Origin: Steroidobacteraceae bacterium
GTDB taxonomy: Bacteria; Pseudomonadota; Gammaproteobacteria; Steroidobacterales; Steroidobacteraceae
NCBI GenBank assembly: GCA_035568235.1
Contig: DATMOK010000027.1
Coordinates: 11,132-75,131, forward strand
Length of the DNA stretch: 64,000 bases
Direction: 5' to 3'
Shown: one piece after another, positions 1-64,000 of the stretch
Numbering within the stretch: position 1 is the stretch's first letter
How the letters are laid out: the number at the start of each line of letters is the position of its first letter
Notes under the pieces: model-generated
Seen by the model: the letters and a program-made list of their open reading frames with translations, nothing else
Told to the model about the DNA's origin: nothing
The model's database searches: none
Translations under genes and position numbers: made by a program

Positions 1-2
1 CC

Positions 3-494
3 CGCGGCTCCGGGCACAACCAGTACGGCGTGTACACCGAGGATTCGGCCGAGTACCAGCTGGTGCTCGACCGGCTGATGAAGAAATGGGCCACCGCCAA
101 GCGGCTGGTGCCGCGGGCGGTGATCGACGCCACCGCGGGCGCGCGCGTCGGCATCGTCTCGATCGGCAGCTGCGACGGCGCGGTGCACGAGGCGCTCGAT
201 GTGCTGAAAGCGCGCGGCGTGGCGCTCGACTACATGCGCGTTCGCTCCTTCCCGTTCACCGAGGACGTGGAGCGGTTCCTGGCGGCGCATGAGCTGCTGT
301 TCGTGGTCGAGCAGAATCGCGATGCGCAGCTGCGCTCGCTCCTCACGCTCGAGACCGCGGTCGAGAAGTCGAAGCTGCGCTCGCTGCTGCACTACAGCGG
401 GCTGCCGATCTCATCCCATTTCATCGTCGAGGGCGTACTCGCCGAGCTCGAGCCGCGCGCGAGCAGCGCGCGCAAGGATGCCGCGCATGGCTGA
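3..494 (+). CDS. korA: 2-oxoglutarate/2-oxoacid:ferredoxin oxidoreductase alpha subunit, C-terminal part (5' end lies outside the window)
   Basis: The reading frame is open from the window edge. The C-terminal sequence (GIVSIGSCDGAVHEALDVLKARG...DYMRVRSFPF...LFVVEQNRDAQL) is typical of KorA/OFOR alpha C-terminal domains. The beta subunit gene follows 38 nt downstream. Confidence 0.8.
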   Translation, partial: RGSGHNQYGVYTEDSAEYQLVLDRLMKKWATAKRLVPRAVIDATAGARVGIVSIGSCDGAVHEALDVLKARGVALDYMRVRSFPFTEDVERFLAAHELLFVVEQNRDAQLRSLLTLETAVEKSKLRSLLHYSGLPISSHFIVEGVLAELEPRASSARKDAAHG

Positions 495-532
495 GCCCGC
501 GCCGCGCCGCCGTTGACCTGCGGAGTTGCAGC

Positions 533-1591
533 ATGACCTTCATCGCCAAGCCCAAAGTCGCCCACCCGTCGCTGCCGCGCAACCCACTCGGCTTCACCCG
601 GCGCGACTACGAGGGGGCGCTGTCGACGTTGTGCGCCGGCTGCGGGCACGACTCGATCACCGCGGCGATCGTCGAGGCCGCCTGGGGCCTGTCGCTCGAG
701 CCGCAGAACGTCGTCAAGCTGTCCGGCATCGGCTGCTCCTCCAAGACCACCGCCTACTTCGTCGCCGGCGGGCACGGCTTCAACTCGGTGCACGGCCGCA
801 TGCCCTCCATCGCCATGGGGGCGAACGCCGCCAACCGTAACCTCACCTACATCGGCGTCTCGGGCGATGGCGACACGCTGTCGATCGGTCTCGGACAGTT
901 CTGCCACGCCATCCGCCGCAACCTCGACATGCTGTACATCATCGAGAACAACGGCGTATACGGCCTCACCAAGGGGCAGTTCTCGGCCTCGGCCGACATC
1001 GGCACCAAGGCAAAGAAGGGCGAGACCAACCTGCAGCCGCCGATCGATCCAGTGCTGCTCGCTATGACGCTCGGCGCCTCGTTCGTCGCGCGCAGCTTCT
1101 CCGGCGACAAGCAGCAGCTGGTGCCGCTCATCCAGGCGGGCTTGAAGCACCGCGGCTTCGCGCTCATCGACGTGCTCTCGCCGTGCGTTACCTTCAACGA
1201 CCACGAGGGCTCGACCAAGAGCTATGCCTACACACGCGAGCACTACGAGCCGGCCGTGCATGCGGATTTCATCCCGCTCGAGCGCGAGATCACGGCCGAG
1301 TACCGCGCGGGTGAGATGCTGCCGGTGGTGATGCACGACGGCAGCCGCATCGTGCTGCGCAAGCTCGAGGCCGGCTACGATCCCACCAACCGCACGCTCG
1401 CCGCCGTGCAGATCCAGGAGCGCATGAAGGCCGGGGAGTACCTCACGGGCCTTTTGTACCTCGACGAGACTGCGCAGCACGAGTTCCACCAGGTGAACTC
1501 GACCCCCGCGGCGCCGCTCAACAGCATCCCCTACGAGACTCTCTCGCCGGGCTCCAAGGGGCTCGAGGGGTTCCTGGCGCGGTACCGCTGA
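533..1591 (+). CDS. korB: 2-oxoglutarate:ferredoxin oxidoreductase beta subunit (TPP-binding)
   Basis: 352 aa. It carries CAGCGHDSI and GDGD...IIENNGVYGLTKGQ TPP-binding motifs and sits directly after korA. Confidence 0.9.
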   Translation: MTFIAKPKVAHPSLPRNPLGFTRRDYEGALSTLCAGCGHDSITAAIVEAAWGLSLEPQNVVKLSGIGCSSKTTAYFVAGGHGFNSVHGRMPSIAMGANAANRNLTYIGVSGDGDTLSIGLGQFCHAIRRNLDMLYIIENNGVYGLTKGQFSASADIGTKAKKGETNLQPPIDPVLLAMTLGASFVARSFSGDKQQLVPLIQAGLKHRGFALIDVLSPCVTFNDHEGSTKSYAYTREHYEPAVHADFIPLEREITAEYRAGEMLPVVMHDGSRIVLRKLEAGYDPTNRTLAAVQIQERMKAGEYLTGLLYLDETAQHEFHQVNSTPAAPLNSIPYETLSPGSKGLEGFLARYR

Positions 1592-1599
1592 TCGGCCAG

Positions 1600-2850
1600 T
1601 TAATCCAGCGCCGAGCCGAGCGCGTAGCGCACCGCAAGCTGCACCTGTGTCTCGCTGGCGAATGGGGCGAGGTTGAAGGCGTCCTCGCGCTCGTAGGAAT
1701 TGCTCGATACGTGCAGCCACTCGAGCGTGAAGCGCCAGTGCGCATCGCGTGTGAATACGTAGGCTGCAGTCCATGCATGCCCGGTCTCCGCACCATCGCC
1801 GCCCGCACTCGCGCTCGAGTCGACCTCGAAATGGTCATAGCGCACGCTGAGCGTATGCCGGCCGAAGCTCTTCGCGAGCAGGGCGTACTGCGCCTTGAAC
1901 GGCCAGTCGAGCCAGTAGCCTCCGGGGGCGATCGTAGTGTCGCCTCGCAGGCTCTGGACGATCGCGGTCACCCCGTCGCTCCCCTCATAGCGCGCGCCGG
2001 CGGCGGTGAAGGTAGTCTCCCACGCGATTGCCCCTGAGGCGTAGTCCATCGCCGCAGGGTCGGCGCGATTGTCGTAGCGCAGCGCGCGCACGACCACGCG
2101 ATCGAGCCAGCGTGCCTCGAGGCCGCCGTACACGCCCGCGTGGCCGTCGAGCTCGCGGAACGGCTCGAAATTCATCAGCACCGGGTCATCCGGCAGGCCC
2201 ACGCGGCCGCCGAGCGGCGTCTGGCGGTCGGTGAGCGTGAAGCCATCGCCGGCGATGAAGCCGCCCGCGCCCTCGTTCCAGCCGAAGGCGCCTGCCGTCA
2301 CTCCGACATCGAAGTCATGGCCCTGCCGCGTACCGAGCCAGTCCAGCTGCGCTTCGACGCCCACGGTGCGCACCTCGATCGCGAGCCAGCTGTCGATCGC
2401 CGAGTAGGAGAGGCTGTAGGGAGACTCCCAGCCGGAGTCACGGTTTTCCAGCGAGATGGGCGGGTAGAAGGCGCCCGCCTTGACGCGCAGCCGGTAGCCG
2501 GCGAACGGGTAGGGGCGGAACTGCACATACGCCTCGGTGAGCCCGAAGGGAATTCGGTCGTGATCCCCCCACGCGGACGCATCGAGATGTACCGACCAGA
2601 GCTCGCCGATCGATTCGGTGAGCGCGAAGCGCGCGCGTCCGAGCCGGATGCCCGACTGATCCTCGTCGTAGCGCACGCCGCTGATGCCGCCCTGGGTGTA
2701 GGAGGGATCGGCGTTGGAGCTCACGGCCCGGCCGTCGAGGCTCAGCTCCCAGCCGTCGGCGTGCGCGATGGCGCTGAGCGCGAGCCCGACAAGCGGCAGC
2801 AGCCGCGCCGCGCGGCGCGACAGTGAGCCATTGGCTGGGCGGCGGGCCAT
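1600..2850 (-). CDS. Putative outer-membrane beta-barrel (porin-like) protein, family not assigned
   Basis: The signal peptide is MARRPANGSLSRRAARLLPLVGLALSAIAHA. The rest has an alternating aromatic/Gly-rich beta-strand pattern. I chose ATG 2850, which is preceded by AAGGA, over the TTG at 2880. Confidence 0.6.
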   Translation of the reverse strand: MARRPANGSLSRRAARLLPLVGLALSAIAHADGWELSLDGRAVSSNADPSYTQGGISGVRYDEDQSGIRLGRARFALTESIGELWSVHLDASAWGDHDRIPFGLTEAYVQFRPYPFAGYRLRVKAGAFYPPISLENRDSGWESPYSLSYSAIDSWLAIEVRTVGVEAQLDWLGTRQGHDFDVGVTAGAFGWNEGAGGFIAGDGFTLTDRQTPLGGRVGLPDDPVLMNFEPFRELDGHAGVYGGLEARWLDRVVVRALRYDNRADPAAMDYASGAIAWETTFTAAGARYEGSDGVTAIVQSLRGDTTIAPGGYWLDWPFKAQYALLAKSFGRHTLSVRYDHFEVDSSASAGGDGAETGHAWTAAYVFTRDAHWRFTLEWLHVSSNSYEREDAFNLAPFASETQVQLAVRYALGSALD

Positions 2851-2894
2851 CGGTCGTCCTTGCCGGATCAACGCTTCCAATCGGATGATCCCTA

Positions 2895-3581
2895 TCAGTA
2901 GTCCCAGGAATGCGGCCGGTCGCTGAGCGGCGCCACCTGCAGAGCCTTCACGAGCCGCAGCGTCCAGTCGGCGTGATCCGACTCCCCGACCGTGACCTCG
3001 CGCGTGAGATCAGTGTCGTTGTCGCGCATGCGCGGGTGCCAGATCGTGACGCGGTAGCGGCCGCGTGCGACCTCGCTCGACCACGAGCCGTGAGCGTCAG
3101 TGCGTCCGTAGTAGGGCGCGTCCGTGACCACCAGATAGCCGACCATCTCATCGTGAATGTTGCAGCCGAGGGTCACGACCCCGGGCTGATCGAAATGCAC
3201 CGGCGGGTACGGCGTGCCGTGGTAGAGCGGCAGTTGAAAGCGCTTGGCGGCTGAGAACGAGTAGATCTGATGGCTCACCTTGTCCGTATTGGGGAACACG
3301 ACGGTCGAGCCGCTCGGGATCACCAGCAGGTCGGGCTGGAACGCCCGGTTCACCTGGTCCATGACCGCTTTGACCGGCGCGCTCGGACGCGTCGCCCCAT
3401 CGAGCGGAGTGGCGGTCACCACCGCCCCCTGCAGCGGCTTGCTGTCGGATGTGCGCACGGTGATTACCAGGCTGGCGGCGGCCGTAGCGTGCGCGGCGAG
3501 CAGTGCCAGCAGGCACGCTGGCGCCGATGTGACTCGGCTCACTCCATTTCGACGTGCCGGAGGTCTCATTCCCGCACTCAT
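2895..3581 (-). CDS. Secreted cupredoxin-like protein with a type-1 copper ligand pattern (proteins of this kind are often annotated 'methylamine utilization protein')
   Basis: It has an N-terminal signal sequence (ACLLALLAAHATAAA). The ligand-like pattern is SHQIY ... GCNIHDEM (His, Cys-x2-His-x2-Met). It is co-oriented with the barrel gene, which begins 44 nt downstream of its stop. Confidence 0.7.
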   Translation of the reverse strand: MSAGMRPPARRNGVSRVTSAPACLLALLAAHATAAASLVITVRTSDSKPLQGAVVTATPLDGATRPSAPVKAVMDQVNRAFQPDLLVIPSGSTVVFPNTDKVSHQIYSFSAAKRFQLPLYHGTPYPPVHFDQPGVVTLGCNIHDEMVGYLVVTDAPYYGRTDAHGSWSSEVARGRYRVTIWHPRMRDNDTDLTREVTVGESDHADWTLRLVKALQVAPLSDRPHSWDY

Positions 3582-3639
3582 GTCCTCGCTCCCTGCGCCG
3601 CGGGACGCCTACGATGGGGAAGGGATTGCAACCCGTATT

Positions 3640-6033
3640 ATGGGCAGTTTCCGTAAACGACTTCTCGTGCTGATCATCGGTCTGGTGATCGTCACGCAAA
3701 CTGTGACGCTGGCCGCAGTGCTTGCCAGCACCCGGGGAACGGTCAAGGCCCGTGCGGCCGAGCAGCTCTCCCAGGGTGCGGTGCTCGCCGTGCAGCTGAC
3801 GCGCTTCCGTGCCGGGCAGCTCGCCAACGGCGTGGCGGTGACCGCCGGGGACTTCGGCTTCCGCGAGGCGGTCGCGGGCGGCGACCCGCAGACGGTGCTG
3901 TCCGCGGCGCGTAACAACGCGCGGCGCATCGGCGCCGACATGGTCATGGTGCTCGACACCCGCGCCAAGGTGCTGGCCTCCACCGTTCCCGTGGACGCCG
4001 ATGTCGCGGCCTCGTTACAGCGCCTGATACGCGATCCGGCGGTGCGCGAGCAGCCGGTGTTCCTCGTGCTGGGGCCCGATTCCTACGAGCTGGTGCTCGC
4101 CCCGGTGCGCACTCCCGAGATCATCGCCTGGGTGGCGATGGGCTTTGCGGCCTCCGATGCCCTGGCGCAGAACATTCGCGAGCTGGTGGGCTCGGAGGTC
4201 GCCCTGGTGCTGCATGGACACGACGGTGTCACGCACGTGGCCTCGACCCTCCCCGGGGCGCAGCGCGATGCGCTGCTCGCGGCCGCGCCGCCGGCGAGCG
4301 CAGAGGCCTCGGACGCACCTCATCTGACCACCCTTGGCGGCGTTCAGTACCTGACGCTGTCGCGTCCGCTCGAGGCGCTCGGCGACCCGATCGACGTGCA
4401 GCTGCTCAAAGCGCAGCGCGACGTGCTGGCGCCCTATATCGAGCTGCGCAATGCGATGCTGGCGATCGACGGCATCGCGCTCCTCATGGCGGCATTGGTC
4501 GGCGCGGTGCTGGGCCGCACCGCCACGCGCCCCATCGGCGAGCTGGCGCGGGCGGCGCAGCGCATCCAGCAGGGACACTACGACACCGCGGTACACGTCT
4601 CCGGGGGCGATGAGTTCCACAGCCTGGCGCAGACGTTCAACGCCATGCAGCGCAACATCGCCGAGCGCGAGGCCGCCATCACCTTCCACGCCCAGCACGA
4701 CCCGCTCACCCACCTGCCCAACCGCTGGTTCGCCACGCAGGTGCTCGAGCGCCTGGCGGGCGAGAGCGCTGCGCAGGGGACGCGCGGCGCGCTCATCCTG
4801 CTCGGCATCCGTAACCTGCGCGACATCAACGCCTCGCTCGGACTGTCGGTGGGCGATGACGTGCTGCGCGAGGTGGCGCACCGGCTGCGGCAGAACATCT
4901 CCGAGAAGGAAACCGTGGCGCGCCTCGGCGAGGCGCAGTTCGTCGTGATTGCCCCGGGGTGCTCGCCGGAGCGGGCGCTGCTGTACGCCGAGCAGCTCGC
5001 GGGCCTGGTGCACACCGGTTTTCACCTCGCCGGCGTCGGCCTCGATCTGCACGTCGCCTGTGGCCTGTGCCTGCTGCCGGAGCACGGCCGCACCGCCGAG
5101 GAGCTGCTGCAGCGCGCCCAGATCGCCATCGAGGACGCGCACGAGGCGCCGACGCGCATTGCGGTCTACCGCCCCGGACAGGACGAGGCGCACCGCCGCC
5201 GCCTCACCCTCATCACGGACCTGCGCGCGGCGATCGACGGCGACCAGCTGTCGCTCGTCTATCAGCCGCTGGTCACCATGGCGACGCGCTCGGTGCGCTC
5301 GCTCGAAGCGCTGGTGCGCTGGACGCACCCGCAGTTGGGTCCGGTCTCGCCCGGGGAGTTCGTGCCGCTCGCCGAGAGCACCGGTGGGTCACGCCGGCTC
5401 ACCGACTGGGTGCTGAAGACGGCCATCCGCCAGATGGGCGAATGGCGCGAGCAGGGACTCGACATGCAACTGGCGGTCAACCTGTCCGCGCCCGACATTC
5501 TCGATCCGAGCCTGGGGGATGAGATCCTGGCGCTGTTGCGCCAGCATTCGGTGCACCCGACCGCGCTGCTGCTCGAGATCACCGAGAGCGCCGTGATGCT
5601 CGACCCGCAGGGCGCGGCCCGCAACATGCAGCTGCTGCGCATCGCCGGGGTGCGCTTCGCCATCGATGACTTCGGCACCGGCCACTCCTCGCTCTCGCAG
5701 CTGAGCCTGTTGCCGGTGGACGAGCTGAAGATCGACCGCTCGCTCATCACTCAGGCGGTGGGGGGCGCGGTGACCATCGTCACCTCGACCATCGAGCTCG
5801 GCCACACCATGGGGCTGAAGGTGGTGGCGGAGGGGGTCGAGGATGCCGAGGCCTGGGGGCTGCTGCGCCGGTTGGGATGCGACTTCGCCCAGGGCTATCT
5901 CATCAGCCGCCCGCTGCCCGTGCAGCAGGTGCCGGGGTTCGTGCGCCAGGCCAACCAGCTGCTGCCGGCCTCCGATGCCACCGTGCTGCAGATCCGCGCC
6001 CTCGACCAGCTCGCCGGGCGCACCAAGCGCTGA
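3640..6033 (+). CDS. Membrane sensor with a periplasmic domain, a HAMP-like linker, a degenerate GGDEF domain and an intact EAL domain (probable c-di-GMP phosphodiesterase)
   Basis: I chose the ATG at 3640 (MGSFRKRLLVLIIGLVIV, first TM segment) over the upstream extension at 3280. A second TM segment lies near AIDGIALLMAALVGAVLG. The GGDEF position reads RLGEAQF. The EAL domain motifs are EALVRW, DDFGTGHSSL, KIDRS and EGVE. Confidence 0.85.
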   Translation: MGSFRKRLLVLIIGLVIVTQTVTLAAVLASTRGTVKARAAEQLSQGAVLAVQLTRFRAGQLANGVAVTAGDFGFREAVAGGDPQTVLSAARNNARRIGADMVMVLDTRAKVLASTVPVDADVAASLQRLIRDPAVREQPVFLVLGPDSYELVLAPVRTPEIIAWVAMGFAASDALAQNIRELVGSEVALVLHGHDGVTHVASTLPGAQRDALLAAAPPASAEASDAPHLTTLGGVQYLTLSRPLEALGDPIDVQLLKAQRDVLAPYIELRNAMLAIDGIALLMAALVGAVLGRTATRPIGELARAAQRIQQGHYDTAVHVSGGDEFHSLAQTFNAMQRNIAEREAAITFHAQHDPLTHLPNRWFATQVLERLAGESAAQGTRGALILLGIRNLRDINASLGLSVGDDVLREVAHRLRQNISEKETVARLGEAQFVVIAPGCSPERALLYAEQLAGLVHTGFHLAGVGLDLHVACGLCLLPEHGRTAEELLQRAQIAIEDAHEAPTRIAVYRPGQDEAHRRRLTLITDLRAAIDGDQLSLVYQPLVTMATRSVRSLEALVRWTHPQLGPVSPGEFVPLAESTGGSRRLTDWVLKTAIRQMGEWREQGLDMQLAVNLSAPDILDPSLGDEILALLRQHSVHPTALLLEITESAVMLDPQGAARNMQLLRIAGVRFAIDDFGTGHSSLSQLSLLPVDELKIDRSLITQAVGGAVTIVTSTIELGHTMGLKVVAEGVEDAEAWGLLRRLGCDFAQGYLISRPLPVQQVPGFVRQANQLLPASDATVLQIRALDQLAGRTKR

Positions 6034-6061
6034 GAAACCAGGCGCCGCGATCGCGGCCAAT

Positions 6062-6985
6062 TCAACCACCCAGCAGCTGATCCACGCGCCGCCGGTATTG
6101 CAGCAGCAGCTCGGCGGCGAAATCGGCGAACACGCGGATGCGGACGGAGTGGCGCAGCGCGCTGCGGCACACGACCAGGAGCGGCGCACCCGGCGCCGAC
6201 CACTCGGGCAGCACCACCTGCAGCCGGCCGGCAGCGAGTGCCTCCGCCACCATCAGGTCGATCGACTGCACGATGCCGACGCCGCGCACCGCCGCAAGTA
6301 TCCGCGCCTCGACGGAGTTGAATGAGACGCTGAACGGCAGCTGCAGCGCTCGCCGTACGGTGCCGCGCTGGAACAGCCACTTGGAGGGGCGATGGCTGGT
6401 GCTCGAGAGATGGCCGATGAGCTTGTGGCGGCGCAGCTCGTCGGGGTCGGCCGGTATGCCGTGCTGGCGCAGGTACTCCGGGGCCGCGCAGGTGATGAGC
6501 CGCGTGGTCACGATCGGCCGCGCGATCAGGTGGGGCTCCTTGACGGGACCGGCCCGCACCACGAGATCAACACCCTCCTCGATGAGGTCGATCACGCGGT
6601 CGTTGAGCTGCACTTCCAGATGCAGGTCGGGATAGCGCTGCGTGAAGCGCGGCAGCGCCGGAATCAGCAGCGCGCGGCCGAACGCCTCCGGTACGTCGAC
6701 CCGCAGCCGTCCCTGCACCGCGAGGCGCGAGCCGCGCACCGCCTCATCGGCCGCCTCGAGCTCGGCGAGGATGCGCTGGCAGCGCGTCAGGTACTCGGCG
6801 CCGTCGCTGGTGAGCCCGACGCGCCGCGTGGTGCGGTGGAGCAGCTGGCAGCGCAAGTGCCGTTCCAGCTCGGCGAGCTGGGTGCTGACCACGGCCCGTG
6901 ACAGTCCGAGGGCATCGGCGGCGCGGGTGAACGAGCGCAGCTCCGCCACGCGCACGAAGCTGCGCATGCAGACCAGTTGATCCAT
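6062..6985 (-). CDS. LysR-family transcriptional regulator
   Basis: The N-terminal wHTH (FVRVAELRSFTRAADALGLSRAVVSTQLAELE) and the LysR substrate-binding-domain length (307 aa) fit the family. Confidence 0.9.
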   Translation of the reverse strand: MDQLVCMRSFVRVAELRSFTRAADALGLSRAVVSTQLAELERHLRCQLLHRTTRRVGLTSDGAEYLTRCQRILAELEAADEAVRGSRLAVQGRLRVDVPEAFGRALLIPALPRFTQRYPDLHLEVQLNDRVIDLIEEGVDLVVRAGPVKEPHLIARPIVTTRLITCAAPEYLRQHGIPADPDELRRHKLIGHLSSTSHRPSKWLFQRGTVRRALQLPFSVSFNSVEARILAAVRGVGIVQSIDLMVAEALAAGRLQVVLPEWSAPGAPLLVVCRSALRHSVRIRVFADFAAELLLQYRRRVDQLLGG

Positions 6986-7001
6986 GCCGTGATTGTAAGG
7001 T

Positions 7002-7026
7002 AATCCAGAACAATAAATTCTGGATT
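7002..7026. promoter_or_regulatory. Perfect 9-bp inverted repeat, candidate LysR (T-N11-A type) operator
   Basis: The sequence is AATCCAGAA-caataaa-TTCTGGATT. It sits 17 bp upstream of the LysR start codon in an AT-rich patch. Confidence 0.4.
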
Positions 7027-7414
7027 GGATAGTTTTTCGCGACGACCGGCACGGCTAGCCTTGCAGCCATGTTCATCTTCCCCCGCCCCCTGTTACCCGT
7101 CGTCGCGGCCGTCGGCCTGCTGCTGCTCCTGGCGCTGCTGTCGGTTATGTCCGGCGGCTGAGCCGCACGGAATGCGAGCGGCGCCGCGCGGTTGCGTGGC
7201 CTGCGCTTGTGCCGCGGCCCGCCGTTAGGGTATCGTCCGCGCCGGTTCGTGACCTTTCCCTTTCCTGCGCCTGCCGCCCGCCTCGTTTGCGAGTTGGCTT
7301 CCGACTGCGAAAAGCCGAATCGTTCCCGACCAGGTGGCAGCGTGCGCCGACGAGTCTTCGGATCTCCGGTCAGCACTCCTGCCGATAGTGTGTTTGTTCT
7401 AGGAGTCTGATTGC

Positions 7415-7717
7415 ATGACGAAGATCTACGTGGGCAACCTGCCCTTTTCCGCCACTGACGCCGAGGTTCGCGAGCTGTTCGCACAGCACGGCACCGTCGA
7501 GTCGGTGAGCCTTATCACCGATCGCGATACCGGCCGCCCGCGCGGCTTCGGGTTCGTCGAGATGTCGCGCGCCGATGCCTCGCGCGCGATCCAGAATCTC
7601 AACGGTAAGGATCTGGGCGGACGTCCGCTGCGGGTCAATGAGGCCCAGGAGCGCAGCGGCGGCGGCGGCGGTGGTGGTAACCGCGGCGGCGGCGGCGGCG
7701 CCCCGAAGCGCTGGTAA
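7415..7717 (+). CDS. RRM-type RNA-binding protein with a Gly-rich tail
   Basis: RNP2 is IYVGNL and RNP1 is RGFGFVEM. The C-terminal tail is GGGGGGNRGGGGG. A TAGGAG Shine-Dalgarno lies 9 nt upstream of the start. Confidence 0.9.
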   Translation: MTKIYVGNLPFSATDAEVRELFAQHGTVESVSLITDRDTGRPRGFGFVEMSRADASRAIQNLNGKDLGGRPLRVNEAQERSGGGGGGGNRGGGGGAPKRW

Positions 7718-7733
7718 GCTCGAGTAGCAAACA

Positions 7734-7780
7734 GGGCCGGTCGTCAGTGCCTCACGGCATCGACGGCCGGCCCTTTGCAT
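7734..7780 (+). terminator. Probable intrinsic terminator of the RRM-protein gene
   Basis: A 12-bp GC-rich stem (GGGCCGGTCGTC...GACGGCCGGCCC, with one G-U pair) is followed by TTTGCATT. Confidence 0.5.
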
Positions 7781-7819
7781 TGGCAGCATCATCGATGAAG
7801 CGTTGGGGAGTGGTTTCTC

Positions 7820-7942
7820 ATGGGTAAGGGTGATCCGAGAACGCGCCGCGGCAAGATCTACCAGGGGTCGTTCGGCAAGTCGCGCCCCAAGGACCCGGCG
7901 AAGAAGAAGAAGAAGGCGAAGCGCGCCGCCAGAGGGCGCTAA
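7820..7942 (+). CDS. 30S ribosomal protein bTHX (40 aa; absent from the supplied ORF track)
   Basis: My own translation is MGKGDPRTRRGKIYQGSFGKSRPKDPAKKKKKAKRAARGR. It closely resembles the Thermus Thx N-terminus as I recall it ([25 protein letters not shown]). Confidence 0.75.
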   Translation: MGKGDPRTRRGKIYQGSFGKSRPKDPAKKKKKAKRAARGR

Positions 7943-7948
7943 GGACTT

Positions 7949-9067
7949 TCAGGCGAACGGTTCGGCGGTTGCCACCGCCGGTGTCGTCTTGCGCGCCAGG
8001 CACTCGCGGATCAGCTCGAGCGCGCTGCGATCGTTGGGCGGTAACTCCACCGGGCTCACGCCGCGCGATGTCGTACGCTCGCCCCAGCGTACCGCGTGAG
8101 CGCAGAAAGACAGGCCGCCGCCGAAGCCCGGCATGAGCAGCAGCGTCCCGGGGCGCACGCGGCCCTCCTCGAGCGCCTCACACAGCGCCACCGGCACGGT
8201 GGCTGCCGACATGTTGCCGTAGCGATGCACGGTCACAAACACCCGCTCCATGGGCACGTGGACGCGTTTGGCCACCGCCTCGATGATGCGCAGATTGGCC
8301 TGGTGCGGTACCACCAGGTCGACTTGCTGCGCGGAGGCGCCGATGCGCCGCAGTGCTTCCTCGCTCGCCAGCACCATACCCTGCACGGCGCGCCTGAAGA
8401 TCTCCTGACCCTCGAACTGCCAGCGGGTGATGCCGTGGAGTACGCCGCGGTTGGCGTAGCGGCCGCCCATGCCGTGGACTCTCAGGATCTCGCGCGCCTC
8501 GCCATAGCAGCCGAGCTTCTCCGCGAGCAGTCCTTCCTCGCGCTCGCTCGCCTCGAGCACCACCGCCGCCGCGCCATCGCCGAACAGCACGGCCACGTCG
8601 CGGTCGCTCCAGTCCATGAAGGGTGAGATCAGCTCCGCGCCGATCACCAGGGCGTTGCGGACCACGCCGGTGCGGATCAGCGCGCTCGCGGTCGACAGCC
8701 CGTAGAGGAAGCTGGTGCAGGCCGTGTTGATGTCGTAGGCGGCCGCCTCGCGCGCGCCGATGCGCAGCTGGATCCCGGAGGCCATGTTGGGCACCTGGTC
8801 GTCATAGCTGCAGCTGCCAAACACGATGAGCTCGACGCGCTCGCCGCCAAGTCCGGCACTCGCCAACGCGCGCGCCGCGGCCACGTAGGCGAGTTCACCG
8901 AGCGGCACGTGCGAGATACGCCGCTCGCGGATCCCGGTGCGGCTCACGATCCATTCATCGCTGGTGTCGAGAATCGTGGCGAGATCCTGGTTCGTCAGCA
9001 CCGCCGGCGGCAGGCACTTTCCCCAGCCGGTGATGGCCGCGCAGGTCGCAGGGACACGCTCGCTCAT
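7949..9067 (-). CDS. 3-oxoacyl-ACP synthase III (FabH-like) with a C-terminal extension of about 45 aa
   Basis: The Cys-His-Asn triad contexts are present: NTACTSFLYG, VPHQANLRII and HRYGNMSAAT. At 372 aa it is longer than a typical FabH (about 320-330 aa). Confidence 0.85.
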   Translation of the reverse strand: MSERVPATCAAITGWGKCLPPAVLTNQDLATILDTSDEWIVSRTGIRERRISHVPLGELAYVAAARALASAGLGGERVELIVFGSCSYDDQVPNMASGIQLRIGAREAAAYDINTACTSFLYGLSTASALIRTGVVRNALVIGAELISPFMDWSDRDVAVLFGDGAAAVVLEASEREEGLLAEKLGCYGEAREILRVHGMGGRYANRGVLHGITRWQFEGQEIFRRAVQGMVLASEEALRRIGASAQQVDLVVPHQANLRIIEAVAKRVHVPMERVFVTVHRYGNMSAATVPVALCEALEEGRVRPGTLLLMPGFGGGLSFCAHAVRWGERTTSRGVSPVELPPNDRSALELIRECLARKTTPAVATAEPFA

Positions 9068-9076
9068 GGGCGCGGG

Positions 9077-10156
9077 CTAGGATAACAGGGCCGGCGGCGC
9101 GGGCGCCGGGGAGTCTGGCGCGCCGTCTGGCGCGTAGTCGAAGGAGTCGAAGTACAAGCGCTCCGGCGGCAGCCCGTGGCGCGGGAAGCTCGCGCGCATT
9201 GCCTCGATCATCGCCGGCGGGCCCGCGGCATACACTTCGAAGCGCGACAGGTCCGGATAGTCGGCGAGCACCGCCGCATGCACCCATCCCGTGCGGTGGT
9301 GCGGCGCCTGCGCGGCGCTGGCCTCCGACAGCACGGCGGTGAAGCGCAGCTGGCGATGCGCCTGCGCCGCCCAGCTGAGCATGCGCGCTTCCTCGTACAG
9401 GTCCGCGCGGTGACGCACGCCCCAGTAGAAGTGGATCTCCCGGCGGATGCCGGTCTCGAGTACGTGCCGCAGTATCGACTTGAGCGGCGCAAAGCCGGTG
9501 CCGCCGCCCACCATGATCATTGGGCCGGGGCCATCCCGATAGGTGAATTGCCCCATCGGTCCCTCGATGCGCAGCAGCGAGCCGGTCGTGAGGGCGTCCG
9601 CGCCGCCGCCGAACAGCCGCTCGGTGAAGCCGCCGCCTGACACGCGGCGCACGTGCAGCTCGAGGCGCGCCGCATCGTGCGGCGGGCAGGCGATGGAGAA
9701 GCTGCGTCGCCTGCCCCCGTCCAGCAGCACATCAAGATACTGCCCGGGCTGGAAGCTTAAGCGCTCCACCGCGGGCAGTTGCAGCCTCACCTCGAGGACG
9801 TCCGCAGCGAGCGGCGTCAGGCGCGCGATACGGCACGGCAGCGTCTTGATCTCGACAGCGGCGACGCCGGCGATGAGCCGCGCCTCGACCGTGAGGTCCG
9901 AGCGTGGCCGCGCCTGGCACAGCAGGATCTGCCCGCGCTGCGCCTCAGCGGCGGTAATGCCGAGCGGCAGGCCGTTAGGGTAGTGGATCTCGCCCGCAAG
10001 GAGCCGCGCGCGGCACGACCCGCAATGGCCCGACTTGCAGCTGTGCGGCAGGTTCAGGCCCGCGGCGAGCGCCGCCTGCAGCACCGGCTCCCCGGCTGCC
10101 ACGGTGAGCGAGCGGGCGTGCGGCTGGATGCATACGCTGTAACCGGGGGCCGACAC
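9077..10156 (-). CDS. 2Fe-2S ferredoxin / FAD-NAD(P) oxidoreductase fusion (AscD/BenC-type reductase)
   Basis: The N-terminal plant-type 2Fe-2S motif is CKSGHCGSCRARL...C. The FNR-like part has RSFSIA, GGTGFAP and the C-terminal YFDSF. The start codon is GTG. Confidence 0.8.
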   Translation of the reverse strand: MSAPGYSVCIQPHARSLTVAAGEPVLQAALAAGLNLPHSCKSGHCGSCRARLLAGEIHYPNGLPLGITAAEAQRGQILLCQARPRSDLTVEARLIAGVAAVEIKTLPCRIARLTPLAADVLEVRLQLPAVERLSFQPGQYLDVLLDGGRRRSFSIACPPHDAARLELHVRRVSGGGFTERLFGGGADALTTGSLLRIEGPMGQFTYRDGPGPMIMVGGGTGFAPLKSILRHVLETGIRREIHFYWGVRHRADLYEEARMLSWAAQAHRQLRFTAVLSEASAAQAPHHRTGWVHAAVLADYPDLSRFEVYAAGPPAMIEAMRASFPRHGLPPERLYFDSFDYAPDGAPDSPAPAPPALLS

Positions 10157-10198
10157 GATGGCAATAGACTAGCAGGCCCCCCGGGGCAAGGAGCCGCC

Positions 10199-10627
10199 AT
10201 GTTCGCGAACCCCCCAGCGGATGAGATCGCGCAGCTGCTGCGCGCGGCGCACACCATTGCGATCGTCGGTCTGTCGCCCGACCGCACCCGCCCCAGCCAC
10301 GGCGTGGCGCGCGCTCTGCAGCGTTTCGGCTACCGCATCATTCCGGTAAACCCTTACGCCGAGAGCATTCTCGGCGAGCCGGCGGTGGCCTCCCTCGAGC
10401 AGCTGCCCGAGCAGCTCGAGCCCGGCGAGCAGATCGACATCGTCGCGGTGTTCCGCCGCCCCGCGCACATCGCGGAAATCGTCGGGCAATGCATGCGTCT
10501 CAAGCTCCCGGCGCTGTGGCTGCAGGACGGGGTGATCGATGCGGCGGCGGCGGAGCGCGCCTCGCAGGCCGGAATCTTCACCGTCATGGATCGCTGCCTG
10601 TTCCGCGACCGCGCGGCGTTGCGTTAG
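10199..10627 (+). CDS. CoA-binding domain protein (YccU/YneT-like)
   Basis: The ATG is preceded by AAGGAG. The motif IAIVGLSPDRTRPSHGVA...GYRIIPVNP is typical of the family. Confidence 0.8.
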   Translation: MFANPPADEIAQLLRAAHTIAIVGLSPDRTRPSHGVARALQRFGYRIIPVNPYAESILGEPAVASLEQLPEQLEPGEQIDIVAVFRRPAHIAEIVGQCMRLKLPALWLQDGVIDAAAAERASQAGIFTVMDRCLFRDRAALR

Positions 10628-10650
10628 TTTTGCGCTATCCTTGTGGCCCA

Positions 10651-11481
10651 ATGCGCGTCGCGTTCACGAAGATGCACGGGGTCGGCAACGATTTCGTCGT
10701 GTTCGATGCGCCCATCGAGCGCGCGCTGCTCGAGCCCGCGAGCCTGAGACGTCTGGCCGACCGGCGCACCGGCATCGGTTTCGATCAGGCGCTGCTGCTC
10801 GAGGCGCCGCGGCGTGCCGACACGGCGGTCTTCTACCGCGTCTTCAACTGCGACGGTGTCGAAGTCGAGCAGTGCGGCAACGGCGCGCGCTGCATCGCCG
10901 CGCTCCTGCACCGCCGTGGGCGCACGCGCGACGGGGCCGTGCGGCTCGACAGTCCCGCCGGCATCGTCGAGGCGCGCGTCGCGCACCCGACGCAGGTCGC
11001 GGTCGACATGGGGGTCCCGAATTTCGATCCGGCCTCGCTCCCCTTCACGGCGGCCGCCGAGGCCGACAGCTATCCGCTCGAGGTGGACGGCGCGACGCTT
11101 CAGATCGGCGCGGTGTCGCTCGGCAACCCGCACGCCGTGCTCACCGTCGGCTCGGTCGCCACCGCCCCGGTGGCGACGCTCGGCCCGCAGATCGAGCACC
11201 ATGCGCGCTTCCCGCGGCGGGTGAATGCCGGCTTCCTCGAGATCGTCGACCGCGCGCACCTGAAGCTGCGCGTCTACGAGCGCGGCGCTGGCGAGACCCT
11301 CGCCTGCGGTACCGGCGCCTGTGCGGCGGTGGCGGTCGCGCGGCGCCGCGGGCTGGTCGATGCCGACGTGCGGGTCGCGGTACGTGGCGGCGAGTTACGC
11401 GTAAACTGGGCGCAGCCGGGGGCGCACATCTGGCTGAGCGGTGCGGCGGAAATCTCTTTCGAAGGACAAGTCGAGGTCTGA
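10651..11481 (+). CDS. dapF: Diaminopimelate epimerase
   Basis: The sequence has MRVAFTKMHGVGNDFVVFD, the two catalytic Cys contexts (FNCDGVEVEQCGNG and ETLACGTGACA) and the conserved dapF-DUF484-xerC gene order. Confidence 0.9.
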   Translation: MRVAFTKMHGVGNDFVVFDAPIERALLEPASLRRLADRRTGIGFDQALLLEAPRRADTAVFYRVFNCDGVEVEQCGNGARCIAALLHRRGRTRDGAVRLDSPAGIVEARVAHPTQVAVDMGVPNFDPASLPFTAAAEADSYPLEVDGATLQIGAVSLGNPHAVLTVGSVATAPVATLGPQIEHHARFPRRVNAGFLEIVDRAHLKLRVYERGAGETLACGTGACAAVAVARRRGLVDADVRVAVRGGELRVNWAQPGAHIWLSGAAEISFEGQVEV

Positions 11482-11485
11482 GCAC

Positions 11486-12193
11486 ATGACAACAAGAGAA
11501 GCTCGCGGTCTTACGGCGGCCGAATCCGAGGAGGAGACGATCGCCGGCTACCTGCAGCGCAATCCCGAATTCTTCGAGCGCCACCAGGGGGTGCTGGCGC
11601 GATTGAAGCTGCCGCACGCCCGCGGCGGTGCCGCGATCTCGCTCGTCGAGCGGCAGATCGAGGTGTTGCGCGAGAAGCTCGGTGGTCTGGAGGGCAAGCT
11701 CGCGGAGCTGCTGCGCACCGCGCGCGCCAACGATGCGATCGCCGACCGCCTGCACCGCTTCACGCGGCGGCTGCTGCGCGCCGTGCCGCGCACCGAGGCG
11801 GTGGCGCGCATCGAGGCGGGGCTGCGCGAGGATTTCGACGCCTTCCATGCGGCGCTGGTGCTGATCGGCGAGCACCCGGGGCTGCCGGCGCAACGTTTCG
11901 TGCGCCAGGTGGCCGCGGACGATCCGAATCTCAAGTCCTTCGAGAGCCTGTTTGCGAGCGGTAAGCCGCGCTGCGGCCAGGCGCGCGACTCGCAGCGCGA
12001 GTTCCTGTTCGGTCCCGAGGGGCTCGAGATGGGCTCGGTCGCTCTGGTGCCGCTCGGCAGCAAGGGCTCGGTCGGCCTGCTGGCGCTCGGCAGTCCCGAC
12101 AAGGATCGCTTCCACCCCGGGATGAGCACCGAGTTCCTGGGCCGCATGGCGGATCTGATCGCGGACGCGCTCACCGCCGCCGACGCCACCTGA
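11486..12193 (+). CDS. DUF484 family protein (YigA-like)
   Basis: It has YLQRNPEFFERH near the N-terminus, a coiled-coil segment and a GAF-like C-terminal region. It occupies the conserved position between dapF and xerC. Confidence 0.8.
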   Translation: MTTREARGLTAAESEEETIAGYLQRNPEFFERHQGVLARLKLPHARGGAAISLVERQIEVLREKLGGLEGKLAELLRTARANDAIADRLHRFTRRLLRAVPRTEAVARIEAGLREDFDAFHAALVLIGEHPGLPAQRFVRQVAADDPNLKSFESLFASGKPRCGQARDSQREFLFGPEGLEMGSVALVPLGSKGSVGLLALGSPDKDRFHPGMSTEFLGRMADLIADALTAADAT

Positions 12194-12218
12194 GGGCAGT
12201 GGCCGGCGGTCAGACCCC

Positions 12219-13157
12219 ATGAGTCCGGCGGCACTCGAGTGGCTCGACCGCTTTCGCCGCTACCTGGGAACGGAGCGACGACTGTCGCCGCACACCGACG
12301 TGAGCTATGCGCGCGATCTGAAGGCGCTGGTCGGATTCTGCGACCGCTTGAATCTCCCGGACTGGAGCGCGCTCGACACGCAGCACATCCGTACTTTCGC
12401 CGCCCACTCCCATGCCGGCGGTCTCTCGCCGCGCAGCGTCCAGCGGCGCTTGTCCGCGATTCGCAGCTTTTACGAATTTCTGCTGCGCGAGGCCCCGATC
12501 GAGGCTGCCCGTGGAGGACGGCGCGCCGCGCGCGTCACCGTCAACCCTGCGCTCGAGGTACGCGCGCCGAAGGCGCCGCGCCGTTTGCCGCACACGCTCG
12601 ATGCGGACCAGATGGCGCGCCTCCTGGAGATACCGGCCGGCGCCGGCCTCATCGCGCGCGACCGGGCGCTGATGGAGCTGCTGTATTCTTCCGGCTTGCG
12701 GCTCGCCGAGCTCGTCGGGCTCGACGTCATCGATCTCGACCTCAAGGATCGTACCGTGCAGGTGCTCGGCAAGGGGCGCAAGGCGCGCATCGTCCCCGTG
12801 GGGCGCCACGCGCTCGCGGCACTGCGCGCCTGGCTCAAGGAGCGTGCGGCGCTCGCCGCCGCGGCCGAGACCGCGTTGTTCGTGGGGCGCGGCGGGCGGC
12901 GCCTCGGTCCACGCGCGATCCAGGCGCGGGTCGAGTACTGGGCCAGGCGCCAGGGGCTGGGTGTACACGTGCATCCGCACCTGTTCCGCCATTCCTTCGC
13001 CTCGCACCTGCTCGAGTCGGGCGGCGAGCTGCGCGGCGTCCAGGAGCTGCTCGGTCACGCCGACATCTCCACCACCCAGATTTACACCCACCTTGACTTC
13101 CAGCACCTCGCCCGCATCTACGACGCTGCTCACCCGCGGGCGCGGCGCAAGGTCTGA
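12219..13157 (+). CDS. xerC: Tyrosine recombinase XerC
   Basis: The catalytic contexts are [26 protein letters not shown] and [15 protein letters not shown]. The housekeeping context is dapF on one side and hslVU on the other. Confidence 0.9.
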
Positions 13158-13221
13158 CTTAAGGCCGGACCGTTCCTGCTCCCCGGGGGACCTAAACCCC
13201 GCGACCGACTCCAGGAGCCTT

Positions 13222-13788
13222 ATGAGCGAACCTCTGTTCAATCCCCACGGCACCACCATCCTCGGGGTGCGACGCAACGGTGCCGTCGCGCTTGGCGGCG
13301 ACGGCCAGGTCACCCTCGGCAACACCGTCATGAAAGGCAACGCCCGCAAGGTGCGGCGCCTGTTTGGCGACAAGGTGCTGGCCGGCTTTGCCGGCGGCAC
13401 GGCGGATGCTTTCACGCTGTTCGAGCGTTTCGAGGGCAAGCTCGAGAAGTACGGCAACCTCACCCGCGCCGCCATCGAGCTCGCCAAGGACTGGCGCTCG
13501 GACCGCTATCTGCGCCGCCTCGAGGCGCTGCTGCTGGTCGGGGATCCCGACAAGCTGTTCGTGATCTCCGGCAACGGCGATGTGATCGAGCCCGACTACG
13601 ACGTGGCCGCGATCGGCTCCGGCGGCCAGTTTGCCCTCGCCGCGGCGCGCGCGCTGCTTGAGGGCTCGGAGCTCGGCGCGCGCGAGATCGTCGAGCGCTC
13701 GCTCAATATCGCCGCCGACATCTGCATCTATACCAACCGCAACCTCGCCATTGAGGAACTCATGGGCAAGGGCGCAGGGTCCAGGTAA
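13222..13788 (+). CDS. hslV: ATP-dependent protease subunit HslV
   Basis: The N-terminal region reads [10 protein letters not shown]..., with the active-site Thr following a short leader. An AGGAG Shine-Dalgarno is present and hslU follows 4 nt later. Confidence 0.95.
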
Positions 13789-13792
13789 AGCC

Positions 13793-15148
13793 ATGTCATC
13801 CGCACTCACCCCCCGGCAGATCGTCCAGGAGCTCGACAAGCACATCATCGGCCAGCAGGCCGCCAAGCGCGCGGTGGCCATCGCGCTGCGCAACCGCTGG
13901 CGGCGCATGCAGGTCGAGGAGCCGCTGCGCCAGGAAATCACGCCGAAGAACATCCTCATGATCGGCCCGACCGGCGTCGGCAAGACCGAGATCGCGCGCC
14001 GGCTCGCCAAGCTCGCCAACGCGCCGTTCGTCAAGGTGGAGGCGACCAAGTTCACCGAGGTGGGCTACGTCGGCCGCGACGTCGATTCGATCGTCAAGGA
14101 GCTCGCCGACGTCGCGGTGAAGATCACCCGCGAGCAGGAGATGGCCAAGGTGCGCGAGCGCGCGCTCGATGCCGCCGAGGAGCGCGTTCTCGATGCGCTG
14201 CTGCCGAAGCCGCGCATGATGGGCTTCTCGACCGACGAGCCGGCCACGGCGCGCGACGGCGAGACGCGCCAGAAATTCCGCAAGATGCTGCGCGAGCACG
14301 AGCTCGACGACCGCGAGGTCGAGATCGAGCTGCGCTCGATGCCGATGGGCGTCGAGATCATGGCGCCGCCGGGCATGGAAGAGATGCAGCAGCAGCTGCA
14401 GTCGATGTTCCAGAATCTGGGCGGCAATCGCACCCGCACCCGCAAGGTGAAGGTGCGCGAGGCCTTGAAGCTCCTCATCGATGAGGAGGCCGGCAAGCTC
14501 ATCAACGAGGACGAGCTCAAGGTCCAGGCGCTCGCCAACGCCGAGCAGAACGGCATCGTCTTCATCGACGAGATCGACAAGGTGACGCGGCGCCAGGAGA
14601 CGATCGGCGCCGACGTGTCGCGCGAGGGCGTGCAGCGCGACCTGCTGCCGCTTGTCGAGGGCTCGACGGTTGCCACCAAGTACGGACCGGTGAAGACCGA
14701 TCACGTTCTCTTCATCGCCTCGGGCGCCTTCAGCCTGTCGAAGCCCTCGGACTTGATCCCGGAGCTGCAGGGACGGCTGCCGATCCGGGTGGAGCTCGAT
14801 TCCCTCAAGGTGGGCGATTTCGTGCGCATCCTCACCGAGCCCGACGCCTCCCTCACCGCGCAGTACAGGGCGCTGATGGCGACCGAGGGCGTCGAGGTCG
14901 CCTTCGACGACAGCGGCGTGCGGCGCATCGCCGAGATCGCCTTCCAGGTGAACGAGCGCACCGAGAACATCGGCGCGCGGCGCCTGCATACCGTCATGGA
15001 GCGCCTCCTCGAGACGGTGTCCTATGAGGCGACTGCGGAGGAGGGCAAGGCGGACGGCAAGCGCCGCGTGACCATCGACGCGCAGTACGTCGACGATCAC
15101 CTAGGCAAGCTCGTCAAGGACGAAGACCTCAGCCGCTACATTCTCTGA
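13793..15148 (+). CDS. hslU: ATP-dependent protease ATPase subunit HslU
   Basis: The sequence has [34 protein letters not shown], Walker [16 protein letters not shown] and the DEIDK Walker B region. Confidence 0.95.
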
Positions 15149-15162
15149 AGTTTCCGCGGCCG

Positions 15163-15197
15163 AAAAACAGCGCCCGGCATCTGCCGGGCGCTGTTTC
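15163..15197. terminator. Bidirectional intrinsic terminator between hslU and the convergent TonB-dependent receptor
   Basis: An 11-bp perfect stem (ACAGCGCCCGG / CCGGGCGCTGT) with a 6-nt loop is flanked by AAAAA on one side and TTT on the other. Confidence 0.55.
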
Positions 15198-15214
15198 CTT
15201 GCTGGCTGCTGCGC

Positions 15215-17752
15215 TTACTTGAACTTGTAGGTGAAGTCGAGTCCCGCGGTGATCGGGCGATTCACCAGATAGCGCACGAAGGCATTGGTCTGCAGGTCGA
15301 TCTGCGGCTGCGGATCGAGCAGCGCTTCCTTGTTCGTGAGGTTGTTCACGTACAGTGAGGCGGTCCACGCGTCGGCCGCGAATCCGAGGCGCGCGTTCAG
15401 GAACCCGTACGCCGGCAGATGCAGCAGGTAATTGTTGACGTAGCCCGACGAGCTTGGATAGATCGTGATGGACTCGCCGTACGGCGCATCGGTGCGTGTG
15501 CCGATGTAATCGCCCTCGAGCGTTCCGATCAGCGAGACGTCGCTCGTAAGCGGATGCTTCCAGCGCAAAGTAGCCGATGCCGTGAAGTCCGGGATGTCGG
15601 GGACGTTATAGCCGCTGGGGAATCCCGTGATGGGGCTGGCCGCCGTGAACTGCGCGTTGGTGTAGCCGGCGTTCACCCCGAGCGTCCACTCGCGGCTCAG
15701 CAGCGCCTGCATCTCTGCCTCGAGACCGTAGATGCGCGCATCGGCGCCGTTGGCGGTGATCCCGAACCCCGAGAGGTTGGTTGAGAGCTGCGGATTCGTC
15801 CAGCGCTCGTAGTAAGCCGAGACGTTGAGGACCAAGTGCTTATCCAGCAGCTCGGATTTCTCGCCGACCTCGTAGTTCCACACCGAGTCCGAGGTGAAAG
15901 TGGCGGGCGCCTGTAATAGTACGTTGCTATTGCAGCCGTTGGTGAGTTTGGCCTGCAGAGCAAACTCGTTGCCCTGCAGCGGCCCCGAGGGCGCCGCGCA
16001 GTTGACCGCCGCCACCGGAATCGGCTGGTTTGCACCCCCCAGCCGGAAGCCCTTGGCGATCGTGGCGTACAGCAGCACGTCAGGGTCGACCTTCCAGCTC
16101 AGATCGAACTTCGGATCGGTGCCGCTCGCGCTGTTGGAATCGCCGGTGAGGTAAGGCAGGTCGGGGTTGCCGAGGCCCCCGTTCACTGTGAACACGCCGT
16201 ATTCCATGTTCGACTGGCCGAGGCTGTAGTGGTAGTGACGCAGTCCCACCGTCGCCTTGAGATCGGGGGTGAAGTTCCAGGAGGCCTCGCCGAACTCGGC
16301 GTTCTGCGTGATCACCTGCGGCTGGACATCCACGTACAGATTGGTGGTCGGTCCCAGCCCGATGGCCGTCATTGCCGCTCCCGCCTGTGGAGCGATGGCC
16401 CACTCATCCCACTCGGAATACAGGTCCTGGTAAAAGTAGCCGAGGATCCACTGGAAGGGGCCGGAGCCGGTCGAGGTCAGGCGCAGCTCCTCGCTGATCT
16501 GGCGCGTATAGTCCTTCTCCGTCACCGACGGACCGTTGGGCGCCGGACCCGACGGTCCGATGCCGAACGGGCTGCCTCCCGCGCCGTTACCGGAGTCGTA
16601 ATTCGGGAAGCCGAAGGCGTCGTTGTTCTCCTCGGTGCTGTCTTGCGAGATGAGCGTATTGCGCCCCCACATGGCGGTGGCCGAGGTGACCGTAAAGGCT
16701 GGTGCCTGGTACTCGATCTTCAGGCTCCCGAGTGTGAACTTGTCTTCCTGCGGCTCGGGCGAATCGTAGATCTCCCAGTGAGCGAGGGTACTGGGCACGG
16801 TCGGATGGGTCGGATTGCCGTTCACATCCACCTCGTCCGGTGCGGCCTGCCGCGTGAGCTGGTACATCAGCATCGGTGTGATCGACAGGTTGTCGGACGG
16901 CTTCCACAGCACCAGCACGCGCGCCGAGTCGATGGTGGTGCTGTTGGCACCATTGATCTGCTCCGCATCCGGGTAGGTGTAGAAATTGGCCGGCCGTGCA
17001 TTGTTCTGCGTCGCATAGCCTCCCGTGTCGACCGGCGCCCCGTCGGCGAGCACGATGCGCTTGATCCAGCCGCTCTCGGAGATCTCCGAGCCGACGAAGC
17101 GGACCGCGAGGTCATCGCCGATCGGCAGGTTGACCATGCCGTTGACCTTCTGGTTGAAGTCGCCGCCGGAGCCCGTATAACCCGTGTCAATCTCACCCGA
17201 GGCCGCGAATTGGCCGAGCTGGGGTTGATTGAGCACCAGCTTGACGGCGCCGCCCATCGAGCTCGAGCCGTAGAGAGTTCCCTGCGGACCACGCAGCACC
17301 TCGACCCGGGATAGATCGTAGAGAGTCGGATCGATCTCCTCCTTGCCGAGCTGCGCCGACGCAGGTGACGACAGCGGCGTCTCGTCGAGGTAGAACCCCA
17401 CTTGCGAGGAGTTGCCACCGGCGGAGTTGAGTCCGCGCATCTCGAATTCCGTCTGACCGGGGCCGGCTGAGCGCATGGCGATGCCGGGCACTGACTGTGC
17501 GAGCGAATTGAAATCGACGATGCCGCGGTCGGCGATCTCCGCCGACGACACTGCCGTGATGCTCGCGCCGGTGTCCTGAACCGTACTGGTGCGCTTCTCC
17601 GCCGTGACGACTACCTCCTGGAGCTGATCGCCAGCGGGGCCCGCCGCCTGGGCTGGCGCCTGCGCCTGGGCGTGCGCGCCGTGCGCGAGCCCGAGCCCGA
17701 GTGCGATCGCGATGGCCTGTGCGATGCGGCTTCTTGCTGTCGTCGAGATCAT
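15215..17752 (-). CDS. TonB-dependent outer-membrane receptor
   Basis: The ATG at 17752 gives the signal peptide MISTTARSRIAQAIAIALGLGLAHGAHA. A plug region follows (EVVVTAEKR..., DFNSLAQSVPGI) and then a long beta-barrel. Confidence 0.9.
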   Translation of the reverse strand: MISTTARSRIAQAIAIALGLGLAHGAHAQAQAPAQAAGPAGDQLQEVVVTAEKRTSTVQDTGASITAVSSAEIADRGIVDFNSLAQSVPGIAMRSAGPGQTEFEMRGLNSAGGNSSQVGFYLDETPLSSPASAQLGKEEIDPTLYDLSRVEVLRGPQGTLYGSSSMGGAVKLVLNQPQLGQFAASGEIDTGYTGSGGDFNQKVNGMVNLPIGDDLAVRFVGSEISESGWIKRIVLADGAPVDTGGYATQNNARPANFYTYPDAEQINGANSTTIDSARVLVLWKPSDNLSITPMLMYQLTRQAAPDEVDVNGNPTHPTVPSTLAHWEIYDSPEPQEDKFTLGSLKIEYQAPAFTVTSATAMWGRNTLISQDSTEENNDAFGFPNYDSGNGAGGSPFGIGPSGPAPNGPSVTEKDYTRQISEELRLTSTGSGPFQWILGYFYQDLYSEWDEWAIAPQAGAAMTAIGLGPTTNLYVDVQPQVITQNAEFGEASWNFTPDLKATVGLRHYHYSLGQSNMEYGVFTVNGGLGNPDLPYLTGDSNSASGTDPKFDLSWKVDPDVLLYATIAKGFRLGGANQPIPVAAVNCAAPSGPLQGNEFALQAKLTNGCNSNVLLQAPATFTSDSVWNYEVGEKSELLDKHLVLNVSAYYERWTNPQLSTNLSGFGITANGADARIYGLEAEMQALLSREWTLGVNAGYTNAQFTAASPITGFPSGYNVPDIPDFTASATLRWKHPLTSDVSLIGTLEGDYIGTRTDAPYGESITIYPSSSGYVNNYLLHLPAYGFLNARLGFAADAWTASLYVNNLTNKEALLDPQPQIDLQTNAFVRYLVNRPITAGLDFTYKFK

Positions 17753-17934
17753 GGTGTGCTCCCCTTGCAGTGGCTGTCGGCTGAAGTGCTCATGGCACGC
17801 GTGACACCGACTTAATTGTCTTAGTATACGTGCAGATGCAACGCGAAGAACCTCCCGCAGGATCGTTGTAGATTCGCGACACGAGCGTTGTTGGGAGCCG
17901 TCCGTGTGCTCCCACGGTCGCAAACGGATCGACT

Positions 17935-19683
17935 ATGCTGTTGCGCCCTCTGACTTTGCGAGGCTCGCCGGCAGTGAAAACATCCATCGTGCGGCTCGTG
18001 ATCGGCTTGTCGGCTTTGAGCGCCGCGACGGGATTCGCGGCGGAGCGAGCCGCCCCTGCGACCGATCGTATGGATCGCGATCTGATCGAGGTCACCATCC
18101 CGCAGCTGCAGCGCTATTACGAGCAGCACAAGTACACCGTCTCGCAGGTCGTCGACTGGTACCTCGCGCGCATCGCGCGCTACAACGGCGCCTATGAGCC
18201 GGTCGAGCAGCTGTTCGACACCGAAGCGCGTGCCGCAGCAAAGCGCGAGGACGCCGAGGCGGGCGGCGCGCACGGCCCGCTCTGGGGTGTGCCGATCGTC
18301 ATCAAGGCCAACACCAGCATTCAGGGCAAGGTGACGACCAATGGCTGGGAAGGCTTCACGGTACCCGGGCACGAGCTCGTCGCGCCGCGCGATGCCACGA
18401 TCGTCGCGCGGCTCAAGGCGGCCGGCGCGATCATTCTCGGTCACACCAACATGCCGGACTTCGCCAACTCCGATACCACTCGCAGCAGCTCCTTCGGCCG
18501 TACCGGCAACGCCTATGACGTACGCTTCTCACCCGGCGGTTCCTCCGGTGGCACGGTGACGGCGGTGACCGGCAACATGGCCGTGCTCGGTAACGGCACC
18601 GACACCGGCAACTCGATCCGCATGCCCTCGGGCACCAGCGCGCTCATCGGCGTGTTCCCGACGCGCGGACTCGTCAGCATCGCCGGGATCGCGCCGCTCG
18701 ACTGGCTGCTCGATAACACCGGCCCCATTGCCCGCAACGTGACCGATGCGGCGATCGCGCTCGGTGTGATGGCGGGCGAGGACCCGCTCGATCCAGTCAC
18801 CCAGGGCTCGGCCGCCAAGGCGCAGCCCGGTCCCTACACGCAATATCTCAAGAGCGACGCGCTCCAGGGCAAGCGCTTCGGCGTGCCGGCGTTCATCCTC
18901 AAGGGCATCGGCATCCCGTTTCGCGGCACGCCCGCCGTGGTCCCGGACGGGGCAGCGCAGAAGCACGCGGACGATGAGGCCTGGCCGCTCGATCCGCGCA
19001 CGCGCGCGGCGTTCATGAAGGCGATCGAAGAGCTGCGCGCGCTCGGCGCCACCGTGGTGATGGACGACTCGGTGCTGCCGGAGAGCTTCGCCCGCGGCGC
19101 CTGGCGGATCGCCACCTATCCTTACGGGCGCGAAGGCACGGACCTGTTCCTCAAGGACTTCGGGCCCGCCGAGTACCACTCGGCCGCCGACTATCAGCGC
19201 GTCATGGGCGCACCTCTCGGCGCTCCCATGATCGGCACCGAGCCCGCGAAGTCGGAATTCGAATCCGGGGACATCAAGATCAATCAGCGCATGCTCGAGA
19301 CGGATGCGGATGCCGAGCGCAACTTCTACGGTCCGCGCCGCCGCACTCTGCAGGAATACCTCGACACCATGGAGCGGCTGCACCTCGACGGCTACCTCTA
19401 TCCGTCGAGCCAGATGCCGCCGGTCGATGAGACCATGCCGCAGTACGGCCAGGTCACCGATGGTCCGCACTCGGCGACCAGCTGGGTGAACATGCTGGGC
19501 GTGCCCGCGGTAGTCGTGGTGGGCGGCTTCTATCCGAGCGGGCTGCCGTTCGGCATGGAGTTCTCGGGACGCCCGTTCCGCGACGGCGACCTGCTCGGCA
19601 TCGCCTATGCGTGGGAGCAGGGCACGCACCACCGCCATCCTCCCGTGCTGGTCGACAAGGGACTGCTGCCGATCCCGCACTGA
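17935..19683 (+). CDS. Secreted amidase-signature family amidase
   Basis: An N-terminal signal sequence is present. The amidase-signature motif is GGSSGGTVTAVTG. The gene is divergent from the TonB-dependent receptor. Confidence 0.85.
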   Translation: MLLRPLTLRGSPAVKTSIVRLVIGLSALSAATGFAAERAAPATDRMDRDLIEVTIPQLQRYYEQHKYTVSQVVDWYLARIARYNGAYEPVEQLFDTEARAAAKREDAEAGGAHGPLWGVPIVIKANTSIQGKVTTNGWEGFTVPGHELVAPRDATIVARLKAAGAIILGHTNMPDFANSDTTRSSSFGRTGNAYDVRFSPGGSSGGTVTAVTGNMAVLGNGTDTGNSIRMPSGTSALIGVFPTRGLVSIAGIAPLDWLLDNTGPIARNVTDAAIALGVMAGEDPLDPVTQGSAAKAQPGPYTQYLKSDALQGKRFGVPAFILKGIGIPFRGTPAVVPDGAAQKHADDEAWPLDPRTRAAFMKAIEELRALGATVVMDDSVLPESFARGAWRIATYPYGREGTDLFLKDFGPAEYHSAADYQRVMGAPLGAPMIGTEPAKSEFESGDIKINQRMLETDADAERNFYGPRRRTLQEYLDTMERLHLDGYLYPSSQMPPVDETMPQYGQVTDGPHSATSWVNMLGVPAVVVVGGFYPSGLPFGMEFSGRPFRDGDLLGIAYAWEQGTHHRHPPVLVDKGLLPIPH

Positions 19684-19712
19684 AGCGCGCCGCAGCCGTC
19701 GCAGCAGAGGGC

Positions 19713-20456
19713 TCAGATCCTGAAGCGCTCCTTGAGCTCGCCCGCCATGCGGCGGCTCACCGCGAGCGGTGCCGGGCAGCCGCGCAGACGCACGAAGTGC
19801 TGCCCTTCCGGATTGCGCTCGATGGCCTCGAGGTGCTTCACCGCGACCAGCGCGTTGCGATGGATGCGCACGAACGCCGCGCCGAACTCACCCTCGAGCA
19901 GCCGCAGTGACTCCTCGATGAGGTCCTCGCCGTGCAGGTGCCGCACGGTGGTGTACTTCTGGTCGGCGAGGAAATACTGCACCTCCTCGATCGGAATCAG
20001 CTTCAGTCCCTCGCGATGGCGTGCCGCGATGTGCGTGCGCCGCGCGCCGCCGCTCGCGGCGGCGAGCTTCTGCAGCTGCGCGCGCGTCAGGCGCCCGGCG
20101 CGCACCACGGCGGTGGCGAGCTGCTCCTTGCGCACCGGCTTCAAGAGGTAGCCGACGGCATGCGCGCCGAAGGCGTCCACCGCGTACTCATCGTAGGCGG
20201 TCGTGAAGATCACCGCCGGCGGCTCCTCGAAGAGCGCAAGGTGGCGCGCCGCTTCCAGCCCGTCGATGCCCGGCATGCGCACATCGAGCAGCACGATGTC
20301 GGGGGACAGGTCATGGGTGAGGGCGAGCGCCTCGGCGCCGCTCTCGGCCTCGCCCACCACCTGCACCTCGGCAATCTCGGCGAGCAGGCTCTTCAGCCGC
20401 TCGCGCGCCGGCGACTCGTCGTCGACGATCAGGACCTTGAGGGTGACCGCGCTCAC
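19713..20456 (-). CDS. algR: LytTR-family response regulator (AlgR-like)
   Basis: The GTG start lies 8 nt after the kinase stop. The receiver domain has LKVLIVDDE...LLDVRMPG...FTTAY. The C-terminal LytTR region has YFLADQKYTTV...FVRIHRNALV. The ORF-track ORF 19713-21419 is an artefactual upstream extension. Confidence 0.85.
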   Translation of the reverse strand: MSAVTLKVLIVDDESPARERLKSLLAEIAEVQVVGEAESGAEALALTHDLSPDIVLLDVRMPGIDGLEAARHLALFEEPPAVIFTTAYDEYAVDAFGAHAVGYLLKPVRKEQLATAVVRAGRLTRAQLQKLAAASGGARRTHIAARHREGLKLIPIEEVQYFLADQKYTTVRHLHGEDLIEESLRLLEGEFGAAFVRIHRNALVAVKHLEAIERNPEGQHFVRLRGCPAPLAVSRRMAGELKERFRI

Positions 20457-20464
20457 GCTGAGCC

Positions 20465-21559
20465 TCAGGCGGCCGCCGGTGGCGCGGCGCTCGGCATCCC
20501 CTGTCTCTCGATCAGCGGAAAGCGCAGCGTGACGATGTACTCCCCGTCGAAGGTCCCCGACTTCATCAGCGCCCGCTCGCCATACATGAGCTCGAGGCGC
20601 TCGCGGATGTTGGCGAGCGCCAGGCGGTTGCCGTCGCGCTGCTGGGGACCGGCGCCGAGCGGGTTGCGCACCACGACGGTGATGAGTCCGGCGTTGATTT
20701 CGCCGGTGATGCTGACCGTGCCGCCCTCGGGGCGCGGCTCGATGCCGTGGTAGATGGCGTTCTCGAGCAGCGGCTGGATCATGAGCCCCGGGACCAGCGC
20801 CTGTCCGGGGAGCGATTCGGTGTGCCAGTCGACCGTCAGGCGCCTGCCGAGGCGCAACTGCTCCATGCGCTGGTAAGTGCGCGCCACCTCCAGCTCCTCG
20901 GCCAGCGTGATGGTGTTGTGGCGCTCGCTGAGCGTGGCGCGAAACAGGTCGGCAAGGTCCTGCACCGCGCCCTCCGCGCGCTGCGGGTCGGTGCGGGTGA
21001 GGGCGGCGATGGTGTTCATGCTGTTGAAGAGAAAATGCGGGCGGATGCGCGCCTGCAACGCGTGTACCCGGGCGGCGGCGCGCAGCTCGACGCTGCGGCG
21101 CCACTCGTGCGACACGTAGAAGTAGCGCAGCGCCAGTCCGCTCACCACCAGCCCGATCCACACGTTGCGCAGCAGGAAGCCGGCGAGGCTCGCGGGAAAG
21201 AGCGCCGCGCCGCCGGACTCGACGACCAGGTGCGTGTGGCCGATCCCCCAGGCGCATACCGAGATGACCGCCACCAGCAGCGTGAGCAGTGCCAGCACCG
21301 CGGCCGAGCCGGCCGCGACCGTGAGCCGCGACAGCGCACGCCGCAGCACGCACAGCAGGCCGGTACCGGCGAGCCCGATCCACAGCAGGAACAGCGAGGT
21401 GCGCACCAGGTCGGTCCACAGGTCCACCGCCGTGCTCTGCCGCGCGAGCGTCAGCACGATCGCGGTCAGCTCCACGATCAGCACCACGGCGAGCGTGGCG
21501 CGCGAGGTGCAGAAGTCCGGCAGGTAGAGGGAGGTTTGCTGGCCGTCGTCGGCGTTCAT
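20465..21559 (-). CDS. algZ: Sensor histidine kinase, LytS/AlgZ(FimS) type
   Basis: The N-terminus has YLPDFC followed by 4 TM segments. The kinase core has RIRPHFLFNSMNTI (H-box) and a HATPase region. It pairs with the AlgR-like regulator. Confidence 0.8.
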   Translation of the reverse strand: MNADDGQQTSLYLPDFCTSRATLAVVLIVELTAIVLTLARQSTAVDLWTDLVRTSLFLLWIGLAGTGLLCVLRRALSRLTVAAGSAAVLALLTLLVAVISVCAWGIGHTHLVVESGGAALFPASLAGFLLRNVWIGLVVSGLALRYFYVSHEWRRSVELRAAARVHALQARIRPHFLFNSMNTIAALTRTDPQRAEGAVQDLADLFRATLSERHNTITLAEELEVARTYQRMEQLRLGRRLTVDWHTESLPGQALVPGLMIQPLLENAIYHGIEPRPEGGTVSITGEINAGLITVVVRNPLGAGPQQRDGNRLALANIRERLELMYGERALMKSGTFDGEYIVTLRFPLIERQGMPSAAPPAAA

Positions 21560-22458
21560 GGGGCGCGCGGTGGTGGGGCGCTCATGATGTTGGTGCGTTC
21601 GAAGAGCTCGGCCTTGAGGCGGAAGGTGGCGGAGATGTCCTCATCGCCGTAGCCGCGCGCTACGAGCTCGGCGTATTCGCCCAGCATGCGCTCGACCACC
21701 GGCAGCTTGACGCCGAAGCGCGCCGCCATGTCGTGACAGATGCGCAGGTCCTTCTCGTGCAGGCGCACGCGAAAGCCTGGCGGATAGGCGCCGCGTGCCA
21801 TGTTGGGTGCACGGTGCACGAAGTACCACGAGGAGCCGGCGCCCTTGCCGAGGGTGTCGATCAGAATCGGCAGCGGCAGCCCCTGGGCGCGCGCGAACGC
21901 CATGGCCTCGGCCACCGCCTCGATGATGCCCGCGCACATGATCTGGTTGGTGGCCTTGGCAGCCTGGCCTGAGCCGACCGGGCCGAAGTGGCTCACGGTC
22001 TTGCCGAGCGCCTCCAGCAGCGGCCGGGCGCGCGCGAACCCCTCGGGCGTGCCGCCGACCATGATGGCGAGCGTGCCGTCGCGGGCTCCCTCGACGCCGC
22101 CCGACACCGGACAGTCGAGGAACTCGACGCCCTTGGGCTCGAGGAGCTCGGCCGCCTGGCGCGCGGTCTCGGAGCTCACCGTGGAGCAATCGAGCAGCAG
22201 CGCTCCGGACTTCAGATGTGGCGCGAGCGCACGCGCCACCTCGAGAACGTCCCCATCCGCCGAGACGCACGACACGACCGCATCGACCTCACGCGCGAGC
22301 TCGACGAGCGTCGCCGGGGCTGCCACTTCGAGCTCGGCGGCGAGCGCGGTTGCTTTGGATGGAGTGCGGTTCCAGACCGCGGTGAGCATGCCGGCGCGAT
22401 GCAGATTGCGCGCCATGCCAGCGCCCATGGCGCCGAGTCCGACAAAGCCTGCGCGCAT
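21556..22458 (-). CDS. NAD(P)-dependent beta-hydroxyacid dehydrogenase (3-hydroxyisobutyrate dehydrogenase family)
   Basis: The dinucleotide fold is GFVGLGAMGAGMA and the family core is VSGGVEGARDGTLAIMVGG. Its stop overlaps the kinase start (ATGA). Confidence 0.85.
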   Translation of the reverse strand: MRAGFVGLGAMGAGMARNLHRAGMLTAVWNRTPSKATALAAELEVAAPATLVELAREVDAVVSCVSADGDVLEVARALAPHLKSGALLLDCSTVSSETARQAAELLEPKGVEFLDCPVSGGVEGARDGTLAIMVGGTPEGFARARPLLEALGKTVSHFGPVGSGQAAKATNQIMCAGIIEAVAEAMAFARAQGLPLPILIDTLGKGAGSSWYFVHRAPNMARGAYPPGFRVRLHEKDLRICHDMAARFGVKLPVVERMLGEYAELVARGYGDEDISATFRLKAELFERTNIMSAPPPRAP

Positions 22459-22564
22459 CGCCTCACCCCGGTGCGCTCTCGCACCTCGAGCGGCCGGTAC
22501 GGCCGCGGAACGACACTATAGAGCGAAGCGCTGGCGCCCGCGCGCCCGGCTCAGCGCGCGGCGC

Positions 22565-23092
22565 TCACTCCGAGGTGGCCGCGGCGGGGTTGACCTTCGG
22601 CTCAGGGATGGGCTTGGGCTCGGGGATCGGCTGATCCGGCTTCCACTCCGGCACGCTGCCGCAGGCCGCCTGCACGTCCTTGCGCGCCTGCTCGCGGAAG
22701 GCGTCGGCGTCGGCGTCCGACAGGTACTCCCGGTCGCCGTCTTTGCCGTCCTTGTACAGGCGCCGTGACTCGATCGCCTTCGTGTAGCGCTGCTTGGCGG
22801 AGGCGCACTGCGCATCACGCACCCGGGACACTTCCTGCTGCGTGGCACGGGCATTGTCCTCGGTGCTCAGCTGCTGCGAGATGCGGTTGTTCACCGAACC
22901 GGTGCTCGCTCCCGAGGGCGCGGCGCTCGACTCCGGATGCGGCTTCACGGTCTTGATGACCACCGAGCCGGGCACCCACTCGTCGCTGTAGTGCACGACG
23001 CCGTCGGAGTCGACCCAGCGAAACACGTCGGCGTGCGCCACGGTCCAGGCACCAGCCAGAAAGAGGGCGGCAAAAGATACGAGTCGCAACAT
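22565..23092 (-). CDS. DUF4124 domain protein (secreted)
   Basis: The signal peptide is MLRLVSFAALFLAGAWTVAHA, followed by DVFRWVDSDGVVHYSD, the hallmark of DUF4124. The ORF-track ORF 22565-24706 is an artefactual fusion. Confidence 0.75.
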   Translation of the reverse strand: MLRLVSFAALFLAGAWTVAHADVFRWVDSDGVVHYSDEWVPGSVVIKTVKPHPESSAAPSGASTGSVNNRISQQLSTEDNARATQQEVSRVRDAQCASAKQRYTKAIESRRLYKDGKDGDREYLSDADADAFREQARKDVQAACGSVPEWKPDQPIPEPKPIPEPKVNPAAATSE

Positions 23093-23188
23093 AAGGGCCT
23101 CCGCCGCGGCAGTATGGCGGCTTAAGCCCCGCGGACCCTTGAACTCCGTCACATCGCCGCGGGGAGAACGGCCGCCGCCGGTCACACG

Positions 23189-23223
23189 ATACAAATACCG
23201 GGCGGGCAGCGCCAGCCGCCCGG
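23189..23223 (-). terminator. Probable intrinsic terminator after amtB
   Basis: Reading the minus strand, CCGGGCGG-10 nt-CCGCCCGG is followed by TATTTGTAT. Confidence 0.4.
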
Positions 23224-23250
23224 CCGGGACCCTGGCAGCGGGCCGGCGGG

Positions 23251-24669
23251 CTAGAGGTCGTAGGCCCGCTCGCCGTGGGAGGTGATGTCGAGTCCCTCGC
23301 GCTCCTCCTCCTCCGGCACGCGCAGCCCGACCAGAAGCTTGACGACGTAAAGGGCGGCGAGTGCGACCGCCGCGGTCCATACAAGCACGAGGCTGACCGC
23401 TTCCAGCTGGGTGAGGAACTGCCGCCAGATTCCGGGATAGCCGGTCGTGCCCGTGACGTAGTCGACGGTCGAGCCGGGGCCGCCGAGGATGGGCGCGTTG
23501 AAGATCCCGGTCGTCAGCGCGCCGAAAATCCCGCCCAGCGCGTGGATACCAAAGACGTCGAGGGAGTCGTCGGCCTTGAGCAGGCGCTTTAGCCCCGTGA
23601 CGCCCCACAGGCACACGACGCCCACGCCTGTGCCGATGACGAAGGCGCCGGGGATGCCGACGTTGCCCGCAGCCGGCGTGATGGCCACCAGCCCCGCGAC
23701 CGCCCCCGAGGCGGCGCCCAGCATCGAGGGCCTGCCCTTCAGCAGCCACTCGGCCGTCATCCAGGACAGCACCGCACAGGCGGTGGCGAGATAGGTATTC
23801 ATGAAGGCGAGCGCGGCGGAGCCGTTGGCCTCGAGTGCTGAGCCGGCGTTGAATCCGAACCAGCCGAACCAGAGGAGCGATGCCCCGACCATGGTGAGCG
23901 TCAGGTTGTGCGGTGCCATGGGCTCGCGGCCGAAGCCGACGCGCCGCCCGAGGACGAACGCGCCCACGAGCCCGGCGACGCCGGCATTGATGTGCACCAC
24001 GGTGCCGCCCGCAAAATCGAGCGCGCCCCATCGCCAGAGCAGCCCGCCCTTCGCGCTCACCGCAGCGGCCGTCGCCTGCGAGGTAAAGGCATCCGGCCCG
24101 GGCCAGTACCACACCATGTGCGCGATGGGCAGGTAGCTGAAGGTGAACCACAGCATGAGGAACAGCAGCACGGCGGAGAACTTCATGCGCTCGACGAGCG
24201 AGCCCAGGATCAGGCAGCAGGTGATGGCGGCGAAGGTGGCCTGGAAGCCGACGTATACGAGCTCGTAGAGGGGAGTTTTGCGGCTGAAGGTGCTGACGTA
24301 CGAGAACTCGCCCGTGTGGGAGTTGAAGGTGCCGGCGAGAAACAGGCGACTGAAGCCGCCGATGATGGCGTTGCCTTCGGTGAAGGCGAGCGAGTAGCCG
24401 TACACGCACCACAGCACCGTGATGAGCGAGAAGCCGACGAACACCTGCATGAGCACCGACAGCATGTTCTTGGTGCGCACCAGACCGCCGTAGAAGAGCG
24501 CCAGTGCCGGCACCGACATCAGCAGCACCAGCGCCGTGGAGGTGAGCATCCACGCGGTGTCGCCCTTGTTGGGGACCGGCGCGTCCGCCGCGGCAAGTGC
24601 GGGGACGAGCGCTAAGAGCGCTGCGGCCACGCGGGTTGCGGTTCGGGCGGCGGTCGCTGCGGTCGGCAT
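23251..24669 (-). CDS. amtB: Ammonium transporter
   Basis: The ATG at 24669 gives a signal-like N-terminus followed by KGDTAWMLTSTALVLLM. About 11 TM segments and Amt signatures such as DFAGGTVVHINAG and FGFNAGS are present. Confidence 0.9.
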   Translation of the reverse strand: MPTAATAARTATRVAAALLALVPALAAADAPVPNKGDTAWMLTSTALVLLMSVPALALFYGGLVRTKNMLSVLMQVFVGFSLITVLWCVYGYSLAFTEGNAIIGGFSRLFLAGTFNSHTGEFSYVSTFSRKTPLYELVYVGFQATFAAITCCLILGSLVERMKFSAVLLFLMLWFTFSYLPIAHMVWYWPGPDAFTSQATAAAVSAKGGLLWRWGALDFAGGTVVHINAGVAGLVGAFVLGRRVGFGREPMAPHNLTLTMVGASLLWFGWFGFNAGSALEANGSAALAFMNTYLATACAVLSWMTAEWLLKGRPSMLGAASGAVAGLVAITPAAGNVGIPGAFVIGTGVGVVCLWGVTGLKRLLKADDSLDVFGIHALGGIFGALTTGIFNAPILGGPGSTVDYVTGTTGYPGIWRQFLTQLEAVSLVLVWTAAVALAALYVVKLLVGLRVPEEEEREGLDITSHGERAYDL

Positions 24670-24760
24670 GGTGTCTCCCCGGCATTTGGGGCTGATCGCG
24701 CCGCAAACGCGTTCTGCACGCGCGCTCGAGGGCGCGTAAAGTGATGTCCTGCGCGGGAAG

Positions 24761-24776
24761 TGCAGGTTCCGTGCCA
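24761..24776 (-). promoter_or_regulatory. Sigma-54 (-24/-12) promoter candidate for amtB
   Basis: The minus strand reads TGGCACGGAACCTGCA, with correct GG-N10-GC spacing. It lies about 90 nt upstream of the amtB ATG. Confidence 0.5.
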
Positions 24777-24825
24777 CCGGCGGGCGGCGTTTTTCCGCGG
24801 GTTGCCCGCTGGGCGGGCGCGGCAC

Positions 24826-24842
24826 TGCACCGTTTTGGGGCC
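24826..24842 (-). promoter_or_regulatory. Candidate NtrC enhancer site
   Basis: The minus strand reads GGCCCCAAAACGGTGCA, compared with the remembered consensus TGCACCA-N3-TGGTGCA. It lies about 60 bp upstream of the sigma-54 element. Confidence 0.3.
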
Positions 24843-24903
24843 GCGGGCCCCGTGGCTGCGTCATCGCGGGGCGCGCGCCTTAGTCAGAGCGAGGAGCCGT
24901 ACG

Positions 24904-25164
24904 ATGGAATCACTGAGGATCGATGACCTGGCACGGCGGCTCTTCGAGCAGCTGCCGCCGGCGATGCGCGCGCTGCAGTCGGATCTCGAGAATGGCTTTC
25001 GCGCCGTGCTGCGCGAGCGGCTAGCCAAGCTCGATCTCATCACTCGCGACGAGTTCGAGGCGCAGACCCGCGTACTCGAGCGCACCCGTGCGCGGCTCGA
25101 GGCGCTCGAGGCGCGACTCGCCGCCCTCGAGGGCACATCGGAGGCGCCGCCGCCCGCAACCTGA
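24904..25164 (+). CDS. ubiK: Ubiquinone biosynthesis accessory factor UbiK (YqiC/BMFP family)
   Basis: 86 aa. The motif LDLITRDEFEAQTRVLERTRARLEALEARLAALE matches the YqiC coiled-coil pattern (LDLVSREEFDVQ...). Confidence 0.8.
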   Translation: MESLRIDDLARRLFEQLPPAMRALQSDLENGFRAVLRERLAKLDLITRDEFEAQTRVLERTRARLEALEARLAALEGTSEAPPPAT

Positions 25165-25241
25165 CAGCTGCAGTCCCGGGCATTGGGGGCGCCGTTCGGG
25201 ACGGCGAACTAAAGTGAGGCGCTGCCGCTGCGCGGCAGGCT

Positions 25242-25769
25242 CTAGTGCACCATCGACACCATATAGTCGACGGCTTGCTTGACCAGATCGTCCGGCAAAT
25301 CGGTCCGGCCGCCCTTCGGTGGCATGACCCCGCCTCCCGGGCCGCCCTGGTAGCCGTTGAGCGCGTGCTGGTAGAGCGTCGCCTTGCCCTCGGCGATGCG
25401 CGCTGCCCAGGCGGCCTTGTCGCCCGCCTTCGGCGCCCCGGCGATGCCCTGTCCGTGGCAGACGCTGCAGGTCTGGTCGAACAGCTCCTTGCCGTTCTTC
25501 GGCATCGCGGGCATCGCCGAGCCAGCCCCTGCGGGAGTCTCGCTCTTGATGGCGAGCGCCGAATTGTCCTGGCCGGCGACCGCCTCGTGCGACAGCGGCT
25601 CGACCCGGGCGGCGACGTTGCGGGCGTAGTCGGGCTCGGTGAGGATGTTGGCTTCCTGCGTGCGGCTCGCGACGATGCGCGCGAAGGCGAACAGCACCAC
25701 GGTGATCGTTACCAGGAGGCCGATCACCATGCTGAAGACGTTGAAGAAATGGGTGTCCTGCTTGCTCAC
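25242..25769 (-). CDS. Membrane-anchored cytochrome c5-type monohaem cytochrome
   Basis: It has an N-terminal TM anchor, one CSVCHG haem motif and the C-terminal MPPKGG Met-ligand region. The start codon is GTG. Confidence 0.85.
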   Translation of the reverse strand: MSKQDTHFFNVFSMVIGLLVTITVVLFAFARIVASRTQEANILTEPDYARNVAARVEPLSHEAVAGQDNSALAIKSETPAGAGSAMPAMPKNGKELFDQTCSVCHGQGIAGAPKAGDKAAWAARIAEGKATLYQHALNGYQGGPGGGVMPPKGGRTDLPDDLVKQAVDYMVSMVH

Positions 25770-25883
25770 GTGTGTTTCCGTCGAGGACGCGCCGCGCTAG
25801 GGCGCGAAGTATAGCCGCTCGGCTCGGACCGCCGTAATGCGGCGCTGCCGCGAGGCGCCAGCGCCCGCCGTTCGGGCGGCAAA

Positions 25884-25912
25884 TAGACGGCATTTCCCGC
25901 CGCGCGTATCAT
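25884..25912 (+). promoter_or_regulatory. Possible sigma-70 promoter of tRNA-Arg
   Basis: The pattern is TAGACG-17 nt-TATCAT followed by a GC-rich discriminator, 14 nt upstream of the mature tRNA 5' end. Confidence 0.35.
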
Positions 25913-25925
25913 CGCCCGCCCCAAC

Positions 25926-26002
25926 GCGCCCGTAGCTCAGTTGGATAGAGTGGCAGCCTCCGAAGCTGCAGGTCGCTGGTTCGAATCCAGTCGGGCGCGC
26001 CA
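25926..26002 (+). tRNA. tRNA-Arg (anticodon CCG)
   Basis: The cloverleaf can be read by eye. The acceptor stem is GCGCCCG/CGGGCGC. The anticodon stem-loop is GCAGC-CTCCGAA-GCTGC. The T-arm is GCTGG-TTCGAAT-CCAGT. The encoded 3' end is GCCA. Confidence 0.9.
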
Positions 26003-26022
26003 TTCGAATAAACCGACCGGCA

Positions 26023-26895
26023 CTAACGCCGGTGCTCGTAGGCCGCCAGGTCGTTGACGAGCTGGATGATCTGCGTGGGTCCCCCCGCCTTGCCGACATC
26101 CGTCGTGTACTTGCCGTTGATGACAAAGGTCGGAACGAACTGCACGCGATAGCGTGTGGTGAGCTCCTCGGCGCGCTGCAGGTCGGAGTTGACCGAGAAG
26201 GAGTTGAAGGCGCTGGCGAAGTCCTGGGCGCTGATGCCCTGCTGCGCCGCCCACGCCTGCGCGATCTTGAGCGATTCCTGGTCGCTGTCGGCGATCAGCG
26301 GATTGTGCTGCTGCTGGATGGTGTCGAACGCCTTGTCGATGAGGTCGGCACGTCCGAGCGCCTTGAGCGTATAGAACAGCTTGGCGTGCGCCTGCTGGGG
26401 CCCCTGCCACATGACGGGCACGCGCGAGAACTCGATCCAGGGCGGCTTGGTCTTGAGCCAGGCACGCACGTAGGGCTCGAGCTCGTAGCAGTGCGGGCAG
26501 CCGAGCCACATGACCTCGATGACTTCGACCTTGCCGGACTCGACGCTGGTCGGCTGCGCCGGCACCACCGGGTCGTAGTTGACGCCCGCCTTCCAGCGGC
26601 CGGATGGCAGCTGCGCATCGGGCGGCAGCGCCGCCATGCGCTCGAGCGAGGCATCGCTCGACTCGGTCTTCTCGCCCGCCGCGCCGTCCGCGGATTCCTG
26701 CGAGGCCCGCGCCTGCTCGATCTCGCTCAGCGAGGGGGTGTTGGCGGCGGGGGGCGGCGTTGCGGGCGTGGGCGGTGCGAGTACGCCCGGGGCGGAAGCG
26801 GCCGGCGGGGCGCTCGGCGGGGGCGGTACACCCTGGCGCGAGCAGGCCGCGACGCTCAGGGCGACGACGGCCGCCAGGGCAAGCCAGCGATTCAT
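26023..26895 (-). CDS. DsbA-family thiol:disulfide oxidoreductase, probable lipoprotein with a Pro/Ala-rich linker
   Basis: The ATG at 26895 (GAGGAG Shine-Dalgarno 5 nt upstream) gives MNRWLALAAVVALSVAAC, which contains a lipobox. A PPPSAPPAASAP... linker follows, and then a thioredoxin fold with WLGCPHCYELEP. Confidence 0.85.
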   Translation of the reverse strand: MNRWLALAAVVALSVAACSRQGVPPPPSAPPAASAPGVLAPPTPATPPPAANTPSLSEIEQARASQESADGAAGEKTESSDASLERMAALPPDAQLPSGRWKAGVNYDPVVPAQPTSVESGKVEVIEVMWLGCPHCYELEPYVRAWLKTKPPWIEFSRVPVMWQGPQQAHAKLFYTLKALGRADLIDKAFDTIQQQHNPLIADSDQESLKIAQAWAAQQGISAQDFASAFNSFSVNSDLQRAEELTTRYRVQFVPTFVINGKYTTDVGKAGGPTQIIQLVNDLAAYEHRR

Positions 26896-26917
26896 CGGCG
26901 CTCCTCGCATCACAGGA

Positions 26918-27661
26918 TCAACGCATGCCCTGCACGTAGGAAGCGACGTCGCGGATCTCCTCGGGGCTGAGGCGCTTTGCCAGCGTGAGCATCATCACGC
27001 CGTTGCGGCTCGCCTGCTCGGGGTGCGGGCCCGGATAGCGGGCGCCGCTCGCATAATCGTTGAGCTGCTTCACCACGTAGACCGACTGCTGGGCTCGCAG
27101 CGCCGGGTAACCGGCGGCGAGATTGCCGCGTCCAACTGGGCCATGGCAGGCGACGCACGCCGGCACGCTGTGTGCGCTGTCGCCACTGAGGTAGAGCGCC
27201 TCGCCCGCCTTCCAGTAGGAGGGATCGGCTTCCAGCCCGGTGGGCGTCTGCGCCTCGTAGTAGACGGCGAGATCGCTGATGTCCTGGTCGCTCAGAGCCG
27301 CGGCGAGTGGCTTCATGATGGGGTTGTCGCGCGCGCCGGATTTGAACAGCCGCAGCTGCTCGGCGATGTACACCGCGCTCTGACCCGCGAGCCGCGGCCA
27401 TTCGGGATTGGTGCTGTTGCCCTGCGGGCCGTGGCAGGAGGAGCACAGCGCCGCCTTGCCCTCACCGCTGGCCGCTTTGCCGGTCGTGAACGGTGAGGTT
27501 GCGGCGGGCGCGCTCGCCGGTGTGGCTGCGGCGGCGGCCACCGGGGGAGCAGCGGCCGCAGCCGCGCCACCCGCGGCGGGGGGCGTCTGGGCGACAGCTC
27601 CGGCATGTGCCATGACGAAGGCGGCGGCAGTGACTGCGATCCAACTCAGGCTCTCGCGCAT
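26918..27661 (-). CDS. Dihaem cytochrome c4
   Basis: It has a signal peptide and two haem motifs (CSSCHG and CVACHG). It is divergent from engB, as in other gammaproteobacteria. Confidence 0.9.
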   Translation of the reverse strand: MRESLSWIAVTAAAFVMAHAGAVAQTPPAAGGAAAAAAPPVAAAAATPASAPAATSPFTTGKAASGEGKAALCSSCHGPQGNSTNPEWPRLAGQSAVYIAEQLRLFKSGARDNPIMKPLAAALSDQDISDLAVYYEAQTPTGLEADPSYWKAGEALYLSGDSAHSVPACVACHGPVGRGNLAAGYPALRAQQSVYVVKQLNDYASGARYPGPHPEQASRNGVMMLTLAKRLSPEEIRDVASYVQGMR

Positions 27662-27762
27662 TGTTCTCTTTCCGGGTGCGACGTCCGCGATCCGAGGGCG
27701 GCGAATTGTACACTACGGCCACGCTGGGGCTTTCTGTCCCTCGAAGTGATTGTCCCCTGAAA

Positions 27763-28338
27763 ATGAGCCGTTTTCAGCAGGCCCGCTTTCTCATCAGTGC
27801 CGCTGCGCCCGCGCAGTTTCCGGCCGATAGCGGCGCGGAGGTCGCCTTTGCCGGTCGCTCGAACGCCGGCAAGTCGAGCGCCATCAATGCCATCGTCAAG
27901 CGGCACGGCCTGGCGCGCACCAGCAAGCTCCCCGGTCGCACCCGGTTGCTCAATTTTTTCGAGCTCGCGCCGGGAAAACGCCTGGTGGATCTGCCGGGCT
28001 ATGGCTATGCGAGCGCCCCGGAGTCGGAGCGCCTCACGTGGCAGCCGCTCATCGATGCGCTCAAGGCGCGCCAATGCCTGCGCGGGCTGTTCCTGATCGT
28101 CGACGTACGGCGCGGCGTGACCGCGGGCGATGCGGGACTCATCGAGTGGCTCGATCCCGCGCAGCGCGTGCACGTGCTCCTCTCCAAGGCCGACAAGCTC
28201 GGCCGTGGCGAGGGGCTGCGGACGCTGCGCGCGGCGAGCGCGCAGCTTGAGGGGCGCGCGACCGTGCAGCTGTTCTCGGCGCTCAATGGAGCCGGAGTGC
28301 CCGAGGCCCAGGATGTCCTGGTGGGCTGGCTGGCGTAG
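27763..28338 (+). CDS. engB: Ribosome-biogenesis GTPase YihA/EngB
   Basis: I chose the ATG at 27763. The G1 motif is GRSNAGKSS, a DLPGYGYA region follows, and the G4 motif is SKADK. Confidence 0.9.
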   Translation: MSRFQQARFLISAAAPAQFPADSGAEVAFAGRSNAGKSSAINAIVKRHGLARTSKLPGRTRLLNFFELAPGKRLVDLPGYGYASAPESERLTWQPLIDALKARQCLRGLFLIVDVRRGVTAGDAGLIEWLDPAQRVHVLLSKADKLGRGEGLRTLRAASAQLEGRATVQLFSALNGAGVPEAQDVLVGWLA

Positions 28339-28344
28339 GGCGGA

Positions 28345-28517
28345 ATTAAAAGACCCCGGCGGTCTCTTGCGAGGCCGCCGGGGCAGACTAACCCGGCACA
28401 GGTCTCAATGAACCGGGTCGTACCCGCTCAGGGAGGGAAGCGGGGAGTCACTAGGGACTCGCTGAATTAGATGAGGACGCTCCGTGCGAGTTCCAGTCCG
28501 GTCCTCAAAAAATAGCT
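28345..28517 (-). ncRNA. Candidate small RNA (or structured 3' UTR) ending in an intrinsic terminator
   Basis: On the minus strand there are four consecutive hairpins. The last is CCCCGGCGG-12 nt-CCGCCGGGG followed by UCUUUUAAUU. One hairpin loop reads UCCCUCCCUG. A possible promoter, GATACA-16 nt-TATGAT, lies at 28524-28551. The region is non-coding and clearly less GC-rich than its surroundings. Confidence 0.3.
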
Positions 28518-28612
28518 TTTCAAATCATAACTTTGCTTAAGCGTTTGTATCATCGGCGCCACAAAAAGCGTCAGCTGCGACGGAGCCTTTATCTCGGACC
28601 GGGCCTAAGGAT

Positions 28613-29164
28613 CTAGAAGAGATTGAGGAAGACGCTGAGCGAAACGACGTTGGCGCCACTGGTATTGCGGATGCTGAAGCTCTCGTACTCGAGGCGCCCT
28701 CCGAGGTTGCCAAAATGCGCCTGGCCGCCCACGCCCCAGGCGAACTGCGAGCCGTTGTCCGACAGCCGGCTGAAGCTGCACAGGTCGCCGAGGCAGCCGG
28801 CGGTTCCCGAGAGAGTCCAGTAGGCGACGCCCGCCTTGCCGAAGACGTCGACCCAGGGGACAGGGATCGGCAGGTAGCCGACCGCGTAGCCGGCGTAGGC
28901 CTTGTAATGGAGATCCGCGCCGCTGGTGGGAGTCGAAACGCTCTGGCTACCAAGGTCGATGTAGTCCGCCTCCACGGCAAACACGCTCACCGGACGAATG
29001 CCGGCCCAAACCTTGAAGTTGGTGCTGTTGAGGTTTGAGTTGGTCGGCGAGATGTCCCGCAGGTCGTCGTTGCTGAGGCCGGCACCGACATAGAGCATGC
29101 CGTTGTCGGCCTGGGCGACGCCTGCACCGAGCACGAGCGCGAACGCGAGCAGGAGTTTGCGCAC
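28613..29164 (-). CDS. Small outer-membrane beta-barrel protein (OMP_b-brl/OmpA-N-like), paralogue 1
   Basis: The signal peptide is MRKLLLAFALVLGAGVAQA. The body has about 8 predicted strands and the C-terminus ends ...LSVFLNLF. The GTG start is preceded by AAGGA. Confidence 0.75.
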   Translation of the reverse strand: MRKLLLAFALVLGAGVAQADNGMLYVGAGLSNDDLRDISPTNSNLNSTNFKVWAGIRPVSVFAVEADYIDLGSQSVSTPTSGADLHYKAYAGYAVGYLPIPVPWVDVFGKAGVAYWTLSGTAGCLGDLCSFSRLSDNGSQFAWGVGGQAHFGNLGGRLEYESFSIRNTSGANVVSLSVFLNLF

Positions 29165-29184
29165 GGCGGTCCTTTCGATCGACG

Positions 29185-29748
29185 TTAGAACAGGTTGAGG
29201 AAGACGCTCAGCGAGACCAGGTTCGCGCCGCCGGTGTTGCGAATGCTGAAGTTCTCGTACTCGAGCCGCCCGCCGAAGTTGCCGACGTGCACCTGGCCGC
29301 CAACGCCCCAGGCGAACTGAGTGCCGTTGTCGGATAGAGAGAAAAGGCCAGCGGGCGTAGAGCTGAAGGTACTGCCGCTCGATGTCCAGCGCGCGAGCCC
29401 GACCTTGCCGAAGACGTCGAGATAGGGAACCGGGATCGGCACATAGCCGACCGCATAGCCGGCGAAGGACTTGTAGCTGATGTGCGTGGTGACCGGGCCC
29501 TGACCCGGAACCAGGGTATTTACGTCCTGGCTGCCGAGATCCATGTAATCGGCTTCGACCGCGAACAGGCTGATCGGGCGAAAGCCCGCCCAGACCTTCC
29601 AGTTGGTGCTGTTGAGGTTGGAGTTAGTCGCGGCGATGTCGCGCAGGTTGTCGTTGGTCAGGCCCGCTCCCACATAGAGCATGCCGTTGTCGGCCTGGGC
29701 GGCGCCCGCGCCGAGCGCAAGCACGATGACGAGCAGAAGTTTTCGCAT
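29185..29748 (-). CDS. Small outer-membrane beta-barrel protein, paralogue 2
   Basis: It aligns with paralogue 1 along its whole length, with the same N-terminal DNGMLYVGAGL and the same C-terminal LSVFLNLF. It lies 20 nt upstream of paralogue 1. Confidence 0.75.
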   Translation of the reverse strand: MRKLLLVIVLALGAGAAQADNGMLYVGAGLTNDNLRDIAATNSNLNSTNWKVWAGFRPISLFAVEADYMDLGSQDVNTLVPGQGPVTTHISYKSFAGYAVGYVPIPVPYLDVFGKVGLARWTSSGSTFSSTPAGLFSLSDNGTQFAWGVGGQVHVGNFGGRLEYENFSIRNTGGANLVSLSVFLNLF

Positions 29749-29877
29749 GAGATCCTCGCTTGAGTGTTCCGGTCAGAATGCATCCCTAACATACTTGCCG
29801 CGATTGGGTTGACATGTTGCCCACGGGCGACAACGCCGTGTTGCGGATCGTCGATGTCCGCCCTTGCGTTACGCGGT

Positions 29878-32652
29878 TCAGTGCGCTTCGTCCCAGTTGG
29901 CTCCCGTGCCGACGTCGACCTTGAGCGGCACGCTTAAGCTGGCGGCGTTCACCATGCGCTCGCGCACCGCCTGCGTCACTTCCGCGATCGCCTCCGAGTG
30001 CACCTCGAGCACCAGCTCATCGTGCACCTGCATGACGAGCCGCGCCGGTGAGCCGGGGCGGCGGCACCAGGCGTCCACCTCGATCATGGCGCGCTTGATG
30101 ATGTCGGCCGCGGTGCCCTGCATGGGAGCGTTGATGGCGCTGCGCTCGGCGTACTGGCGCATCTGCGCGTTGCCCGAGCGGATATCGGGCAGATAGAGGC
30201 GCCGCCCGAATACCGTCTCGACATAGCCGAGCGCCCGCGCCTTGACGCGCGTCTCGTCCATGAAGCGCCTGCTTCCCGGGTAGCGCTGGAAGTAGCGCTC
30301 GACGTAGCGCTGGGCGGCGCTGCGCTCGATGCCCAGGTTTCGCGCCAGGCCGAAGGGCGACATGCCGTAGATCAGCCCGAAGTTGATCACCTTGGCGGTG
30401 CGGCGCTGGTCCGGCGTGACCGCATCGGGCGCGACCTCGAAAACCTCTGCGGCAGTCGCCTGGTGTACGTCGCGATCTTCGGCAAATGCGGCCTGCAGGC
30501 TCTCATCCCCCGAGAGGTGCGCCATGATGCGCAGCTCGATCTGCGAGTAGTCGGCCGCCAGCAGCACGCAGCCCGGCGGGGCGATGAACGCCTGGCGGAT
30601 GCGCCGGCCTTCCGGGCGCCGCACCGGGATGTTCTGCAGGTTCGGATCGAGCGAGGACAGTCGCCCGGTCGCGGCGACCGCCTGCGCGTAGTTGGTGTGG
30701 ATGCGTCCCGTGCGCTCGTTCACCTGCTCGGGCAGCTTGTCGGTGTAGGTGGACTTGAGCTTGGCGAGCCCGCGGTACTCGAGCACCAGGCGCGGCAGCG
30801 GGAAGCTCTCGGCCAGCTCCTCGAGCACGTCCTCGGCGGTTGAGGGCTGGCCGGTCGGAGTCTTGCGCCGCACCGGCAGCTGCAGTCTCTCGAACAGGAT
30901 CTGCTGCAGCTGCCGCGGCGACTCGATATTGAACTCGTGGCCCGCCTCGCGGTGCGCCTTGAGGAGCAGCTCCTGCAGCTCGCGCGCGAACTCGCGGCTC
31001 TGCGCACGCAGCTGCTCGCGGTCAACCAGCACGCCGTGATGCTCCATGGCGAGCAGCACGGGAATCAGAGGTCGCTCGCAGTCCTCATACAGGCGCGCCA
31101 GCGCCGGCACCGACTGAAGCTGCGGCCATAGCGTGCGGTGCAGCCGCAGGGTCACGTCCGCGTCCTCGGCCGAGTACTCGGTGGCCTTGTCGACCGGCAC
31201 CTGGTCGAAGGACAGCTGCTTCGCCCCCTTGCCGGCGACGTCCTCGAACTTGATGGTTTCGATGCCCAGGTAGCGCCGCGCATCCGAATCCATGTCGTGG
31301 TTGGTGGCGACGCTGTTCCACACGTAGGACTCGAGCATGCTGTCGAAGCGCATGCCGGCGAGTGTGATGCCGGCATTGAGCAGCACGTGCGCGTCGTACT
31401 TGAGGTTGTGCCCCACCTTGCCGTGCCGCTCGCTCTCGAGCAGCGGCTTGAGCGCCGCCAGCACCCGCGCGTGGTCCAGCTGGTCAGGCGCGCCCGGGTA
31501 GACGTGCGCCAGCGGCACGTATGCCGCATGGCCGGGCTCGAGCGCGAAGGACACCCCGACGATCTCGGCGCGCATGTAGTCGAGGCTCGTGGTCTCGGTG
31601 TCGAAGGCAAAGAGGTCCGCCGCCTCGAGCGCCTTCAGCCAGCGCTCGAAATCCTCCCAGCGCGTGAGCGTCTCGTAGTGGCGCTCGAGCGGCAAGACAG
31701 ATGCTGTGGTCGCCGGCGCGCCAGGCGGCTGCGCGGACGTGGCGCCTTGCGGCGCGGCGGCCGTGCCGGGTGCGGCTGCCTCCGCGGCGGCGCTCTCCCC
31801 ACCCTCGAGCTGGCGCTGCAGAGCGCGCAGCTCGAAGCGCGCGTACAGCTCGCGCAGCTTCTCTCTGTCCGGCGCGCCCGGCGTCAGCTCCTCGATCGAC
31901 ATCGGCAGCTCGAGATCGGTGCGGATGGTCGCGAGCCGGCGTGACAGCTCGAGCGTAGTGAGGCCGGCGCGCAGATTCTCGCCCACCTTGCCCGGCACCT
32001 CTGCGACGCGCTCGATCAGCCGGTCGAGGTCGCCGAACTGCTGCAGCAGCTTCGCGCCGGTCTTTGGACCCACCTTGTCGATGCCCGGGATGTTGTCGGA
32101 GCTGTCACCGATGAGGGCCAGATAGTCGATGATCTGCTCGGGGAAGACGTCGAACTTGAGCTTCACGCCGTCGCGGTCCAGCACCGTGTTGGTCATCGTG
32201 TTGATGAGCGTGATCGAACCGTCGACCAGCTGCGCCATGTCTTTGTCGCCGGTCGAGATCAGCACCCGCTGTCCGGCCTGCGCCGCGCGCCGCGCCAGCG
32301 TGCCGATGACATCGTCCGCCTCGACGCCCGGCACACGCAGCAGCGGCAGTCCCTGCGCCGCGATGATCTCGAGGAGCGGCGCCACCTGCGAACGCAGGTC
32401 ATCCGGCATCGCCGGGCGCTGCGCCTTGTACTCGGCGAACAGCTCGTCGCGGAAGGTGCGGCCGGGGGCATCGAACACCACGGCGATGCGCTGTGGGCGG
32501 AAGTCCTTGAGGAACTTCTGCAGCATGTTGAGCACCCCGAGCACGGCCCCGGTCGGCTCGCCGCGCGAGCTGGTGAGCGGCGGCAGGGCGTGGAACGCCC
32601 GATAGACATAAGAAGAGGCGTCGACGAGGACCAGGTCGGGGGAGGGCGTCAT
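29878..32652 (-). CDS. polA: DNA polymerase I
   Basis: The ATG at 32652 gives a 5'-3' exonuclease N-terminus (LVDASSYVYRAFHA). The 3'-5' exonuclease (FAFDTETTSLD) and polymerase motifs (DYSQIELRIMAH, QVHDELV) are present. Confidence 0.95.
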   Translation of the reverse strand: MTPSPDLVLVDASSYVYRAFHALPPLTSSRGEPTGAVLGVLNMLQKFLKDFRPQRIAVVFDAPGRTFRDELFAEYKAQRPAMPDDLRSQVAPLLEIIAAQGLPLLRVPGVEADDVIGTLARRAAQAGQRVLISTGDKDMAQLVDGSITLINTMTNTVLDRDGVKLKFDVFPEQIIDYLALIGDSSDNIPGIDKVGPKTGAKLLQQFGDLDRLIERVAEVPGKVGENLRAGLTTLELSRRLATIRTDLELPMSIEELTPGAPDREKLRELYARFELRALQRQLEGGESAAAEAAAPGTAAAPQGATSAQPPGAPATTASVLPLERHYETLTRWEDFERWLKALEAADLFAFDTETTSLDYMRAEIVGVSFALEPGHAAYVPLAHVYPGAPDQLDHARVLAALKPLLESERHGKVGHNLKYDAHVLLNAGITLAGMRFDSMLESYVWNSVATNHDMDSDARRYLGIETIKFEDVAGKGAKQLSFDQVPVDKATEYSAEDADVTLRLHRTLWPQLQSVPALARLYEDCERPLIPVLLAMEHHGVLVDREQLRAQSREFARELQELLLKAHREAGHEFNIESPRQLQQILFERLQLPVRRKTPTGQPSTAEDVLEELAESFPLPRLVLEYRGLAKLKSTYTDKLPEQVNERTGRIHTNYAQAVAATGRLSSLDPNLQNIPVRRPEGRRIRQAFIAPPGCVLLAADYSQIELRIMAHLSGDESLQAAFAEDRDVHQATAAEVFEVAPDAVTPDQRRTAKVINFGLIYGMSPFGLARNLGIERSAAQRYVERYFQRYPGSRRFMDETRVKARALGYVETVFGRRLYLPDIRSGNAQMRQYAERSAINAPMQGTAADIIKRAMIEVDAWCRRPGSPARLVMQVHDELVLEVHSEAIAEVTQAVRERMVNAASLSVPLKVDVGTGANWDEAH

Positions 32653-32759
32653 GAAAGGATGAGCCTTTTGGCGGGCCGGGAGTATAACGGACGGGCCCCG
32701 GTCACAGTCCCGCAAGGTCCGTCAACCGCCCGCCGGGCTGGCGCGCTATACAGCCTGGG

Positions 32760-34139
32760 ATGCAGCAGCTCGGCTCAACCATTGCGGCCAATCGCTTCGG
32801 GCTCGGTGCCCGACCGGGCGACCTCGCTGCAATCGGCGGCGACGGCCGCGACTGGCTGCGCACGCAACTTACCGCAGCGGCGCCGGTGCTCACCGATGAG
32901 GGCCTGCAGGGCTCGACCGAGATCCTCGCGCAGGGCTTCGCCCTGCAGCGGGAGATTCAGCAGCAGCGGCGCGCGGGCGCCGACGTGCAGCAGAAGCTGC
33001 CGCAATTCCTCAAGCCCATCTATACGAGCGAGGCCACGGCGCGCGTCCGGCAGGCGGTGCTCACCGAGCGCCCGTTCGTCGAGCGCCTGACGCAGTTCTG
33101 GAGCAATCACTTCGCGGTGTCGGTTGACAAGCAGTACATGGCCGGCCTCGCCGGAAGTTTCGAGCGCGAAGCGATCCGCCCGCACGTGCTCGGCAACTTC
33201 GGCGACCTGCTGGTGGCCGCCGAGATGCACCCGGCGATGCTGCTTTATCTCGACAACCATCTGTCGGTCGGCCCGCACTCGGAGGCGGCGCTCAAGGCGG
33301 GACTGCACCAGCGCGGGCGCCCGATCGGGATCAACGAGAATCTCGGGCGCGAGATCCTCGAGCTGCACACCTTAGGGGTCGGTGGCGGCTACACCCAGGC
33401 CGACGTCACCGCGTTTGCCACGGTGATCACCGGCTGGTCGCTCGGCGGCGGCAACGGCCTGTTCGCCAACGGCCCGCCGGGACGTTTCGTGTTCCGTCCC
33501 GGCATGCACGAGCCCGGGCCCAAGACCGTGCTCGGGCGGCGCTATCCCGACTCGGGCTACAACCAGGGCGTGGAAGTGCTGAACGATCTGGCGCAGCACC
33601 CCTCCACCGCACGCCACATCGCCACGAAGCTCGCGCGCCACTTCGTGGCGGACGATCCGCCGCCGACGGTGGTTGACCGAGTGGCACGAGCGTTCACCGA
33701 GTACGGCGGCGAGCTGCGCGCGGTGTACCGCGCGCTGATCGACTCGCGCGAGGCTTGGGAGCAGCAACTGCCGAAGTACAAGACACCGAACGACTTCATC
33801 GTCTCGAGCTACCGCGGCCTGTCGCTGCCGGTCGATGCCGTCCACGGACCACTCGGTCCGTTCGACCTCCTCGGGCAGCGCACCTGGCAGCCGGGCTCGC
33901 CCGCCGGCTGGCCGGATCGCAGCGCCGACTGGGATGGTGCCTCGGCGCTGCTGAAGCGCATCGAATGGGCGGACGCGGTCGGCGGCCGGCTCGGCAGCGC
34001 CCGCGATGCCACCGCACTCGCGCCGCAGCTGTTGGGCGCAAACTTGAGCGATGCGAGTGTGACCGCCATCAGCCGCGCGGCGAGCGCCTCGCAGGCGCTT
34101 ACGCTGCTGCTGGCCGCGCCCGAATTCATGCGCCGCTGA
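32760..34139 (+). CDS. DUF1800 domain protein
   Basis: Family-typical stretches are FWSNHFAVS, ILELHTLGVGGGYTQADV and the C-terminal PEFMRR. It is paired with a DUF1501 gene. Confidence 0.8.
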   Translation: MQQLGSTIAANRFGLGARPGDLAAIGGDGRDWLRTQLTAAAPVLTDEGLQGSTEILAQGFALQREIQQQRRAGADVQQKLPQFLKPIYTSEATARVRQAVLTERPFVERLTQFWSNHFAVSVDKQYMAGLAGSFEREAIRPHVLGNFGDLLVAAEMHPAMLLYLDNHLSVGPHSEAALKAGLHQRGRPIGINENLGREILELHTLGVGGGYTQADVTAFATVITGWSLGGGNGLFANGPPGRFVFRPGMHEPGPKTVLGRRYPDSGYNQGVEVLNDLAQHPSTARHIATKLARHFVADDPPPTVVDRVARAFTEYGGELRAVYRALIDSREAWEQQLPKYKTPNDFIVSSYRGLSLPVDAVHGPLGPFDLLGQRTWQPGSPAGWPDRSADWDGASALLKRIEWADAVGGRLGSARDATALAPQLLGANLSDASVTAISRAASASQALTLLLAAPEFMRR

Positions 34140-34155
34140 CCGCAAGGAGAGCCCC

Positions 34156-35451
34156 GTGCCACGCAATCCGTTCCTCGAGCGCCGCGCATTCCTCAAGCAG
34201 GGCGCACTCGCCGCGGGCGGTGCGTTCCTCACCTCCGGGCTGTGTCTGGCGAGCGCCGCCGCCGGCAGCCGCCGCCGCGCGCGCTTCGTGGTGGTGATCA
34301 TGCGCGGCGCGCTCGACGGGCTGGCGGCGGTGCCGCCGCTCGGCGATCGCGACTACGCGCAGCTGCGCGGCGAGTTCGCGCTGCGGGCGCCGGGTGAGGC
34401 AAAAGGCGCGCTGCCGCTCGATGGCTTCTTTGGTCTGCATCCGGCGCTCAACTTCCTGCACGCCTCCTACGCCGCGCGCGAGCTCATCGTGTTCCACGCG
34501 GTCGCGAGCCCGTATCGCGAGCGCTCGCACTTCGACGGCCAGGACGTGCTGGAGAACGGCACCACGCTGCCGCATGCCGCACAGAGCGGCTGGCTCAACC
34601 GCGCGCTCGCGCAGCTGCCGGGTGCCGCGCGGCGCGAGGCGGGCGTCGCGCTCGGCCAGAACGTGCCGCTCGTGATGCGCGGGCCGGCGGCAGTGACCTC
34701 CTGGTCGCCGTCGAAGCTCACCGCGCTCGATGACGACACGCTTGGCCGCCTCACTGATCTCTATGCGCACGATCCGCTGCTCTCGGTGCGTCTGGCGGAT
34801 GCGCTCGCCGCGGATGCCATGGTCGCTCAGGCGGGTGGCATGAGCACGCCGCCACAGGACATGGCCGCTGCCGGTGCGGCCGGCCAGGGCGTATCGGCCC
34901 AGCCGGGAGCGAAGCCCGCGGCGCAGGGCGGCGCTGATCGCTATGCGCAGATCGTGCGTGCGGCGGCCGGATTCCTGCGCCAGGAGGATGGCCCGCAGGT
35001 CGCGGTGTTCGACACCAGCGGCTGGGACACACACGCCAACGAAGGCGGCGCCGAGGGCCAGCTTGCGGGCCGCCTGACGGCACTCGACAAGGGGCTCGGC
35101 ATGTTGCGCGAGCAGCTCGGGCCGGTGTGGAACGACACCGCGGTGCTGCTCATCACGGAGTTCGGCCGCACTGCCGCCATCAACGGCACGCGCGGCACCG
35201 ATCACGGGACTGCGACCATGGCACTGCTGGTCGGCGGCGCGGTAGCGGGCGGCCGCGTGATCGCCGACTGGCCCGGCCTCGCCTCACGCTCGCTCTACCA
35301 GGGGCGCGATCTCGCCCCGACGCTCGACCTGCGCTCGGTGCTCAAGGGCTTGCTCGCCGAGCACCTGAGCGTTGCCACCCGCTCGCTCGATACAAACGTG
35401 TTTCCCAAGAGCGAGCGTGCCCGTCCGCTGCGGGGGCTCCTCAAGGCTTAA
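34156..35451 (+). CDS. DUF1501 domain protein (Tat-exported, sulfatase/alkaline-phosphatase-like fold)
   Basis: The twin-arginine leader is ERRAFLKQGALAAGGAF. Family motifs are GWDTHANE and TEFGRT...GTDHG. The GTG start is preceded by AAGGAGA. Confidence 0.85.
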   Translation: MPRNPFLERRAFLKQGALAAGGAFLTSGLCLASAAAGSRRRARFVVVIMRGALDGLAAVPPLGDRDYAQLRGEFALRAPGEAKGALPLDGFFGLHPALNFLHASYAARELIVFHAVASPYRERSHFDGQDVLENGTTLPHAAQSGWLNRALAQLPGAARREAGVALGQNVPLVMRGPAAVTSWSPSKLTALDDDTLGRLTDLYAHDPLLSVRLADALAADAMVAQAGGMSTPPQDMAAAGAAGQGVSAQPGAKPAAQGGADRYAQIVRAAAGFLRQEDGPQVAVFDTSGWDTHANEGGAEGQLAGRLTALDKGLGMLREQLGPVWNDTAVLLITEFGRTAAINGTRGTDHGTATMALLVGGAVAGGRVIADWPGLASRSLYQGRDLAPTLDLRSVLKGLLAEHLSVATRSLDTNVFPKSERARPLRGLLKA

Positions 35452-35681
35452 GGCTTGGGCTGTTGGTCCTGATCCTGGTCCTTGTCGCCCGGCTTCGGCG
35501 TTGCGGTGGCGGGCGCTGCCGGCTGCGCCGGCGGTGCAGGCTGCGCCGGTGTTGCCCCCGGCGTGCTGGTCACTACCTTGCCCCCCTTGTCGGGCAGATA
35601 GAGCGGTCCCTTCTGGCCGCAGGCCGTGGCGAGCAGCGCCGCGCCGCCTGCGACCAGCCACACGCGCAGCGCACCTCTCAT
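35448..35681 (-). CDS. lptM: LPS-assembly lipoprotein LptM (YifL family)
   Basis: 77 aa. The lipobox plus family motif reads LLATACGQKGPLYLP, followed by a Pro/Ala-rich tail. Its start overlaps the stop of the upstream gene (ATGA). Confidence 0.7.
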   Translation of the reverse strand: MRGALRVWLVAGGAALLATACGQKGPLYLPDKGGKVVTSTPGATPAQPAPPAQPAAPATATPKPGDKDQDQDQQPKP

Positions 35682-36103
35682 GTGAGGTACATGGCCTGCT
35701 TGTCCCGCAGCGCGATCCAGCCGCGCGCCACGCGGTAGATGATCCAGATGGAGAGCGCGACGTGGCCGGCGATGAACAGCGGGAAGCCGATCAGGATGAG
35801 CATGAGGGGGATCGACACCGCCCATATGACGACGCTCCATAGCGCCGCGTACCAGAAGGTGCGGATCTGCCAGCGGAAGTGCGACTCGAGATAGGTGCCG
35901 TGGGTGGCGTGGCGGCGCGCGTAGTTCATGATCACGGCGATGATCGACGGCAGCCCCCAGATGAAGCTGCCGATGATGGTGTGAAAGGTCGACAGGCCGA
36001 TCAGCACCGACAGCGAGTGCAGCGCGTAGATGATGTTGGTGTAGGTGACGAGGGACGCATCGACCCGCGGGGCGTCGGCGGTCATCGGGCTGCTGTCCGG
36101 CAT
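35678..36103 (-). CDS. Small integral membrane protein (3-4 TM segments; possibly DUF4870/COG3671-like)
   Basis: 141 aa with strongly hydrophobic segments (IIYALHSLSVLIGL, GLPSIIAVIMNY, LWSVVIWAVSIPLMLILIGFPLFIAG). Third-position GC is high. The family assignment is uncertain. Confidence 0.6.
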   Translation of the reverse strand: MPDSSPMTADAPRVDASLVTYTNIIYALHSLSVLIGLSTFHTIIGSFIWGLPSIIAVIMNYARRHATHGTYLESHFRWQIRTFWYAALWSVVIWAVSIPLMLILIGFPLFIAGHVALSIWIIYRVARGWIALRDKQAMYLT

Positions 36104-36134
36104 AACTCACCTCGATAGCGGATCGCGCGAACCG

Positions 36135-36566
36135 TCAGCTTGGCGCGGCGCGCTCCACCACGGCCATAGTCAGCCGCGAGACGCACACCAGGCGCTGCTG
36201 CTCGTCGCGGATCTCAATATGCCACACGTGACTCGTCCTGCCGAGATGAAACGGCCGGGCCGTTGCGGTGACGAGACCGGACGACACCTTGCGCAGGTGA
36301 TTGGCGTTGATGTCCTGCCCAAGCACCAGGCAGCTGGAATCGACGCACAGCATGGACGCCATGCTGCCCACCGTCTCGGCGAGCGCCACGGAGGCGCCGC
36401 CGTGCAGCACGCCGAAGGGCTGATGCGTGTGCTCGTTCACGGGCATGGTGGCGCGCAGGAAGTCGGGCCCGATCTCGACGATACGGATGCCGAGATGGCC
36501 GGGCAGCGTGCGGCTGCCGCGCTCCGTCAGCTCCTCGGGTGTGGTCGCCACGCGCCAGATGCTCAT
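36135..36566 (-). CDS. PaaI/YbdB-type hotdog-fold thioesterase
   Basis: The motif GVLHGGASVALAETVGS and the length (143 aa) are typical of the family. Confidence 0.8.
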   Translation of the reverse strand: MSIWRVATTPEELTERGSRTLPGHLGIRIVEIGPDFLRATMPVNEHTHQPFGVLHGGASVALAETVGSMASMLCVDSSCLVLGQDINANHLRKVSSGLVTATARPFHLGRTSHVWHIEIRDEQQRLVCVSRLTMAVVERAAPS

Positions 36567-36611
36567 GAGAGCTAGTCTAGCCGCTCACGCGGTGGCAATC
36601 TTCCCACCCTC

Positions 36612-37304
36612 ATGAGCGAGTTTGTCCTGCCACCTCCCGCCCTGCCGGCAGTGGCCGTCGAGGGCGGCGGGCGCTTCGCCGTGCGCCGCATCTACTGCGT
36701 GGGTCTCAACTACGCCGACCACATCCGCGAATTCGGGCGCGACCCCAAGGCCTCGCCGCCGGTGTTCTTCATGAAGCCCGCGGACGCCCTGGTCGCCAAC
36801 GGCGCGGCGATTGCGTATCCGCCGCGCACCGCGAATTTCCACTACGAGATCGAGCTGGTGGTGGCGATCGGCCGCGCGGGCACACGCATCGCGCCGGCGA
36901 GCGCGCTCGAGCACGTGTTCGGCTACGCCGCGGGCAACGATCTCACCCGGCGCGACCTGCAGAAGGCGGCCAAGGAGCGCGGTGATCCGTGGGACATAGC
37001 GAAAGGATTCGATCAGTCCGCTCCGGTCGCCGCCATTCGCCCGGCGAGCCGCGGTCATCTCACCCGGGGGCGCATCTGGCTGCGCGTCAACGGCGAGCGG
37101 CGTCAGGAATCTGACCTCGGTCAGATGCTGTACGACGTGCCACATCTCATCGCCGAGCTGTCGACGCTGTTCACGCTCCGGCCCGGCGATCTCATCTTCA
37201 CCGGTACACCCTCGGGTGTCGGGCCGGTGCAGCCCGGCGACCGGCTCGAGGGCGGGATCGAAGGACTCGAAGTGCTCACCAACACCATCGTCGCACAGCC
37301 ATGA
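36612..37304 (+). CDS. Fumarylacetoacetate hydrolase (FAH) family protein, short form (fumarylpyruvate/FAHD-like)
   Basis: The 230-aa sequence has FHYEIELVVAIG and GDLIFTGTPSGVG. It overlaps the downstream isomerase gene (ATGA). Confidence 0.85.
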   Translation: MSEFVLPPPALPAVAVEGGGRFAVRRIYCVGLNYADHIREFGRDPKASPPVFFMKPADALVANGAAIAYPPRTANFHYEIELVVAIGRAGTRIAPASALEHVFGYAAGNDLTRRDLQKAAKERGDPWDIAKGFDQSAPVAAIRPASRGHLTRGRIWLRVNGERRQESDLGQMLYDVPHLIAELSTLFTLRPGDLIFTGTPSGVGPVQPGDRLEGGIEGLEVLTNTIVAQP

Positions 37305-37945
37305 AGCTCTATCATTTCTTCCGCAGCTCGGCCTCCTACCGCGTGCGCATCGCGCTCAACGTCAAGGGCATCGCCTACCAGGCGGTGGCAGTCGACCTGC
37401 GGCCACAGGTCCACGGGCAGCGCACACCGGAGTTTCTCGCGCTCAACCCGCAGGGGCTCGTGCCGGTGCTCATCGATGGCGAGCACACGCTCACGCAGTC
37501 GCTGGCGATCATCGAGTATCTCGAGGAGACTCACCCGCAGCCGCCGTTGCTGCCGCGGGATCCGACGGCCCGGGCCCGGGTGCGCGCGCTGGCGCTCGAG
37601 ATCGCCTGCGAGATGGCCCCGCTCAACAATTCCGGCGTGCTCGAGCACCTGCGTGGGGCGCTGAAGATGGATGACGCCGCGGTGAATGCCTGGTACGCCC
37701 AGTGGATCGCCCGCGGCTTCCACTCTCTCGAGCAGCAGGCAGGCAAGACGAGCGGCGACGGCCGGCACATGTTCGGCTCCGGGGTGACGCTCGCCGACGT
37801 GCTGCTCGTGCCGCAGATGTACAACGCGCGGCGCTTTCACTGCGATCTCGCTCCCTATCCGCAGCTGCGCGCGATCGCCGCGCACCTCGAGACGCTGCCG
37901 GCATTCGCCCGCGCGGCACCGGAGCTGCAGGAGGGTGCGCAGTAG
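37301..37945 (+). CDS. maiA: Maleylacetoacetate/maleylpyruvate isomerase (zeta-class GST)
   Basis: The N-terminus LYHFFRSSASYRVRIALNVKG and LNPQGLVPVL are typical of GST zeta. Confidence 0.85.
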   Translation: MKLYHFFRSSASYRVRIALNVKGIAYQAVAVDLRPQVHGQRTPEFLALNPQGLVPVLIDGEHTLTQSLAIIEYLEETHPQPPLLPRDPTARARVRALALEIACEMAPLNNSGVLEHLRGALKMDDAAVNAWYAQWIARGFHSLEQQAGKTSGDGRHMFGSGVTLADVLLVPQMYNARRFHCDLAPYPQLRAIAAHLETLPAFARAAPELQEGAQ

Positions 37946-37948
37946 GAA

Positions 37949-38512
37949 TCAACCGGCGGAGGTGGCCCGCCGCACGAATGCCACGTAGCCCGCGAGGAAC
38001 TGCTTGAGCTGCTCCTCGACGCCCGCATCCTTCAGGTTACCGGCGTCATCGAACAGCGTGCTCGCCCGCGCGACCTGCAGCCGTCCGCCGGACCAGACCT
38101 GCGTGCCGAGCGTGCGCAGCACCGGCAGCCATGCCGCCTGCGACAGAATCGTTCCGAAGCCACCGGGAGAGGCGCCGATGATAGCGAACGGCCGGCCGCC
38201 GAATACGCGCCTGGCATCCGTGTTGGGGCGCGACAACCAGTCGATGGTGTTCTTGAACACGCCCGGAATGCTGTTGTTGTACTCAGGCGTTACGAGCAGC
38301 ACGCCGGCGGCGGCCACTACCGCCTCCTTGAGCTGCGCTACGGCCGCAGGGATTCCCTGCGCCTCGACGTCGCCGTCATACAGCGGGATGCCGCGGATGC
38401 TCGCCACCTCGAGGCCCGCATCGTCCGGCATGAGCCGGGTCGCCGCGCGCAGCAGGCTTGAGTTGTAGGAGCCGCGGCGCAGGCTCCCCGAGATCCCGAG
38501 CAGCTTGAGCAT
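37949..38512 (-). CDS. NADPH-dependent FMN reductase
   Basis: Family motifs are LLGISGSLRRGSYN and LLVTPEYNNSIPGVFKNTIDWLSRP. The gene lies 13 nt downstream of argH and has its own AGGAGG Shine-Dalgarno. Confidence 0.85.
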   Translation of the reverse strand: MLKLLGISGSLRRGSYNSSLLRAATRLMPDDAGLEVASIRGIPLYDGDVEAQGIPAAVAQLKEAVVAAAGVLLVTPEYNNSIPGVFKNTIDWLSRPNTDARRVFGGRPFAIIGASPGGFGTILSQAAWLPVLRTLGTQVWSGGRLQVARASTLFDDAGNLKDAGVEEQLKQFLAGYVAFVRRATSAG

Positions 38513-38525
38513 CGCGCCTCCTGTG

Positions 38526-39710
38526 TCATTCCCGCAGCTTGGCCGCCACGCGCCGGTACGCCTCGCGGAACGGGATGCCCTCGCGCACCGCCAGGCGGTT
38601 GGCTTCCTCGGCCGCGTTGATCGCCGGATCGAGTCTGATCGCTTCGCGGTTGAATTGCATCGCAGCGATGGCGGGCGGCAGGATCGCGAGCGTCTCGAGG
38701 CCTAAGTCGATGCCGCGGAACAGCGGGAACTTGACGAGCTGCAGGTCGCGGTTGTAGCCGGAGGGGAGCTTGGCGCACACCGCGAGTGCCTCGATGAGGC
38801 ACGCCTGCGCGGTGGCGGAGCGGGCGCGGATGAGCTCGAATACGTCCGGGTTGCGCTTCTGCGGCATGATCGAGGAGCCGGTGGTGAAGGCCTCCGGGAG
38901 CGTGAGAAAGCCGAACTCGCGCGTGGCGTACAGCAGAACGTCGGCGGCGAACCGCGACAGGTCCTGCATGAGGAGCGTGATCTCGAAGAGCAGCTGCGCC
39001 TCGGCCTTGCCGCGCGACAGCTGTACGGCGGTCACCGGCTCCTGCACTGCCGCGAAACCGAGCGCGGCGCGCGTCGCCTCGCGGTCGATGGCAAGTCCGG
39101 GGGTGCCATAGCCGGCCGCGCTGCCGAGCGGATTGCGCGACACGCGGCGCGACACCGCGGTGAGGCCGGCGGCATCATCGCGCAGCTCGGCCGCGAATCC
39201 CCCGGCCCACAGCGGCACCGAGCTCGGCATGGCCTGCTGCATGTGCGTGTAGCCGGGCAGCGCGGTCGCGGCCTCGCGGATCCCGAGCTCATCGAGCGCA
39301 TCCGCCACCTCGAGCGCGCCGGCGCTTAAGTCCTCTATGGCCTCGCGCAGGTACAGGCGGATGGCGGCGAGCACCTGGTCGTTGCGCGAGCGCCCGAGGT
39401 GGATGCGCGCTCCGGCGGCGCCGATCCGCTCGGTGAGCCGCCGCTCGAGCGCGGTCTGGCCGTCCTCGTCCTCGAGCTCGACGTGCCACAGGCCGCGCGC
39501 GTGCTCATCGGCCAGCGCCACGAGCGCCGCGCGGATCGCATCGAGGTCATCGAGCGACATGAGCTGGCAGGCATTGAGCATCTCGGCGTGCGCGATCGAG
39601 GCGCGCACGTCGTAGCGCACCAGGCGCTCATCGAGCGCGTAGTCCTCGCCGGCGGTGTAGCGCAGCACACGCTCATCGAGCGGGGCGCCCTTGTCCCAGA
39701 GACGTGTCAT
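38526..39710 (-). CDS. argH: Argininosuccinate lyase
   Basis: The ATG at 39710 overlaps the argB stop (ATGA). The fumarate-lyase signature GSSIMPQKRNPD is present, as is the N-terminal MTRLWDKG. Confidence 0.9.
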   Translation of the reverse strand: MTRLWDKGAPLDERVLRYTAGEDYALDERLVRYDVRASIAHAEMLNACQLMSLDDLDAIRAALVALADEHARGLWHVELEDEDGQTALERRLTERIGAAGARIHLGRSRNDQVLAAIRLYLREAIEDLSAGALEVADALDELGIREAATALPGYTHMQQAMPSSVPLWAGGFAAELRDDAAGLTAVSRRVSRNPLGSAAGYGTPGLAIDREATRAALGFAAVQEPVTAVQLSRGKAEAQLLFEITLLMQDLSRFAADVLLYATREFGFLTLPEAFTTGSSIMPQKRNPDVFELIRARSATAQACLIEALAVCAKLPSGYNRDLQLVKFPLFRGIDLGLETLAILPPAIAAMQFNREAIRLDPAINAAEEANRLAVREGIPFREAYRRVAAKLRE

Positions 39711-40642
39711 GAGGTGCTCTGCTGCTCCGCCTGGGTGAGGGCGTTGATGTCGGAGACGATGAGGGTTCCGGTCCCCTCGTTGGTGAACACCTCCCCGAGG
39801 ATGCCCTCCGGGGCGCGGTACGACACCACGTGCACGCGGCGTACACCGCCGCGCAGCGCGTCCTCGATCGCCCTGGTCTTCGGCAGCATGCCGTCGGCGA
39901 TCCGTCCCGCTTCGCGCAGACGCTTCAGGCCCGCCAGATCGGTATAGGAGATGAGCGAGCCGGGGTCGCTGACGGAACCCAAGATGCCCGGCGTGCCGGT
40001 GCACAGGATCAGCTTCTCGGCATCGAGCGCCGCGCCGATCGCGGCCGCCACCGTGTCGGCGTTGATGTTGAGCAGCGTGCCGCTCTCATCCGCCGACAAG
40101 GGGCTCACGACCGGCATGAGGCCGTTGTCGAGCAGCTTGCGGATGACCGTAGTGTCGACCGCATCGATGTCGCCGACGAAGCCGTAGTCGACGGGCGGCC
40201 CGTCCTCGCTCACGCGCACCGGCGGGCGCTTGTGGGCGCGCACCAGCCCGGCATCGACGCCGCTGATGCCGACCGCATCGACGTTGAGGTCGCGGCACAT
40301 GGCGAGCAGCTGCGTGTTGATGAGGCCGTTGAGCACCATCGCCGTCACGTCGATCGAGCGCGCATCGGTCACCCGGCGTCCATCGACCATCTGCGTCGGC
40401 ACGCCGAGCGCGGTGGCGAGCTCGGTGAGCTGCGGCCCGCCGCCGTGCACCAGCACCACGCGCACGCCGAAGTAATGCAGGATCCCGATCTGCTCGACCA
40501 GCGTGCGGGTCAGGTCGCGCTCGGCGAATACTCCGCCGCCGGCTTTCACCACGAAGGTCTTGCCCTTGTACATGCGGATGTAGGGTGCGGCGCTCTTCAG
40601 GGCGCGGATCGCGAGAGTCTGGTCGCCTCGATGCATGATCAT
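39707..40642 (-). CDS. argB: Acetylglutamate kinase
   Basis: The N-terminal region reads AAPYIRMYKGKTFVVKAGGG and the amino-acid kinase fold motifs VLVHGGGPQ are present. 311 aa. Confidence 0.9.
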   Translation of the reverse strand: MIMHRGDQTLAIRALKSAAPYIRMYKGKTFVVKAGGGVFAERDLTRTLVEQIGILHYFGVRVVLVHGGGPQLTELATALGVPTQMVDGRRVTDARSIDVTAMVLNGLINTQLLAMCRDLNVDAVGISGVDAGLVRAHKRPPVRVSEDGPPVDYGFVGDIDAVDTTVIRKLLDNGLMPVVSPLSADESGTLLNINADTVAAAIGAALDAEKLILCTGTPGILGSVSDPGSLISYTDLAGLKRLREAGRIADGMLPKTRAIEDALRGGVRRVHVVSYRAPEGILGEVFTNEGTGTLIVSDINALTQAEQQSTS

Positions 40643-40656
40643 TTGCGGAGTTTTCC

Positions 40657-41661
40657 TTACGCTTCGGGCTTCAACAGTCGGTGCAGCACGGCCATCTGCA
40701 CGTTAAGCCGGTTGGCCGCCTCGCGCTGCACGGCGCTGCGCGCTCCGTCGAGCACCTCGTCGGCGATCGCGGTGTTGCGCCGTACCGGCAGGCAGTGCAG
40801 GAGGCGGCAGTCGCGCGCGGTGCGGGTAAACCAGTCGTCGCGCACGCACCAGCTCTTGAGCGTGCTGCGCAGGCGCGCATCCCCCGCCGCATCGCCGTAG
40901 CAGGCGGTCGCGCCCCACTCCTTGACGTACAGGATGTCGGCTCCCTCGAGTGCCTCGGCGCGCTCGGTCGTCTCGCGTACCGAGCCGCCGGCGGCGGCCG
41001 CAGCTGCCTGCGCGCGCTCCATGACGGCAGCGGGAAGCGCGAACCCTTCCGGGCGCAGCACGGTGACCTGCATGCCGCGCATGGCCGCCATATGCAGCGC
41101 CGCCGCGGGAACCGCCAGCGGCAGGGCGCGCGGATGCCACGCCCAGGAGAGCACGAAGCGCCCGCCGTGCGGCACGCCAAGATCATCGATCGTCTTCCAG
41201 TCGGCGAGCGCCTGACACGGGTGATCGAGCGCCGACTCGAGATTGACGAGCGGCTTCACCGTAAGCTCCGCCATGGCATTGAAGGCGGTCTCGGCGAGAT
41301 CGCTCTCGAGCGTCCTGCCTTCGGCGAACTGGCGGATGCCGAGCACGTCGCAGTAGGAGCTGAGCACCGGGATCGCCTCACGCACGTGCTCGGCGGCCGC
41401 GCCATCCATCACCGCACCGATGCGGGTCTCGAGCTGCCAGCTGCCCTGTCCCGGGTGAATGACGAACGAGCTCCCCCCGAGGCGCGCCATCGCCGCCTGG
41501 AACGAGGCGAGTGTGCGCAGCGAGGGATTGAACATGAGCAGGCCCAGGATCTTGCCGGCGAGCGCCTGCGGCTCAGGCGAGCGCTGCAGGCGCCGCGACA
41601 ACTCCAGCAGCGACAGCACCTGCTCGCGCTTGAGCTCGCTCAGGGAAACGAAGCGTTTCAC
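40657..41661 (-). CDS. argF': N-acetyl- (or N-succinyl-) ornithine carbamoyltransferase (ArgF' type)
   Basis: The GTG start overlaps the argD stop (GTGA). It has FNPSLRT and HCLPVRRN rather than the canonical OTCase motifs. It resembles the Xanthomonas AOTCase as I recall it. Confidence 0.8.
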   Translation of the reverse strand: MKRFVSLSELKREQVLSLLELSRRLQRSPEPQALAGKILGLLMFNPSLRTLASFQAAMARLGGSSFVIHPGQGSWQLETRIGAVMDGAAAEHVREAIPVLSSYCDVLGIRQFAEGRTLESDLAETAFNAMAELTVKPLVNLESALDHPCQALADWKTIDDLGVPHGGRFVLSWAWHPRALPLAVPAAALHMAAMRGMQVTVLRPEGFALPAAVMERAQAAAAAAGGSVRETTERAEALEGADILYVKEWGATACYGDAAGDARLRSTLKSWCVRDDWFTRTARDCRLLHCLPVRRNTAIADEVLDGARSAVQREAANRLNVQMAVLHRLLKPEA

Positions 41662-42860
41662 GGATCGAGATCCTTGAGCGCATCGCGCAGCGCATCCACG
41701 TGCTGCTCCTCGAGAATGTAGGGCGGCAGGAGCCGCAGCACATTGGGGTCGGCTGAGGTGCCGGCGAGGATGCCGCACTCGATGAGCTCGGCATGGATGT
41801 CCTTCGCCGGCCGCCGGGTGCGCAACCCCAACAGCAGCCCGACCCCCTGCACCGCAGTCACGGGACCCACGATGCAGGTGCGGCGGATGTAGGCACTGAG
41901 GCGCCGCACGCGCTCGATGAGCTTCTGCTCGCGCATCGCCGCCAGCACCGCGTTCACCGCCGCGCACGCCATCGGCCCGCCGCCGAAGGTGGTGCCGAGC
42001 GACTCGACTTTGAGCGAAGCGGAGACCAGCGGCGACATCATGAGCGCGCCGACCGGAAAGCCGTTGCCGAGCGCCTTGGCGGCGGTCAGCATGTCGGGCC
42101 GCACGCCGTAGAGATTGGCCGCGAATGGCTCGCCGCTGCGGCCCATGCCGCACTGCACCTCATCGAATATGAGGAGCGCTCCGACCTCATCGCAGCGCGC
42201 GCGCAGCGCCGCAAGGAACGGCGCGCCGAGCGCTACCGCGCCGGCGACCCCCTGCACCGGCTCGACGATCACCGCCGCGGTGTCGCGGCTCACCTGGGCG
42301 GTGATCGCGGCGTGGTCGCCGCGCGCAATGAAGCTGACCTCGAACGGGGTGCGCGGATAGCCATACCACTTGGCCTGTGCTCCAAAGGTGACCGCGCCCG
42401 CACCCGCGGTGCGGCCGTGGAAGGCACCCTCGATGGCGGCGACGTGCGCGCGGCCGGTCATGCGCAGCGCCACCTTGAGCGCGTTCTCGTTCGCCTCCGC
42501 TCCCGAGTTGACGAAGAACACGCTGCCAAAGGGGAGCTTCGAGAAGCGCACCAGACGGCGTGCGGCCTTGGCGCGCACCTGCATCGCGACCGCATTGCTC
42601 TGAAACTGGCACTCCTGCGCCTGCCGGGCGAGCGCGGCCGTCCACTCCGGATGCCCGTAGCCGAGAGCTGCGACCGCATGTCCGCCGTACAGATCGAGCA
42701 GCCGCTCGCCGCGGCTGTTGGTGAGCCACACACCCTGGGCGGAGGCCACCTCGAGCGGGTATTGGGCGAACACCTGCGCCTGAAAGTCGCGCTGCGTGGG
42801 CTTCAGCGTCCTGCGCGTGCCACTCGCCGTGGCGGTCGCGGTCGGAGTTTTCTTCGGCAT
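41658..42860 (-). CDS. argD: Acetylornithine (acyl-ornithine) aminotransferase, class III PLP enzyme
   Basis: I chose the ATG at 42860. Family motifs are LYGGHAVAALGYGHP, FVNSGAEANE, LIFDEVQCGMGRSG and a TAAK Lys region. Confidence 0.85.
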   Translation of the reverse strand: MPKKTPTATATASGTRRTLKPTQRDFQAQVFAQYPLEVASAQGVWLTNSRGERLLDLYGGHAVAALGYGHPEWTAALARQAQECQFQSNAVAMQVRAKAARRLVRFSKLPFGSVFFVNSGAEANENALKVALRMTGRAHVAAIEGAFHGRTAGAGAVTFGAQAKWYGYPRTPFEVSFIARGDHAAITAQVSRDTAAVIVEPVQGVAGAVALGAPFLAALRARCDEVGALLIFDEVQCGMGRSGEPFAANLYGVRPDMLTAAKALGNGFPVGALMMSPLVSASLKVESLGTTFGGGPMACAAVNAVLAAMREQKLIERVRRLSAYIRRTCIVGPVTAVQGVGLLLGLRTRRPAKDIHAELIECGILAGTSADPNVLRLLPPYILEEQHVDALRDALKDLDP

Positions 42861-42871
42861 GGGGCTCGCCT

Positions 42872-43957
42872 TCAGGTCCAGCCGGGCGCGGGCTGCGTGA
42901 GACCCGAGGTCTCGGGCAGGCCCAGCATCCGATTCATCCATTGCACGGCGCCGCCCGCGGCGCCCTTCACCAGGTTGTCGATCGCGCACATGACGGCGAT
43001 CGTGCGGCCATCACTCACCGCCGCGAGGTGCGCGTAGTTGCTCGCGGCCACCTCCTTAACGTGCGGCGCGCGCTCGGCGACCCGCACGAAGGGGGCGCGC
43101 GCGTAGTACTCGCGCAGCGCGCCGCGTGCCGCCGTCGTGTCGAGCGCGCGCTTGAGCGGCGCCTGCACGGTAACGTATATGCCGCGCGCGAAGGGTCCGG
43201 AGTGCGGCACGAAGGCGAGCTGCGGCTCGACTCCCGTAGCCGAGCGCGCGCAGGCGACGATCTCGGGAGCGTGGCGATGGTCGAGGGCGTTGTAGCCGTA
43301 GAGATCCCCATGGCGCAGCGGGTGATGCGTCCCGTCGACGGGCTTGCGCCCCGAGCCGGTACTGCCGGTGACGCCGCTCGCAAACAGCGTGGGCTCGGCG
43401 AGCCCGAGGGCGAGCAGCGGCACCGAGGCGAGCAGCACCGCGGTCGCGAAGCACCCCGGGTGGCCCACGTGTGCCGTCGGCAGCTGCGCCAGGTGCTCGG
43501 GCAGCGCGCAGGTGAAATCCTTAATTAGCCCCGGGGCGCCGTGGGCGTGGCCGTAGACTTGCGTGTAGGCATCCGCCGAGGCATAGCGGAAGTCAGCCGA
43601 GATGTCGACCACGCGCGCACGGGTGCCGCTGCGCGCGCAGCTGCCGAGCAGTTGATCGACGAGACCCGCCGACACTCCGTGCGGCGCCGCCGAGAACACC
43701 GCCGCGGTGCGGCTCTCGGCGATGCGGCGCGCAGCTTCCGCGAGACTTGTGAAACGAGTCTCCGGGTAGGCGACCGCCAGATGCGGAAACGCCCCCGCCA
43801 CCGGCTCACCGGGCGAGCCGTCGGACATCACGGCGGCGAGCTCAAGCTGCGGGTGGCCGGCGATGAGGCGCAGCAGCTCGCCTGCCACATAGCCGGTGCC
43901 GCCCAGCACCACGGTCGGGACCGCCCCGGGGGACGCGCTCGCGCTGCGCTCGCTCAT
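42872..43957 (-). CDS. argC: N-acetyl-gamma-glutamyl-phosphate reductase
   Basis: The Rossmann motif is VLGGTGYVAGELLRL and the catalytic Cys context is GHPGCFATA. Its start overlaps the stop of the upstream unknown gene (ATGA). Confidence 0.9.
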   Translation of the reverse strand: MSERSASASPGAVPTVVLGGTGYVAGELLRLIAGHPQLELAAVMSDGSPGEPVAGAFPHLAVAYPETRFTSLAEAARRIAESRTAAVFSAAPHGVSAGLVDQLLGSCARSGTRARVVDISADFRYASADAYTQVYGHAHGAPGLIKDFTCALPEHLAQLPTAHVGHPGCFATAVLLASVPLLALGLAEPTLFASGVTGSTGSGRKPVDGTHHPLRHGDLYGYNALDHRHAPEIVACARSATGVEPQLAFVPHSGPFARGIYVTVQAPLKRALDTTAARGALREYYARAPFVRVAERAPHVKEVAASNYAHLAAVSDGRTIAVMCAIDNLVKGAAGGAVQWMNRMLGLPETSGLTQPAPGWT

Positions 43958-45018
43958 GCGGCCGCCGCGGCGCTTAGGCCCAGCGCTTCAATCACGCGGT
44001 CGCCGAGTGCGGCCGCGTTGCTGATCGCGTTGCAGGCCGCGACGCCCATCTGGCGCGTGATGATCTCTATTCCCACCTGGTTATCGGTAGCAGGTCCCGT
44101 GACGACACACGGCTCGATGTGAAAGCGCTCGCGCAGCAGCTGCACGCCGCCCCAGGCCGCCACCGGATCGTTCGCCGACAGCACCACGCCGCTGAGCGCG
44201 ATGCGGATGTCGGGGCACTCGAGGATGGCGTCCACGCCGTAAGTGCCGAGGATGCCGTCGCCGAGCTCGAACACCACCACGTCGGGCTTGCCGGCCGCGA
44301 GCTCGCTCAGCATGGTGCGGGTGAGCGCCGGGCCGTTGCTGCGGGTGGTGCTGATTACTCCCAGATCCGTGAAGATGGCGCAGCGCCGCGCGCCCGCATC
44401 CTCCATGGCGAGGATGTCACGCCGCAGTGAGACGCCGGTGGCCTTGAAGGCATCCACCGTCAGCCCGCGGTGGCGCATGCGCGCGATGATGGCGCAGGCG
44501 GCGGCGGTCTTGCCGGCTTCCATGCAGGTGCCGGCCAGTGCTACCACCGGCACGCCGCGCGTGTCGAGCGCGGCGTTCACATCGAGACGCTGGTAGCCGG
44601 CACGCGCCGGCACGCCGATGCGCTCGCCGAGATAGGGGAAGTTGAGCGCCACGCCGAGAACGCGGCAGTCGAACGGCTTGCCCTTCTCGGGATTGATCGA
44701 GTCGCAGATGCCAAGCACGCCGCCGATGTTGAGCATCTGCAGAACGTCACCAGGCCTGACGGACTCGGGCACGTGGCCGGAGTAGCCGAACAGCGCCTGG
44801 CGGTGCCCGAGCGCCCCGGCGACGATGTCGCCCTTGCCGACCTTGGCCATGCGCCCGGAGACCAGCTCGAGCGTGTTGTAGGTCGATTTGTTGTTGAGCA
44901 CTTCGACCACGACCACGACGCCTTCTTCCGCCGGGATATCGGCGGCGATGCGTACCTCGTGCGACAGCTCACAGGCCTGGGTGACCGAGGCGAGCTTGTC
45001 GACGATGATGCTGCGCAT
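43954..45018 (-). CDS. Uncharacterised protein: an unassigned N-terminal domain plus a P-loop-like C-terminal domain resembling DUF1611/DgcN
   Basis: 354 aa. The ATG at 45018 lies 10 nt after the argG stop, with AGGAGA upstream. The motifs are GTCMEAGKTAAACAIIARMRHRG...FKATG and DVVVFELGDGILG. Codon bias matches the neighbouring genes. The function is not established. Confidence 0.7.
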   Translation of the reverse strand: MRSIIVDKLASVTQACELSHEVRIAADIPAEEGVVVVVEVLNNKSTYNTLELVSGRMAKVGKGDIVAGALGHRQALFGYSGHVPESVRPGDVLQMLNIGGVLGICDSINPEKGKPFDCRVLGVALNFPYLGERIGVPARAGYQRLDVNAALDTRGVPVVALAGTCMEAGKTAAACAIIARMRHRGLTVDAFKATGVSLRRDILAMEDAGARRCAIFTDLGVISTTRSNGPALTRTMLSELAAGKPDVVVFELGDGILGTYGVDAILECPDIRIALSGVVLSANDPVAAWGGVQLLRERFHIEPCVVTGPATDNQVGIEIITRQMGVAACNAISNAAALGDRVIEALGLSAAAAA

Positions 45019-45028
45019 GCTGACCACG

Positions 45029-46282
45029 TCAGCTCTCCTGGTGCGCGGCTTGGCTTCCCGCGCGCGTGTAGAAGACCCCGGGGAGCGAGACGATACGCGA
45101 GAAGCCGAGCGCATCCGCCGCCGACCATTCCCCGGCCGCCTCGCCGTACACGCCGCGCGAAGCGGCCATCAGCGAGAACGGCGACTCGACACCCTCGATG
45201 AAGAGACTCCCGGTCTGCAGCTTGAAGCGCACCTCGCCCGTCACGCGCTCCTGGGATGACATGAGCAGCGCCTCGATGTCGCGGCACACCGGATCCAGCA
45301 GCTGGCCCTCGTGCACCAGATCGCCGTACGGCTGCGCGAGCTGCTCCTTGATGCGCTGCTGGCGGGCGGTGAGGGTGAGCTTCTCGAGCTCGCGGTGCGC
45401 CGTGAGCAGCACCTCCGCGGCCGGCGCCTCGAAGGCCACCCGCCCCTTGGTGCCGATGATCGTATCGCCGAGATGAATGCCGCGGCCGATGCCGAAGGGC
45501 GCGGCGAGCGCCTCCAGCGCCTCGACGATCGCGACCGGCGAGCCCTCACGGCCGTCGAGCGCCGTGGGCCGCCCTTTGACGAACGACAGCACGTGACGCT
45601 CCTCCTGGCGTGCGCGGGCGAAAGCATCACGGGTGAGGAGCCAGGCGTCCTCGGGGATGCTGCCCGCCGAGGTGAGCGTCTCCTTGCCGCCGATGGTGAC
45701 GCCCCAGAGTCCTCGATTCACCGAGTAGGCCGCGCCGGTCGGCGGGACCGGGAGCCCCCGGGCCTTGAGGTACTCGAGCTCCTCCTGGCGCTTGAAGGCG
45801 CGGTCGCGCACCGGCGCCAGCACGGCGAGGTCGGGCGCGAGGGTGCGCAGCGCCACCTCGAAACGTACCTGGTCATTGCCGGCCGCCGTGCAGCCGTGTG
45901 CCACCGTGTCGGACTTGAGCTCGCGCGCCATGCGCGCGATGGTCTGCGCCTGCATGACGCGCTCAGCGCCCACACACAGCGGATAGAGCGCCCCGCGCCG
46001 CACGTTCCCCATGATGAGAAAGCGCAGCACCTGCTCGAAATACGCCGCACGCGCATCGACCTGGTGGTGGGCGATGGCACCGAGCTCGCGCGCGCGCTCC
46101 TCGAGCGCGTGCGCGGCGGGGGCGTCGATGCCGCCGGTATCGACCGTCACCGTGATCACCGGGCGGTGCTGTGTGGCGGCGATCCATGGCACCAGGAACG
46201 AGGTGTCGAGGCCGCCGGAGTAGGCGAGAACGATGGGGGTGCTGCCCCCGGACGGGGCGCCTGGGCTCACTTCGTGGGGCAT
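45029..46282 (-). CDS. argG: Argininosuccinate synthase
   Basis: The N-type ATP-pyrophosphatase motif LAYSGGLDTS is present, along with other family blocks (GCTAAGNDQVRFE). Confidence 0.9.
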   Translation of the reverse strand: MPHEVSPGAPSGGSTPIVLAYSGGLDTSFLVPWIAATQHRPVITVTVDTGGIDAPAAHALEERARELGAIAHHQVDARAAYFEQVLRFLIMGNVRRGALYPLCVGAERVMQAQTIARMARELKSDTVAHGCTAAGNDQVRFEVALRTLAPDLAVLAPVRDRAFKRQEELEYLKARGLPVPPTGAAYSVNRGLWGVTIGGKETLTSAGSIPEDAWLLTRDAFARARQEERHVLSFVKGRPTALDGREGSPVAIVEALEALAAPFGIGRGIHLGDTIIGTKGRVAFEAPAAEVLLTAHRELEKLTLTARQQRIKEQLAQPYGDLVHEGQLLDPVCRDIEALLMSSQERVTGEVRFKLQTGSLFIEGVESPFSLMAASRGVYGEAAGEWSAADALGFSRIVSLPGVFYTRAGSQAAHQES

Positions 46283-46284
46283 GG

Positions 46285-46737
46285 TCAGATTCCGAACAGG
46301 GTACGGAGGCGCGCGAGGAGCTCGTCCTGCCCGCGCGCATTGGCGGTGGCGATGAAGATGGTGTCATCGCCGGAGATGGTGCCGGCGACTTCGGGCCACT
46401 CGGCCTTGTCGATCGCCACGGCGACCGACTGCGCCGCGCCGATGGTGGTGCGCAGCACGGTGATCGAGGGGCCGGCGCGGCGCAGCTCGCGCACGAACTG
46501 CGCCAGAGTGCCGAAGTCGCCGTTAGCGCGCGTCAGCTCATCGGGCGGCAGCACGTAGCCGCCGCTCGCCTTGAGCACGCCGAGCTCGCGCAGGTCGCGG
46601 CTGATCGAGGACTGGGTCGCATCCAACCCTTCCTTTCTGAGCAGCCGCACCAGGTCATGCTGCTTGCGCACGGCGCCCGAGCGCAGGATGCGCACGATGG
46701 CGCCGCGGCGCTGCAGTTGTTGCGTGTCGCTCAGCAT
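46285..46737 (-). CDS. argR: Arginine repressor
   Basis: 150 aa. The wHTH reads LVRLLRKEGLDATQSSISRDLRELG and the C-terminal oligomerisation/arginine-binding part has GTISGDDTIFI. Its stop lies 2 nt from the argG start. Confidence 0.85.
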   Translation of the reverse strand: MLSDTQQLQRRGAIVRILRSGAVRKQHDLVRLLRKEGLDATQSSISRDLRELGVLKASGGYVLPPDELTRANGDFGTLAQFVRELRRAGPSITVLRTTIGAAQSVAVAIDKAEWPEVAGTISGDDTIFIATANARGQDELLARLRTLFGI

Positions 46738-46750
46738 GCAGGGATTCGCC

Positions 46751-46789
46751 TAGGCATAAATATGCGATTATTGTGCATATTAATGCAAT
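46751..46789. promoter_or_regulatory. Tandem ARG-box-like operators (two 18-bp imperfect palindromes separated by 3 bp)
   Basis: The two boxes are TAGGCATAAATATGCGAT and TGTGCATATTAATGCAAT, with TGCAT/ATGCA half-sites. Their centres are 21 bp apart. They lie directly upstream of argR in the only AT-rich patch of this intergenic region. Confidence 0.55.
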
Positions 46790-46874
46790 GGAGTCAAGAC
46801 GCGGGCAACCGTGGGCTAGAATCCCGCGCCAGCGCCGCCGTCCCGGCGCCGCACATTCTTCAGGGGGGCTCTCC

Positions 46875-47351
46875 ATGCAATCACGACGCCCGATGCGCGC
46901 CCGCCGCGCCGTGCTGTTCGCCGCTGCCACCGGCCTGTCATTCGCCCTGTACGCGCAGACGCTCGGCCTGTCGCCCGGCATGTATGAATTCACCAGCACC
47001 ATGGACATGCAGCTGCCGCCCGACGTGGCGGCGAAGCTGCCGCCGCAGGCGCTGGCGATGATGCAGAAGCCGAACGTGACGCAGCACTGCATCAGCCAGT
47101 CGGACGTCGATCACGTCAGTCAGCAGATTGCGCAGGGCCAGAGCAATCAGCCGCAGAACTGCCAGATCACCGAGCACTCGGTGAGCGGCGGGCAGGTGAA
47201 GTTCACCACCCAGTGCGGCAAGCGGGTCGCGCACTTCGAGGGCACCTTCGCCTCCGACTCCTTCCAGGGCACCATGGTCTCGACCAGCGACAAGGGGCAG
47301 ACGGTCACCATCAAGATGTCGGCGCACCGCATCGGCGACTGCAGCAAGTAG
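46875..47351 (+). CDS. DUF3617 domain protein (secreted)
   Basis: I chose the ATG at 46875. It has a signal peptide, PGMYEF near the N-terminus of the mature protein, conserved Cys residues and the C-terminal RIGDC. Confidence 0.7.
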   Translation: MQSRRPMRARRAVLFAAATGLSFALYAQTLGLSPGMYEFTSTMDMQLPPDVAAKLPPQALAMMQKPNVTQHCISQSDVDHVSQQIAQGQSNQPQNCQITEHSVSGGQVKFTTQCGKRVAHFEGTFASDSFQGTMVSTSDKGQTVTIKMSAHRIGDCSK

Positions 47352-47362
47352 CCGCTGCGCGG

Positions 47363-50300
47363 CTACTTGGTGATCGAGTAGACGAGGTCCGCGCCGCGCG
47401 CGGTGCCGAGCTCGGTTTTGATGACCCAGTGGTCGCCGAGCGTGTAGCGGAGCTTGAGGGTGTTCAGCGTCTCGGTGATGCTCACGCCGTAGCTCACGTA
47501 CAGGCGCGGCGTGAGATAGTGGCCGAGCACCAGCGAGGTCTCGTTGGCGATCGGGTCGGTTTCGAGGCTGACATCGGGCAGGCCGACGCGTTGGCCGAGC
47601 TGCGCGGCGAGCAGCGCGGCACCCTGGCCGAGCGCTGCATTGCCCGCGGTCTGTGCCGACTGCGGCGAGCCACCCGAGAGGATGAGCGACACGATCTGTG
47701 ACTGCGGCAGCGGCGGGTCGGAGAAGAACGACATGCGCGGCTGCTGCAGCGTGCCGCGCACGTTGATACCGGCGGTCACGTCCGGGAACTCCTTGATGGC
47801 GCGCAGATCGATGCCCGGGTCATCGACCGCCCCACCGGTGAATATCAGCCGGCCGCGCTGGATGTCCAGCTTGCGCGCGTACGCGAGGTACTTGCCGTCG
47901 GCCACCGACAGCTCGCCGGTCGCGCGTGTGATCGCGTCGTAGCCGCTCCTGATGGTGACGGCGCCGGTGAGGCGGCCGGTGAGCCCCGAGGTGTCCACCG
48001 TCACCTTGTCGCCGAGGGTGAGCGTGATGGTGCTCATCACCTCGAAGCGCTCGGCGGGATTTTCCGGCTCGCTGCCGACGATCACCTCGTCCGGCGAGGT
48101 GCGCACCGCGTTGGTGATGTCCTTGGGTTGGATCTTCGCGAACGGCACCGTCACCTTGCCGGTCACCTCGATGCGTCTGCCCTGAACGTCGAAGTCGAGG
48201 TTCGGCGAGGCGTCGATCTGCGCCTCGGGAGTATCCGCTACCCGCAGGCTCGTGCCCTCGAGGTGGAATTTGCCGTACGGCAGCAGGTTGTGCCACTCGA
48301 GATGACCGTTCGCGGCCGCGCTGCCCGCGCCCGCGTGCGCGCTGCCTTTGAAGTCGAGGCCGCCGTTGTCGAGGTTTACCTCGAGCGCCGCCTGGCGCAG
48401 AGCGAGATTCACCTGGTAGAGGTCGAGCTCGCCGTTGACGACTTTCAGTGTGCCGTTCATGAGCGGCGCGCCGAGTGTGCCGCTGATGTTCACGTCGGTG
48501 TGCAGCTGGCCCGAGGCGCGGTCGATATCGGGGAAGTACAGCGACAGCAGGCCGAGATTCGAGGTCTCAGCGTGCAGCGCGCCGCTGAGCGGCATGTCCT
48601 GCCAGCGCGGGCTGCCGCGTTGCGCATCGACGCGCGCGCGGATGGTGCCGACGTCGCCGTTCTCGAGTACCGCGGCGACGCTGACTGCCTCGGGCGTGGC
48701 GCTCGCGGTCACGGTCCCCGAGCCGATGCGGCTGTGCTCGATCTTGCGGCTTGCCAGTCGGTGCGACAGCACCGCGTCGGCGAGCTGGGCGCGAAGCGTT
48801 CCCGTAATGGGGGTGTGCGCGCCGCCGGCTGCCCGTGCCAGCAGGTCGACCGTGCCCTGGTACTGCACGGCCGGTGTCATGCCGGCGGTGAGCGCCGACA
48901 GCGGCAGCTGGTTGCTCATCAGCGTGGCGGACCAGTGCTGCGGGCTCCAGTCGGCATCTGCGCACACGCTGCCCGGCGTTCCGGCGAGACACAGCCACTC
49001 GACCCGCAGCCGCTCGGGCGATGCCAGCAGGCCCACCGGATGCTCGAGGGCGAGATCAAGCGCATCGCGCCCCTTCACGGCGAGCGAATCGAGCTGACCC
49101 TGGAAGAGGCGGTGCGCGTAGGCGCCGTCGGCCTGCGCGGTCAGCGCGAGTCCCTGGGCCTCGGCCTCGAGATGCACCCGGGTGCTGGCCGGCGGACCGT
49201 TCACGGTGAGGGCCGCCTTGTCGAGCGTGTGGCCCGCGTAGCTCAACCCACTCAGGCGCGCGTCGATCTTCGCTGCGTGCGTCGGGTCGCTGGCGTCGAA
49301 GTCGACGTCCGCGTCCAGCTGCCCGAGATCGACCCCCGCGTAACTCAGCCCGCGGCCGTGGGCGCTGGCCGCGACCGCCGGCTCCGCGGCGGTACCGCGC
49401 ACCGTGCCGGAAGCGTCGAGCTGGCCGCGGCCGCCGACGCCGAGCAGGCTTAAGTCGGAGCTGGCGATCGCGAAGCGCAAATCGAGTCTGTCAGCCGCCT
49501 GTCCGTCGAGCGAGAGCGTCGTGCCGCCGAGCGCCACACGTACGCGCTCGAAGCGCCAGCCGTCGGAGGAGTGCTCGAGCGATCCGCCGCCGCTCGCCCG
49601 CGTGCCGCGCAGCTTGCCGCTCAGGGATTGAATCGTGACCCGAAGCTCCCCCTTGGGATCGAAGCCGCGCCCCGAGGCATTGAGTGAGAAGTTCAGGCTC
49701 CCCGGGAGATCGGCGCGCAGCGTCGCCGGATTGATGCCGGTGAGCTGCCCGCTCACCGACCAGGTGTCGTGCGGCGTCCACTCCACCGCGCCCGTGACTT
49801 CGGCATGGCCGTCGAAGAGATCCACAGCGGCGTGCTCGAAGGCGAAGCTGTCCTTGCCGAGAGTGCCCGTGACCTCGATGGGGCTCGGGGGGAGCCCGGC
49901 GGCGCTCGCCTCTCCTTTCGCGTGCACGTGGTAGGGCAGCAGGCCCTCGAGCGTGAAGCTTCCCGAGGCGCTCTTCAGCGCCGGGTCGTGCCCGGTGAGC
50001 GGCCAGCGAAAGTCCTCCCAGTTGCCCGCGATGTCGAGTCGCGGGCCGTTGGGAACGATGGTGAAAGTGCCCGAGCCCTGCGCGCGTGCACCCGAGGCCT
50101 CGTGACGCGCCTCCATGTGCCGCGCGGTGAGCGTATGGCCGGCAAACGCACCCTCGAAGCGCGCCTGGAAGCTGCCGGCACGCAGCCCCGTCGGGTCGAC
50201 GGTGCCACGGCCGGTGAAGCCGTGCTCATCCCAGCCGACCGCCAGGTGCGCTGTCATCACCCCGAGCGGCCCGGAGATGCCCCAGGCCCGCAGGTCGAAG

Positions 50301-51082
50301 TTCTGTACCGCTGCATTGCCCTGGATGTGCCAGCGGTTGGTGAGATCGAGCGCCGCCCCGGTGAAGTCGGCGCGGAACGGGCTGAGCGCGTGCGCCGTGA
50401 GCATGAGCGCTTTGAGGTTGCCCTTTGCCGTGCCGTCGACGCTCCAGGCGGGCTGTCCGGCCGGTGCCCAGTCGAGGTGTCCCTGGCCCTCGATCCCGAG
50501 CGGATCGCGCGCGCGCAGCTCGCCGATCGCGTTCACGTCGGCGTCGAAGAGGCGGCCCTGTGCCTGGAAGAAGCGGATGGTGCGATGGCGCAGCACCGCG
50601 ACGGTCGTGATGTGCGTGGCCTCGAGCCGCACACCGTTGTACACCGTGAGCACCGCGTCATCGACCGTGGCGTGCTCAGCGCTGATCAGCAGCCAGCGCG
50701 GCACGAACGGCGGCATCGGCGACGGTGTGGGCGGATGGGTACGCCGCTTAACCTCGATGAGCGCGGTGTGGACCGAGGCCTCGGGGGAGCGGATGGTCTG
50801 CAGCAGCAGCGGGGCGAGCGCCACGCGCCCGTCTATCCCGGTGAACGTCAGGTGTACGAGCTCGTGGTCGATCTCGACGCGATCGACGTGCAGCCCGCTC
50901 GCGATCGTGCCGCGCACGCCGACGATCGTGAGGCGCACGGGACCTAAGTGCTCGGGGATATGCCGCACCACGAACTGCAGTCCCGACTGCGTGAACACGG
51001 CGCACACGACCAGCGTCGCGGGCACCACCACCACGATGAGCACCAGCAGGCAGGCGGCGAAGAGGATCAGCAGGCGGCGCAT
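47363..51082 (-). CDS. tamB: Translocation and assembly module inner-membrane subunit TamB (DUF490)
   Basis: The ATG at 51082 gives an N-terminal TM anchor (MRRLLILFAACLLVLIVVVV). The 1239-aa protein is beta-rich with a DUF490-like C-terminus. It lies 13 nt downstream of tamA. Confidence 0.9.
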   Translation of the reverse strand: MRRLLILFAACLLVLIVVVVPATLVVCAVFTQSGLQFVVRHIPEHLGPVRLTIVGVRGTIASGLHVDRVEIDHELVHLTFTGIDGRVALAPLLLQTIRSPEASVHTALIEVKRRTHPPTPSPMPPFVPRWLLISAEHATVDDAVLTVYNGVRLEATHITTVAVLRHRTIRFFQAQGRLFDADVNAIGELRARDPLGIEGQGHLDWAPAGQPAWSVDGTAKGNLKALMLTAHALSPFRADFTGAALDLTNRWHIQGNAAVQNFDLRAWGISGPLGVMTAHLAVGWDEHGFTGRGTVDPTGLRAGSFQARFEGAFAGHTLTARHMEARHEASGARAQGSGTFTIVPNGPRLDIAGNWEDFRWPLTGHDPALKSASGSFTLEGLLPYHVHAKGEASAAGLPPSPIEVTGTLGKDSFAFEHAAVDLFDGHAEVTGAVEWTPHDTWSVSGQLTGINPATLRADLPGSLNFSLNASGRGFDPKGELRVTIQSLSGKLRGTRASGGGSLEHSSDGWRFERVRVALGGTTLSLDGQAADRLDLRFAIASSDLSLLGVGGRGQLDASGTVRGTAAEPAVAASAHGRGLSYAGVDLGQLDADVDFDASDPTHAAKIDARLSGLSYAGHTLDKAALTVNGPPASTRVHLEAEAQGLALTAQADGAYAHRLFQGQLDSLAVKGRDALDLALEHPVGLLASPERLRVEWLCLAGTPGSVCADADWSPQHWSATLMSNQLPLSALTAGMTPAVQYQGTVDLLARAAGGAHTPITGTLRAQLADAVLSHRLASRKIEHSRIGSGTVTASATPEAVSVAAVLENGDVGTIRARVDAQRGSPRWQDMPLSGALHAETSNLGLLSLYFPDIDRASGQLHTDVNISGTLGAPLMNGTLKVVNGELDLYQVNLALRQAALEVNLDNGGLDFKGSAHAGAGSAAANGHLEWHNLLPYGKFHLEGTSLRVADTPEAQIDASPNLDFDVQGRRIEVTGKVTVPFAKIQPKDITNAVRTSPDEVIVGSEPENPAERFEVMSTITLTLGDKVTVDTSGLTGRLTGAVTIRSGYDAITRATGELSVADGKYLAYARKLDIQRGRLIFTGGAVDDPGIDLRAIKEFPDVTAGINVRGTLQQPRMSFFSDPPLPQSQIVSLILSGGSPQSAQTAGNAALGQGAALLAAQLGQRVGLPDVSLETDPIANETSLVLGHYLTPRLYVSYGVSITETLNTLKLRYTLGDHWVIKTELGTARGADLVYSITK

Positions 51083-51095
51083 GAGGTACCGCCGC

Positions 51096-52955
51096 TCACA
51101 GCTTGGGCGAGAAGTTGATGTGCAGGCGTGGGCCGGCACCGGGGTTATTGATGGGCTGCGCCACGTCGATGCCGAGCGTCAGCCACGGCGTGCGGAACCG
51201 CACCCCGACGCCCGCCGAATAGAACAGCTTGGTGCCGAAGTGATCGAAGGCATTGCCGTAGTCGACGAAGGTCGCGATCCCGAGGTTGCGCGGCAGGTCG
51301 TGGACCACCTCCACCGTGCCGGTGATCAGATCCTTGCCTCCGACCCGGATGTAGCCGCCGATGCTCTGGCAGGTGCCATTCGCGGTGAGCAGGAACTTGC
51401 CGTTCGGACCCACGGTGCAGAACGGCTCGGTGGGCGAGAGCTGATTGTAGTAGAAGCCGCGCACGCTGTTGTCGCCGCCGGCGAAGAAGCGATAGACCGC
51501 GGGCAGCTCCGAGAACCGCGACACCAGGCTCGCCCCCGCCTCCTCGCGCAGCAGCAGGTGCCACGGGCCGCCGAGGTGGAACACGTTCTCGAGCTGCGCG
51601 TGCAGCTGGATGAAGTTGGAGTCCGACCCCAGCACCGCGTCCGAACCGCGCAGCGTCGCGACGAAGGGGTATTCGAACAGCGGCTCGCCGAGATAGTCCT
51701 TGGGCACCGAGGCGAGATCCACCTCCGGCACCAGCAGCCGGTCGGTGGTCGTGCCGTTGATGTCCTCGCTGGTGGTGCGCACCGCGAACAGCTTCCACAC
51801 GTGCTGCCAGCCGTTGGATACCACGGTGAAGCTCGGCCCCGCCGACAGGGTATAGGCGGTCACGTCGGCGAGGATCTGCTGCTCGATGCTGCCATTGAGC
51901 GCGAAGTGCTCGAGCGCCGGGTCGCCCACCGGGAAGATGTAGGCGGTCTGGACCGCGTAGCGCGTGATCTGGGCGAACTGCAGCTGGGCGTTGAAGCTCT
52001 GACCGTTGTCGTTGATCCGATGGTCCTCGAAGCCGAGCGTGGCGCGGGCGCCGGTGTCGGTGGCGTAGCCGGCACCGACCGAATAGCGATGCCGGCGGTT
52101 GGGGTCGGCGTGGATGTCGACCGCCACGCGATGCGTGGCGGGATCCGGAGTGCCGGGGCGTACCTCGAGGTTGGCGAAGTACTGCGTGTCATCGAGCGCG
52201 AACTGCGTGCGCAGCACCTGCGTGAGATCGAACAGGTCGCCCTCGTGGTAGCGCAGGTAGCGCCGCACCAGGCTCTCCTTGATCACGTGCTGCTCGACCG
52301 TGGTGGGTCCGAAGCGGTAGCGCTCGCCGGTCTCCATCTCGAGTGCGATGCTCGAGGTGTAGTGCGGCGGGTCGACCAGCAGCTCGTTGCGGGTCAGCTT
52401 GGCGTCGAAGTAGCCGTAGGTGGCGGCGGTACGCTGCAGGTCGGCCTTGAGCGCATCGTACGCGGGCTGGTTGAGGCGCTCGCCGCGCGTCAGCAGCGGG
52501 TGCGAAAGGATGCGCGTAAAGAGCGGATCGTTCTCGCCCCGACCGGTCACCCTGACGATGATGTTGCCCACCAGCACCGGCCGCCCCGGCTTGATGTCGA
52601 CGACCACGCGCCACTCGCCCTTGCCGAGATCGGTGACGGTGGAGTCGACCTGCGGCTCGTAGTAGCCGAACGGGCGCAGCGCCTCCTGCACCTCGCGCTC
52701 TACCCGGTTGTGCAGCCGCTCGATCATGTCGGCGTTGAGCTCGACGCCGCCCTTCTTGTAACGCTCGAAGGAGAGGTATGCGAGCACGTTGGAGCGCAGC
52801 GTCTCGTCCACGCCGCGCACCTCGACGTTGACGCCGGCGGCCGCCCACGCCGCCCCGGCCGCGAGACTCACGAGCACGGCGAATGCAGCCACGGCGGCCA
52901 CCGGACCTCGCCGGTGCCTGCGGCGAGCCCGAGGCTTGACTGTGCGCTGCGTCAT
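51096..52955 (-). CDS. tamA: Translocation and assembly module outer-membrane subunit TamA (Omp85 family)
   Basis: It has a signal peptide, POTRA-like repeats and a C-terminal Omp85 barrel ending INFSPKL. Confidence 0.9.
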   Translation of the reverse strand: MTQRTVKPRARRRHRRGPVAAVAAFAVLVSLAAGAAWAAAGVNVEVRGVDETLRSNVLAYLSFERYKKGGVELNADMIERLHNRVEREVQEALRPFGYYEPQVDSTVTDLGKGEWRVVVDIKPGRPVLVGNIIVRVTGRGENDPLFTRILSHPLLTRGERLNQPAYDALKADLQRTAATYGYFDAKLTRNELLVDPPHYTSSIALEMETGERYRFGPTTVEQHVIKESLVRRYLRYHEGDLFDLTQVLRTQFALDDTQYFANLEVRPGTPDPATHRVAVDIHADPNRRHRYSVGAGYATDTGARATLGFEDHRINDNGQSFNAQLQFAQITRYAVQTAYIFPVGDPALEHFALNGSIEQQILADVTAYTLSAGPSFTVVSNGWQHVWKLFAVRTTSEDINGTTTDRLLVPEVDLASVPKDYLGEPLFEYPFVATLRGSDAVLGSDSNFIQLHAQLENVFHLGGPWHLLLREEAGASLVSRFSELPAVYRFFAGGDNSVRGFYYNQLSPTEPFCTVGPNGKFLLTANGTCQSIGGYIRVGGKDLITGTVEVVHDLPRNLGIATFVDYGNAFDHFGTKLFYSAGVGVRFRTPWLTLGIDVAQPINNPGAGPRLHINFSPKL

Positions 52956-53072
52956 CTCGACGTGCAGTCAGGAAGAGGAGGGAATTCTAGAGGCTCGTGA
53001 GCACACTCGCTCGGCGCTCTTTATATGAGAGCGGGCGGCGCCGCGGCGGTTCCGTGCCCGCGCCGCGATCCG

Positions 53073-53855
53073 CTACGGCCACTCCCCCGCGTTCAGCTGG
53101 AAGTCAGCTTCACCGGCTGGCTCGCCCGCGGCATCGAAGCGCCGCTCGCCGAGGTACAGTCCGCCGTCGGGCTCAAGCAGCACGACCGTCGAGCAGCGCG
53201 TCCCATAGGTCGGATGGACAACGAAGGGCGCCGACAGGATCCGGTCCCAGTCGCGCGGCAGCCCGCCCCGCGGCAGCTGCGCGCCGCCATCGACCGCCTG
53301 GGTGCGGTCGGCGAGCAGGGCGAAGAGGTCGGCGGCTGCCGCCTGCGGCTGCTCGAGCCAGTGCCTGAAGCGCGCCTTGACGCGCAGCAGTTTCGGCCAC
53401 GGCGTATCGAGCAGCTCGTTCGACAGTCCGTACACTCCCGGCGGCAGAGCGCGCGCGAACGGCTGGGCGCGGTTCGAGCCGTACCACAGCGCCTCGCGAT
53501 CGGCGAGCAGCAGGTTGAAGCCGGAGTAGTCGCCGGCGAGCGCCTCGAGGTGGCGGAAGAACTCTGCGGGGCGCGCCGTTCCGGTGAGGTAATGCGGAAT
53601 GAGATTGCCGCGCGAGGGAGCCTGCGGCCGCGGCGCCTGCAGCTCGCGGAAGTTGGTCACGACGCCAAAGCGTCGCGCCGGATCGAGCGCCAGCCAGGCG
53701 CCGTTGGCGCGCAGGTCGCGGCCGGCGAGGATGCCGGGCGGCTGCCGCCACTTGCCGAGCGGTGCCGCGGGCCGCGCGTGGTACTCGTCGCGGTTGGCGG
53801 CCACCACGAGCCGATAGCGCGGGTGTGCCTCCCAGGCAAGCACCAGCAGGCACAC
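53073..53855 (-). CDS. NRDE family protein (TANGO2/DUF833-like)
   Basis: The N-terminus is MCLLVLAW...VVAANRDE. The start codon is GTG. Confidence 0.85.
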   Translation of the reverse strand: MCLLVLAWEAHPRYRLVVAANRDEYHARPAAPLGKWRQPPGILAGRDLRANGAWLALDPARRFGVVTNFRELQAPRPQAPSRGNLIPHYLTGTARPAEFFRHLEALAGDYSGFNLLLADREALWYGSNRAQPFARALPPGVYGLSNELLDTPWPKLLRVKARFRHWLEQPQAAAADLFALLADRTQAVDGGAQLPRGGLPRDWDRILSAPFVVHPTYGTRCSTVVLLEPDGGLYLGERRFDAAGEPAGEADFQLNAGEWP

Positions 53856-53862
53856 GCGCGGC

Positions 53863-54756
53863 CTACCCGCCCTCGAGCCAGCCGGAAATCAACCGCCAGG
53901 AGATCGAGTGCGAGGGCGGTGCGAGTGCCTCGCCCGAGGTGAGCTGCGCGCGCGTGAACCAGCGCGCGTCCTCGAGCTCACCGCCCACCCGCACCGCGCT
54001 CCCCAGGGCGGCGCTCGCGCGGAAGCCGAGCATCAGCGAAGAGGGGAACGGCCAGGGTTGGGATGAGTCGTAGCGCGCGTCCGTGACGCGCACGCCGGTC
54101 TCCTCCTCGACCTCGCGCGCCACCGCGTCCTCGAGGCTCTCGCCCGGCTCGACGAAGCCGGCGATGGTCGAATAGCGGCGCACCGGCCAGCTCGCCTGGC
54201 GCCCGAGCAGTGCCCGCTCGCCATCCGACACCAGCACGATGATCGCCGGGTCGATGCGCGGGAAGAACTCCTCGGCGCAGTCCGGGTTGCTGCAGTTGAG
54301 GCAGTGGCCGCCGCGGGTCGGCTTGGTGGGCGCGCCGCACACGCCGCAGTGCTGCGTGCGCGCGCGCCACACGGACAGCGCGCGCGCATACGCCAGCAGG
54401 CCCGCCTCGTCGGCGGGCAGCAGCGCCGACAGCGGCCGCAGCTCCTCGAAACGGGTGCCGGCGGGCGCCTCCGCGTCGCGCTCGCGCGGCAGCGTGATCA
54501 GCACGCAGCGCGCGCCGCCGAACCAGCCGAGCAGCGTCAGGCTGGCGGCGGGCGCGGAGCGCACCAGCGGCACCTCGCGCGTCAGCAGCGCCGCGCGCGG
54601 CGGGTCGCCGCTCATGAGTTGCGCCGTGTCGCGCGACACCAGGTAGCGGCTGCCGGTGTCGGCCCAGGCCGCCGCGATCCACTCCGGGTCCTCGCGCGCC
54701 TCGGCGCGCCGCTCGAGGTAGGGGCCTGCGAAGAAGTTGGGCTCGGGAGGATTCAC
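53863..54756 (-). CDS. nudC: NAD(+) diphosphatase (NADH pyrophosphatase)
   Basis: The zinc ribbon is CGVCGAPT...CLNCSNPDC. The Nudix box is GFVEPGESLEDAVAREVEEETGV. The NudC-specific SQPWPFPSS motif is present. The start codon is GTG. Confidence 0.85.
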   Translation of the reverse strand: MNPPEPNFFAGPYLERRAEAREDPEWIAAAWADTGSRYLVSRDTAQLMSGDPPRAALLTREVPLVRSAPAASLTLLGWFGGARCVLITLPRERDAEAPAGTRFEELRPLSALLPADEAGLLAYARALSVWRARTQHCGVCGAPTKPTRGGHCLNCSNPDCAEEFFPRIDPAIIVLVSDGERALLGRQASWPVRRYSTIAGFVEPGESLEDAVAREVEEETGVRVTDARYDSSQPWPFPSSLMLGFRASAALGSAVRVGGELEDARWFTRAQLTSGEALAPPSHSISWRLISGWLEGG

Positions 54757-54796
54757 TTAGCGCCGTTCACCCGCGACAAGGTGGCGGCGCATTCTA

Positions 54797-55387
54797 TCAG
54801 TGTGGGCGCCCGCCATCGGCCTGCGGCGCACCGCCCGGCGCCGGCGTGCGCGGCGCCTGCACGCACTGCTGGCAGCGCGTGACGCGCGCCGGGAAGCGCT
54901 CGGTGACCATGACGCTGCCGCAATCCGTACAGGCGCCGAGGCGCAGCAGCTCGCCGCTCGAGAGCGCGCACGCCAGGAACACCGCATGCTCGAAGGAGAT
55001 CTGCGCCGCCGGAATTACGGCGCGATAAGCCTCGAACGCCTCGCACAGCGCCGCGCCGCGCTGCAGGCCCGGCAGCGGCACCGCGGCCTCGGCGGCCTGC
55101 GCCGGCAGCACGCCAAGCAGCATCAGCACGCTCGCCAGCGCCGCGCTCTCCTGCTGCAGACGCAGCGAGCGTGTGAAGTAGGCGACCTGGTGCGGCGACT
55201 TGCCGCGATGACGCGGCAGGTGCAGTCGTGCGTGGCGTACGTAGGAGCGGTACAGCTTGCGGATGCGGTCGTCCGACAGTCCGGTCCAGGCACGGATCGT
55301 GTGCGTGCGCGCCTCATGGACCAGGAAGCGCAGCGCCAGCTCCATGCGCAGCCGCTCACGGTGATAGCGATCGTCGGAAATGCGCAT
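54797..55387 (-). CDS. FlhC-family (FlhC/SetC/AcaC-like) zinc-binding transcriptional activator subunit
   Basis: 196 aa. The N-terminal LALRFLVHEARTHTIRAWTGLSDDRIRKLYRS...HRGKSP parallels E. coli FlhC [33 protein letters not shown]...PKGMLP. The C-terminal CTDC-x15-CQQC matches the FlhC Cys4 zinc site in spacing. Confidence 0.75.
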   Translation of the reverse strand: MRISDDRYHRERLRMELALRFLVHEARTHTIRAWTGLSDDRIRKLYRSYVRHARLHLPRHRGKSPHQVAYFTRSLRLQQESAALASVLMLLGVLPAQAAEAAVPLPGLQRGAALCEAFEAYRAVIPAAQISFEHAVFLACALSSGELLRLGACTDCGSVMVTERFPARVTRCQQCVQAPRTPAPGGAPQADGGRPH

Positions 55388-55421
55388 GCGGCGGTTCCGG
55401 CAGGGGAGGGTTGCGTTTATT

Positions 55422-55477
55422 TTGCTGAAAATTCACCAAAACACAATTGCTGAAATTTGGTAAAAAATCACCAAATT
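55422..55477. promoter_or_regulatory. AT-rich repeat cluster in the divergent FlhC-like/FlhD-like intergenic region (candidate operators/promoters)
   Basis: TTGCTGAAA occurs twice (55422-55430 and 55447-55455). A(T/A)TCACCAAA occurs twice (55431-55440 and 55466-75). An 8-bp inverted repeat, AATTTGGT-8 nt-ACCAAATT, lies at 55454-55477. Confidence 0.4.
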
Positions 55478-55536
55478 CTTGGATGGCTGGCGGGCGGCGC
55501 TCGGCTACCATTGCGCATCGCTGCGGGGAGGGGGCC

Positions 55537-56268
55537 ATGCTGTTGCACTGCGGGATCGAGGCCGCGCACGCGGCCGGGGACATGCGCCGGGGCACCTCGT
55601 GGCTGCGCCCGGAGACGCTCGAGACGCTCGCGGAGCTCAATGAGCTCGGCCTGGCGCTATTGCTGCAGGAGGCATCGCTCCCGGGGGCGCTGCACGGCAC
55701 GCTGGCCGCGCCGCTCCTGCGCGAGGTCGGGACGCTGCGCGCGATCCTCGAGCCGCTGGCGCTGCGGCGTGCCGCCGCCTGTCCGTACCTGCTGTTCGAT
55801 GTGGGGTTTGCCGCCCTGGCACGCTGGCGGCCCGCCGCGCCCGGGCAGGTGGGCGATGCGGACGCCTCGGTGTGCAGCGCGTTCTTCACCGTGCCCGCCA
55901 CCGTCGAGGTGGCGCGGCTGGTCCTTACATTCGGCTGGCACCTGGCGCGCACGCAGCTGGCCGCGGCGCGACTGCTGCTCGGCATGCCGCCGGCGTGTGC
56001 CGGGCTCATCGGCGCCATGACGCTGCGCCGCGTGCATGCCCTCGCGGAGCGGCATCCGGAGTGGCTCCGCCCGCGGTGGCCCGCGCGGCCTCAGGTATGG
56101 CGGCTGCTACTGTCCGCGGCGGCGGCGGGAGAGGCGCGCTCCCTGGAGCAGGCGCAGATGCACGGTCTCACGCTGCTGGCCGCCGAGGCACGGGCGGCCG
56201 CGCGCCTTACTTCGCCAGCTGGAACAGCGTCGACGGCACCCAGCCCTCGTTCCCCAGCTCGTCCGTGA
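55537..56268 (+). CDS. Hypothetical protein with FlhD-like segment(s); candidate partner of the FlhC-like protein
   Basis: I chose the ATG at 55537, which is preceded by GGGGAGGGGG, over the TTG at 55447. Third-position GC is high. The stretch AAARLLLGMPPACAGLIGAMTLRRVHALAERHPEWLRPRW aligns without gaps to E. coli FlhD [40 protein letters not shown]. The last ~60 nt overlap the convergent gene. Confidence 0.5.
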   Translation: MLLHCGIEAAHAAGDMRRGTSWLRPETLETLAELNELGLALLLQEASLPGALHGTLAAPLLREVGTLRAILEPLALRRAAACPYLLFDVGFAALARWRPAAPGQVGDADASVCSAFFTVPATVEVARLVLTFGWHLARTQLAAARLLLGMPPACAGLIGAMTLRRVHALAERHPEWLRPRWPARPQVWRLLLSAAAAGEARSLEQAQMHGLTLLAAEARAAARLTSPAGTASTAPSPRSPARP

Positions 56269-57136
56269 CCTTCCACCAGATCCCGTCCTTGTCGCCGCTC
56301 GGGTAGAGCGTCATGCCGGGATCGAGGTCGCGTACCACCGGCGACTTGAGGTTGGCGGCGCTGTACATCTTGCCGGGCTTGGCCATCGTGACCGACTGGC
56401 TGACGTTGTCGGCCTTGGCGTTGAGGCTCATGCCCTTGATGTCGTTCACGAGCTTCGTGTAGGAGTCGAGGTAGGCCATGGTCACGACCTGACCGATCTC
56501 GGTGTTGGCGTAGCTGCTCGCGCCCGCGGCGGCGAAGCCGCCGAAGAAGGCACCGCCGCCTGCGCCCCAGCCGAGATCGGTCTTCTTGTAGTGCCCCTGC
56601 TCGAGCGCCACCTGCTCGGTGGAGCGCACATCGGTGAGGGTCAGCACGACATCGGCGGTCTTGCTCTTCAGGCTGACGCCGCCCACCACGGCGCCGGCGA
56701 CGCCACCGAGCATGCCGCCGAGGACGCCGCCGATGCGGCTGCCGCCGGAGTTATTGTTCTTGGTGACCACGTCGGGCACCAGCACGTAATCAGCAGCCTT
56801 CATCTGCCCCTTGCCGATGTTCGAGCCGCCGCGCATCTCGCCGGATGAGGCGAGCGCGCGTTCCTTCTCCGCGGCCGCCAGGCCCTTACCCCGATCGAGC
56901 AGCGTGAAGCACTTCGACTGCGACACGAACACCTTGATCAGCGCCTCGGGCGAATCGAGGTTGTACTGCAGCCACCACTTATTCTCGGGCTCGGTCACTG
57001 CGAGCGTGCCGATCTTCTTGTCGCAGGTCGGGATCTGCGGCGGCGGCGCATCGGCCGCCCAGGCGAGGGCGTTCGCGCCGAGTCCAGTGAGCGCGAGACA
57101 GGCGAGCATCGGGATGCGGAGCGTGGTCGGCAGCAT
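56207..57136 (-). CDS. CsgG/HfaB-family periplasmic/outer-membrane protein with a C-terminal SH3-like domain
   Basis: I chose the ATG at 57136 (GGAGA Shine-Dalgarno); a signal peptide follows. CsgG-like blocks are IGTLAVTEPEN, CFTLLDRGKGLAAAEKERAL and ADYVLVPDV followed by a Gly-rich loop. The C-terminal WWKVTDELGNEGWVPSTLFQL is SH3b-like. Confidence 0.7.
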   Translation of the reverse strand: MLPTTLRIPMLACLALTGLGANALAWAADAPPPQIPTCDKKIGTLAVTEPENKWWLQYNLDSPEALIKVFVSQSKCFTLLDRGKGLAAAEKERALASSGEMRGGSNIGKGQMKAADYVLVPDVVTKNNNSGGSRIGGVLGGMLGGVAGAVVGGVSLKSKTADVVLTLTDVRSTEQVALEQGHYKKTDLGWGAGGGAFFGGFAAAGASSYANTEIGQVVTMAYLDSYTKLVNDIKGMSLNAKADNVSQSVTMAKPGKMYSAANLKSPVVRDLDPGMTLYPSGDKDGIWWKVTDELGNEGWVPSTLFQLAK

Positions 57137-57368
57137 GGTGGCTTCTCCCCAGTTTTTTCTAGTCCAAGCGGCGGCGCTGTTCAGCGCCACCTCGGGTGGC
57201 GCGGTAGTTTAGGGCGAAGTCCGCCCTCTGGGGTAATCGCCGCGGCCGGCGGCCGGCCCTTGCGCCCGCATCCCTGAGGGTGCCTGCACCGCGAAATCAC
57301 CGCTGTCCGTTTTTGACCGGCACGTGTCACATGCTGCGGTGGTCAAGCTGCCGCGGTTATCGCACCAT

Positions 57369-57962
57369 ATGACCGTTTTTCAACACAGCCCGGAGCCCCT
57401 CTTGAAACAGGCACTTCTGGTCATCGACGTGCAGGAATCCTTCCGCCAGCGGCCGTATTTCCGCGCCGAGGAGCTGCCGGCGTTCCTGCGCAACGTGCAG
57501 GCGCTCATCGATCGCAGCCGGGACGAGGGCGCCTCGCTCGTGCAGGTGTTCCACCAGGAGCCGGGCGAGGACGCCGGCAACCCCTTCACCGCCGCCTCAG
57601 GGATGGTGCGCGCGATGCCGGAGCTCAGGCTCAAAGCGGATGCCGTGTTCCGCAAGCAGGTGCACTCGGCACTCCTCGGGACCGACGCCACCGGCGCGAC
57701 GCTCGAGTCCTGGTTGCGCGCGCACGGCATCGGCGAGCTGCTCATCACTGGCATCCGCACCGAGCAGTGCTGCGAGACCACCGCGCGGCACGCCTCGGAC
57801 CTGGGGTTCAAGGTGCGCTACGTGACCGACGCGACGCTCACCTTTCCGATGCGCACGCGCGCCGGGCGCGAGGTATCGGCGGCCGAGATTCGCGAGCGCA
57901 CCGAGCTGGTGCTCGATCAGCGTTTCGCGCGCATCGTCTCGAGCGCGGACGCCTGGAGCTGA
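57369..57962 (+). CDS. Isochorismatase-family cysteine hydrolase
   Basis: Family motifs are KQALLVIDVQESF and ELLITGIRTEQCCETTAR. The start is uncertain: ATG 57369 or GTG 57324. Confidence 0.8.
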   Translation: MTVFQHSPEPLLKQALLVIDVQESFRQRPYFRAEELPAFLRNVQALIDRSRDEGASLVQVFHQEPGEDAGNPFTAASGMVRAMPELRLKADAVFRKQVHSALLGTDATGATLESWLRAHGIGELLITGIRTEQCCETTARHASDLGFKVRYVTDATLTFPMRTRAGREVSAAEIRERTELVLDQRFARIVSSADAWS

Positions 57963-57986
57963 CGGCCGCGCGGACCGGGGACGCGC

Positions 57987-58997
57987 ATGCGCGAGGTGGT
58001 GTTCCTGCTGTTGCCGAGCGTGGTGCTGCTCGATGTAGCCGGCAGCGCGGATGCTTTCCGCTGCGCCGAACGGCGAGTGCCTGGCAGCTACCGCCTGCGT
58101 TTCGTGTCGCCGCAGCCGAGCGTGACGGCGGCGGCGGGTCTCACCCTCGCGGCTCTCGAGCCGCTGCCCGCCGCGCTCGCCCCGGCATCGATCCTGGTGC
58201 TCGCCGGCATCGGCGGCCCGGCCCTCGATCCCGGGGAGAGCGCCACCCGGCGGGCGATCGAGTGGCTGCGCGGCGGCGCGGCGGCGCGCGCCCAGCTGCT
58301 GTGCGTATGCACCGGCAGTGTGCTGGCGGCGCACGCGGGATTGCTCGCCGGCCGCGACTGCACTACCCATCACGAGCACCTCGAGGAGCTCAGGCGCGCC
58401 GAGCCGCGCGCCCGGGTGCACGACAACCGTATCTTCGTCGAGGACGGGATGCTCGCCACCAGCGCCGGCGTCACCGCCGGGCTCGACCTCGCACTGCACG
58501 TCATCGGTGCGCAGCTCGGACCGCAGGTGGCCGCCGAAGTGGCGCGCGATCTGGTCGTGTATCTGCGGCGCGCCGGCTCCGATCCGGCGCTCTCGCCCTG
58601 GGTCATGCACCGCAACCATCTGCACCCGGCGGTGCATCGGGTGCAGGACGCGGTGACCCGCGATCCGGCGGCGCGCTGGGATTCGGCGCAGCTCGCGGCG
58701 GTCGCCTGCACCGGGCCGCGCAATCTCGCGCGCCTGTTCGCCGCGCACGCGCACTGCTCACCCCTCGACTACGTGCAGCTCATCCGCTATGCGTTCGCGC
58801 GTCAGCTCGTGACCGGCACCGGGCTCGACCTCGAGCGCGTGGCGGTGCGGGCCGGCTTTGGCTCGGCGCAGCATCTGCGACGCGTGTGGGCGCGCTGGGA
58901 GGTGAGGCCGCCGAGCGGGTTGCGTCACCGTGAGCCGGACGGCCGGGAGCCGGCCCTGGCGGCTGTGGCAAGCCGCGAGTCCGCGGCGAGCGGCTGA
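57987..58997 (+). CDS. GlxA-family (DJ-1/PfpI domain + AraC HTH) transcriptional regulator
   Basis: The N-terminal DJ-1-like domain has LLCVCTGSVLAAHAGLL. The C-terminal AraC-type HTH has WDSAQLAAVACTGPRNLARLF...GFGSAQHLRRVW. Confidence 0.85.
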   Translation: MREVVFLLLPSVVLLDVAGSADAFRCAERRVPGSYRLRFVSPQPSVTAAAGLTLAALEPLPAALAPASILVLAGIGGPALDPGESATRRAIEWLRGGAAARAQLLCVCTGSVLAAHAGLLAGRDCTTHHEHLEELRRAEPRARVHDNRIFVEDGMLATSAGVTAGLDLALHVIGAQLGPQVAAEVARDLVVYLRRAGSDPALSPWVMHRNHLHPAVHRVQDAVTRDPAARWDSAQLAAVACTGPRNLARLFAAHAHCSPLDYVQLIRYAFARQLVTGTGLDLERVAVRAGFGSAQHLRRVWARWEVRPPSGLRHREPDGREPALAAVASRESAASG

Positions 58998-59012
58998 GCC
59001 GCGCGGCGCGCT

Positions 59013-59696
59013 CTAGTGCCCGCTGTCCTTCGCGACGAGAAAGGCCACCAGCGGGATGAGGCGGGTGGGCGCCTGATTACTCTCGGCGATCCGGTAATGC
59101 CCGTTGACGACGATGCAGGGCGTGCTGGGCACCTGCATGGCCACGATCTGCTCGTCGGCGGCGCGCATCCGGCCGGCGATCGTGAAGGATCGGGCCATCG
59201 CCAGGAAATCCTCAGGCTTGACCCCGGTCCAGCGCGCGTAGAGCTGCGCCGCCTGCTCGATCGAGGGCTGCGGACTCTTGAGCTGGTGCGTCTGTCTGTC
59301 GGAGGTCGCGAGCTCGCCGCTCTTCCACACCGCGTCATACATCTGCTGCTGGGTACGCTCGGCGATGCCGAGCGCCTGCGCGGCGAGGTAGGCACGCTGG
59401 AACATCGGCCAGTCCTCGGCGGGAATGAACGCGGCGGGCAGGTAGGCGAGCTGCGCGTTGGGCGGCAGGTTCTTCTTCAGCAGCTCGAGCGTCGGCTGGA
59501 AGGCGTTGCAGGCCGGACAGCCGTACGAGAACACCTCGAGCACCTCGATCTTGCCGGGCGCGACGCTGCTGCGCTGCGGCTGCTCGAGCACGAAGTAGTC
59601 GCGTCCCGCGGTCCAGGTGGGCGCGGGCTGAGCGGGCACCACTGCGAGCGGTGCCAGCAGACAGAGAGAGAGGAACAGTGGGCCGTGGGCTTTCAT
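59013..59696 (-). CDS. Periplasmic thiol:disulfide oxidoreductase DsbA/DsbL family
   Basis: It has a signal peptide and the thioredoxin active site FSYGCPACNAF. Confidence 0.85.
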   Translation of the reverse strand: MKAHGPLFLSLCLLAPLAVVPAQPAPTWTAGRDYFVLEQPQRSSVAPGKIEVLEVFSYGCPACNAFQPTLELLKKNLPPNAQLAYLPAAFIPAEDWPMFQRAYLAAQALGIAERTQQQMYDAVWKSGELATSDRQTHQLKSPQPSIEQAAQLYARWTGVKPEDFLAMARSFTIAGRMRAADEQIVAMQVPSTPCIVVNGHYRIAESNQAPTRLIPLVAFLVAKDSGH

Positions 59697-59741
59697 GATG
59701 CGATCTTAATGGAGTCCTGCGACGCGTAGAGAGCGATGCGA

Positions 59742-60668
59742 CTAGTAGATGGCGAGCTCGCGACGGCCGGAGGAGTCGCGCGCGCCGCGGTACATGCCCT
59801 CGGTGCTGAAGTCCATGACGATATGGCCGCCGCGGTCGACCGCGATCAGGCCGCCATCGCCGCCGAGGCTCTTGAGAACCTCGTGCAGCAGCTCGGCGAT
59901 GGCCTGCGCGAGTGTCAGCCCGCGGTACTCGACCGCCGCGCACACGTGATGCGCGGCTACGGCGCGGATGAAGTATTCCCCGTGCCCGGTGGCCGACACC
60001 GCGCACACGCCATCCTTGGCGTAGGTCCCGGCACCGATGATGGGCGAGTCGCCGACCCGCCCGGGACGCTTGTTGGTCATGCCGCCGGTGGAGGTGGCGG
60101 CGGCGAGGTGGCCCTGGGCGTCGCAGGCCACCGCGCCCACCGTGCCCCCGGGCGGCTCGCTCGCTTCGGTTGGCGGTACCAGGTCCGACACCCGCTCGCC
60201 GCGCTGCTCGCACTCGAGCTGCATCTGCCGCTCGGGGGTACGGAAGTAATGATTGGCGATGAGCGCCATGCCTTCCTCGAGCGCGAACTCCTCGGCCCCC
60301 GGGCCGACGAGCAGCACGTGCCGCGACTTCTCCATCACGCGCCGTGCGAGCTCCACGGGGTTGCGCACGTGGCGCACCGAGGCGACCGCGCCGGCGCGCA
60401 GATTGCGGCCGTCCATGATGGCCGCGTCGAGCTCGGCGGCACCCTCGCGGGTCAAGGCGGCCCCGCGGCCGGCGTTGAACATCGGTTCATCCTCGAGCAT
60501 GCGCACCGCCTCGGTCACCGCATCGAGGCTCGAGCCGCCGCGCTCGAGCACGCCGTAACCAGCGTCGAGCGCGGCCTCGAGGCCGGCGCGATAGCGCTGC
60601 TCGCGTTGCGGCGACAGCGTCGCGCGCGGCACGGCGCCGGCTCCTCCGTGGATGGCGATCGCGTACAT
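59742..60668 (-). CDS. iaaA: Isoaspartyl peptidase / L-asparaginase (Ntn-hydrolase, plant type), cytoplasmic paralogue
   Basis: The sequence has IAIHGGAG, NAGRGAALT and the autoprocessing GTVGAVA site. No signal peptide is present. A GGGAGG Shine-Dalgarno precedes the start. Confidence 0.9.
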   Translation of the reverse strand: MYAIAIHGGAGAVPRATLSPQREQRYRAGLEAALDAGYGVLERGGSSLDAVTEAVRMLEDEPMFNAGRGAALTREGAAELDAAIMDGRNLRAGAVASVRHVRNPVELARRVMEKSRHVLLVGPGAEEFALEEGMALIANHYFRTPERQMQLECEQRGERVSDLVPPTEASEPPGGTVGAVACDAQGHLAAATSTGGMTNKRPGRVGDSPIIGAGTYAKDGVCAVSATGHGEYFIRAVAAHHVCAAVEYRGLTLAQAIAELLHEVLKSLGGDGGLIAVDRGGHIVMDFSTEGMYRGARDSSGRRELAIY

Positions 60669-60682
60669 CGAGCCTCCCGCCT

Positions 60683-61717
60683 TCAGTTCGTGTCGCGGTA
60701 CATGGCGATCTCGCGCCGTCCGCGTGAGTCGCGCACGCCGCGGTGCATGCCGGCGCTGTTGAAGTCCATGGCGATGTTACCGTCGCGGTCGAGGGCGATC
60801 ACGCCGCCCTCGCCCCCGGTGCGCTTGAGCTTGCCGTGGATCATGGTATCGACGGCGCGCGAGAGCGACACGTGCTGGTACTGCATCATGGCGCAGATGT
60901 CGTACGCCACTACCTGGCGGATGTAGAACTCGCCCTGGCCGGTACCGGAGACCGCGCACGACTCATCGGCGTAGGTGCCGGCGCCGATGATCGGGGTGTC
61001 GCCGATGCGCCCGTAGAGCTTGTTGGTGAGGCCGCCGGTGGAGGTCGCCGCAGCGAGGTGCCCCTGGGCATCGAGCGCCACAGCCCCGACCGTGCCCATC
61101 CCCTTCGGTGCCGACGGCCGCATCGGCAGCGGCGCGGTGGGCTCGCGGGCGTCTGCCGAGCGCTTTTCTTCCTCGAGCTCGCGCATGCGCTCCGGGGTGA
61201 TGCAGTAGCTCTCGGGCACCAGTACCACACCTTGCGCCAGCGCGAACTCCTCGGCCCCCTGACCGGCGAGCATCACGTGCGGCGACTTCTCCATCACCAG
61301 ACGCGCGAGATCGATCGGATTCTTGACGTGATGCAGTTCCGCCACCGCGCCCGCGCGCCCGGCGGTGCCGTCCATGATGGCGGCATCGAGCTCGCAGATG
61401 CCGTCGTGGTTGAGTACCGCGCCCTTGCCGGCGTTGAACTGCGGGTCGTCCTCCATGGTGCGCACCGCCGTCCCCACCGCATCCAGCGCCGAGCCGCCGC
61501 GCTCGAGCACCGCGTAGCCGGCATCGAGCGCCGCACCGAGTCCGGTGCGGAACGAGGCCTCGCGCTCGGGTGTCATGTGGGCACGCTCGATGACGCCCGC
61601 GCCGCCGTGGATGACGATCACCACCGGGTGCTCGGCAGCCTCGAGCGGTGCGCAGCCGAGAAGTGCGCTGGCGGCGAGTAGCAAAGCGCGCAGCGAATGC
61701 GCCGGCGGTCGCGACAT
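60683..61717 (-). CDS. Isoaspartyl peptidase / L-asparaginase paralogue with an export/lipoprotein signal
   Basis: The ATG at 61717 gives MSRPPAHSLRALLLAASALLGC (lipobox-like), followed by VIHGGAG, NAGKGAVL and GTVGAVA. The rest of ORF 60683-63943 is antisense to pyruvate carboxylase. Confidence 0.85.
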   Translation of the reverse strand: MSRPPAHSLRALLLAASALLGCAPLEAAEHPVVIVIHGGAGVIERAHMTPEREASFRTGLGAALDAGYAVLERGGSALDAVGTAVRTMEDDPQFNAGKGAVLNHDGICELDAAIMDGTAGRAGAVAELHHVKNPIDLARLVMEKSPHVMLAGQGAEEFALAQGVVLVPESYCITPERMRELEEEKRSADAREPTAPLPMRPSAPKGMGTVGAVALDAQGHLAAATSTGGLTNKLYGRIGDTPIIGAGTYADESCAVSGTGQGEFYIRQVVAYDICAMMQYQHVSLSRAVDTMIHGKLKRTGGEGGVIALDRDGNIAMDFNSAGMHRGVRDSRGRREIAMYRDTN

Positions 61718-61804
61718 GGCGTCCCCTAAAGCAGCTATGATCATTGCGTCCGCGACCCGCGCCTGCCGCGGTCCTCGCGTCGCTCTCAAGTGGTGAATCT
61801 TAAG

Positions 61805-64000
61805 GTGAAAGCCGCCCCGTCGCAGCGGATCCGCAGCCTCCTGGTCGCGAACCGGGGCGAAATCGCCATTCGCGTCATGCGCGCGGCGAACGAGCTCGGC
61901 CTGCGCACCGTGGCGATCTACTCGCAGGAGGACCGCTTCTCGCTCCACCGCACCAAGGCGGATGAGGCGTACCTCGTCGGCCGGGACAGGAAGCCGGTCG
62001 AGGCGTACCTCGACATCGAGGATGTTCTGCGCATCGCGCGCGAGGCGCAGGTCGATGCCATCCATCCCGGCTACGGCCTGCTGTCGGAGAACCCGCAGCT
62101 GGCGCGCGGCTGCGCACGCGCCGGGGTCCTCTTTATCGGGCCCGAGCCCGACACCATGGAGCTGCTCGGCAACAAGGTCGCCGCCCGCGAGCTCGCGGTC
62201 TCGGCCGGCGTGGCGGTGATGCCTGCTACCGGAGCCTTGCCGGCGGAGCTCGCCGAATGTGCGCGGCTGGCGCACGAGATCGGCTACCCGGTGATGATCA
62301 AGGCGAGCTGGGGCGGCGGCGGGCGCGGCACGCGCGCGGTCGACGACGAGGCGCAGCTTCGCGAGCTGCTGCCGCTCGCGCGCCGCGAGGCGCGCACCGC
62401 CTTCGGCAACGACGAGGTGTACCTCGAGAAGCTCATCGTGCGGGCGCGACACGTCGAGGTACAGATCCTCGGCGATGAGCACGGCAACCTCGTGCACCTC
62501 TACGAGCGCGACTGCAGCATGCAGCGGCGTCATCAGAAGGTCGTGGAGCGCGCGCCGGCGGTATTCCTGCGCGAGGCGCAGCGCACCGAGCTCACCATGG
62601 CGGCGCTCGCCATCGGCCGCGCGGCGCGCTATCGCAACGCCGGCACGGTGGAGTTCCTCGAGGATGCCGACAGCGGGCGCTGCTACTTCATCGAGGTCAA
62701 CCCGCGTATCCAGGTCGAGCACACGGTGACCGAGGAGGTCACGGGCATCGACCTCGTGAAGGCACAGATCCGCATCGCCGGCGGGGCGCGCATCGGTACG
62801 CCCGAGAGCGGCGTGCCGCCGCAGGAGCAGATCCGCGTCTCGGGACACGCGCTGCAGTGCCGGATCACGAGTGAGGATCCGGAGAACAACTTCATCCCCG
62901 ACTACGGCAAGATCAGCGCCTACCGCAGTCCCGCAGGCTTCGGTATCCGCCTCGATGCCGGCACGGCCTACACCGGCGCGATCATCACCCGCTCCTACGA
63001 CTCGCTGCTCGTCAAGGTGACCGCGTGGGCGCCGACGGCCGAGGAGACCATCGCCCGCATGCACCGCGCGCTCGCCGAGTTTCGCATCCGCGGCGTCGTC
63101 ACGAACCTGCACTTCCTCGACCAGCTGATCACGCACCCGCGCTTCGCCTCCGGCGACTACACGACGCGCTTCATCGACGCGACGCCCGAGCTGTACCACT
63201 CGCCGGCGAAGCGCGACCGCGCTACGCGCCTGCTCGCCGGGCTCGGCACCACCATAGTCAACGGCCACCCCGAGGTTGCCGGGCGCGCGCGGCCGGCGCC
63301 GCAGCAGGCGCCGCCGCGGCTGCCGCCGGGAATCCTGCCTGCCCCGGCGCCCGGCACGCGGCAGAAGCTCGAGCAGCTCGGCGCCGAGGGCTTCGCGCGC
63401 TGGATGCTGAATGAGCAGCGCGTGCTCCTCACCGACACCGCGATGCGCGATGCGCACCAGTCGCTGCTCGCCACGCGGCTGCGCAGTATCGATCTCACCA
63501 CCATCGCGCCCTACTACGCGAGCCTCGCGCCGCAGCTGCTGTCGCTCGAGTGCTGGGGCGGAGCTACCTTCGATGTGGCACTGCGCTTTCTGCGCGAGGA
63601 CCCGTGGCAGCGGCTCGCGCAGCTGCGCGAGCGCGTCCCCAATATCCTGCTGCAGATGCTGCTGCGCTCGGCGAATGCCGTCGGCTACGCCAACTATCCG
63701 GACAACGTGCTGCGCTTTTTCGTGGCGCGCGCGGCGGCGCGCGGCATCGACCTGTTCCGCATCTTCGACTGCCTCAACTGGGTGGACAACATGCGCGTCG
63801 CGATCGATGCGGTGCGCGAGTCCGGCAAGCTGTGCGAGGCGGCCATCTGCTACACCGGGAACCTGAGCGATCCGCGCGAGAAGAAATACACGCTCGATTA
63901 CTACCTCAGGCTGGCGCGCGAGCTGAAAGCCGCCGGCACCCACATTCTCGGCATCAAGGACATGGGCGGGCTGTGCCGGCCGCGCGCCGCGCAGCTGCTG
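61805..64000 (+). CDS. pyc: Pyruvate carboxylase, single-chain type (3' end lies outside the window; absent from the ORF track because no stop codon is reached)
   Basis: My own translation from GTG 61805 is VKAAPSQRIRSLLVANRGEIAIRVMRAANELG... The biotin carboxylase motifs are KASWGGGGRG and EVNPRIQVEHTVTE. The carboxyltransferase domain follows (LLTDTAMRDAHQSLLATR). Alternative GTG starts are at 61790 and 61793. Confidence 0.9.
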   Translation, partial: MKAAPSQRIRSLLVANRGEIAIRVMRAANELGLRTVAIYSQEDRFSLHRTKADEAYLVGRDRKPVEAYLDIEDVLRIAREAQVDAIHPGYGLLSENPQLARGCARAGVLFIGPEPDTMELLGNKVAARELAVSAGVAVMPATGALPAELAECARLAHEIGYPVMIKASWGGGGRGTRAVDDEAQLRELLPLARREARTAFGNDEVYLEKLIVRARHVEVQILGDEHGNLVHLYERDCSMQRRHQKVVERAPAVFLREAQRTELTMAALAIGRAARYRNAGTVEFLEDADSGRCYFIEVNPRIQVEHTVTEEVTGIDLVKAQIRIAGGARIGTPESGVPPQEQIRVSGHALQCRITSEDPENNFIPDYGKISAYRSPAGFGIRLDAGTAYTGAIITRSYDSLLVKVTAWAPTAEETIARMHRALAEFRIRGVVTNLHFLDQLITHPRFASGDYTTRFIDATPELYHSPAKRDRATRLLAGLGTTIVNGHPEVAGRARPAPQQAPPRLPPGILPAPAPGTRQKLEQLGAEGFARWMLNEQRVLLTDTAMRDAHQSLLATRLRSIDLTTIAPYYASLAPQLLSLECWGGATFDVALRFLREDPWQRLAQLRERVPNILLQMLLRSANAVGYANYPDNVLRFFVARAAARGIDLFRIFDCLNWVDNMRVAIDAVRESGKLCEAAICYTGNLSDPREKKYTLDYYLRLARELKAAGTHILGIKDMGGLCRPRAAQLL

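Follow-up and report, generated by a model that had tools for sequence, protein, structure and literature searches.

A P-loop protein within the arginine operon of a Steroidobacteraceae bacterium is a predicted N-succinyl-L-glutamate synthase

The first step of arginine biosynthesis is the most variable of the pathway; ArgA, ArgJ, short GNATs, ArgH(A) fusions, and LysW/ArgX are the solutions known so far. In Bacteroides, the synthase lies inside the arg cluster and also works with a succinyl-type ArgF′ (PMC7311316). A further alternative ArgA, Steroidobacter denitrificans ACG33_RS14135, has been proposed in a preprint (Price et al., 2024-2026), where it is labelled a prediction, and the same role is predicted in GapMind. 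Price et al. reported that homologues of ACG33_RS14135 never share a genome with ArgA homologues, that S. denitrificans lacks a recognizable ArgE as well as ArgA, and that Foldseek matched A0A127FCT3 to DgcN (PDB 7XRJ) with e=1.4e-7 and an rmsd of 5.6 Å. For DgcN itself, acetyl-CoA-dependent N-acetylation of D-glutamate has been reported (Yu et al. 2023, ISME J 17:537, as cited). Our literature searches on DUF1611 with arginine, and on DgcN, returned nothing usable.

The window analyzed here, a 64-kb stretch from a Steroidobacteraceae bacterium, carries an arginine operon with a hypothetical protein, referred to here as X, in its midst. The gene order is argR-argG-X-argC-argD-argF′-argB-argH, all on the minus strand, with intergenic gaps of −4 to +14 nt. 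The first gene, argR (46285..46737; NCBIfam TIGR01529 argR_whole, E=5e-30, 104 bits, below the 130-bit cut-off), encodes the arginine repressor and is separated by 2 nt from argG (argininosuccinate synthase, 45029..46282; TIGR00032, 271 bits, cut-off 268). Downstream of X are argC (42872..43957; TIGR01850, 281 bits, cut-off 233.6), argD (N-acylornithine aminotransferase, 41658..42860; TIGR00707/NF002874, E ~1e-94), argF′ (N-acylornithine carbamoyltransferase, 40657..41661; NF003384, 332 bits, cut-off 288), argB (N-acylglutamate kinase, 39707..40642; TIGR00761, 213 bits, cut-off 151), and argH (argininosuccinate lyase, 38526..39710; TIGR00838, 294 bits, cut-off 279.5). The GTG start of argF′ overlaps the argD stop (GTGA), and the ATG of argH overlaps the argB stop (ATGA). 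No terminator-like sites were found within 37900-47400. A weak sigma-70-like site, TTGACT-16-CACAAT, lies upstream of argR at 46797-46770 (1 site against 0.7 expected by chance). X would be co-transcribed and translationally coupled with the remaining arginine genes, under ArgR.

X occupies 43954..45027 on the minus strand, encoding 357 aa from a GTG at 45027. The initial annotation had described a 354-aa ORF at 43954-45018; on the minus strand these coordinates translate to 354 aa with 0 internal stops, and the translation holds KGDIVAGALGHRQALFGYSGHVP, GTCMEAGKTAAACAIIARMRHRG, FKATG, and DVVVFELGDGILG, all of the motifs then quoted, the spacer from RHRG to FKATG being 5 residues rather than 6. 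Translational coupling on both sides, as first proposed, was also seen: the argG stop (TGA, 45031-45029) is followed 10 nt further downstream by the ATG at 45018, AGGAGA is found upstream at 45039-45034, and the X stop and argC start, the latter an ATG, share ATGA at 43957-43954. The in-frame GTG at 45027 is, however, the more likely start, given its spacing (1 nt past the argG stop and 6 nt past AGGAGA) and the annotation of close homologues as 357-aa proteins beginning MVSMRS, where the window protein begins VVSMRS. An ATG at 45114 (386 aa) was rejected, as it lies 86 nt within argG, has no Shine-Dalgarno sequence, and precedes the GTG/ATG positions at which homologues begin. Residue numbers below refer to the 354-aa form (ATG 45018).

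Among the operon genes, no N-acylglutamate synthase was recognized with NCBIfam, in agreement with the earlier statement that the operon otherwise lacks this step. ArgB is a 311-aa protein with a kinase domain only and no GNAT domain, and its match to ArgA models is confined to the kinase portion of these (profile positions 6-299 of 441). Across the window, GNAT, ArgJ, M20, and AstE families had no match in Pfam or NCBIfam among the ~50 high-GC3 ORFs scanned, and tblastn of the 64-kb sequence with AstE-like and M20 queries from other clusters gave no match either. In the search for a deacylase, the ORF scans yielded just two proteins, one with an amidase signature and one isoaspartyl peptidase, and neither is linked to the cluster.

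We then examined how widely X occurs and in what company. Searches recovered 6645 homologues at E<=1e-3, with 1439 cluster representatives, so that X belongs to a large family that carries no name; the best were Steroidobacteraceae MAG proteins (85-94% identity), and a scan of genome contigs returned only close Steroidobacteraceae relatives (77-92% identity). [quoted passage not shown] For gene neighbourhoods, we compared 165 loci from several phyla, comprising 80 from Steroidobacteraceae and 85 diverse loci (X at ~36-49% identity). The diverse loci come from metagenomes, from a MAG of Planctomycetes, and from a contig with a protein that NCBI names Gracilibacteria. The metagenome search used a 10-sequence alignment (A3), and conservation was read from alignments of 46 (A1) and 38 (A2) sequences. 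X sat within the same arg gene order in 80/80 Steroidobacteraceae loci, a few of which lacked argD or were cut by contig ends. In the diverse set, argG was directly upstream in 59 of 69 evaluable loci and argC directly downstream in 63 of 66. X is therefore nearly always placed between argG and argC, and the survey suggested in the initial annotation shows linkage to arg genes in practically all of the loci compared, in different phyla alike. X was also the top-conserved operon protein in 69 of 75 loci, with a mean identity across the 80 related loci of 84.5% vs 70-80.5% for the arg enzymes. Given these homologue numbers and this conservation, X is a genuine gene and not a chance reading frame. 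Two apparent fusions, P0178 (X with ArgC) and P0223 (ArgG with X), were rejected as frameshifted gene calls, since their sequences show the extended low-complexity tracts that come with reading in an incorrect frame; both still document the adjacency of X with argC and argG, respectively. P0150 was likewise frameshifted.

The diverse clusters also indicate which step X may take. Among the 31 that reach >1.2 kb beyond argB, 24 have an M20 deacylase of the ArgE/DapE family between argB and argH, and a Gracilibacteria-type cluster has an AstE/aspartoacylase-family gene in that place instead. Deacylase-bearing clusters encode every step but the first, plus X. As the deacylase is already present in most complete clusters and step 1 is left over, X is by elimination a predicted N-acylglutamate-forming enzyme. 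In one protein, P0240, found as a single ORF on 4 contigs, X is fused with an amino-acid kinase resembling ArgB (TIGR00761, E=7e-37). Together, the arg linkage, the deacylase-bearing clusters, and the X-ArgB fusion give strong comparative-genomic support to the original proposal that X is an N-acyl-L-glutamate synthase, as a prediction from sequence.

In the Steroidobacteraceae, two steps are without a gene, since no deacylase was found within ~10 kb of the cluster in the window or in any of the 80 related loci; X can therefore cover only one of them unless it is bifunctional. This opens the alternative that X supplies the missing deacylase activity, standing in for ArgE as an N-succinylcitrulline desuccinylase, or that it is an ArgJ-like transacylase returning the succinyl group from succinylcitrulline or succinylornithine to glutamate. 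X follows argG directly, the place that argE presumably takes in the Xanthomonas cluster, and S. denitrificans has been reported without recognizable ArgE and ArgA (Price et al.). We nevertheless regard this reading as very unlikely. X coexists with the M20 or AstE-like enzymes above, so that deacylase-bearing organisms already have an enzyme for hydrolysis and still need one for step 1, and X is found fused to ArgB, which catalyses step 2, rather than to a late-pathway enzyme. We know of no amide hydrolase with a P-loop NTPase fold, and a pure transacylase would be unable to prime the cycle.

The initial annotation had left the acyl group open as N-acyl, and the neighbouring ArgF′ allows this to be refined. 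Acetyl-type enzymes have E92/N185/K302, whereas succinyl-type enzymes have A/S/P/V/Q at 92, P at 185, and V/I/E at 302 (PMC4581275). The window ArgF′ has A92/P185/A302 (X. campestris numbering, checked against PDB chains); its best PDB sequence matches are X. campestris chains with Ala or Ser at position 92, while the third chain shown has Glu. Position 92 of ArgF′ adjoining X was non-Glu in 116/116 cases, being Ala in 73/73 Steroidobacteraceae and A/V/T/Q/S/P in 43/43 diverse loci. Pro185 was present in 107 of 109 neighbours of X, and position 302 was A/V/E/I in all but one, in a survey of 110 neighbouring ArgF′ proteins. The Ala302 of the window protein falls outside the published V/I/E set, which counts against a succinyl reading. 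Overall, a neighbouring ArgF′ with the N-succinylornithine carbamoyltransferase signature, never with Glu92, suggests that the acyl group of the pathway is probably succinyl and not acetyl.

An AlphaFold2 (AF2) model of X had a pLDDT of 95.5 (92.6 for residues 1-150) and comprised two domains. The N-terminal domain (aa 1 to ~150, 44569..45018, minus strand) is all-beta, consisting by DSSP of strands only, except for a helix at residues 11-16. R73, P84, and G100 are family-invariant (alignment A1), with the motif G-x-L-G-x-R-x-A-L-x-G-x-x-G-x-x-P. Residues 1-150, which the initial annotation could not place, have no Pfam match, and Foldseek found no match for them in the PDB (best E=1.2, TM <=0.21).

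The C-terminal domain (aa 155-354, 43957..44556, minus strand) was assigned from Foldseek, profile, and hhalign comparisons, and in the model it is a BioD-like SIMIBI P-loop fold. Its Walker A motif, G163-T-C-M-E-A-G-K170-T171 (44506..44532, minus strand), has a GKT that is kept in at least 90% of A1 sequences and is invariant in A2, while Cys165 varies to S/G/A/I/R/D across the family. Foldseek ranked dethiobiotin synthetase 1dts first (E=1.7e-6), followed by HypB, SRP/FtsY, and CTP synthetase, the best three structures being 1dts, 1dae, and 3of5. The A1 profile against PDB sequences gave P-loop-level matches only, to BioD and FtsY (best BioD 3fgn, E=5.7e-4), and a single-sequence search of X against PDB chains gave nothing at E<=10. 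By hhalign with E. coli BioD (E=1.9e-4, probability 47%, 101 columns), G163..K170-T171 pairs with G8..K15-T16, K192 with K37, and E251 (in ELGDG) with E115. A pairing of D201 with BioD D54 was set aside for want of hhalign support. No BioD family model in Pfam or NCBIfam matched X, only CobB, MobB, and CobQ P-loop fragments (E 0.04-0.12), and no GNAT, amino-acid-kinase, or ArgJ domain was found in either database even at E<=10.

X had first been linked to DUF1611 and DgcN, and this holds for the P-loop segment only. PF07755 (DUF1611) is the top Pfam match of X, yet with E=0.0072 and 16.2 bits it lies below the gathering cut-off of 25, and it spans only X residues 156-195 (profile positions 12-50, or 39 of 201), the rest of the profile being unmatched. 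The best-scoring relatives of X reached 22-26 bits, always over profile positions 10-46 alone, and the MobB and CbiA P-loop models scored X about as well. The suggested NCBIfam check likewise gave nothing beyond P-loop-length matches far below cut-off. In the structural comparison, DUF1611 structure 2obn_B was matched (E=1.7e-4, TMq 0.42, rmsd 5.2, 241 columns) but at rank 37, behind BioD, HypB, and SRP/FtsY, though with the highest TMq in the list; 7XRJ was absent from the best 50 matches. Pfam describes the DUF1611 family too as a P-loop domain, and the domain ahead of it we take to be Rossmann-like in the Pfam entry; the all-beta N-terminal domain of X had no PDB match although DUF1611 structures such as 2obn were in the library searched. 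With a sub-threshold match of 36-40 residues around the P-loop and a different N-terminal domain, X is not a DUF1611 member, contrary to the initial placement.

Weighing these data, we consider it likely, from sequence and context, that X is the first-step enzyme, an N-succinyl-L-glutamate synthase, of a succinyl-based arginine pathway. Against this, the DgcN/DUF1611 likeness is weak and unspecific, with BioD, HypB, and SRP GTPases scoring better in Foldseek. ATP or GTP is the usual substrate of P-loop NTPases, so CoA-dependent transfer would not be expected of the fold by default. In BioD and CTP-synthetase-type families, ATP activates a carbonyl or carboxyl oxygen and a C-N bond then forms. 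X may, though we think it rather unlikely, be an ATP-dependent ligase of the BioD/CobQ/CTP-synthetase type, in which free succinate or another carboxylate would be converted to an acyl phosphate (succinyl phosphate for a succinate:L-glutamate ligase) and passed to the amino group of glutamate, with no acyl-CoA; the same enzyme, or moonlighting by DapE, could then complete the pathway in Steroidobacteraceae, where ArgA and ArgE both go unrecognized. Among solved structures, dethiobiotin synthetases come closest in fold, with CTP synthetase also matched, and both the Walker A GxxxxGKT and the residues aligned with BioD K37 and E115, which we take to be catalytic and Mg-site residues, are conserved family-wide. 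The BioD alignment, however, reaches a probability of only 47% over 101 columns, no adenine-recognition motif was identified in X, and to our knowledge every other N-acylglutamate synthase uses acyl-CoA or transfers from acetylornithine. DgcN reportedly uses acetyl-CoA despite its P-loop domain, so that P-loop conservation does not separate transferase from ligase chemistry.

The matches to the nickel chaperone HypB and to SRP/FtsY GTPases, together with the weak MobB and CbiA P-loop matches, could instead point to an accessory NTPase, such as a SIMIBI-type metallochaperone, an assembly factor, or a regulator of an arg enzyme. This is the least probable of the readings we considered, as step 1 would then have no candidate in hundreds of clusters and the Steroidobacteraceae clusters have no metallo-deacylase for a chaperone to serve. 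X has no conserved metal-binding Cys or His motif, Cys165 being variable; its large N-terminal domain with invariant R73, P84, and G100 looks like a substrate-binding module; and X is more conserved than the arg enzymes themselves.

Returning to the synthase reading, the data show the place of X in the operon, its conservation, its fold, its gene context, and the signature of ArgF′, while a reaction, an acyl donor, and roles for both domains are what we infer. X would attach an acyl group, most probably succinyl, to the alpha-amino nitrogen of L-glutamate and so form N-succinyl-L-glutamate, taking the place of the GNAT-type ArgA, ArgJ, and BT3761-like synthases. This compound would pass through ArgB, ArgC, ArgD, and the succinyl-type ArgF′, then a desuccinylase encoded elsewhere in the genome, and finally ArgG and ArgH. 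The BioD-like P-loop domain may bind the acyl donor by its nucleotide/phosphate portion, possibly the 3′-phospho-ADP moiety of succinyl-CoA, by analogy with the distantly similar, acetyl-CoA-dependent DgcN, and the family-specific N-terminal beta domain, with its invariant Arg73, may hold glutamate.

If the synthase prediction is true, a P-loop enzyme would be another non-orthologous displacement at the first arginine step, and the long-missing glutamate-succinylating activity would be identified outside Bacteroidetes. It would also end recurring false “arginine auxotroph” calls in genome-based metabolic reconstructions, which affect abundant soil Steroidobacteraceae, Planctomycetes, Acidobacteria, and even some CPR bacteria. 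Should the ligase chemistry apply, arginine synthesis would have an acyl-CoA-independent start, and the N-terminal beta domain, for which no relative has been solved, would represent a new module for binding glutamate.

Compared with known systems, X shares with BioD its best structural match (1dts), its best PDB profile match (3fgn), and a GT-x-x-x-x-GKT Walker A, in a SIMIBI branch that also includes the CTP synthetase N-domain and CobB/CobQ. It differs from BioD in its 14-16% identity over ~100 aligned columns, its extra 150-aa N-terminal domain, and its linkage to arg rather than bio genes. Like DgcN, X is a non-GNAT protein with a P-loop domain and a predicted N-acylation of glutamate; unlike DgcN, which acts in D-Glu catabolism, X is predicted to use L-Glu and a succinyl donor, its arg operon being anabolic, and its all-beta N-terminal domain without a PDB match sets it apart from DgcN and DUF1611. 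The BT3761/Cabys_1732-type GNAT synthase of Bacteroidetes, ArgA, and ArgJ have the pathway role predicted for X but no sequence or fold relationship to it, so X would be a non-orthologous displacement of them. The P0240 fusion resembles classical ArgA, in which a kinase and an acyltransferase are likewise combined. With ACG33_RS14135, X shares its bacterial family, by best matches, and its status as a hypothetical protein inside an arg cluster. The first-enzyme role has already been predicted for ACG33_RS14135 with the same arguments (Price et al.), and the proposal for X is thus not a first. The arg linkage, argE near some relatives, non-Glu at ArgF′ 92, and the remote DgcN similarity were reproduced independently for X; our additions are the BioD-like fold, the N-terminal domain without a PDB relative, the X-ArgB fusion, the AstE-like deacylase in the Gracilibacteria-type cluster, and the P185/A302 signature.

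The arginine cluster comprises eight genes that all lie on the minus strand in head-to-tail order, separated by -4 to +14 nt: argR (46285-46737), argG (45029-46282), the ORF X examined here (43954-45027), argC (42872-43957), argD (41658-42860), argF′, encoding an N-acylornithine carbamoyltransferase-type enzyme (40657-41661), argB, encoding the kinase alone without a GNAT half (39707-40642), and argH (38526-39710). One promoter-like site was found, upstream of argR, and no terminator-like sites were found inside the operon stretch. The cluster contains no recognized N-acylglutamate synthase and no N-acyl-citrulline/ornithine deacylase, and the GNAT, ArgJ, M20, and AstE families had no match among the window ORFs scanned. 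The initial annotation had described X as a 354-aa ORF coupled to both neighbors. Translation of 43954-45018 (minus strand) gave 354 residues including every motif listed there, and the described junctions are all present: the argG stop TGA (45031-45029) lies 10 nt ahead of the ATG at 45018, AGGAGA lies upstream at 45039-45034, and the X stop and argC start overlap in ATGA. The in-frame GTG at 45027 nonetheless looks to be a better start than this ATG: 1 nt separates it from the argG stop and 6 nt from AGGAGA, and the nearest homologues are annotated as 357-aa proteins that begin with MVSMRS. Residue numbers below follow the 354-aa form.

Upstream of the operon, a 71-codon ORF with a GC3 of 100% and no Pfam match (47147-47362, minus) separates argR from large TamB-like (1,258 aa) and TamA-like (619 aa) ORFs, assigned by eye from translations (47363-52955, minus). 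Downstream of argH are genes for an NADPH-dependent FMN-reductase-like protein (37949-38512, minus), a GST (37301-37945, plus), an FAA-hydrolase-family protein (36576-37304, plus), and a 4HBT acyl-CoA thioesterase (36135-36584, minus). Elsewhere, the window holds polA (29878-32721, minus), an ammonium transporter gene (23251-24879, minus), xerC (12159-13157, plus), genes for a GGDEF-EAL sensor (3271-6033, plus) and a TonB-dependent receptor (15215-17932, minus), and a tRNA gene (25926-25999, plus; 68 bits), the sole Rfam match.

X is a real gene under strong conservation. A search of 5.8 billion proteins returned 6,645 homologues at E ≤ 1e-3, all labelled "hypothetical" and without Pfam domains, the best being from Steroidobacteraceae MAGs at 85-94% identity. 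In a 50%-clustered library, the family has 1,439 representatives, with full-length members down to ~30% identity and named sources including Pyrinomonadaceae, Planctomycetes, Gracilibacteria, Peregrinibacteria, and Patescibacteria. Across 80 Steroidobacteraceae loci, mean identity was 84.5% for X versus 70.0-80.5% for the other cluster proteins, and X was the most conserved cluster protein in 69 of 75 loci. An alignment of 46 sequences showed R73, P84, G100, K192, G195, D201, G209, A210, G220, D284, and G308 to be invariant; the Walker A residues G169-K170-T171 and E251-x-G-x-G are near-invariant in the family.

The linkage of X to arginine genes extends well beyond this family of bacteria. 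The order of the arg genes around X is the same at all 80 Steroidobacteraceae loci, apart from a few where argD is missing or a contig end truncates the cluster. A relative at 49% identity lies in the order argG-X-argC-argD, and a Planctomycetes MAG has argR-argG-argH-X-argC-argD-argF′-argB. CPR lineages are usually described as lacking amino-acid biosynthesis, and an arginine cluster there is unexpected; locus L087 (5779-14235), with a protein named by NCBI as Candidatus Gracilibacteria, has a complete one, argG-argF′-X-argC-argD-argB-[AstE/aspartoacylase family]-argH. Among 85 diverse loci, X was immediately preceded by argG in 59 of the 69 that could be evaluated and immediately followed by argC in 63 of 66. 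An ArgE/DapE-family M20 deacylase lies between argB and argH in 24 of the 31 clusters that reach more than 1.2 kb past argB. These M20-bearing clusters encode, alongside X, ArgB, ArgC, ArgD, ArgF′, the deacylase, ArgG, and ArgH, that is, all steps except the first. Gene context thus gives good support to the prediction in the initial annotation that X forms N-acylglutamate. A role as a deacylase or transacylase is unlikely, since most clusters have their own deacylase, and a chaperone or regulator is also unlikely, since step 1 would then be left without a candidate.

ArgF′ carries information on the acyl group. Acetyl-type enzymes are marked by E92/N185/K302, and succinyl-type enzymes by A/S/P/V/Q at 92, P at 185, and V/I/E at 302 (X. 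campestris numbering; PMC4581275). Reading positions from the alignment after a 20-residue tag offset, we found A92, P185, and A302 in the window ArgF′. It passes an NCBIfam model named "N-acetylornithine carbamoyltransferase" yet has the succinyl-type A92 and P185; Ala302 is outside the published V/I/E set. Because of its own Ala92, it scored highest against those X. campestris chains in which that residue is Ala or Ser. Among ArgF′ proteins adjoining X, none of 116 had Glu at position 92, 107 of 109 had Pro at 185, and all except one had A, V, E, or I at 302. Every one of the 71 fully covered Steroidobacteraceae loci has A-P-A, and diverse relatives are mostly A/V-P-V/E. The AstE-like gene of the Gracilibacteria-type cluster also fits a succinyl group. 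Synthesis of N-succinyl-L-glutamate is the most likely reading, and probably the function of X.

The window contained no ArgE/DapE (M20) or AstE-type deacylase, nor did one lie less than ~10 kb from the cluster at any of the 80 Steroidobacteraceae loci; for Steroidobacter denitrificans, Price et al. report no recognizable deacylase. Hydrolases of other kinds do occur in the window: an amidase-signature protein (17872-19683, plus) and an isoaspartyl-peptidase/Asparaginase_2 protein (59742-60776, minus); at one other locus, L089, an Asparaginase_2 gene lies two genes downstream of argB.

The AF2 model of X (pLDDT 95.5, pTM 0.91) has an all-beta N-terminal domain (residues 1 to ~130) followed by an alpha/beta P-loop domain (155-354). 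Foldseek against the PDB returned mostly SIMIBI P-loop NTPases, with dethiobiotin synthetase (BioD) at the top (1dts, E = 1.7e-6), then HypB, SRP/FtsY, and CTP synthetase. Membership of DUF1611, as initially proposed, was not borne out. The Pfam DUF1611 match scored 16 bits, below the cut-off of 25, and spanned just 39 positions of the profile at the P-loop, and in the best-scoring relatives it was confined to the same short segment; the DUF1611 structure 2obn_B ranked 37th (E = 1.7e-4, TMq 0.42); and the family profile matched no DUF1611 chain among PDB sequences, with BioD again at the top (E = 5.7e-4). An NCBIfam search gave P-loop noise only. Modelled alone (150 residues, 44569-45018, minus), the N-terminal domain was again all-beta (pLDDT 92.6), and Foldseek matched it to no PDB structure (best E = 1.2); going by this model, it may represent a fold family without a solved member. 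X thus has two domains and forms a family of its own; its P-loop domain is of the same class as those of BioD and DUF1611, but it is not a member of DUF1611.

The likeness to BioD extends to individual residues: hhalign with E. coli BioD (E = 1.9e-4, probability 47%) paired Walker A with Walker A, K192 with K37, and E251 with E115. This fold and the conserved K37 and E115 equivalents would suit an ATP-dependent ligation of free succinate, which we consider rather improbable. For N-succinyl-L-glutamate synthesis by acyl transfer, analogy with DgcN, a DUF1611 acetyl-CoA-dependent D-glutamate N-acetyltransferase, favors succinyl-CoA as the donor, and the P-loop would hold the nucleotide part of CoA.

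The hypothesis has already been published as a prediction, and our analysis reproduces it independently. Price et al. proposed the same function for ACG33_RS14135 (A0A127FCT3) of S. denitrificans, citing arg-operon linkage, argE close to some homologues, the lack of any genome with both a homologue and an ArgA homologue, a weak Foldseek match to DgcN (PDB 7XRJ), and ArgF′ position 92. Added here are the BioD-like fold, the N-terminal domain without a PDB relative, the three-residue ArgF′ survey, the AstE-like variant, and a fusion to ArgB. In this fusion, P0240, an X domain is joined to an ArgB-like amino-acid kinase (TIGR00761, E = 7e-37) in a clean single ORF of 626 aa, found on four contigs (L081:10001-11881, L082, L083, and L084). 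As called, it misses the first ~43 residues of the X domain, and its start may be mis-called. It lies outside any arg cluster, and its divergent neighbor encodes a bona fide arginase (TIGR01229, 230 bits). The fusion resembles the kinase-plus-acyltransferase architecture of classical ArgA.

Follow-up and report, generated by a model that had tools for sequence, protein, structure and literature searches.

A pair of divergently transcribed genes, one encoding a 196-aa FlhC-like protein (the C-like gene) and the other a 243-aa FlhD-like protein (the D-like gene), lies in the 64-kb window, that is, the whole stretch of 64,000 nucleotides analyzed here (Table 1). The two genes are separated by a 149-nt intergenic region, and this divergent arrangement, which had been described in an earlier annotation made from the letters alone (hereafter, the sequence-only reading), was borne out by the coordinates and is shared by the evaluable relatives. 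The C-like ORF is the one placed by that reading. Conservation places the start of the D-like gene at ATG 55537 rather than at the TTG upstream (55447), and the MLLxCG start is kept in the homologues. The neighbors named earlier (nudC, NRDE, and tamAB on one side and a CsgG-like gene on the other) were confirmed by Pfam, and the conserved array downstream of the C-like gene, TANGO2–tamA–tamB, spans 47363..53855 on the minus strand. The CsgG-like gene adjoins the pair in only a subset of the related loci, about a third. The genes of the 64-kb window that were scanned with Pfam include no flagellar, che, mot, tra, or integrase genes, and the absence of che, fli, mot, tra, and integrase genes claimed previously holds for that gene set. 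An alternative minus-strand ORF at 55657–56055 (from a crude GC3 filter) was rejected: the plus frame has a GC3 of 0.86–0.90, deep homology, and a confident fold.

Table 1. Genes, protein regions, and putative regulatory elements at the locus, in window coordinates.
Feature	Position	Strand	Remarks
tamB	47363-51139	-	TamB called in locus L001
tamA	51096-52955	-	Omp85/POTRA_TamA called in locus L001
TANGO2 (NRDE)	53073-53855	-	Pfam
nudC (NADH pyrophosphatase type NUDIX)	53863..54756	-	Pfam NUDIX, NUDIX-like, Zn_ribbon_NUD; 40 nt downstream of the C-like gene
C-like gene (FlhC-like subunit)	54797..55387	-	196 aa
Zinc-ribbon codons, CxxC-N15-CxxC (C153, C156, C172, C175)	54863..54931	-	Aligned with the CxxC...CxxC of FlhC in 2avu_E and 8j56_C
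C-like core promoter, putative	55419..55446	-	-35 TTGTGT (55446-55441), 16-nt spacer holding box 2, -10 CAAAAT (55424-55419)
Box 2, palindrome TTTGCTGAAAATTCACCAAA	55421..55440	.	C-proximal; one mismatch
Box 1, palindrome TTTGGTAAAAAATCACCAAA	55456..55475	.	D-proximal; perfect TTTGG-N10-CCAAA
D-like -10 TACCAT, putative	55506..55511	+	Predicted from conservation
D-like gene (FlhD-like subunit)	55537..56268	+	243 aa; functional core to ~56205
N-terminal helical extension of D-like (residues 1-112)	55537..55872	+	Relatives detected within the family only
FlhD domain of D-like (residues ~113-225)	55873..56211	+	Profile, hhalign, Foldseek
3' tail of D-like ORF	56207..56268	+	Overlaps the convergent CsgG/SH3 gene at its 3' end
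CsgG-like lipoprotein, C-terminal SH3 domain	56207..57190	-	Pfam CsgG 5.9e-8 and SH3_3; convergent with the D-like gene

Judged by sequence comparison, the C-like protein is a remote, full-length homologue of FlhC, in agreement with the sequence-only reading. The window protein matches the Pfam FlhC profile PF05280 with an E-value of 0.02 and 15.1 bits, which is under the 27-bit cut-off, and the match is collinear, with residues 14–180 corresponding to positions 12–165 of the 173 in the profile; the NCBIfam FlhC equivalog NF009365 is also matched over the full length below threshold (14.7 bits versus a cut-off of 216). PF05280 was matched by all 45 of the C-like homologues tested (best E-value, 8.8e-6), and FlhC structures top the PDB list obtained with the C-like family profile (8j56_C, 1.3e-3; 2avu_E, 0.055). 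The four zinc-site cysteines reported earlier are present and invariant, both in 45 chromosomal C-like homologues and in the ICE-type homologues (ICE, integrative and conjugative element), but the spacing described as native is only nearly so, the two CxxC pairs lying closer together by one residue than those of E. coli FlhC. The homologues also share a strongly conserved N-terminal block, HEARTxTIRxWTGLSDDRIRKLYRSY.

The likeness of the 243-aa protein to FlhD was borne out for its C-terminal half. The comparison of the window proteins with the two Pfam profiles named earlier gave the sub-threshold PF05280 match for the C-like protein and no PF05247 match for the D-like protein, which alone matched no Pfam or NCBIfam model, those for FlhD included. 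Relatives of the D-like protein comprise at least 1217 cluster representatives (50% identity) at E<=1e-3, mostly 200–240 aa in length, and 26 of 96 family members matched PF05247. With a profile of the diverse family, FlhD structures alone matched in the PDB (8j56_A, 8.6e-8; 1g8e, 2.6e-4; 5hxg, 6e-4), positions 115–201 of the profile corresponding to residues 16–101 of 8j56_A, and hhalign of the C-terminal half with E. coli FlhD gave an E-value of 6.6e-5. Over the stretch that had been aligned with E. coli FlhD by eye, 11 of 38 residues are identical by our count from the alignment. An AlphaFold2 model of the protein (pLDDT 84.8) matched the FlhD chain 2avu_B in Foldseek with a probability of 0.87 and a TM score of 0.72, and mapping on the sequence places this match in the C-terminal half; Foldseek matches over the full length of the model are noise (TM ~0.15), and the domain-sized FlhD match is the meaningful one. 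The FlhD domain is thus genuine but confined to the C-terminal half, and the N-terminal ~110 residues constitute a family-specific helical extension. Single-domain FlhD proteins have about 105–120 aa, whereas the domain covers only residues ~113–225 of the 243 in the D-like protein. Neither window protein attains a curated FlhC or FlhD threshold. At the 3′ end of the ORF, the tail “LTSPAGTASTAPSPRSPARP” is kept in many homologues, while others stop soon past “LLAAEAR”; its conservation is best explained by a presumed constraint from the SH3 domain encoded on the opposite strand.

The pair is widespread. A search with the C-like protein yielded 5468 proteins at E<=1e-3, and at least 170 species genomes contain the divergent pair; the 80 best of these all come from uncultured Steroidobacteraceae or gammaproteobacterial metagenome-assembled genomes (MAGs). 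A D-like gene is divergent from and adjacent to the C-like gene in 77 of 80 genome loci; of the other three, two have no contig room upstream of the C-like gene, and in the third (L076) an insertion separates the two genes. Every evaluable locus has both ORFs intact, and the median dN/dS values of 0.23 (C-like) and 0.29 (D-like) indicate purifying selection on both genes. A nudC gene follows the C-like gene on the same strand within 400 nt in 51 of 73 genome loci and in 29 of 44 metagenome loci not linked to a type IV secretion system (T4SS), and the position relative to nudC–tamAB is unchanged even where D-subunit identity falls to 30–38%. The survey of distribution and synteny suggested earlier found the same neighborhood of housekeeping genes conserved, the D-like ORF included, and synteny across ~80 genomes argues that the locus is not a degraded ICE. 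The linkage to nudC–tamAB could be inherited gene order without regulatory meaning.

The intergenic repeats mentioned in the sequence-only reading exist and are conserved across related loci as two 20-bp palindromes of the form TTTGG-N10-CCAAA. The position of box 1 is conserved in almost all related loci, and the boxes are 35 bp apart, centre to centre, a distance that is also the commonest one among relatives, where it occurs in 36 of 59 box pairs. The window contains two matches to TTTGG-N10-CCAAA, both between the genes of the pair, versus 0.23 expected by chance; no third box, and hence no target besides the pair itself, was found in the 64 kb. Related loci totalling 1.36 Mb gave 141 matches, nearly all of them intergenic. 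Boxes are also carried by the distant chromosomal members L085 and L086. A strict sigma-70 promoter and terminator scan of 52.8–57.4 kb gave no match, so the promoter elements in Table 1 are those read by eye or predicted from conservation: the C-like promoter consensus “TTG.gTTTTGG..aATTTttcCCAAaAtg” is kept across 36 loci, and ATGGTA or ATCGTA (reverse complement, TACCAT or TACGAT) is found in related loci with its distance from box 1 kept constant. Because the boxes are essentially restricted to the intergenic region of the pair, the pair is likely to be self-regulated via the two palindromes, as far as the distribution of the motif can indicate. It is also conceivable, albeit rather unlikely, that the palindromes are operators of another regulator and that the C-like and D-like proteins act on distant targets only. 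The link from box to pair is one of co-occurrence, 20-bp palindromes are typical of many homodimeric regulators, and the sites of E. coli FlhD4C2 are longer and bipartite. However, the boxes travel with the pair and are absent elsewhere in the window and, nearly without exception, in the 10-kb flanks of the 80 loci; they stay with each gene where the region is duplicated or, as in L076, split; and the ICE-borne relatives described below have an element of their own at the C/D promoter and also at those of the T4SS and alpA.

The N-terminal half of the D-like protein had been proposed to be a second FlhD, which would make the protein a fused tandem, or pseudo-dimer, with a stoichiometry unlike that of FlhD4C2. 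This proposal is improbable. The N-terminal half does align collinearly, though weakly, with E. coli FlhD (hhalign, 83 columns, P=0.065), the order of its helices in the AlphaFold2 model resembles that of the C-terminal half, and blocks of it reach a pLDDT of 89–98 in the full-length model, which may suggest packing on the FlhD domain. In contrast, hhalign of the N-terminal with the C-terminal half gave a probability of ~1% whether the alignments were close (A2) or diverse (A4), searches of Pfam and of PDB sequences returned no match in the N-terminal half, and an AlphaFold2 model of this half alone (pLDDT 70.8) gave no FlhD match in Foldseek. The second FlhD-like stretch noted near the N-terminus is present as letters but lacks statistical support.

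A sister clade with 39–48% identity in the C subunit possesses the same module of divergent C and long D genes and directly adjoins VirB/Trb T4SS operons that are accompanied by AlpA and integrases, so that the family, in the manner of SetCD and AcaCD, also serves mobile elements as a regulator. The description of the pair as lying outside a mobile-element context thus stands for the window locus but fails for the family. In the mobile elements of this clade, three places have a ~30-nt element in common: the trbC/virB2 promoter of the T4SS, the region between C and D, and the DNA upstream of alpA. This is the pattern expected for a master regulator's own sites. A tblastn search of PLSDB plasmids with the ICE-type C-like protein gave no match.

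A role of the pair as the true flagellar master regulator of these Steroidobacteraceae, that is, as a divergent FlhDC encoded apart from the flagellar genes, would agree with the homology of both subunits to FlhC and FlhD but is considered very unlikely. In Gammaproteobacteria, it is normally FleQ/FlrA-type sigma-54 activators, and not FlhDC, that control a single polar flagellum. Some cultured Steroidobacteraceae are motile, which is in favor of such a role, but the motile members have just such a single polar flagellum (PMC7966939). Further points against it are the equivalog scores, which are far from the cut-off for FlhC and nil for FlhD, the linkage of the nearest relatives outside the clade to T4SSs and not to flagellar genes, and the lack of fla, che, and mot among the Pfam-scanned genes of the window. 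That the pair is what remains of a decaying integrated conjugative element and has no function today, as the ICE-borne sister clade and the two copies of the pair in one MAG (L041 and L079) might suggest, is hardly credible given the intact ORFs and matches in at least 170 species genomes, the low dN/dS of both genes, the constant place by nudC–tamAB, the conserved promoter palindromes, and the finding of T4SS, integrase, or AlpA genes in 0 of 24 nudC-linked loci of >=8 kb.

The interpretation favored on balance, with reasonable rather than high confidence, is that the pair belongs to a family of FlhDC-type heteromeric regulators with a T4SS-linked and a chromosomal clade, and that it probably binds the palindromes in its own promoter region. 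The two genes would encode one factor composed of a zinc-ribbon FlhC-like subunit and a subunit with a C-terminal FlhD domain and an extension of ~110 residues; what speaks for a heteromer is the obligate pairing, that is, the strict co-occurrence of the genes. The T4SS-linked clade would, by analogy with SetCD and AcaCD, most likely provide the master activator of transfer, and the window clade appears to be a chromosomal module that uncultured Steroidobacteraceae and soil bacteria related to them inherit vertically, probably best read as a domesticated copy of a conjugation-type activator. The complex probably binds both TTTGG-N10-CCAAA palindromes, of which box 1 would lie ~53 bp from both predicted transcription starts and box 2 within the C-like core promoter. 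Such binding would exert feedback on both subunits and, by read-through past the C-like gene, possibly also on nudC–TANGO2(–tamAB). More tentatively, a conjugation-type activator may have been captured by the chromosome of a lineage of soil Gammaproteobacteria and turned into a self-regulated switch of host genes, at least of nudC–TANGO2–tamAB, where the nudC product is presumably an NAD-cap/NADH hydrolase; if this were true, the FlhDC-type class would gain a role other than those in flagellation and conjugation.

Two settings are known for FlhDC-type heteromeric activators, namely flagellar hierarchies and a small number of conjugative elements from clinical bacteria (SetCD, AcaCD, and BisDC), and literature searches for a named family returned only these three. 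The window family would represent a third, large branch without a literature of its own, characterized by divergent genes and a long D subunit and consisting of a mobile clade with P-type T4SSs and a clade that is stably chromosomal in uncultured, abundant bacteria of soil. Here the possible domestication of a regulator can be tested on a concrete case, and TTTGG-N10-CCAAA is a candidate operator that can be used for regulon prediction in complete genomes.

In comparison with known systems, the pair shares with FlhD4C2, the flagellar regulator of Enterobacteriaceae and Burkholderiales (2AVU, 8J56), the two-subunit design, a C subunit that is helical in its N-terminal region and contains a CxxC...CxxC zinc site, and the FlhD fold of the D subunit (8.6e-8 to 8j56_A; TM 0.72 to 2avu_B). 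It differs in that the genes are divergent and do not form an flhD–flhC operon, an unrelated N-terminal extension doubles the length of the D subunit, both proteins are far under the curated thresholds and without flagellar context, and the candidate operators take the form of two short palindromes, each of 20 bp. AcaCD of IncA/C plasmids and SetCD of SXT/R391 ICEs are likewise weakly FlhDC-like heteromeric activators, and the sister clade of the window family also adjoins conjugation genes. The double length of the D subunit, which had been taken as a distinguishing mark, does not serve as one: AcaD is already 22.8 kDa (202 aa in pRA1), with its FlhD-like part at the C-terminus. In contrast to the window genes, acaDC are co-transcribed (same strand, adjacent in pRA1) and serve MPF_F transfer, whereas the mobile relatives of the window family carry VirB/Trb (P-type) T4SSs; the window copy is chromosomal and without transfer genes, and in sequence the pair comes no closer to AcaC and AcaD than to FlhC and FlhD (hhalign probabilities of 14% and 5%). 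FlhDC-type heteromeric conjugation activators with autoregulation or class 2 activity have precedents (PMC4207636, PMC7423338), including BisDC of ICEclc in Pseudomonas, an autoregulatory activator of transfer competence composed of an FlhC-like C subunit and a partner D (PMC7423338). No ParB match was found in the window D-like protein or its family, and DUF2857 was matched by none of the C-like proteins and by one of 96 D-like members (E=0.0034). BisD is ParB-like without an FlhD domain and BisC carries DUF2857, whereas the D subunit of the window has an FlhD domain.

The 196-aa FlhC-like (C-like) protein gave E=0.02 against both the Pfam FlhC model (PF05280) and the NCBIfam FlhC equivalog, with scores of 15 bits, far under the curated cut-offs of 27 bits (Pfam) and 216 bits (NCBIfam), and it aligned with FlhC end to end (residues 14–180 on profile positions 12–165 of 173). 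At E≤1e-3, a homologue search yielded 5468 proteins; identity with the query is 66–96% for the top 120, of which the named ones are "Steroidobacteraceae bacterium" MAG proteins. PF05280 was matched by 45/45 aligned homologues (best, 8.8e-6), and the top two PDB matches of the family profile were FlhC chains (8j56_C, 1.3e-3; 2avu_E, 0.055). C153, C156, C172 and C175 are invariant and in register with the zinc ligands of FlhC. By these alignments, the C-like protein is a remote yet genuine FlhC homologue, in agreement with the sequence-only reading.

The 243-aa FlhD-like (D-like) protein alone had no match in Pfam or NCBIfam, and a profile of its close homologues reached E. coli FlhD at E=0.58 only, exactly in the stretch previously aligned by eye. 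With an exhaustive profile search, 1217 cluster representatives matched at E≤1e-3; lengths of 200–240 aa predominate among them, so a long D subunit is usual in this family. The profile of a diverse alignment (96 cluster representatives, 25–54% identity to the window protein) had three PDB matches only, all FlhD (8j56_A, 8.6e-8; 1g8e, 2.6e-4; 5hxg, 6e-4), with profile positions 115–201 on FlhD 16–101 in 8j56_A, and PF05247 was matched by 26 of the 96 members. The sole high-probability PDB match of the AlphaFold2 model (pLDDT 84.8, pTM 0.80) in Foldseek was the FlhD chain 2avu_B (probability 0.87; target-normalised TM 0.72; rmsd 2.9 Å over 102 columns). Because of these profile, Pfam and structural matches, the C-terminal half (residues ~113–225) is an FlhD domain; the proposed FlhD-likeness thus holds for this half through the family profile and the fold, and finds no Pfam or NCBIfam match in the single protein. 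A tandem, pseudo-dimeric FlhD had also been suggested, which neither profile comparison nor modelling supported: hhalign of the N-terminal half (residues 1–112) against the C-terminal half gave a probability of about 1% with close and diverse alignments alike, and a model of residues 1–112 alone (pLDDT 70.8) had no FlhD match in Foldseek. Against E. coli FlhD, hhalign placed the N-terminal half collinearly over 83 columns (P=0.065 only). This half is very confident within the full-length model and so probably packs on the FlhD domain. Nor is the length of the D subunit unprecedented, as had been thought, since AcaD of IncA/C plasmids is also long (22.8 kDa; PMC4207636). In the 202-aa AcaD of pRA1, the FlhD-like part is likewise C-terminal (residues 121–178).

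A scan of GTDB, with each species represented by a single genome, found relatives encoded in at least 170 species genomes, the best 80 of which are uncultured MAGs throughout (Steroidobacteraceae, Gammaproteobacteria or Proteobacteria). The D-like gene is adjacent and divergent to the C-like gene in 77 of these 80 loci; two of the others have no contig room upstream of the C-like gene, and in the third (L076) an insertion splits the pair. The core observation of a divergent FlhC-like/FlhD-like pair was right. In most of the 80 loci, the C-like gene is followed on the same strand by NudC, TANGO2 and TamA, and past the D-like gene come an isochorismatase and a DJ-1/AraC regulator. In 51 of the 73 genome loci that could be evaluated, NudC starts no more than 400 nt past the C-like gene, and in 16 it lies farther away; several loci carry insertions at this junction, and one relative (L001, 10597–12953) has a GGDEF-EAL protein and a 282-aa protein of unassigned family there. 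The C genes have a median dN/dS of 0.23 and the D genes one of 0.29. One MAG (SMAG_U7584, DATBYD01) holds two C/D copies on different contigs (L041 and L079; C-like identities to the window protein of 71% and 64%), which may reflect paralogy or a mixture of genomes in the bin.

The window has a G+C content of 69%, and the 149-nt gap between the two genes is A+T-rich, strikingly so for this genome. The D-like ORF shows coding-type composition (GC3 0.86–0.90) and a conserved ATG; a longer version from a TTG at 55447 was rejected, as that start is not conserved among homologues. Its 3′ end overlaps that of the CsgG-like/SH3 gene by 62 nt (56207–56268), about 20 codons. Since the tail "LTSPAGTASTAPSPRSPARP" is kept in many homologues and others stop soon after "LLAAEAR", it looks like a by-product of constraint on the opposite-strand SH3 domain, outside the functional protein. 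In the window, this CsgG-like lipoprotein gene adjoins the D-like gene, whereas a distant chromosomal member (L086/L087, 8968–9855) has a 295-aa DcsG_N gene (PF27100) inserted between the C-like and D-like genes.

Features of the C/D locus in the window and of ICE-type relatives (coordinates within the respective sequence)
Feature	Sequence	Position	Strand	Remark
C-like gene	window	54797–55387	minus	196-aa ORF
Box 2	window	55421–55440		one mismatch to TTTGG-N10-CCAAA
Box 1	window	55456–55475		perfect TTTGG-N10-CCAAA match
Conserved TACCAT	window	55506–55511		
D-like gene	window	55537–56268	plus	243 aa; divergent from C-like; conserved ATG at 55537
CsgG-like/SH3 gene	window	56207–57190		convergent with D-like
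~30-nt element	L088	8815–8846, 9912–9943, 10771–10802		
~30-nt element	L082	8749–8778, 10762–10791		
Small gene	L082	8909–9220		
Small gene	L089	586–897		
Small gene	L083	3916–4257		

Two 20-bp palindromes (boxes 1 and 2) lie 35 bp apart in the gap; no other site in the 64-kb window matches TTTGG-N10-CCAAA when up to one mismatch is allowed (0.23 matches expected by chance). In 1.36 Mb of related loci, all but a handful of 141 matches fall within the C/D gap, for which the alignment consensus reads ...ATGGTA...(29)...AATTTGGgaaTTTTTtaCCAAATTT..c.gaTTG.gTTTTGG..aATTTttcCCAAaAtg. Each gene retains a box where the pair is split in L076, and the whole two-box unit is duplicated in tandem in L026 (9624–9965; C/D gap of 445 nt) and L027 (180–531), with copies about 290 bp apart; boxes persist in the distant chromosomal members L085 and L086. 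The L076 insertion of about 1.6 kb (region 7685–10531) leaves boxes at 8517 and 8627 near the D-like gene and at 9943 near the C-like gene; about 5 kb downstream, the nudC-TANGO2-tamA block lies in inverted orientation. Read by eye, box 2 would fill the spacer of a C-like promoter, TTGnGT-16-CAAAAT, and the conserved TACCAT is a plausible −10 element of the D-like gene; with these promoters, the centre of box 1 would be about 53 bp away from the start of either transcript. We infer this geometry, since a strict consensus promoter scan found none.

Elsewhere the window carries housekeeping genes, among them those for DNA polymerase I, arginine biosynthesis, ArgR, TamAB, DsbA, asparaginases, an ammonium transporter and a TonB receptor, together with one tRNA-Arg. 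No flagellar, chemotaxis, transfer or integrase genes were found among its Pfam-scanned genes, so the C-like gene does not appear here as part of a degraded ICE. The tandem pair of Asparaginase_2 genes (59742–63943) includes a 1086-aa ORF (60683–63943) that is probably over-extended upstream, as its family match is confined to the last ~310 residues. A large dCache-HAMP-GGDEF-EAL signalling protein (3280–6033) beside a LysR regulator (6062–6985) is unrelated to the pair.

The D-like family clusters into two clades, the window's and a second whose placeable members all lie beside mobile-element genes; the supposed lack of a mobile-element connection therefore holds for the window locus and not for its sister clade. 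Four of these loci (L082, L083, L088, L091) adjoin a trbC-virB3-virB4-...-virB11 operon, with AlpA in L082 and L088 and an integrase in L082, and two (L089, L090, the latter with AlpA) adjoin an integrase and Lamassu-like cargo. Their C-like genes lie next to the D-like genes (39–48% identity to the window C-like protein; hhalign probability 100%), divergently in 5/6 loci. In a metagenome scan seeded with ICE-type C-like proteins, loci of 8 kb or more formed a clean dichotomy (T4SS, 7; NudC/TamA, 24; neither, 1; both, 0), and even distant members of the window's clade (30–38% D identity) are linked to nudC-tamAB. An element of ~30 nt recurs in ICE loci at the T4SS promoter, in the C/D gap and upstream of alpA, as would be expected of a master activator with feedback on itself, such as reported for AcaCD (PMC4207636) and BisDC (PMC7423338). 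The C/D module of L089 (2816–6268) and L090 (2536–6171) is followed by a three-gene CTD7/MC3/LmuB_C cassette (Lamassu-like defence cargo) and the integrase; in L089, these adjoin Iron_traffic, HhH-GPD/NUDIX_4 (MutY-like) and AsmA genes, a junction that looks like an integration site. In ICE-type loci, the C-like gene and the T4SS operon flank a small gene (about 103–113 aa, no family assignment). Most T4SS-type metagenome loci yielded homologues of this gene, which may be a third part of the mobile module.

The analysis establishes the homology, pairing and conservation of the two genes, the operator-like sites and the split between the two contexts; the most economical reading of the sequences is that the pair would be a heteromeric FlhDC-type regulator of a previously undescribed branch. 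A flagellar role for the pair is unlikely. Among cultured Steroidobacteraceae, some lack motility and others bear one polar flagellum (PMC7966939). A single polar flagellum is usually under FleQ control. As an FlhDC-type regulator, the mobile clade would presumably activate P-type conjugation genes, and the chromosomal clade, including the window's pair, would be an anciently fixed and probably domesticated copy of the module, placed at the head of nudC-TANGO2(-tamAB) and likely autoregulated through the two candidate operator palindromes. Public annotation calls the proteins "hypothetical", occasionally "FlhC", and literature searches for a named family found no paper on the pair. The pair would work like FlhD4C2, SetCD or AcaCD; by curated thresholds it falls outside all three, and it differs from them in its divergent gene order, its candidate operator type and the class of T4SS beside its mobile relatives, the window's clade differing further in being chromosomal.
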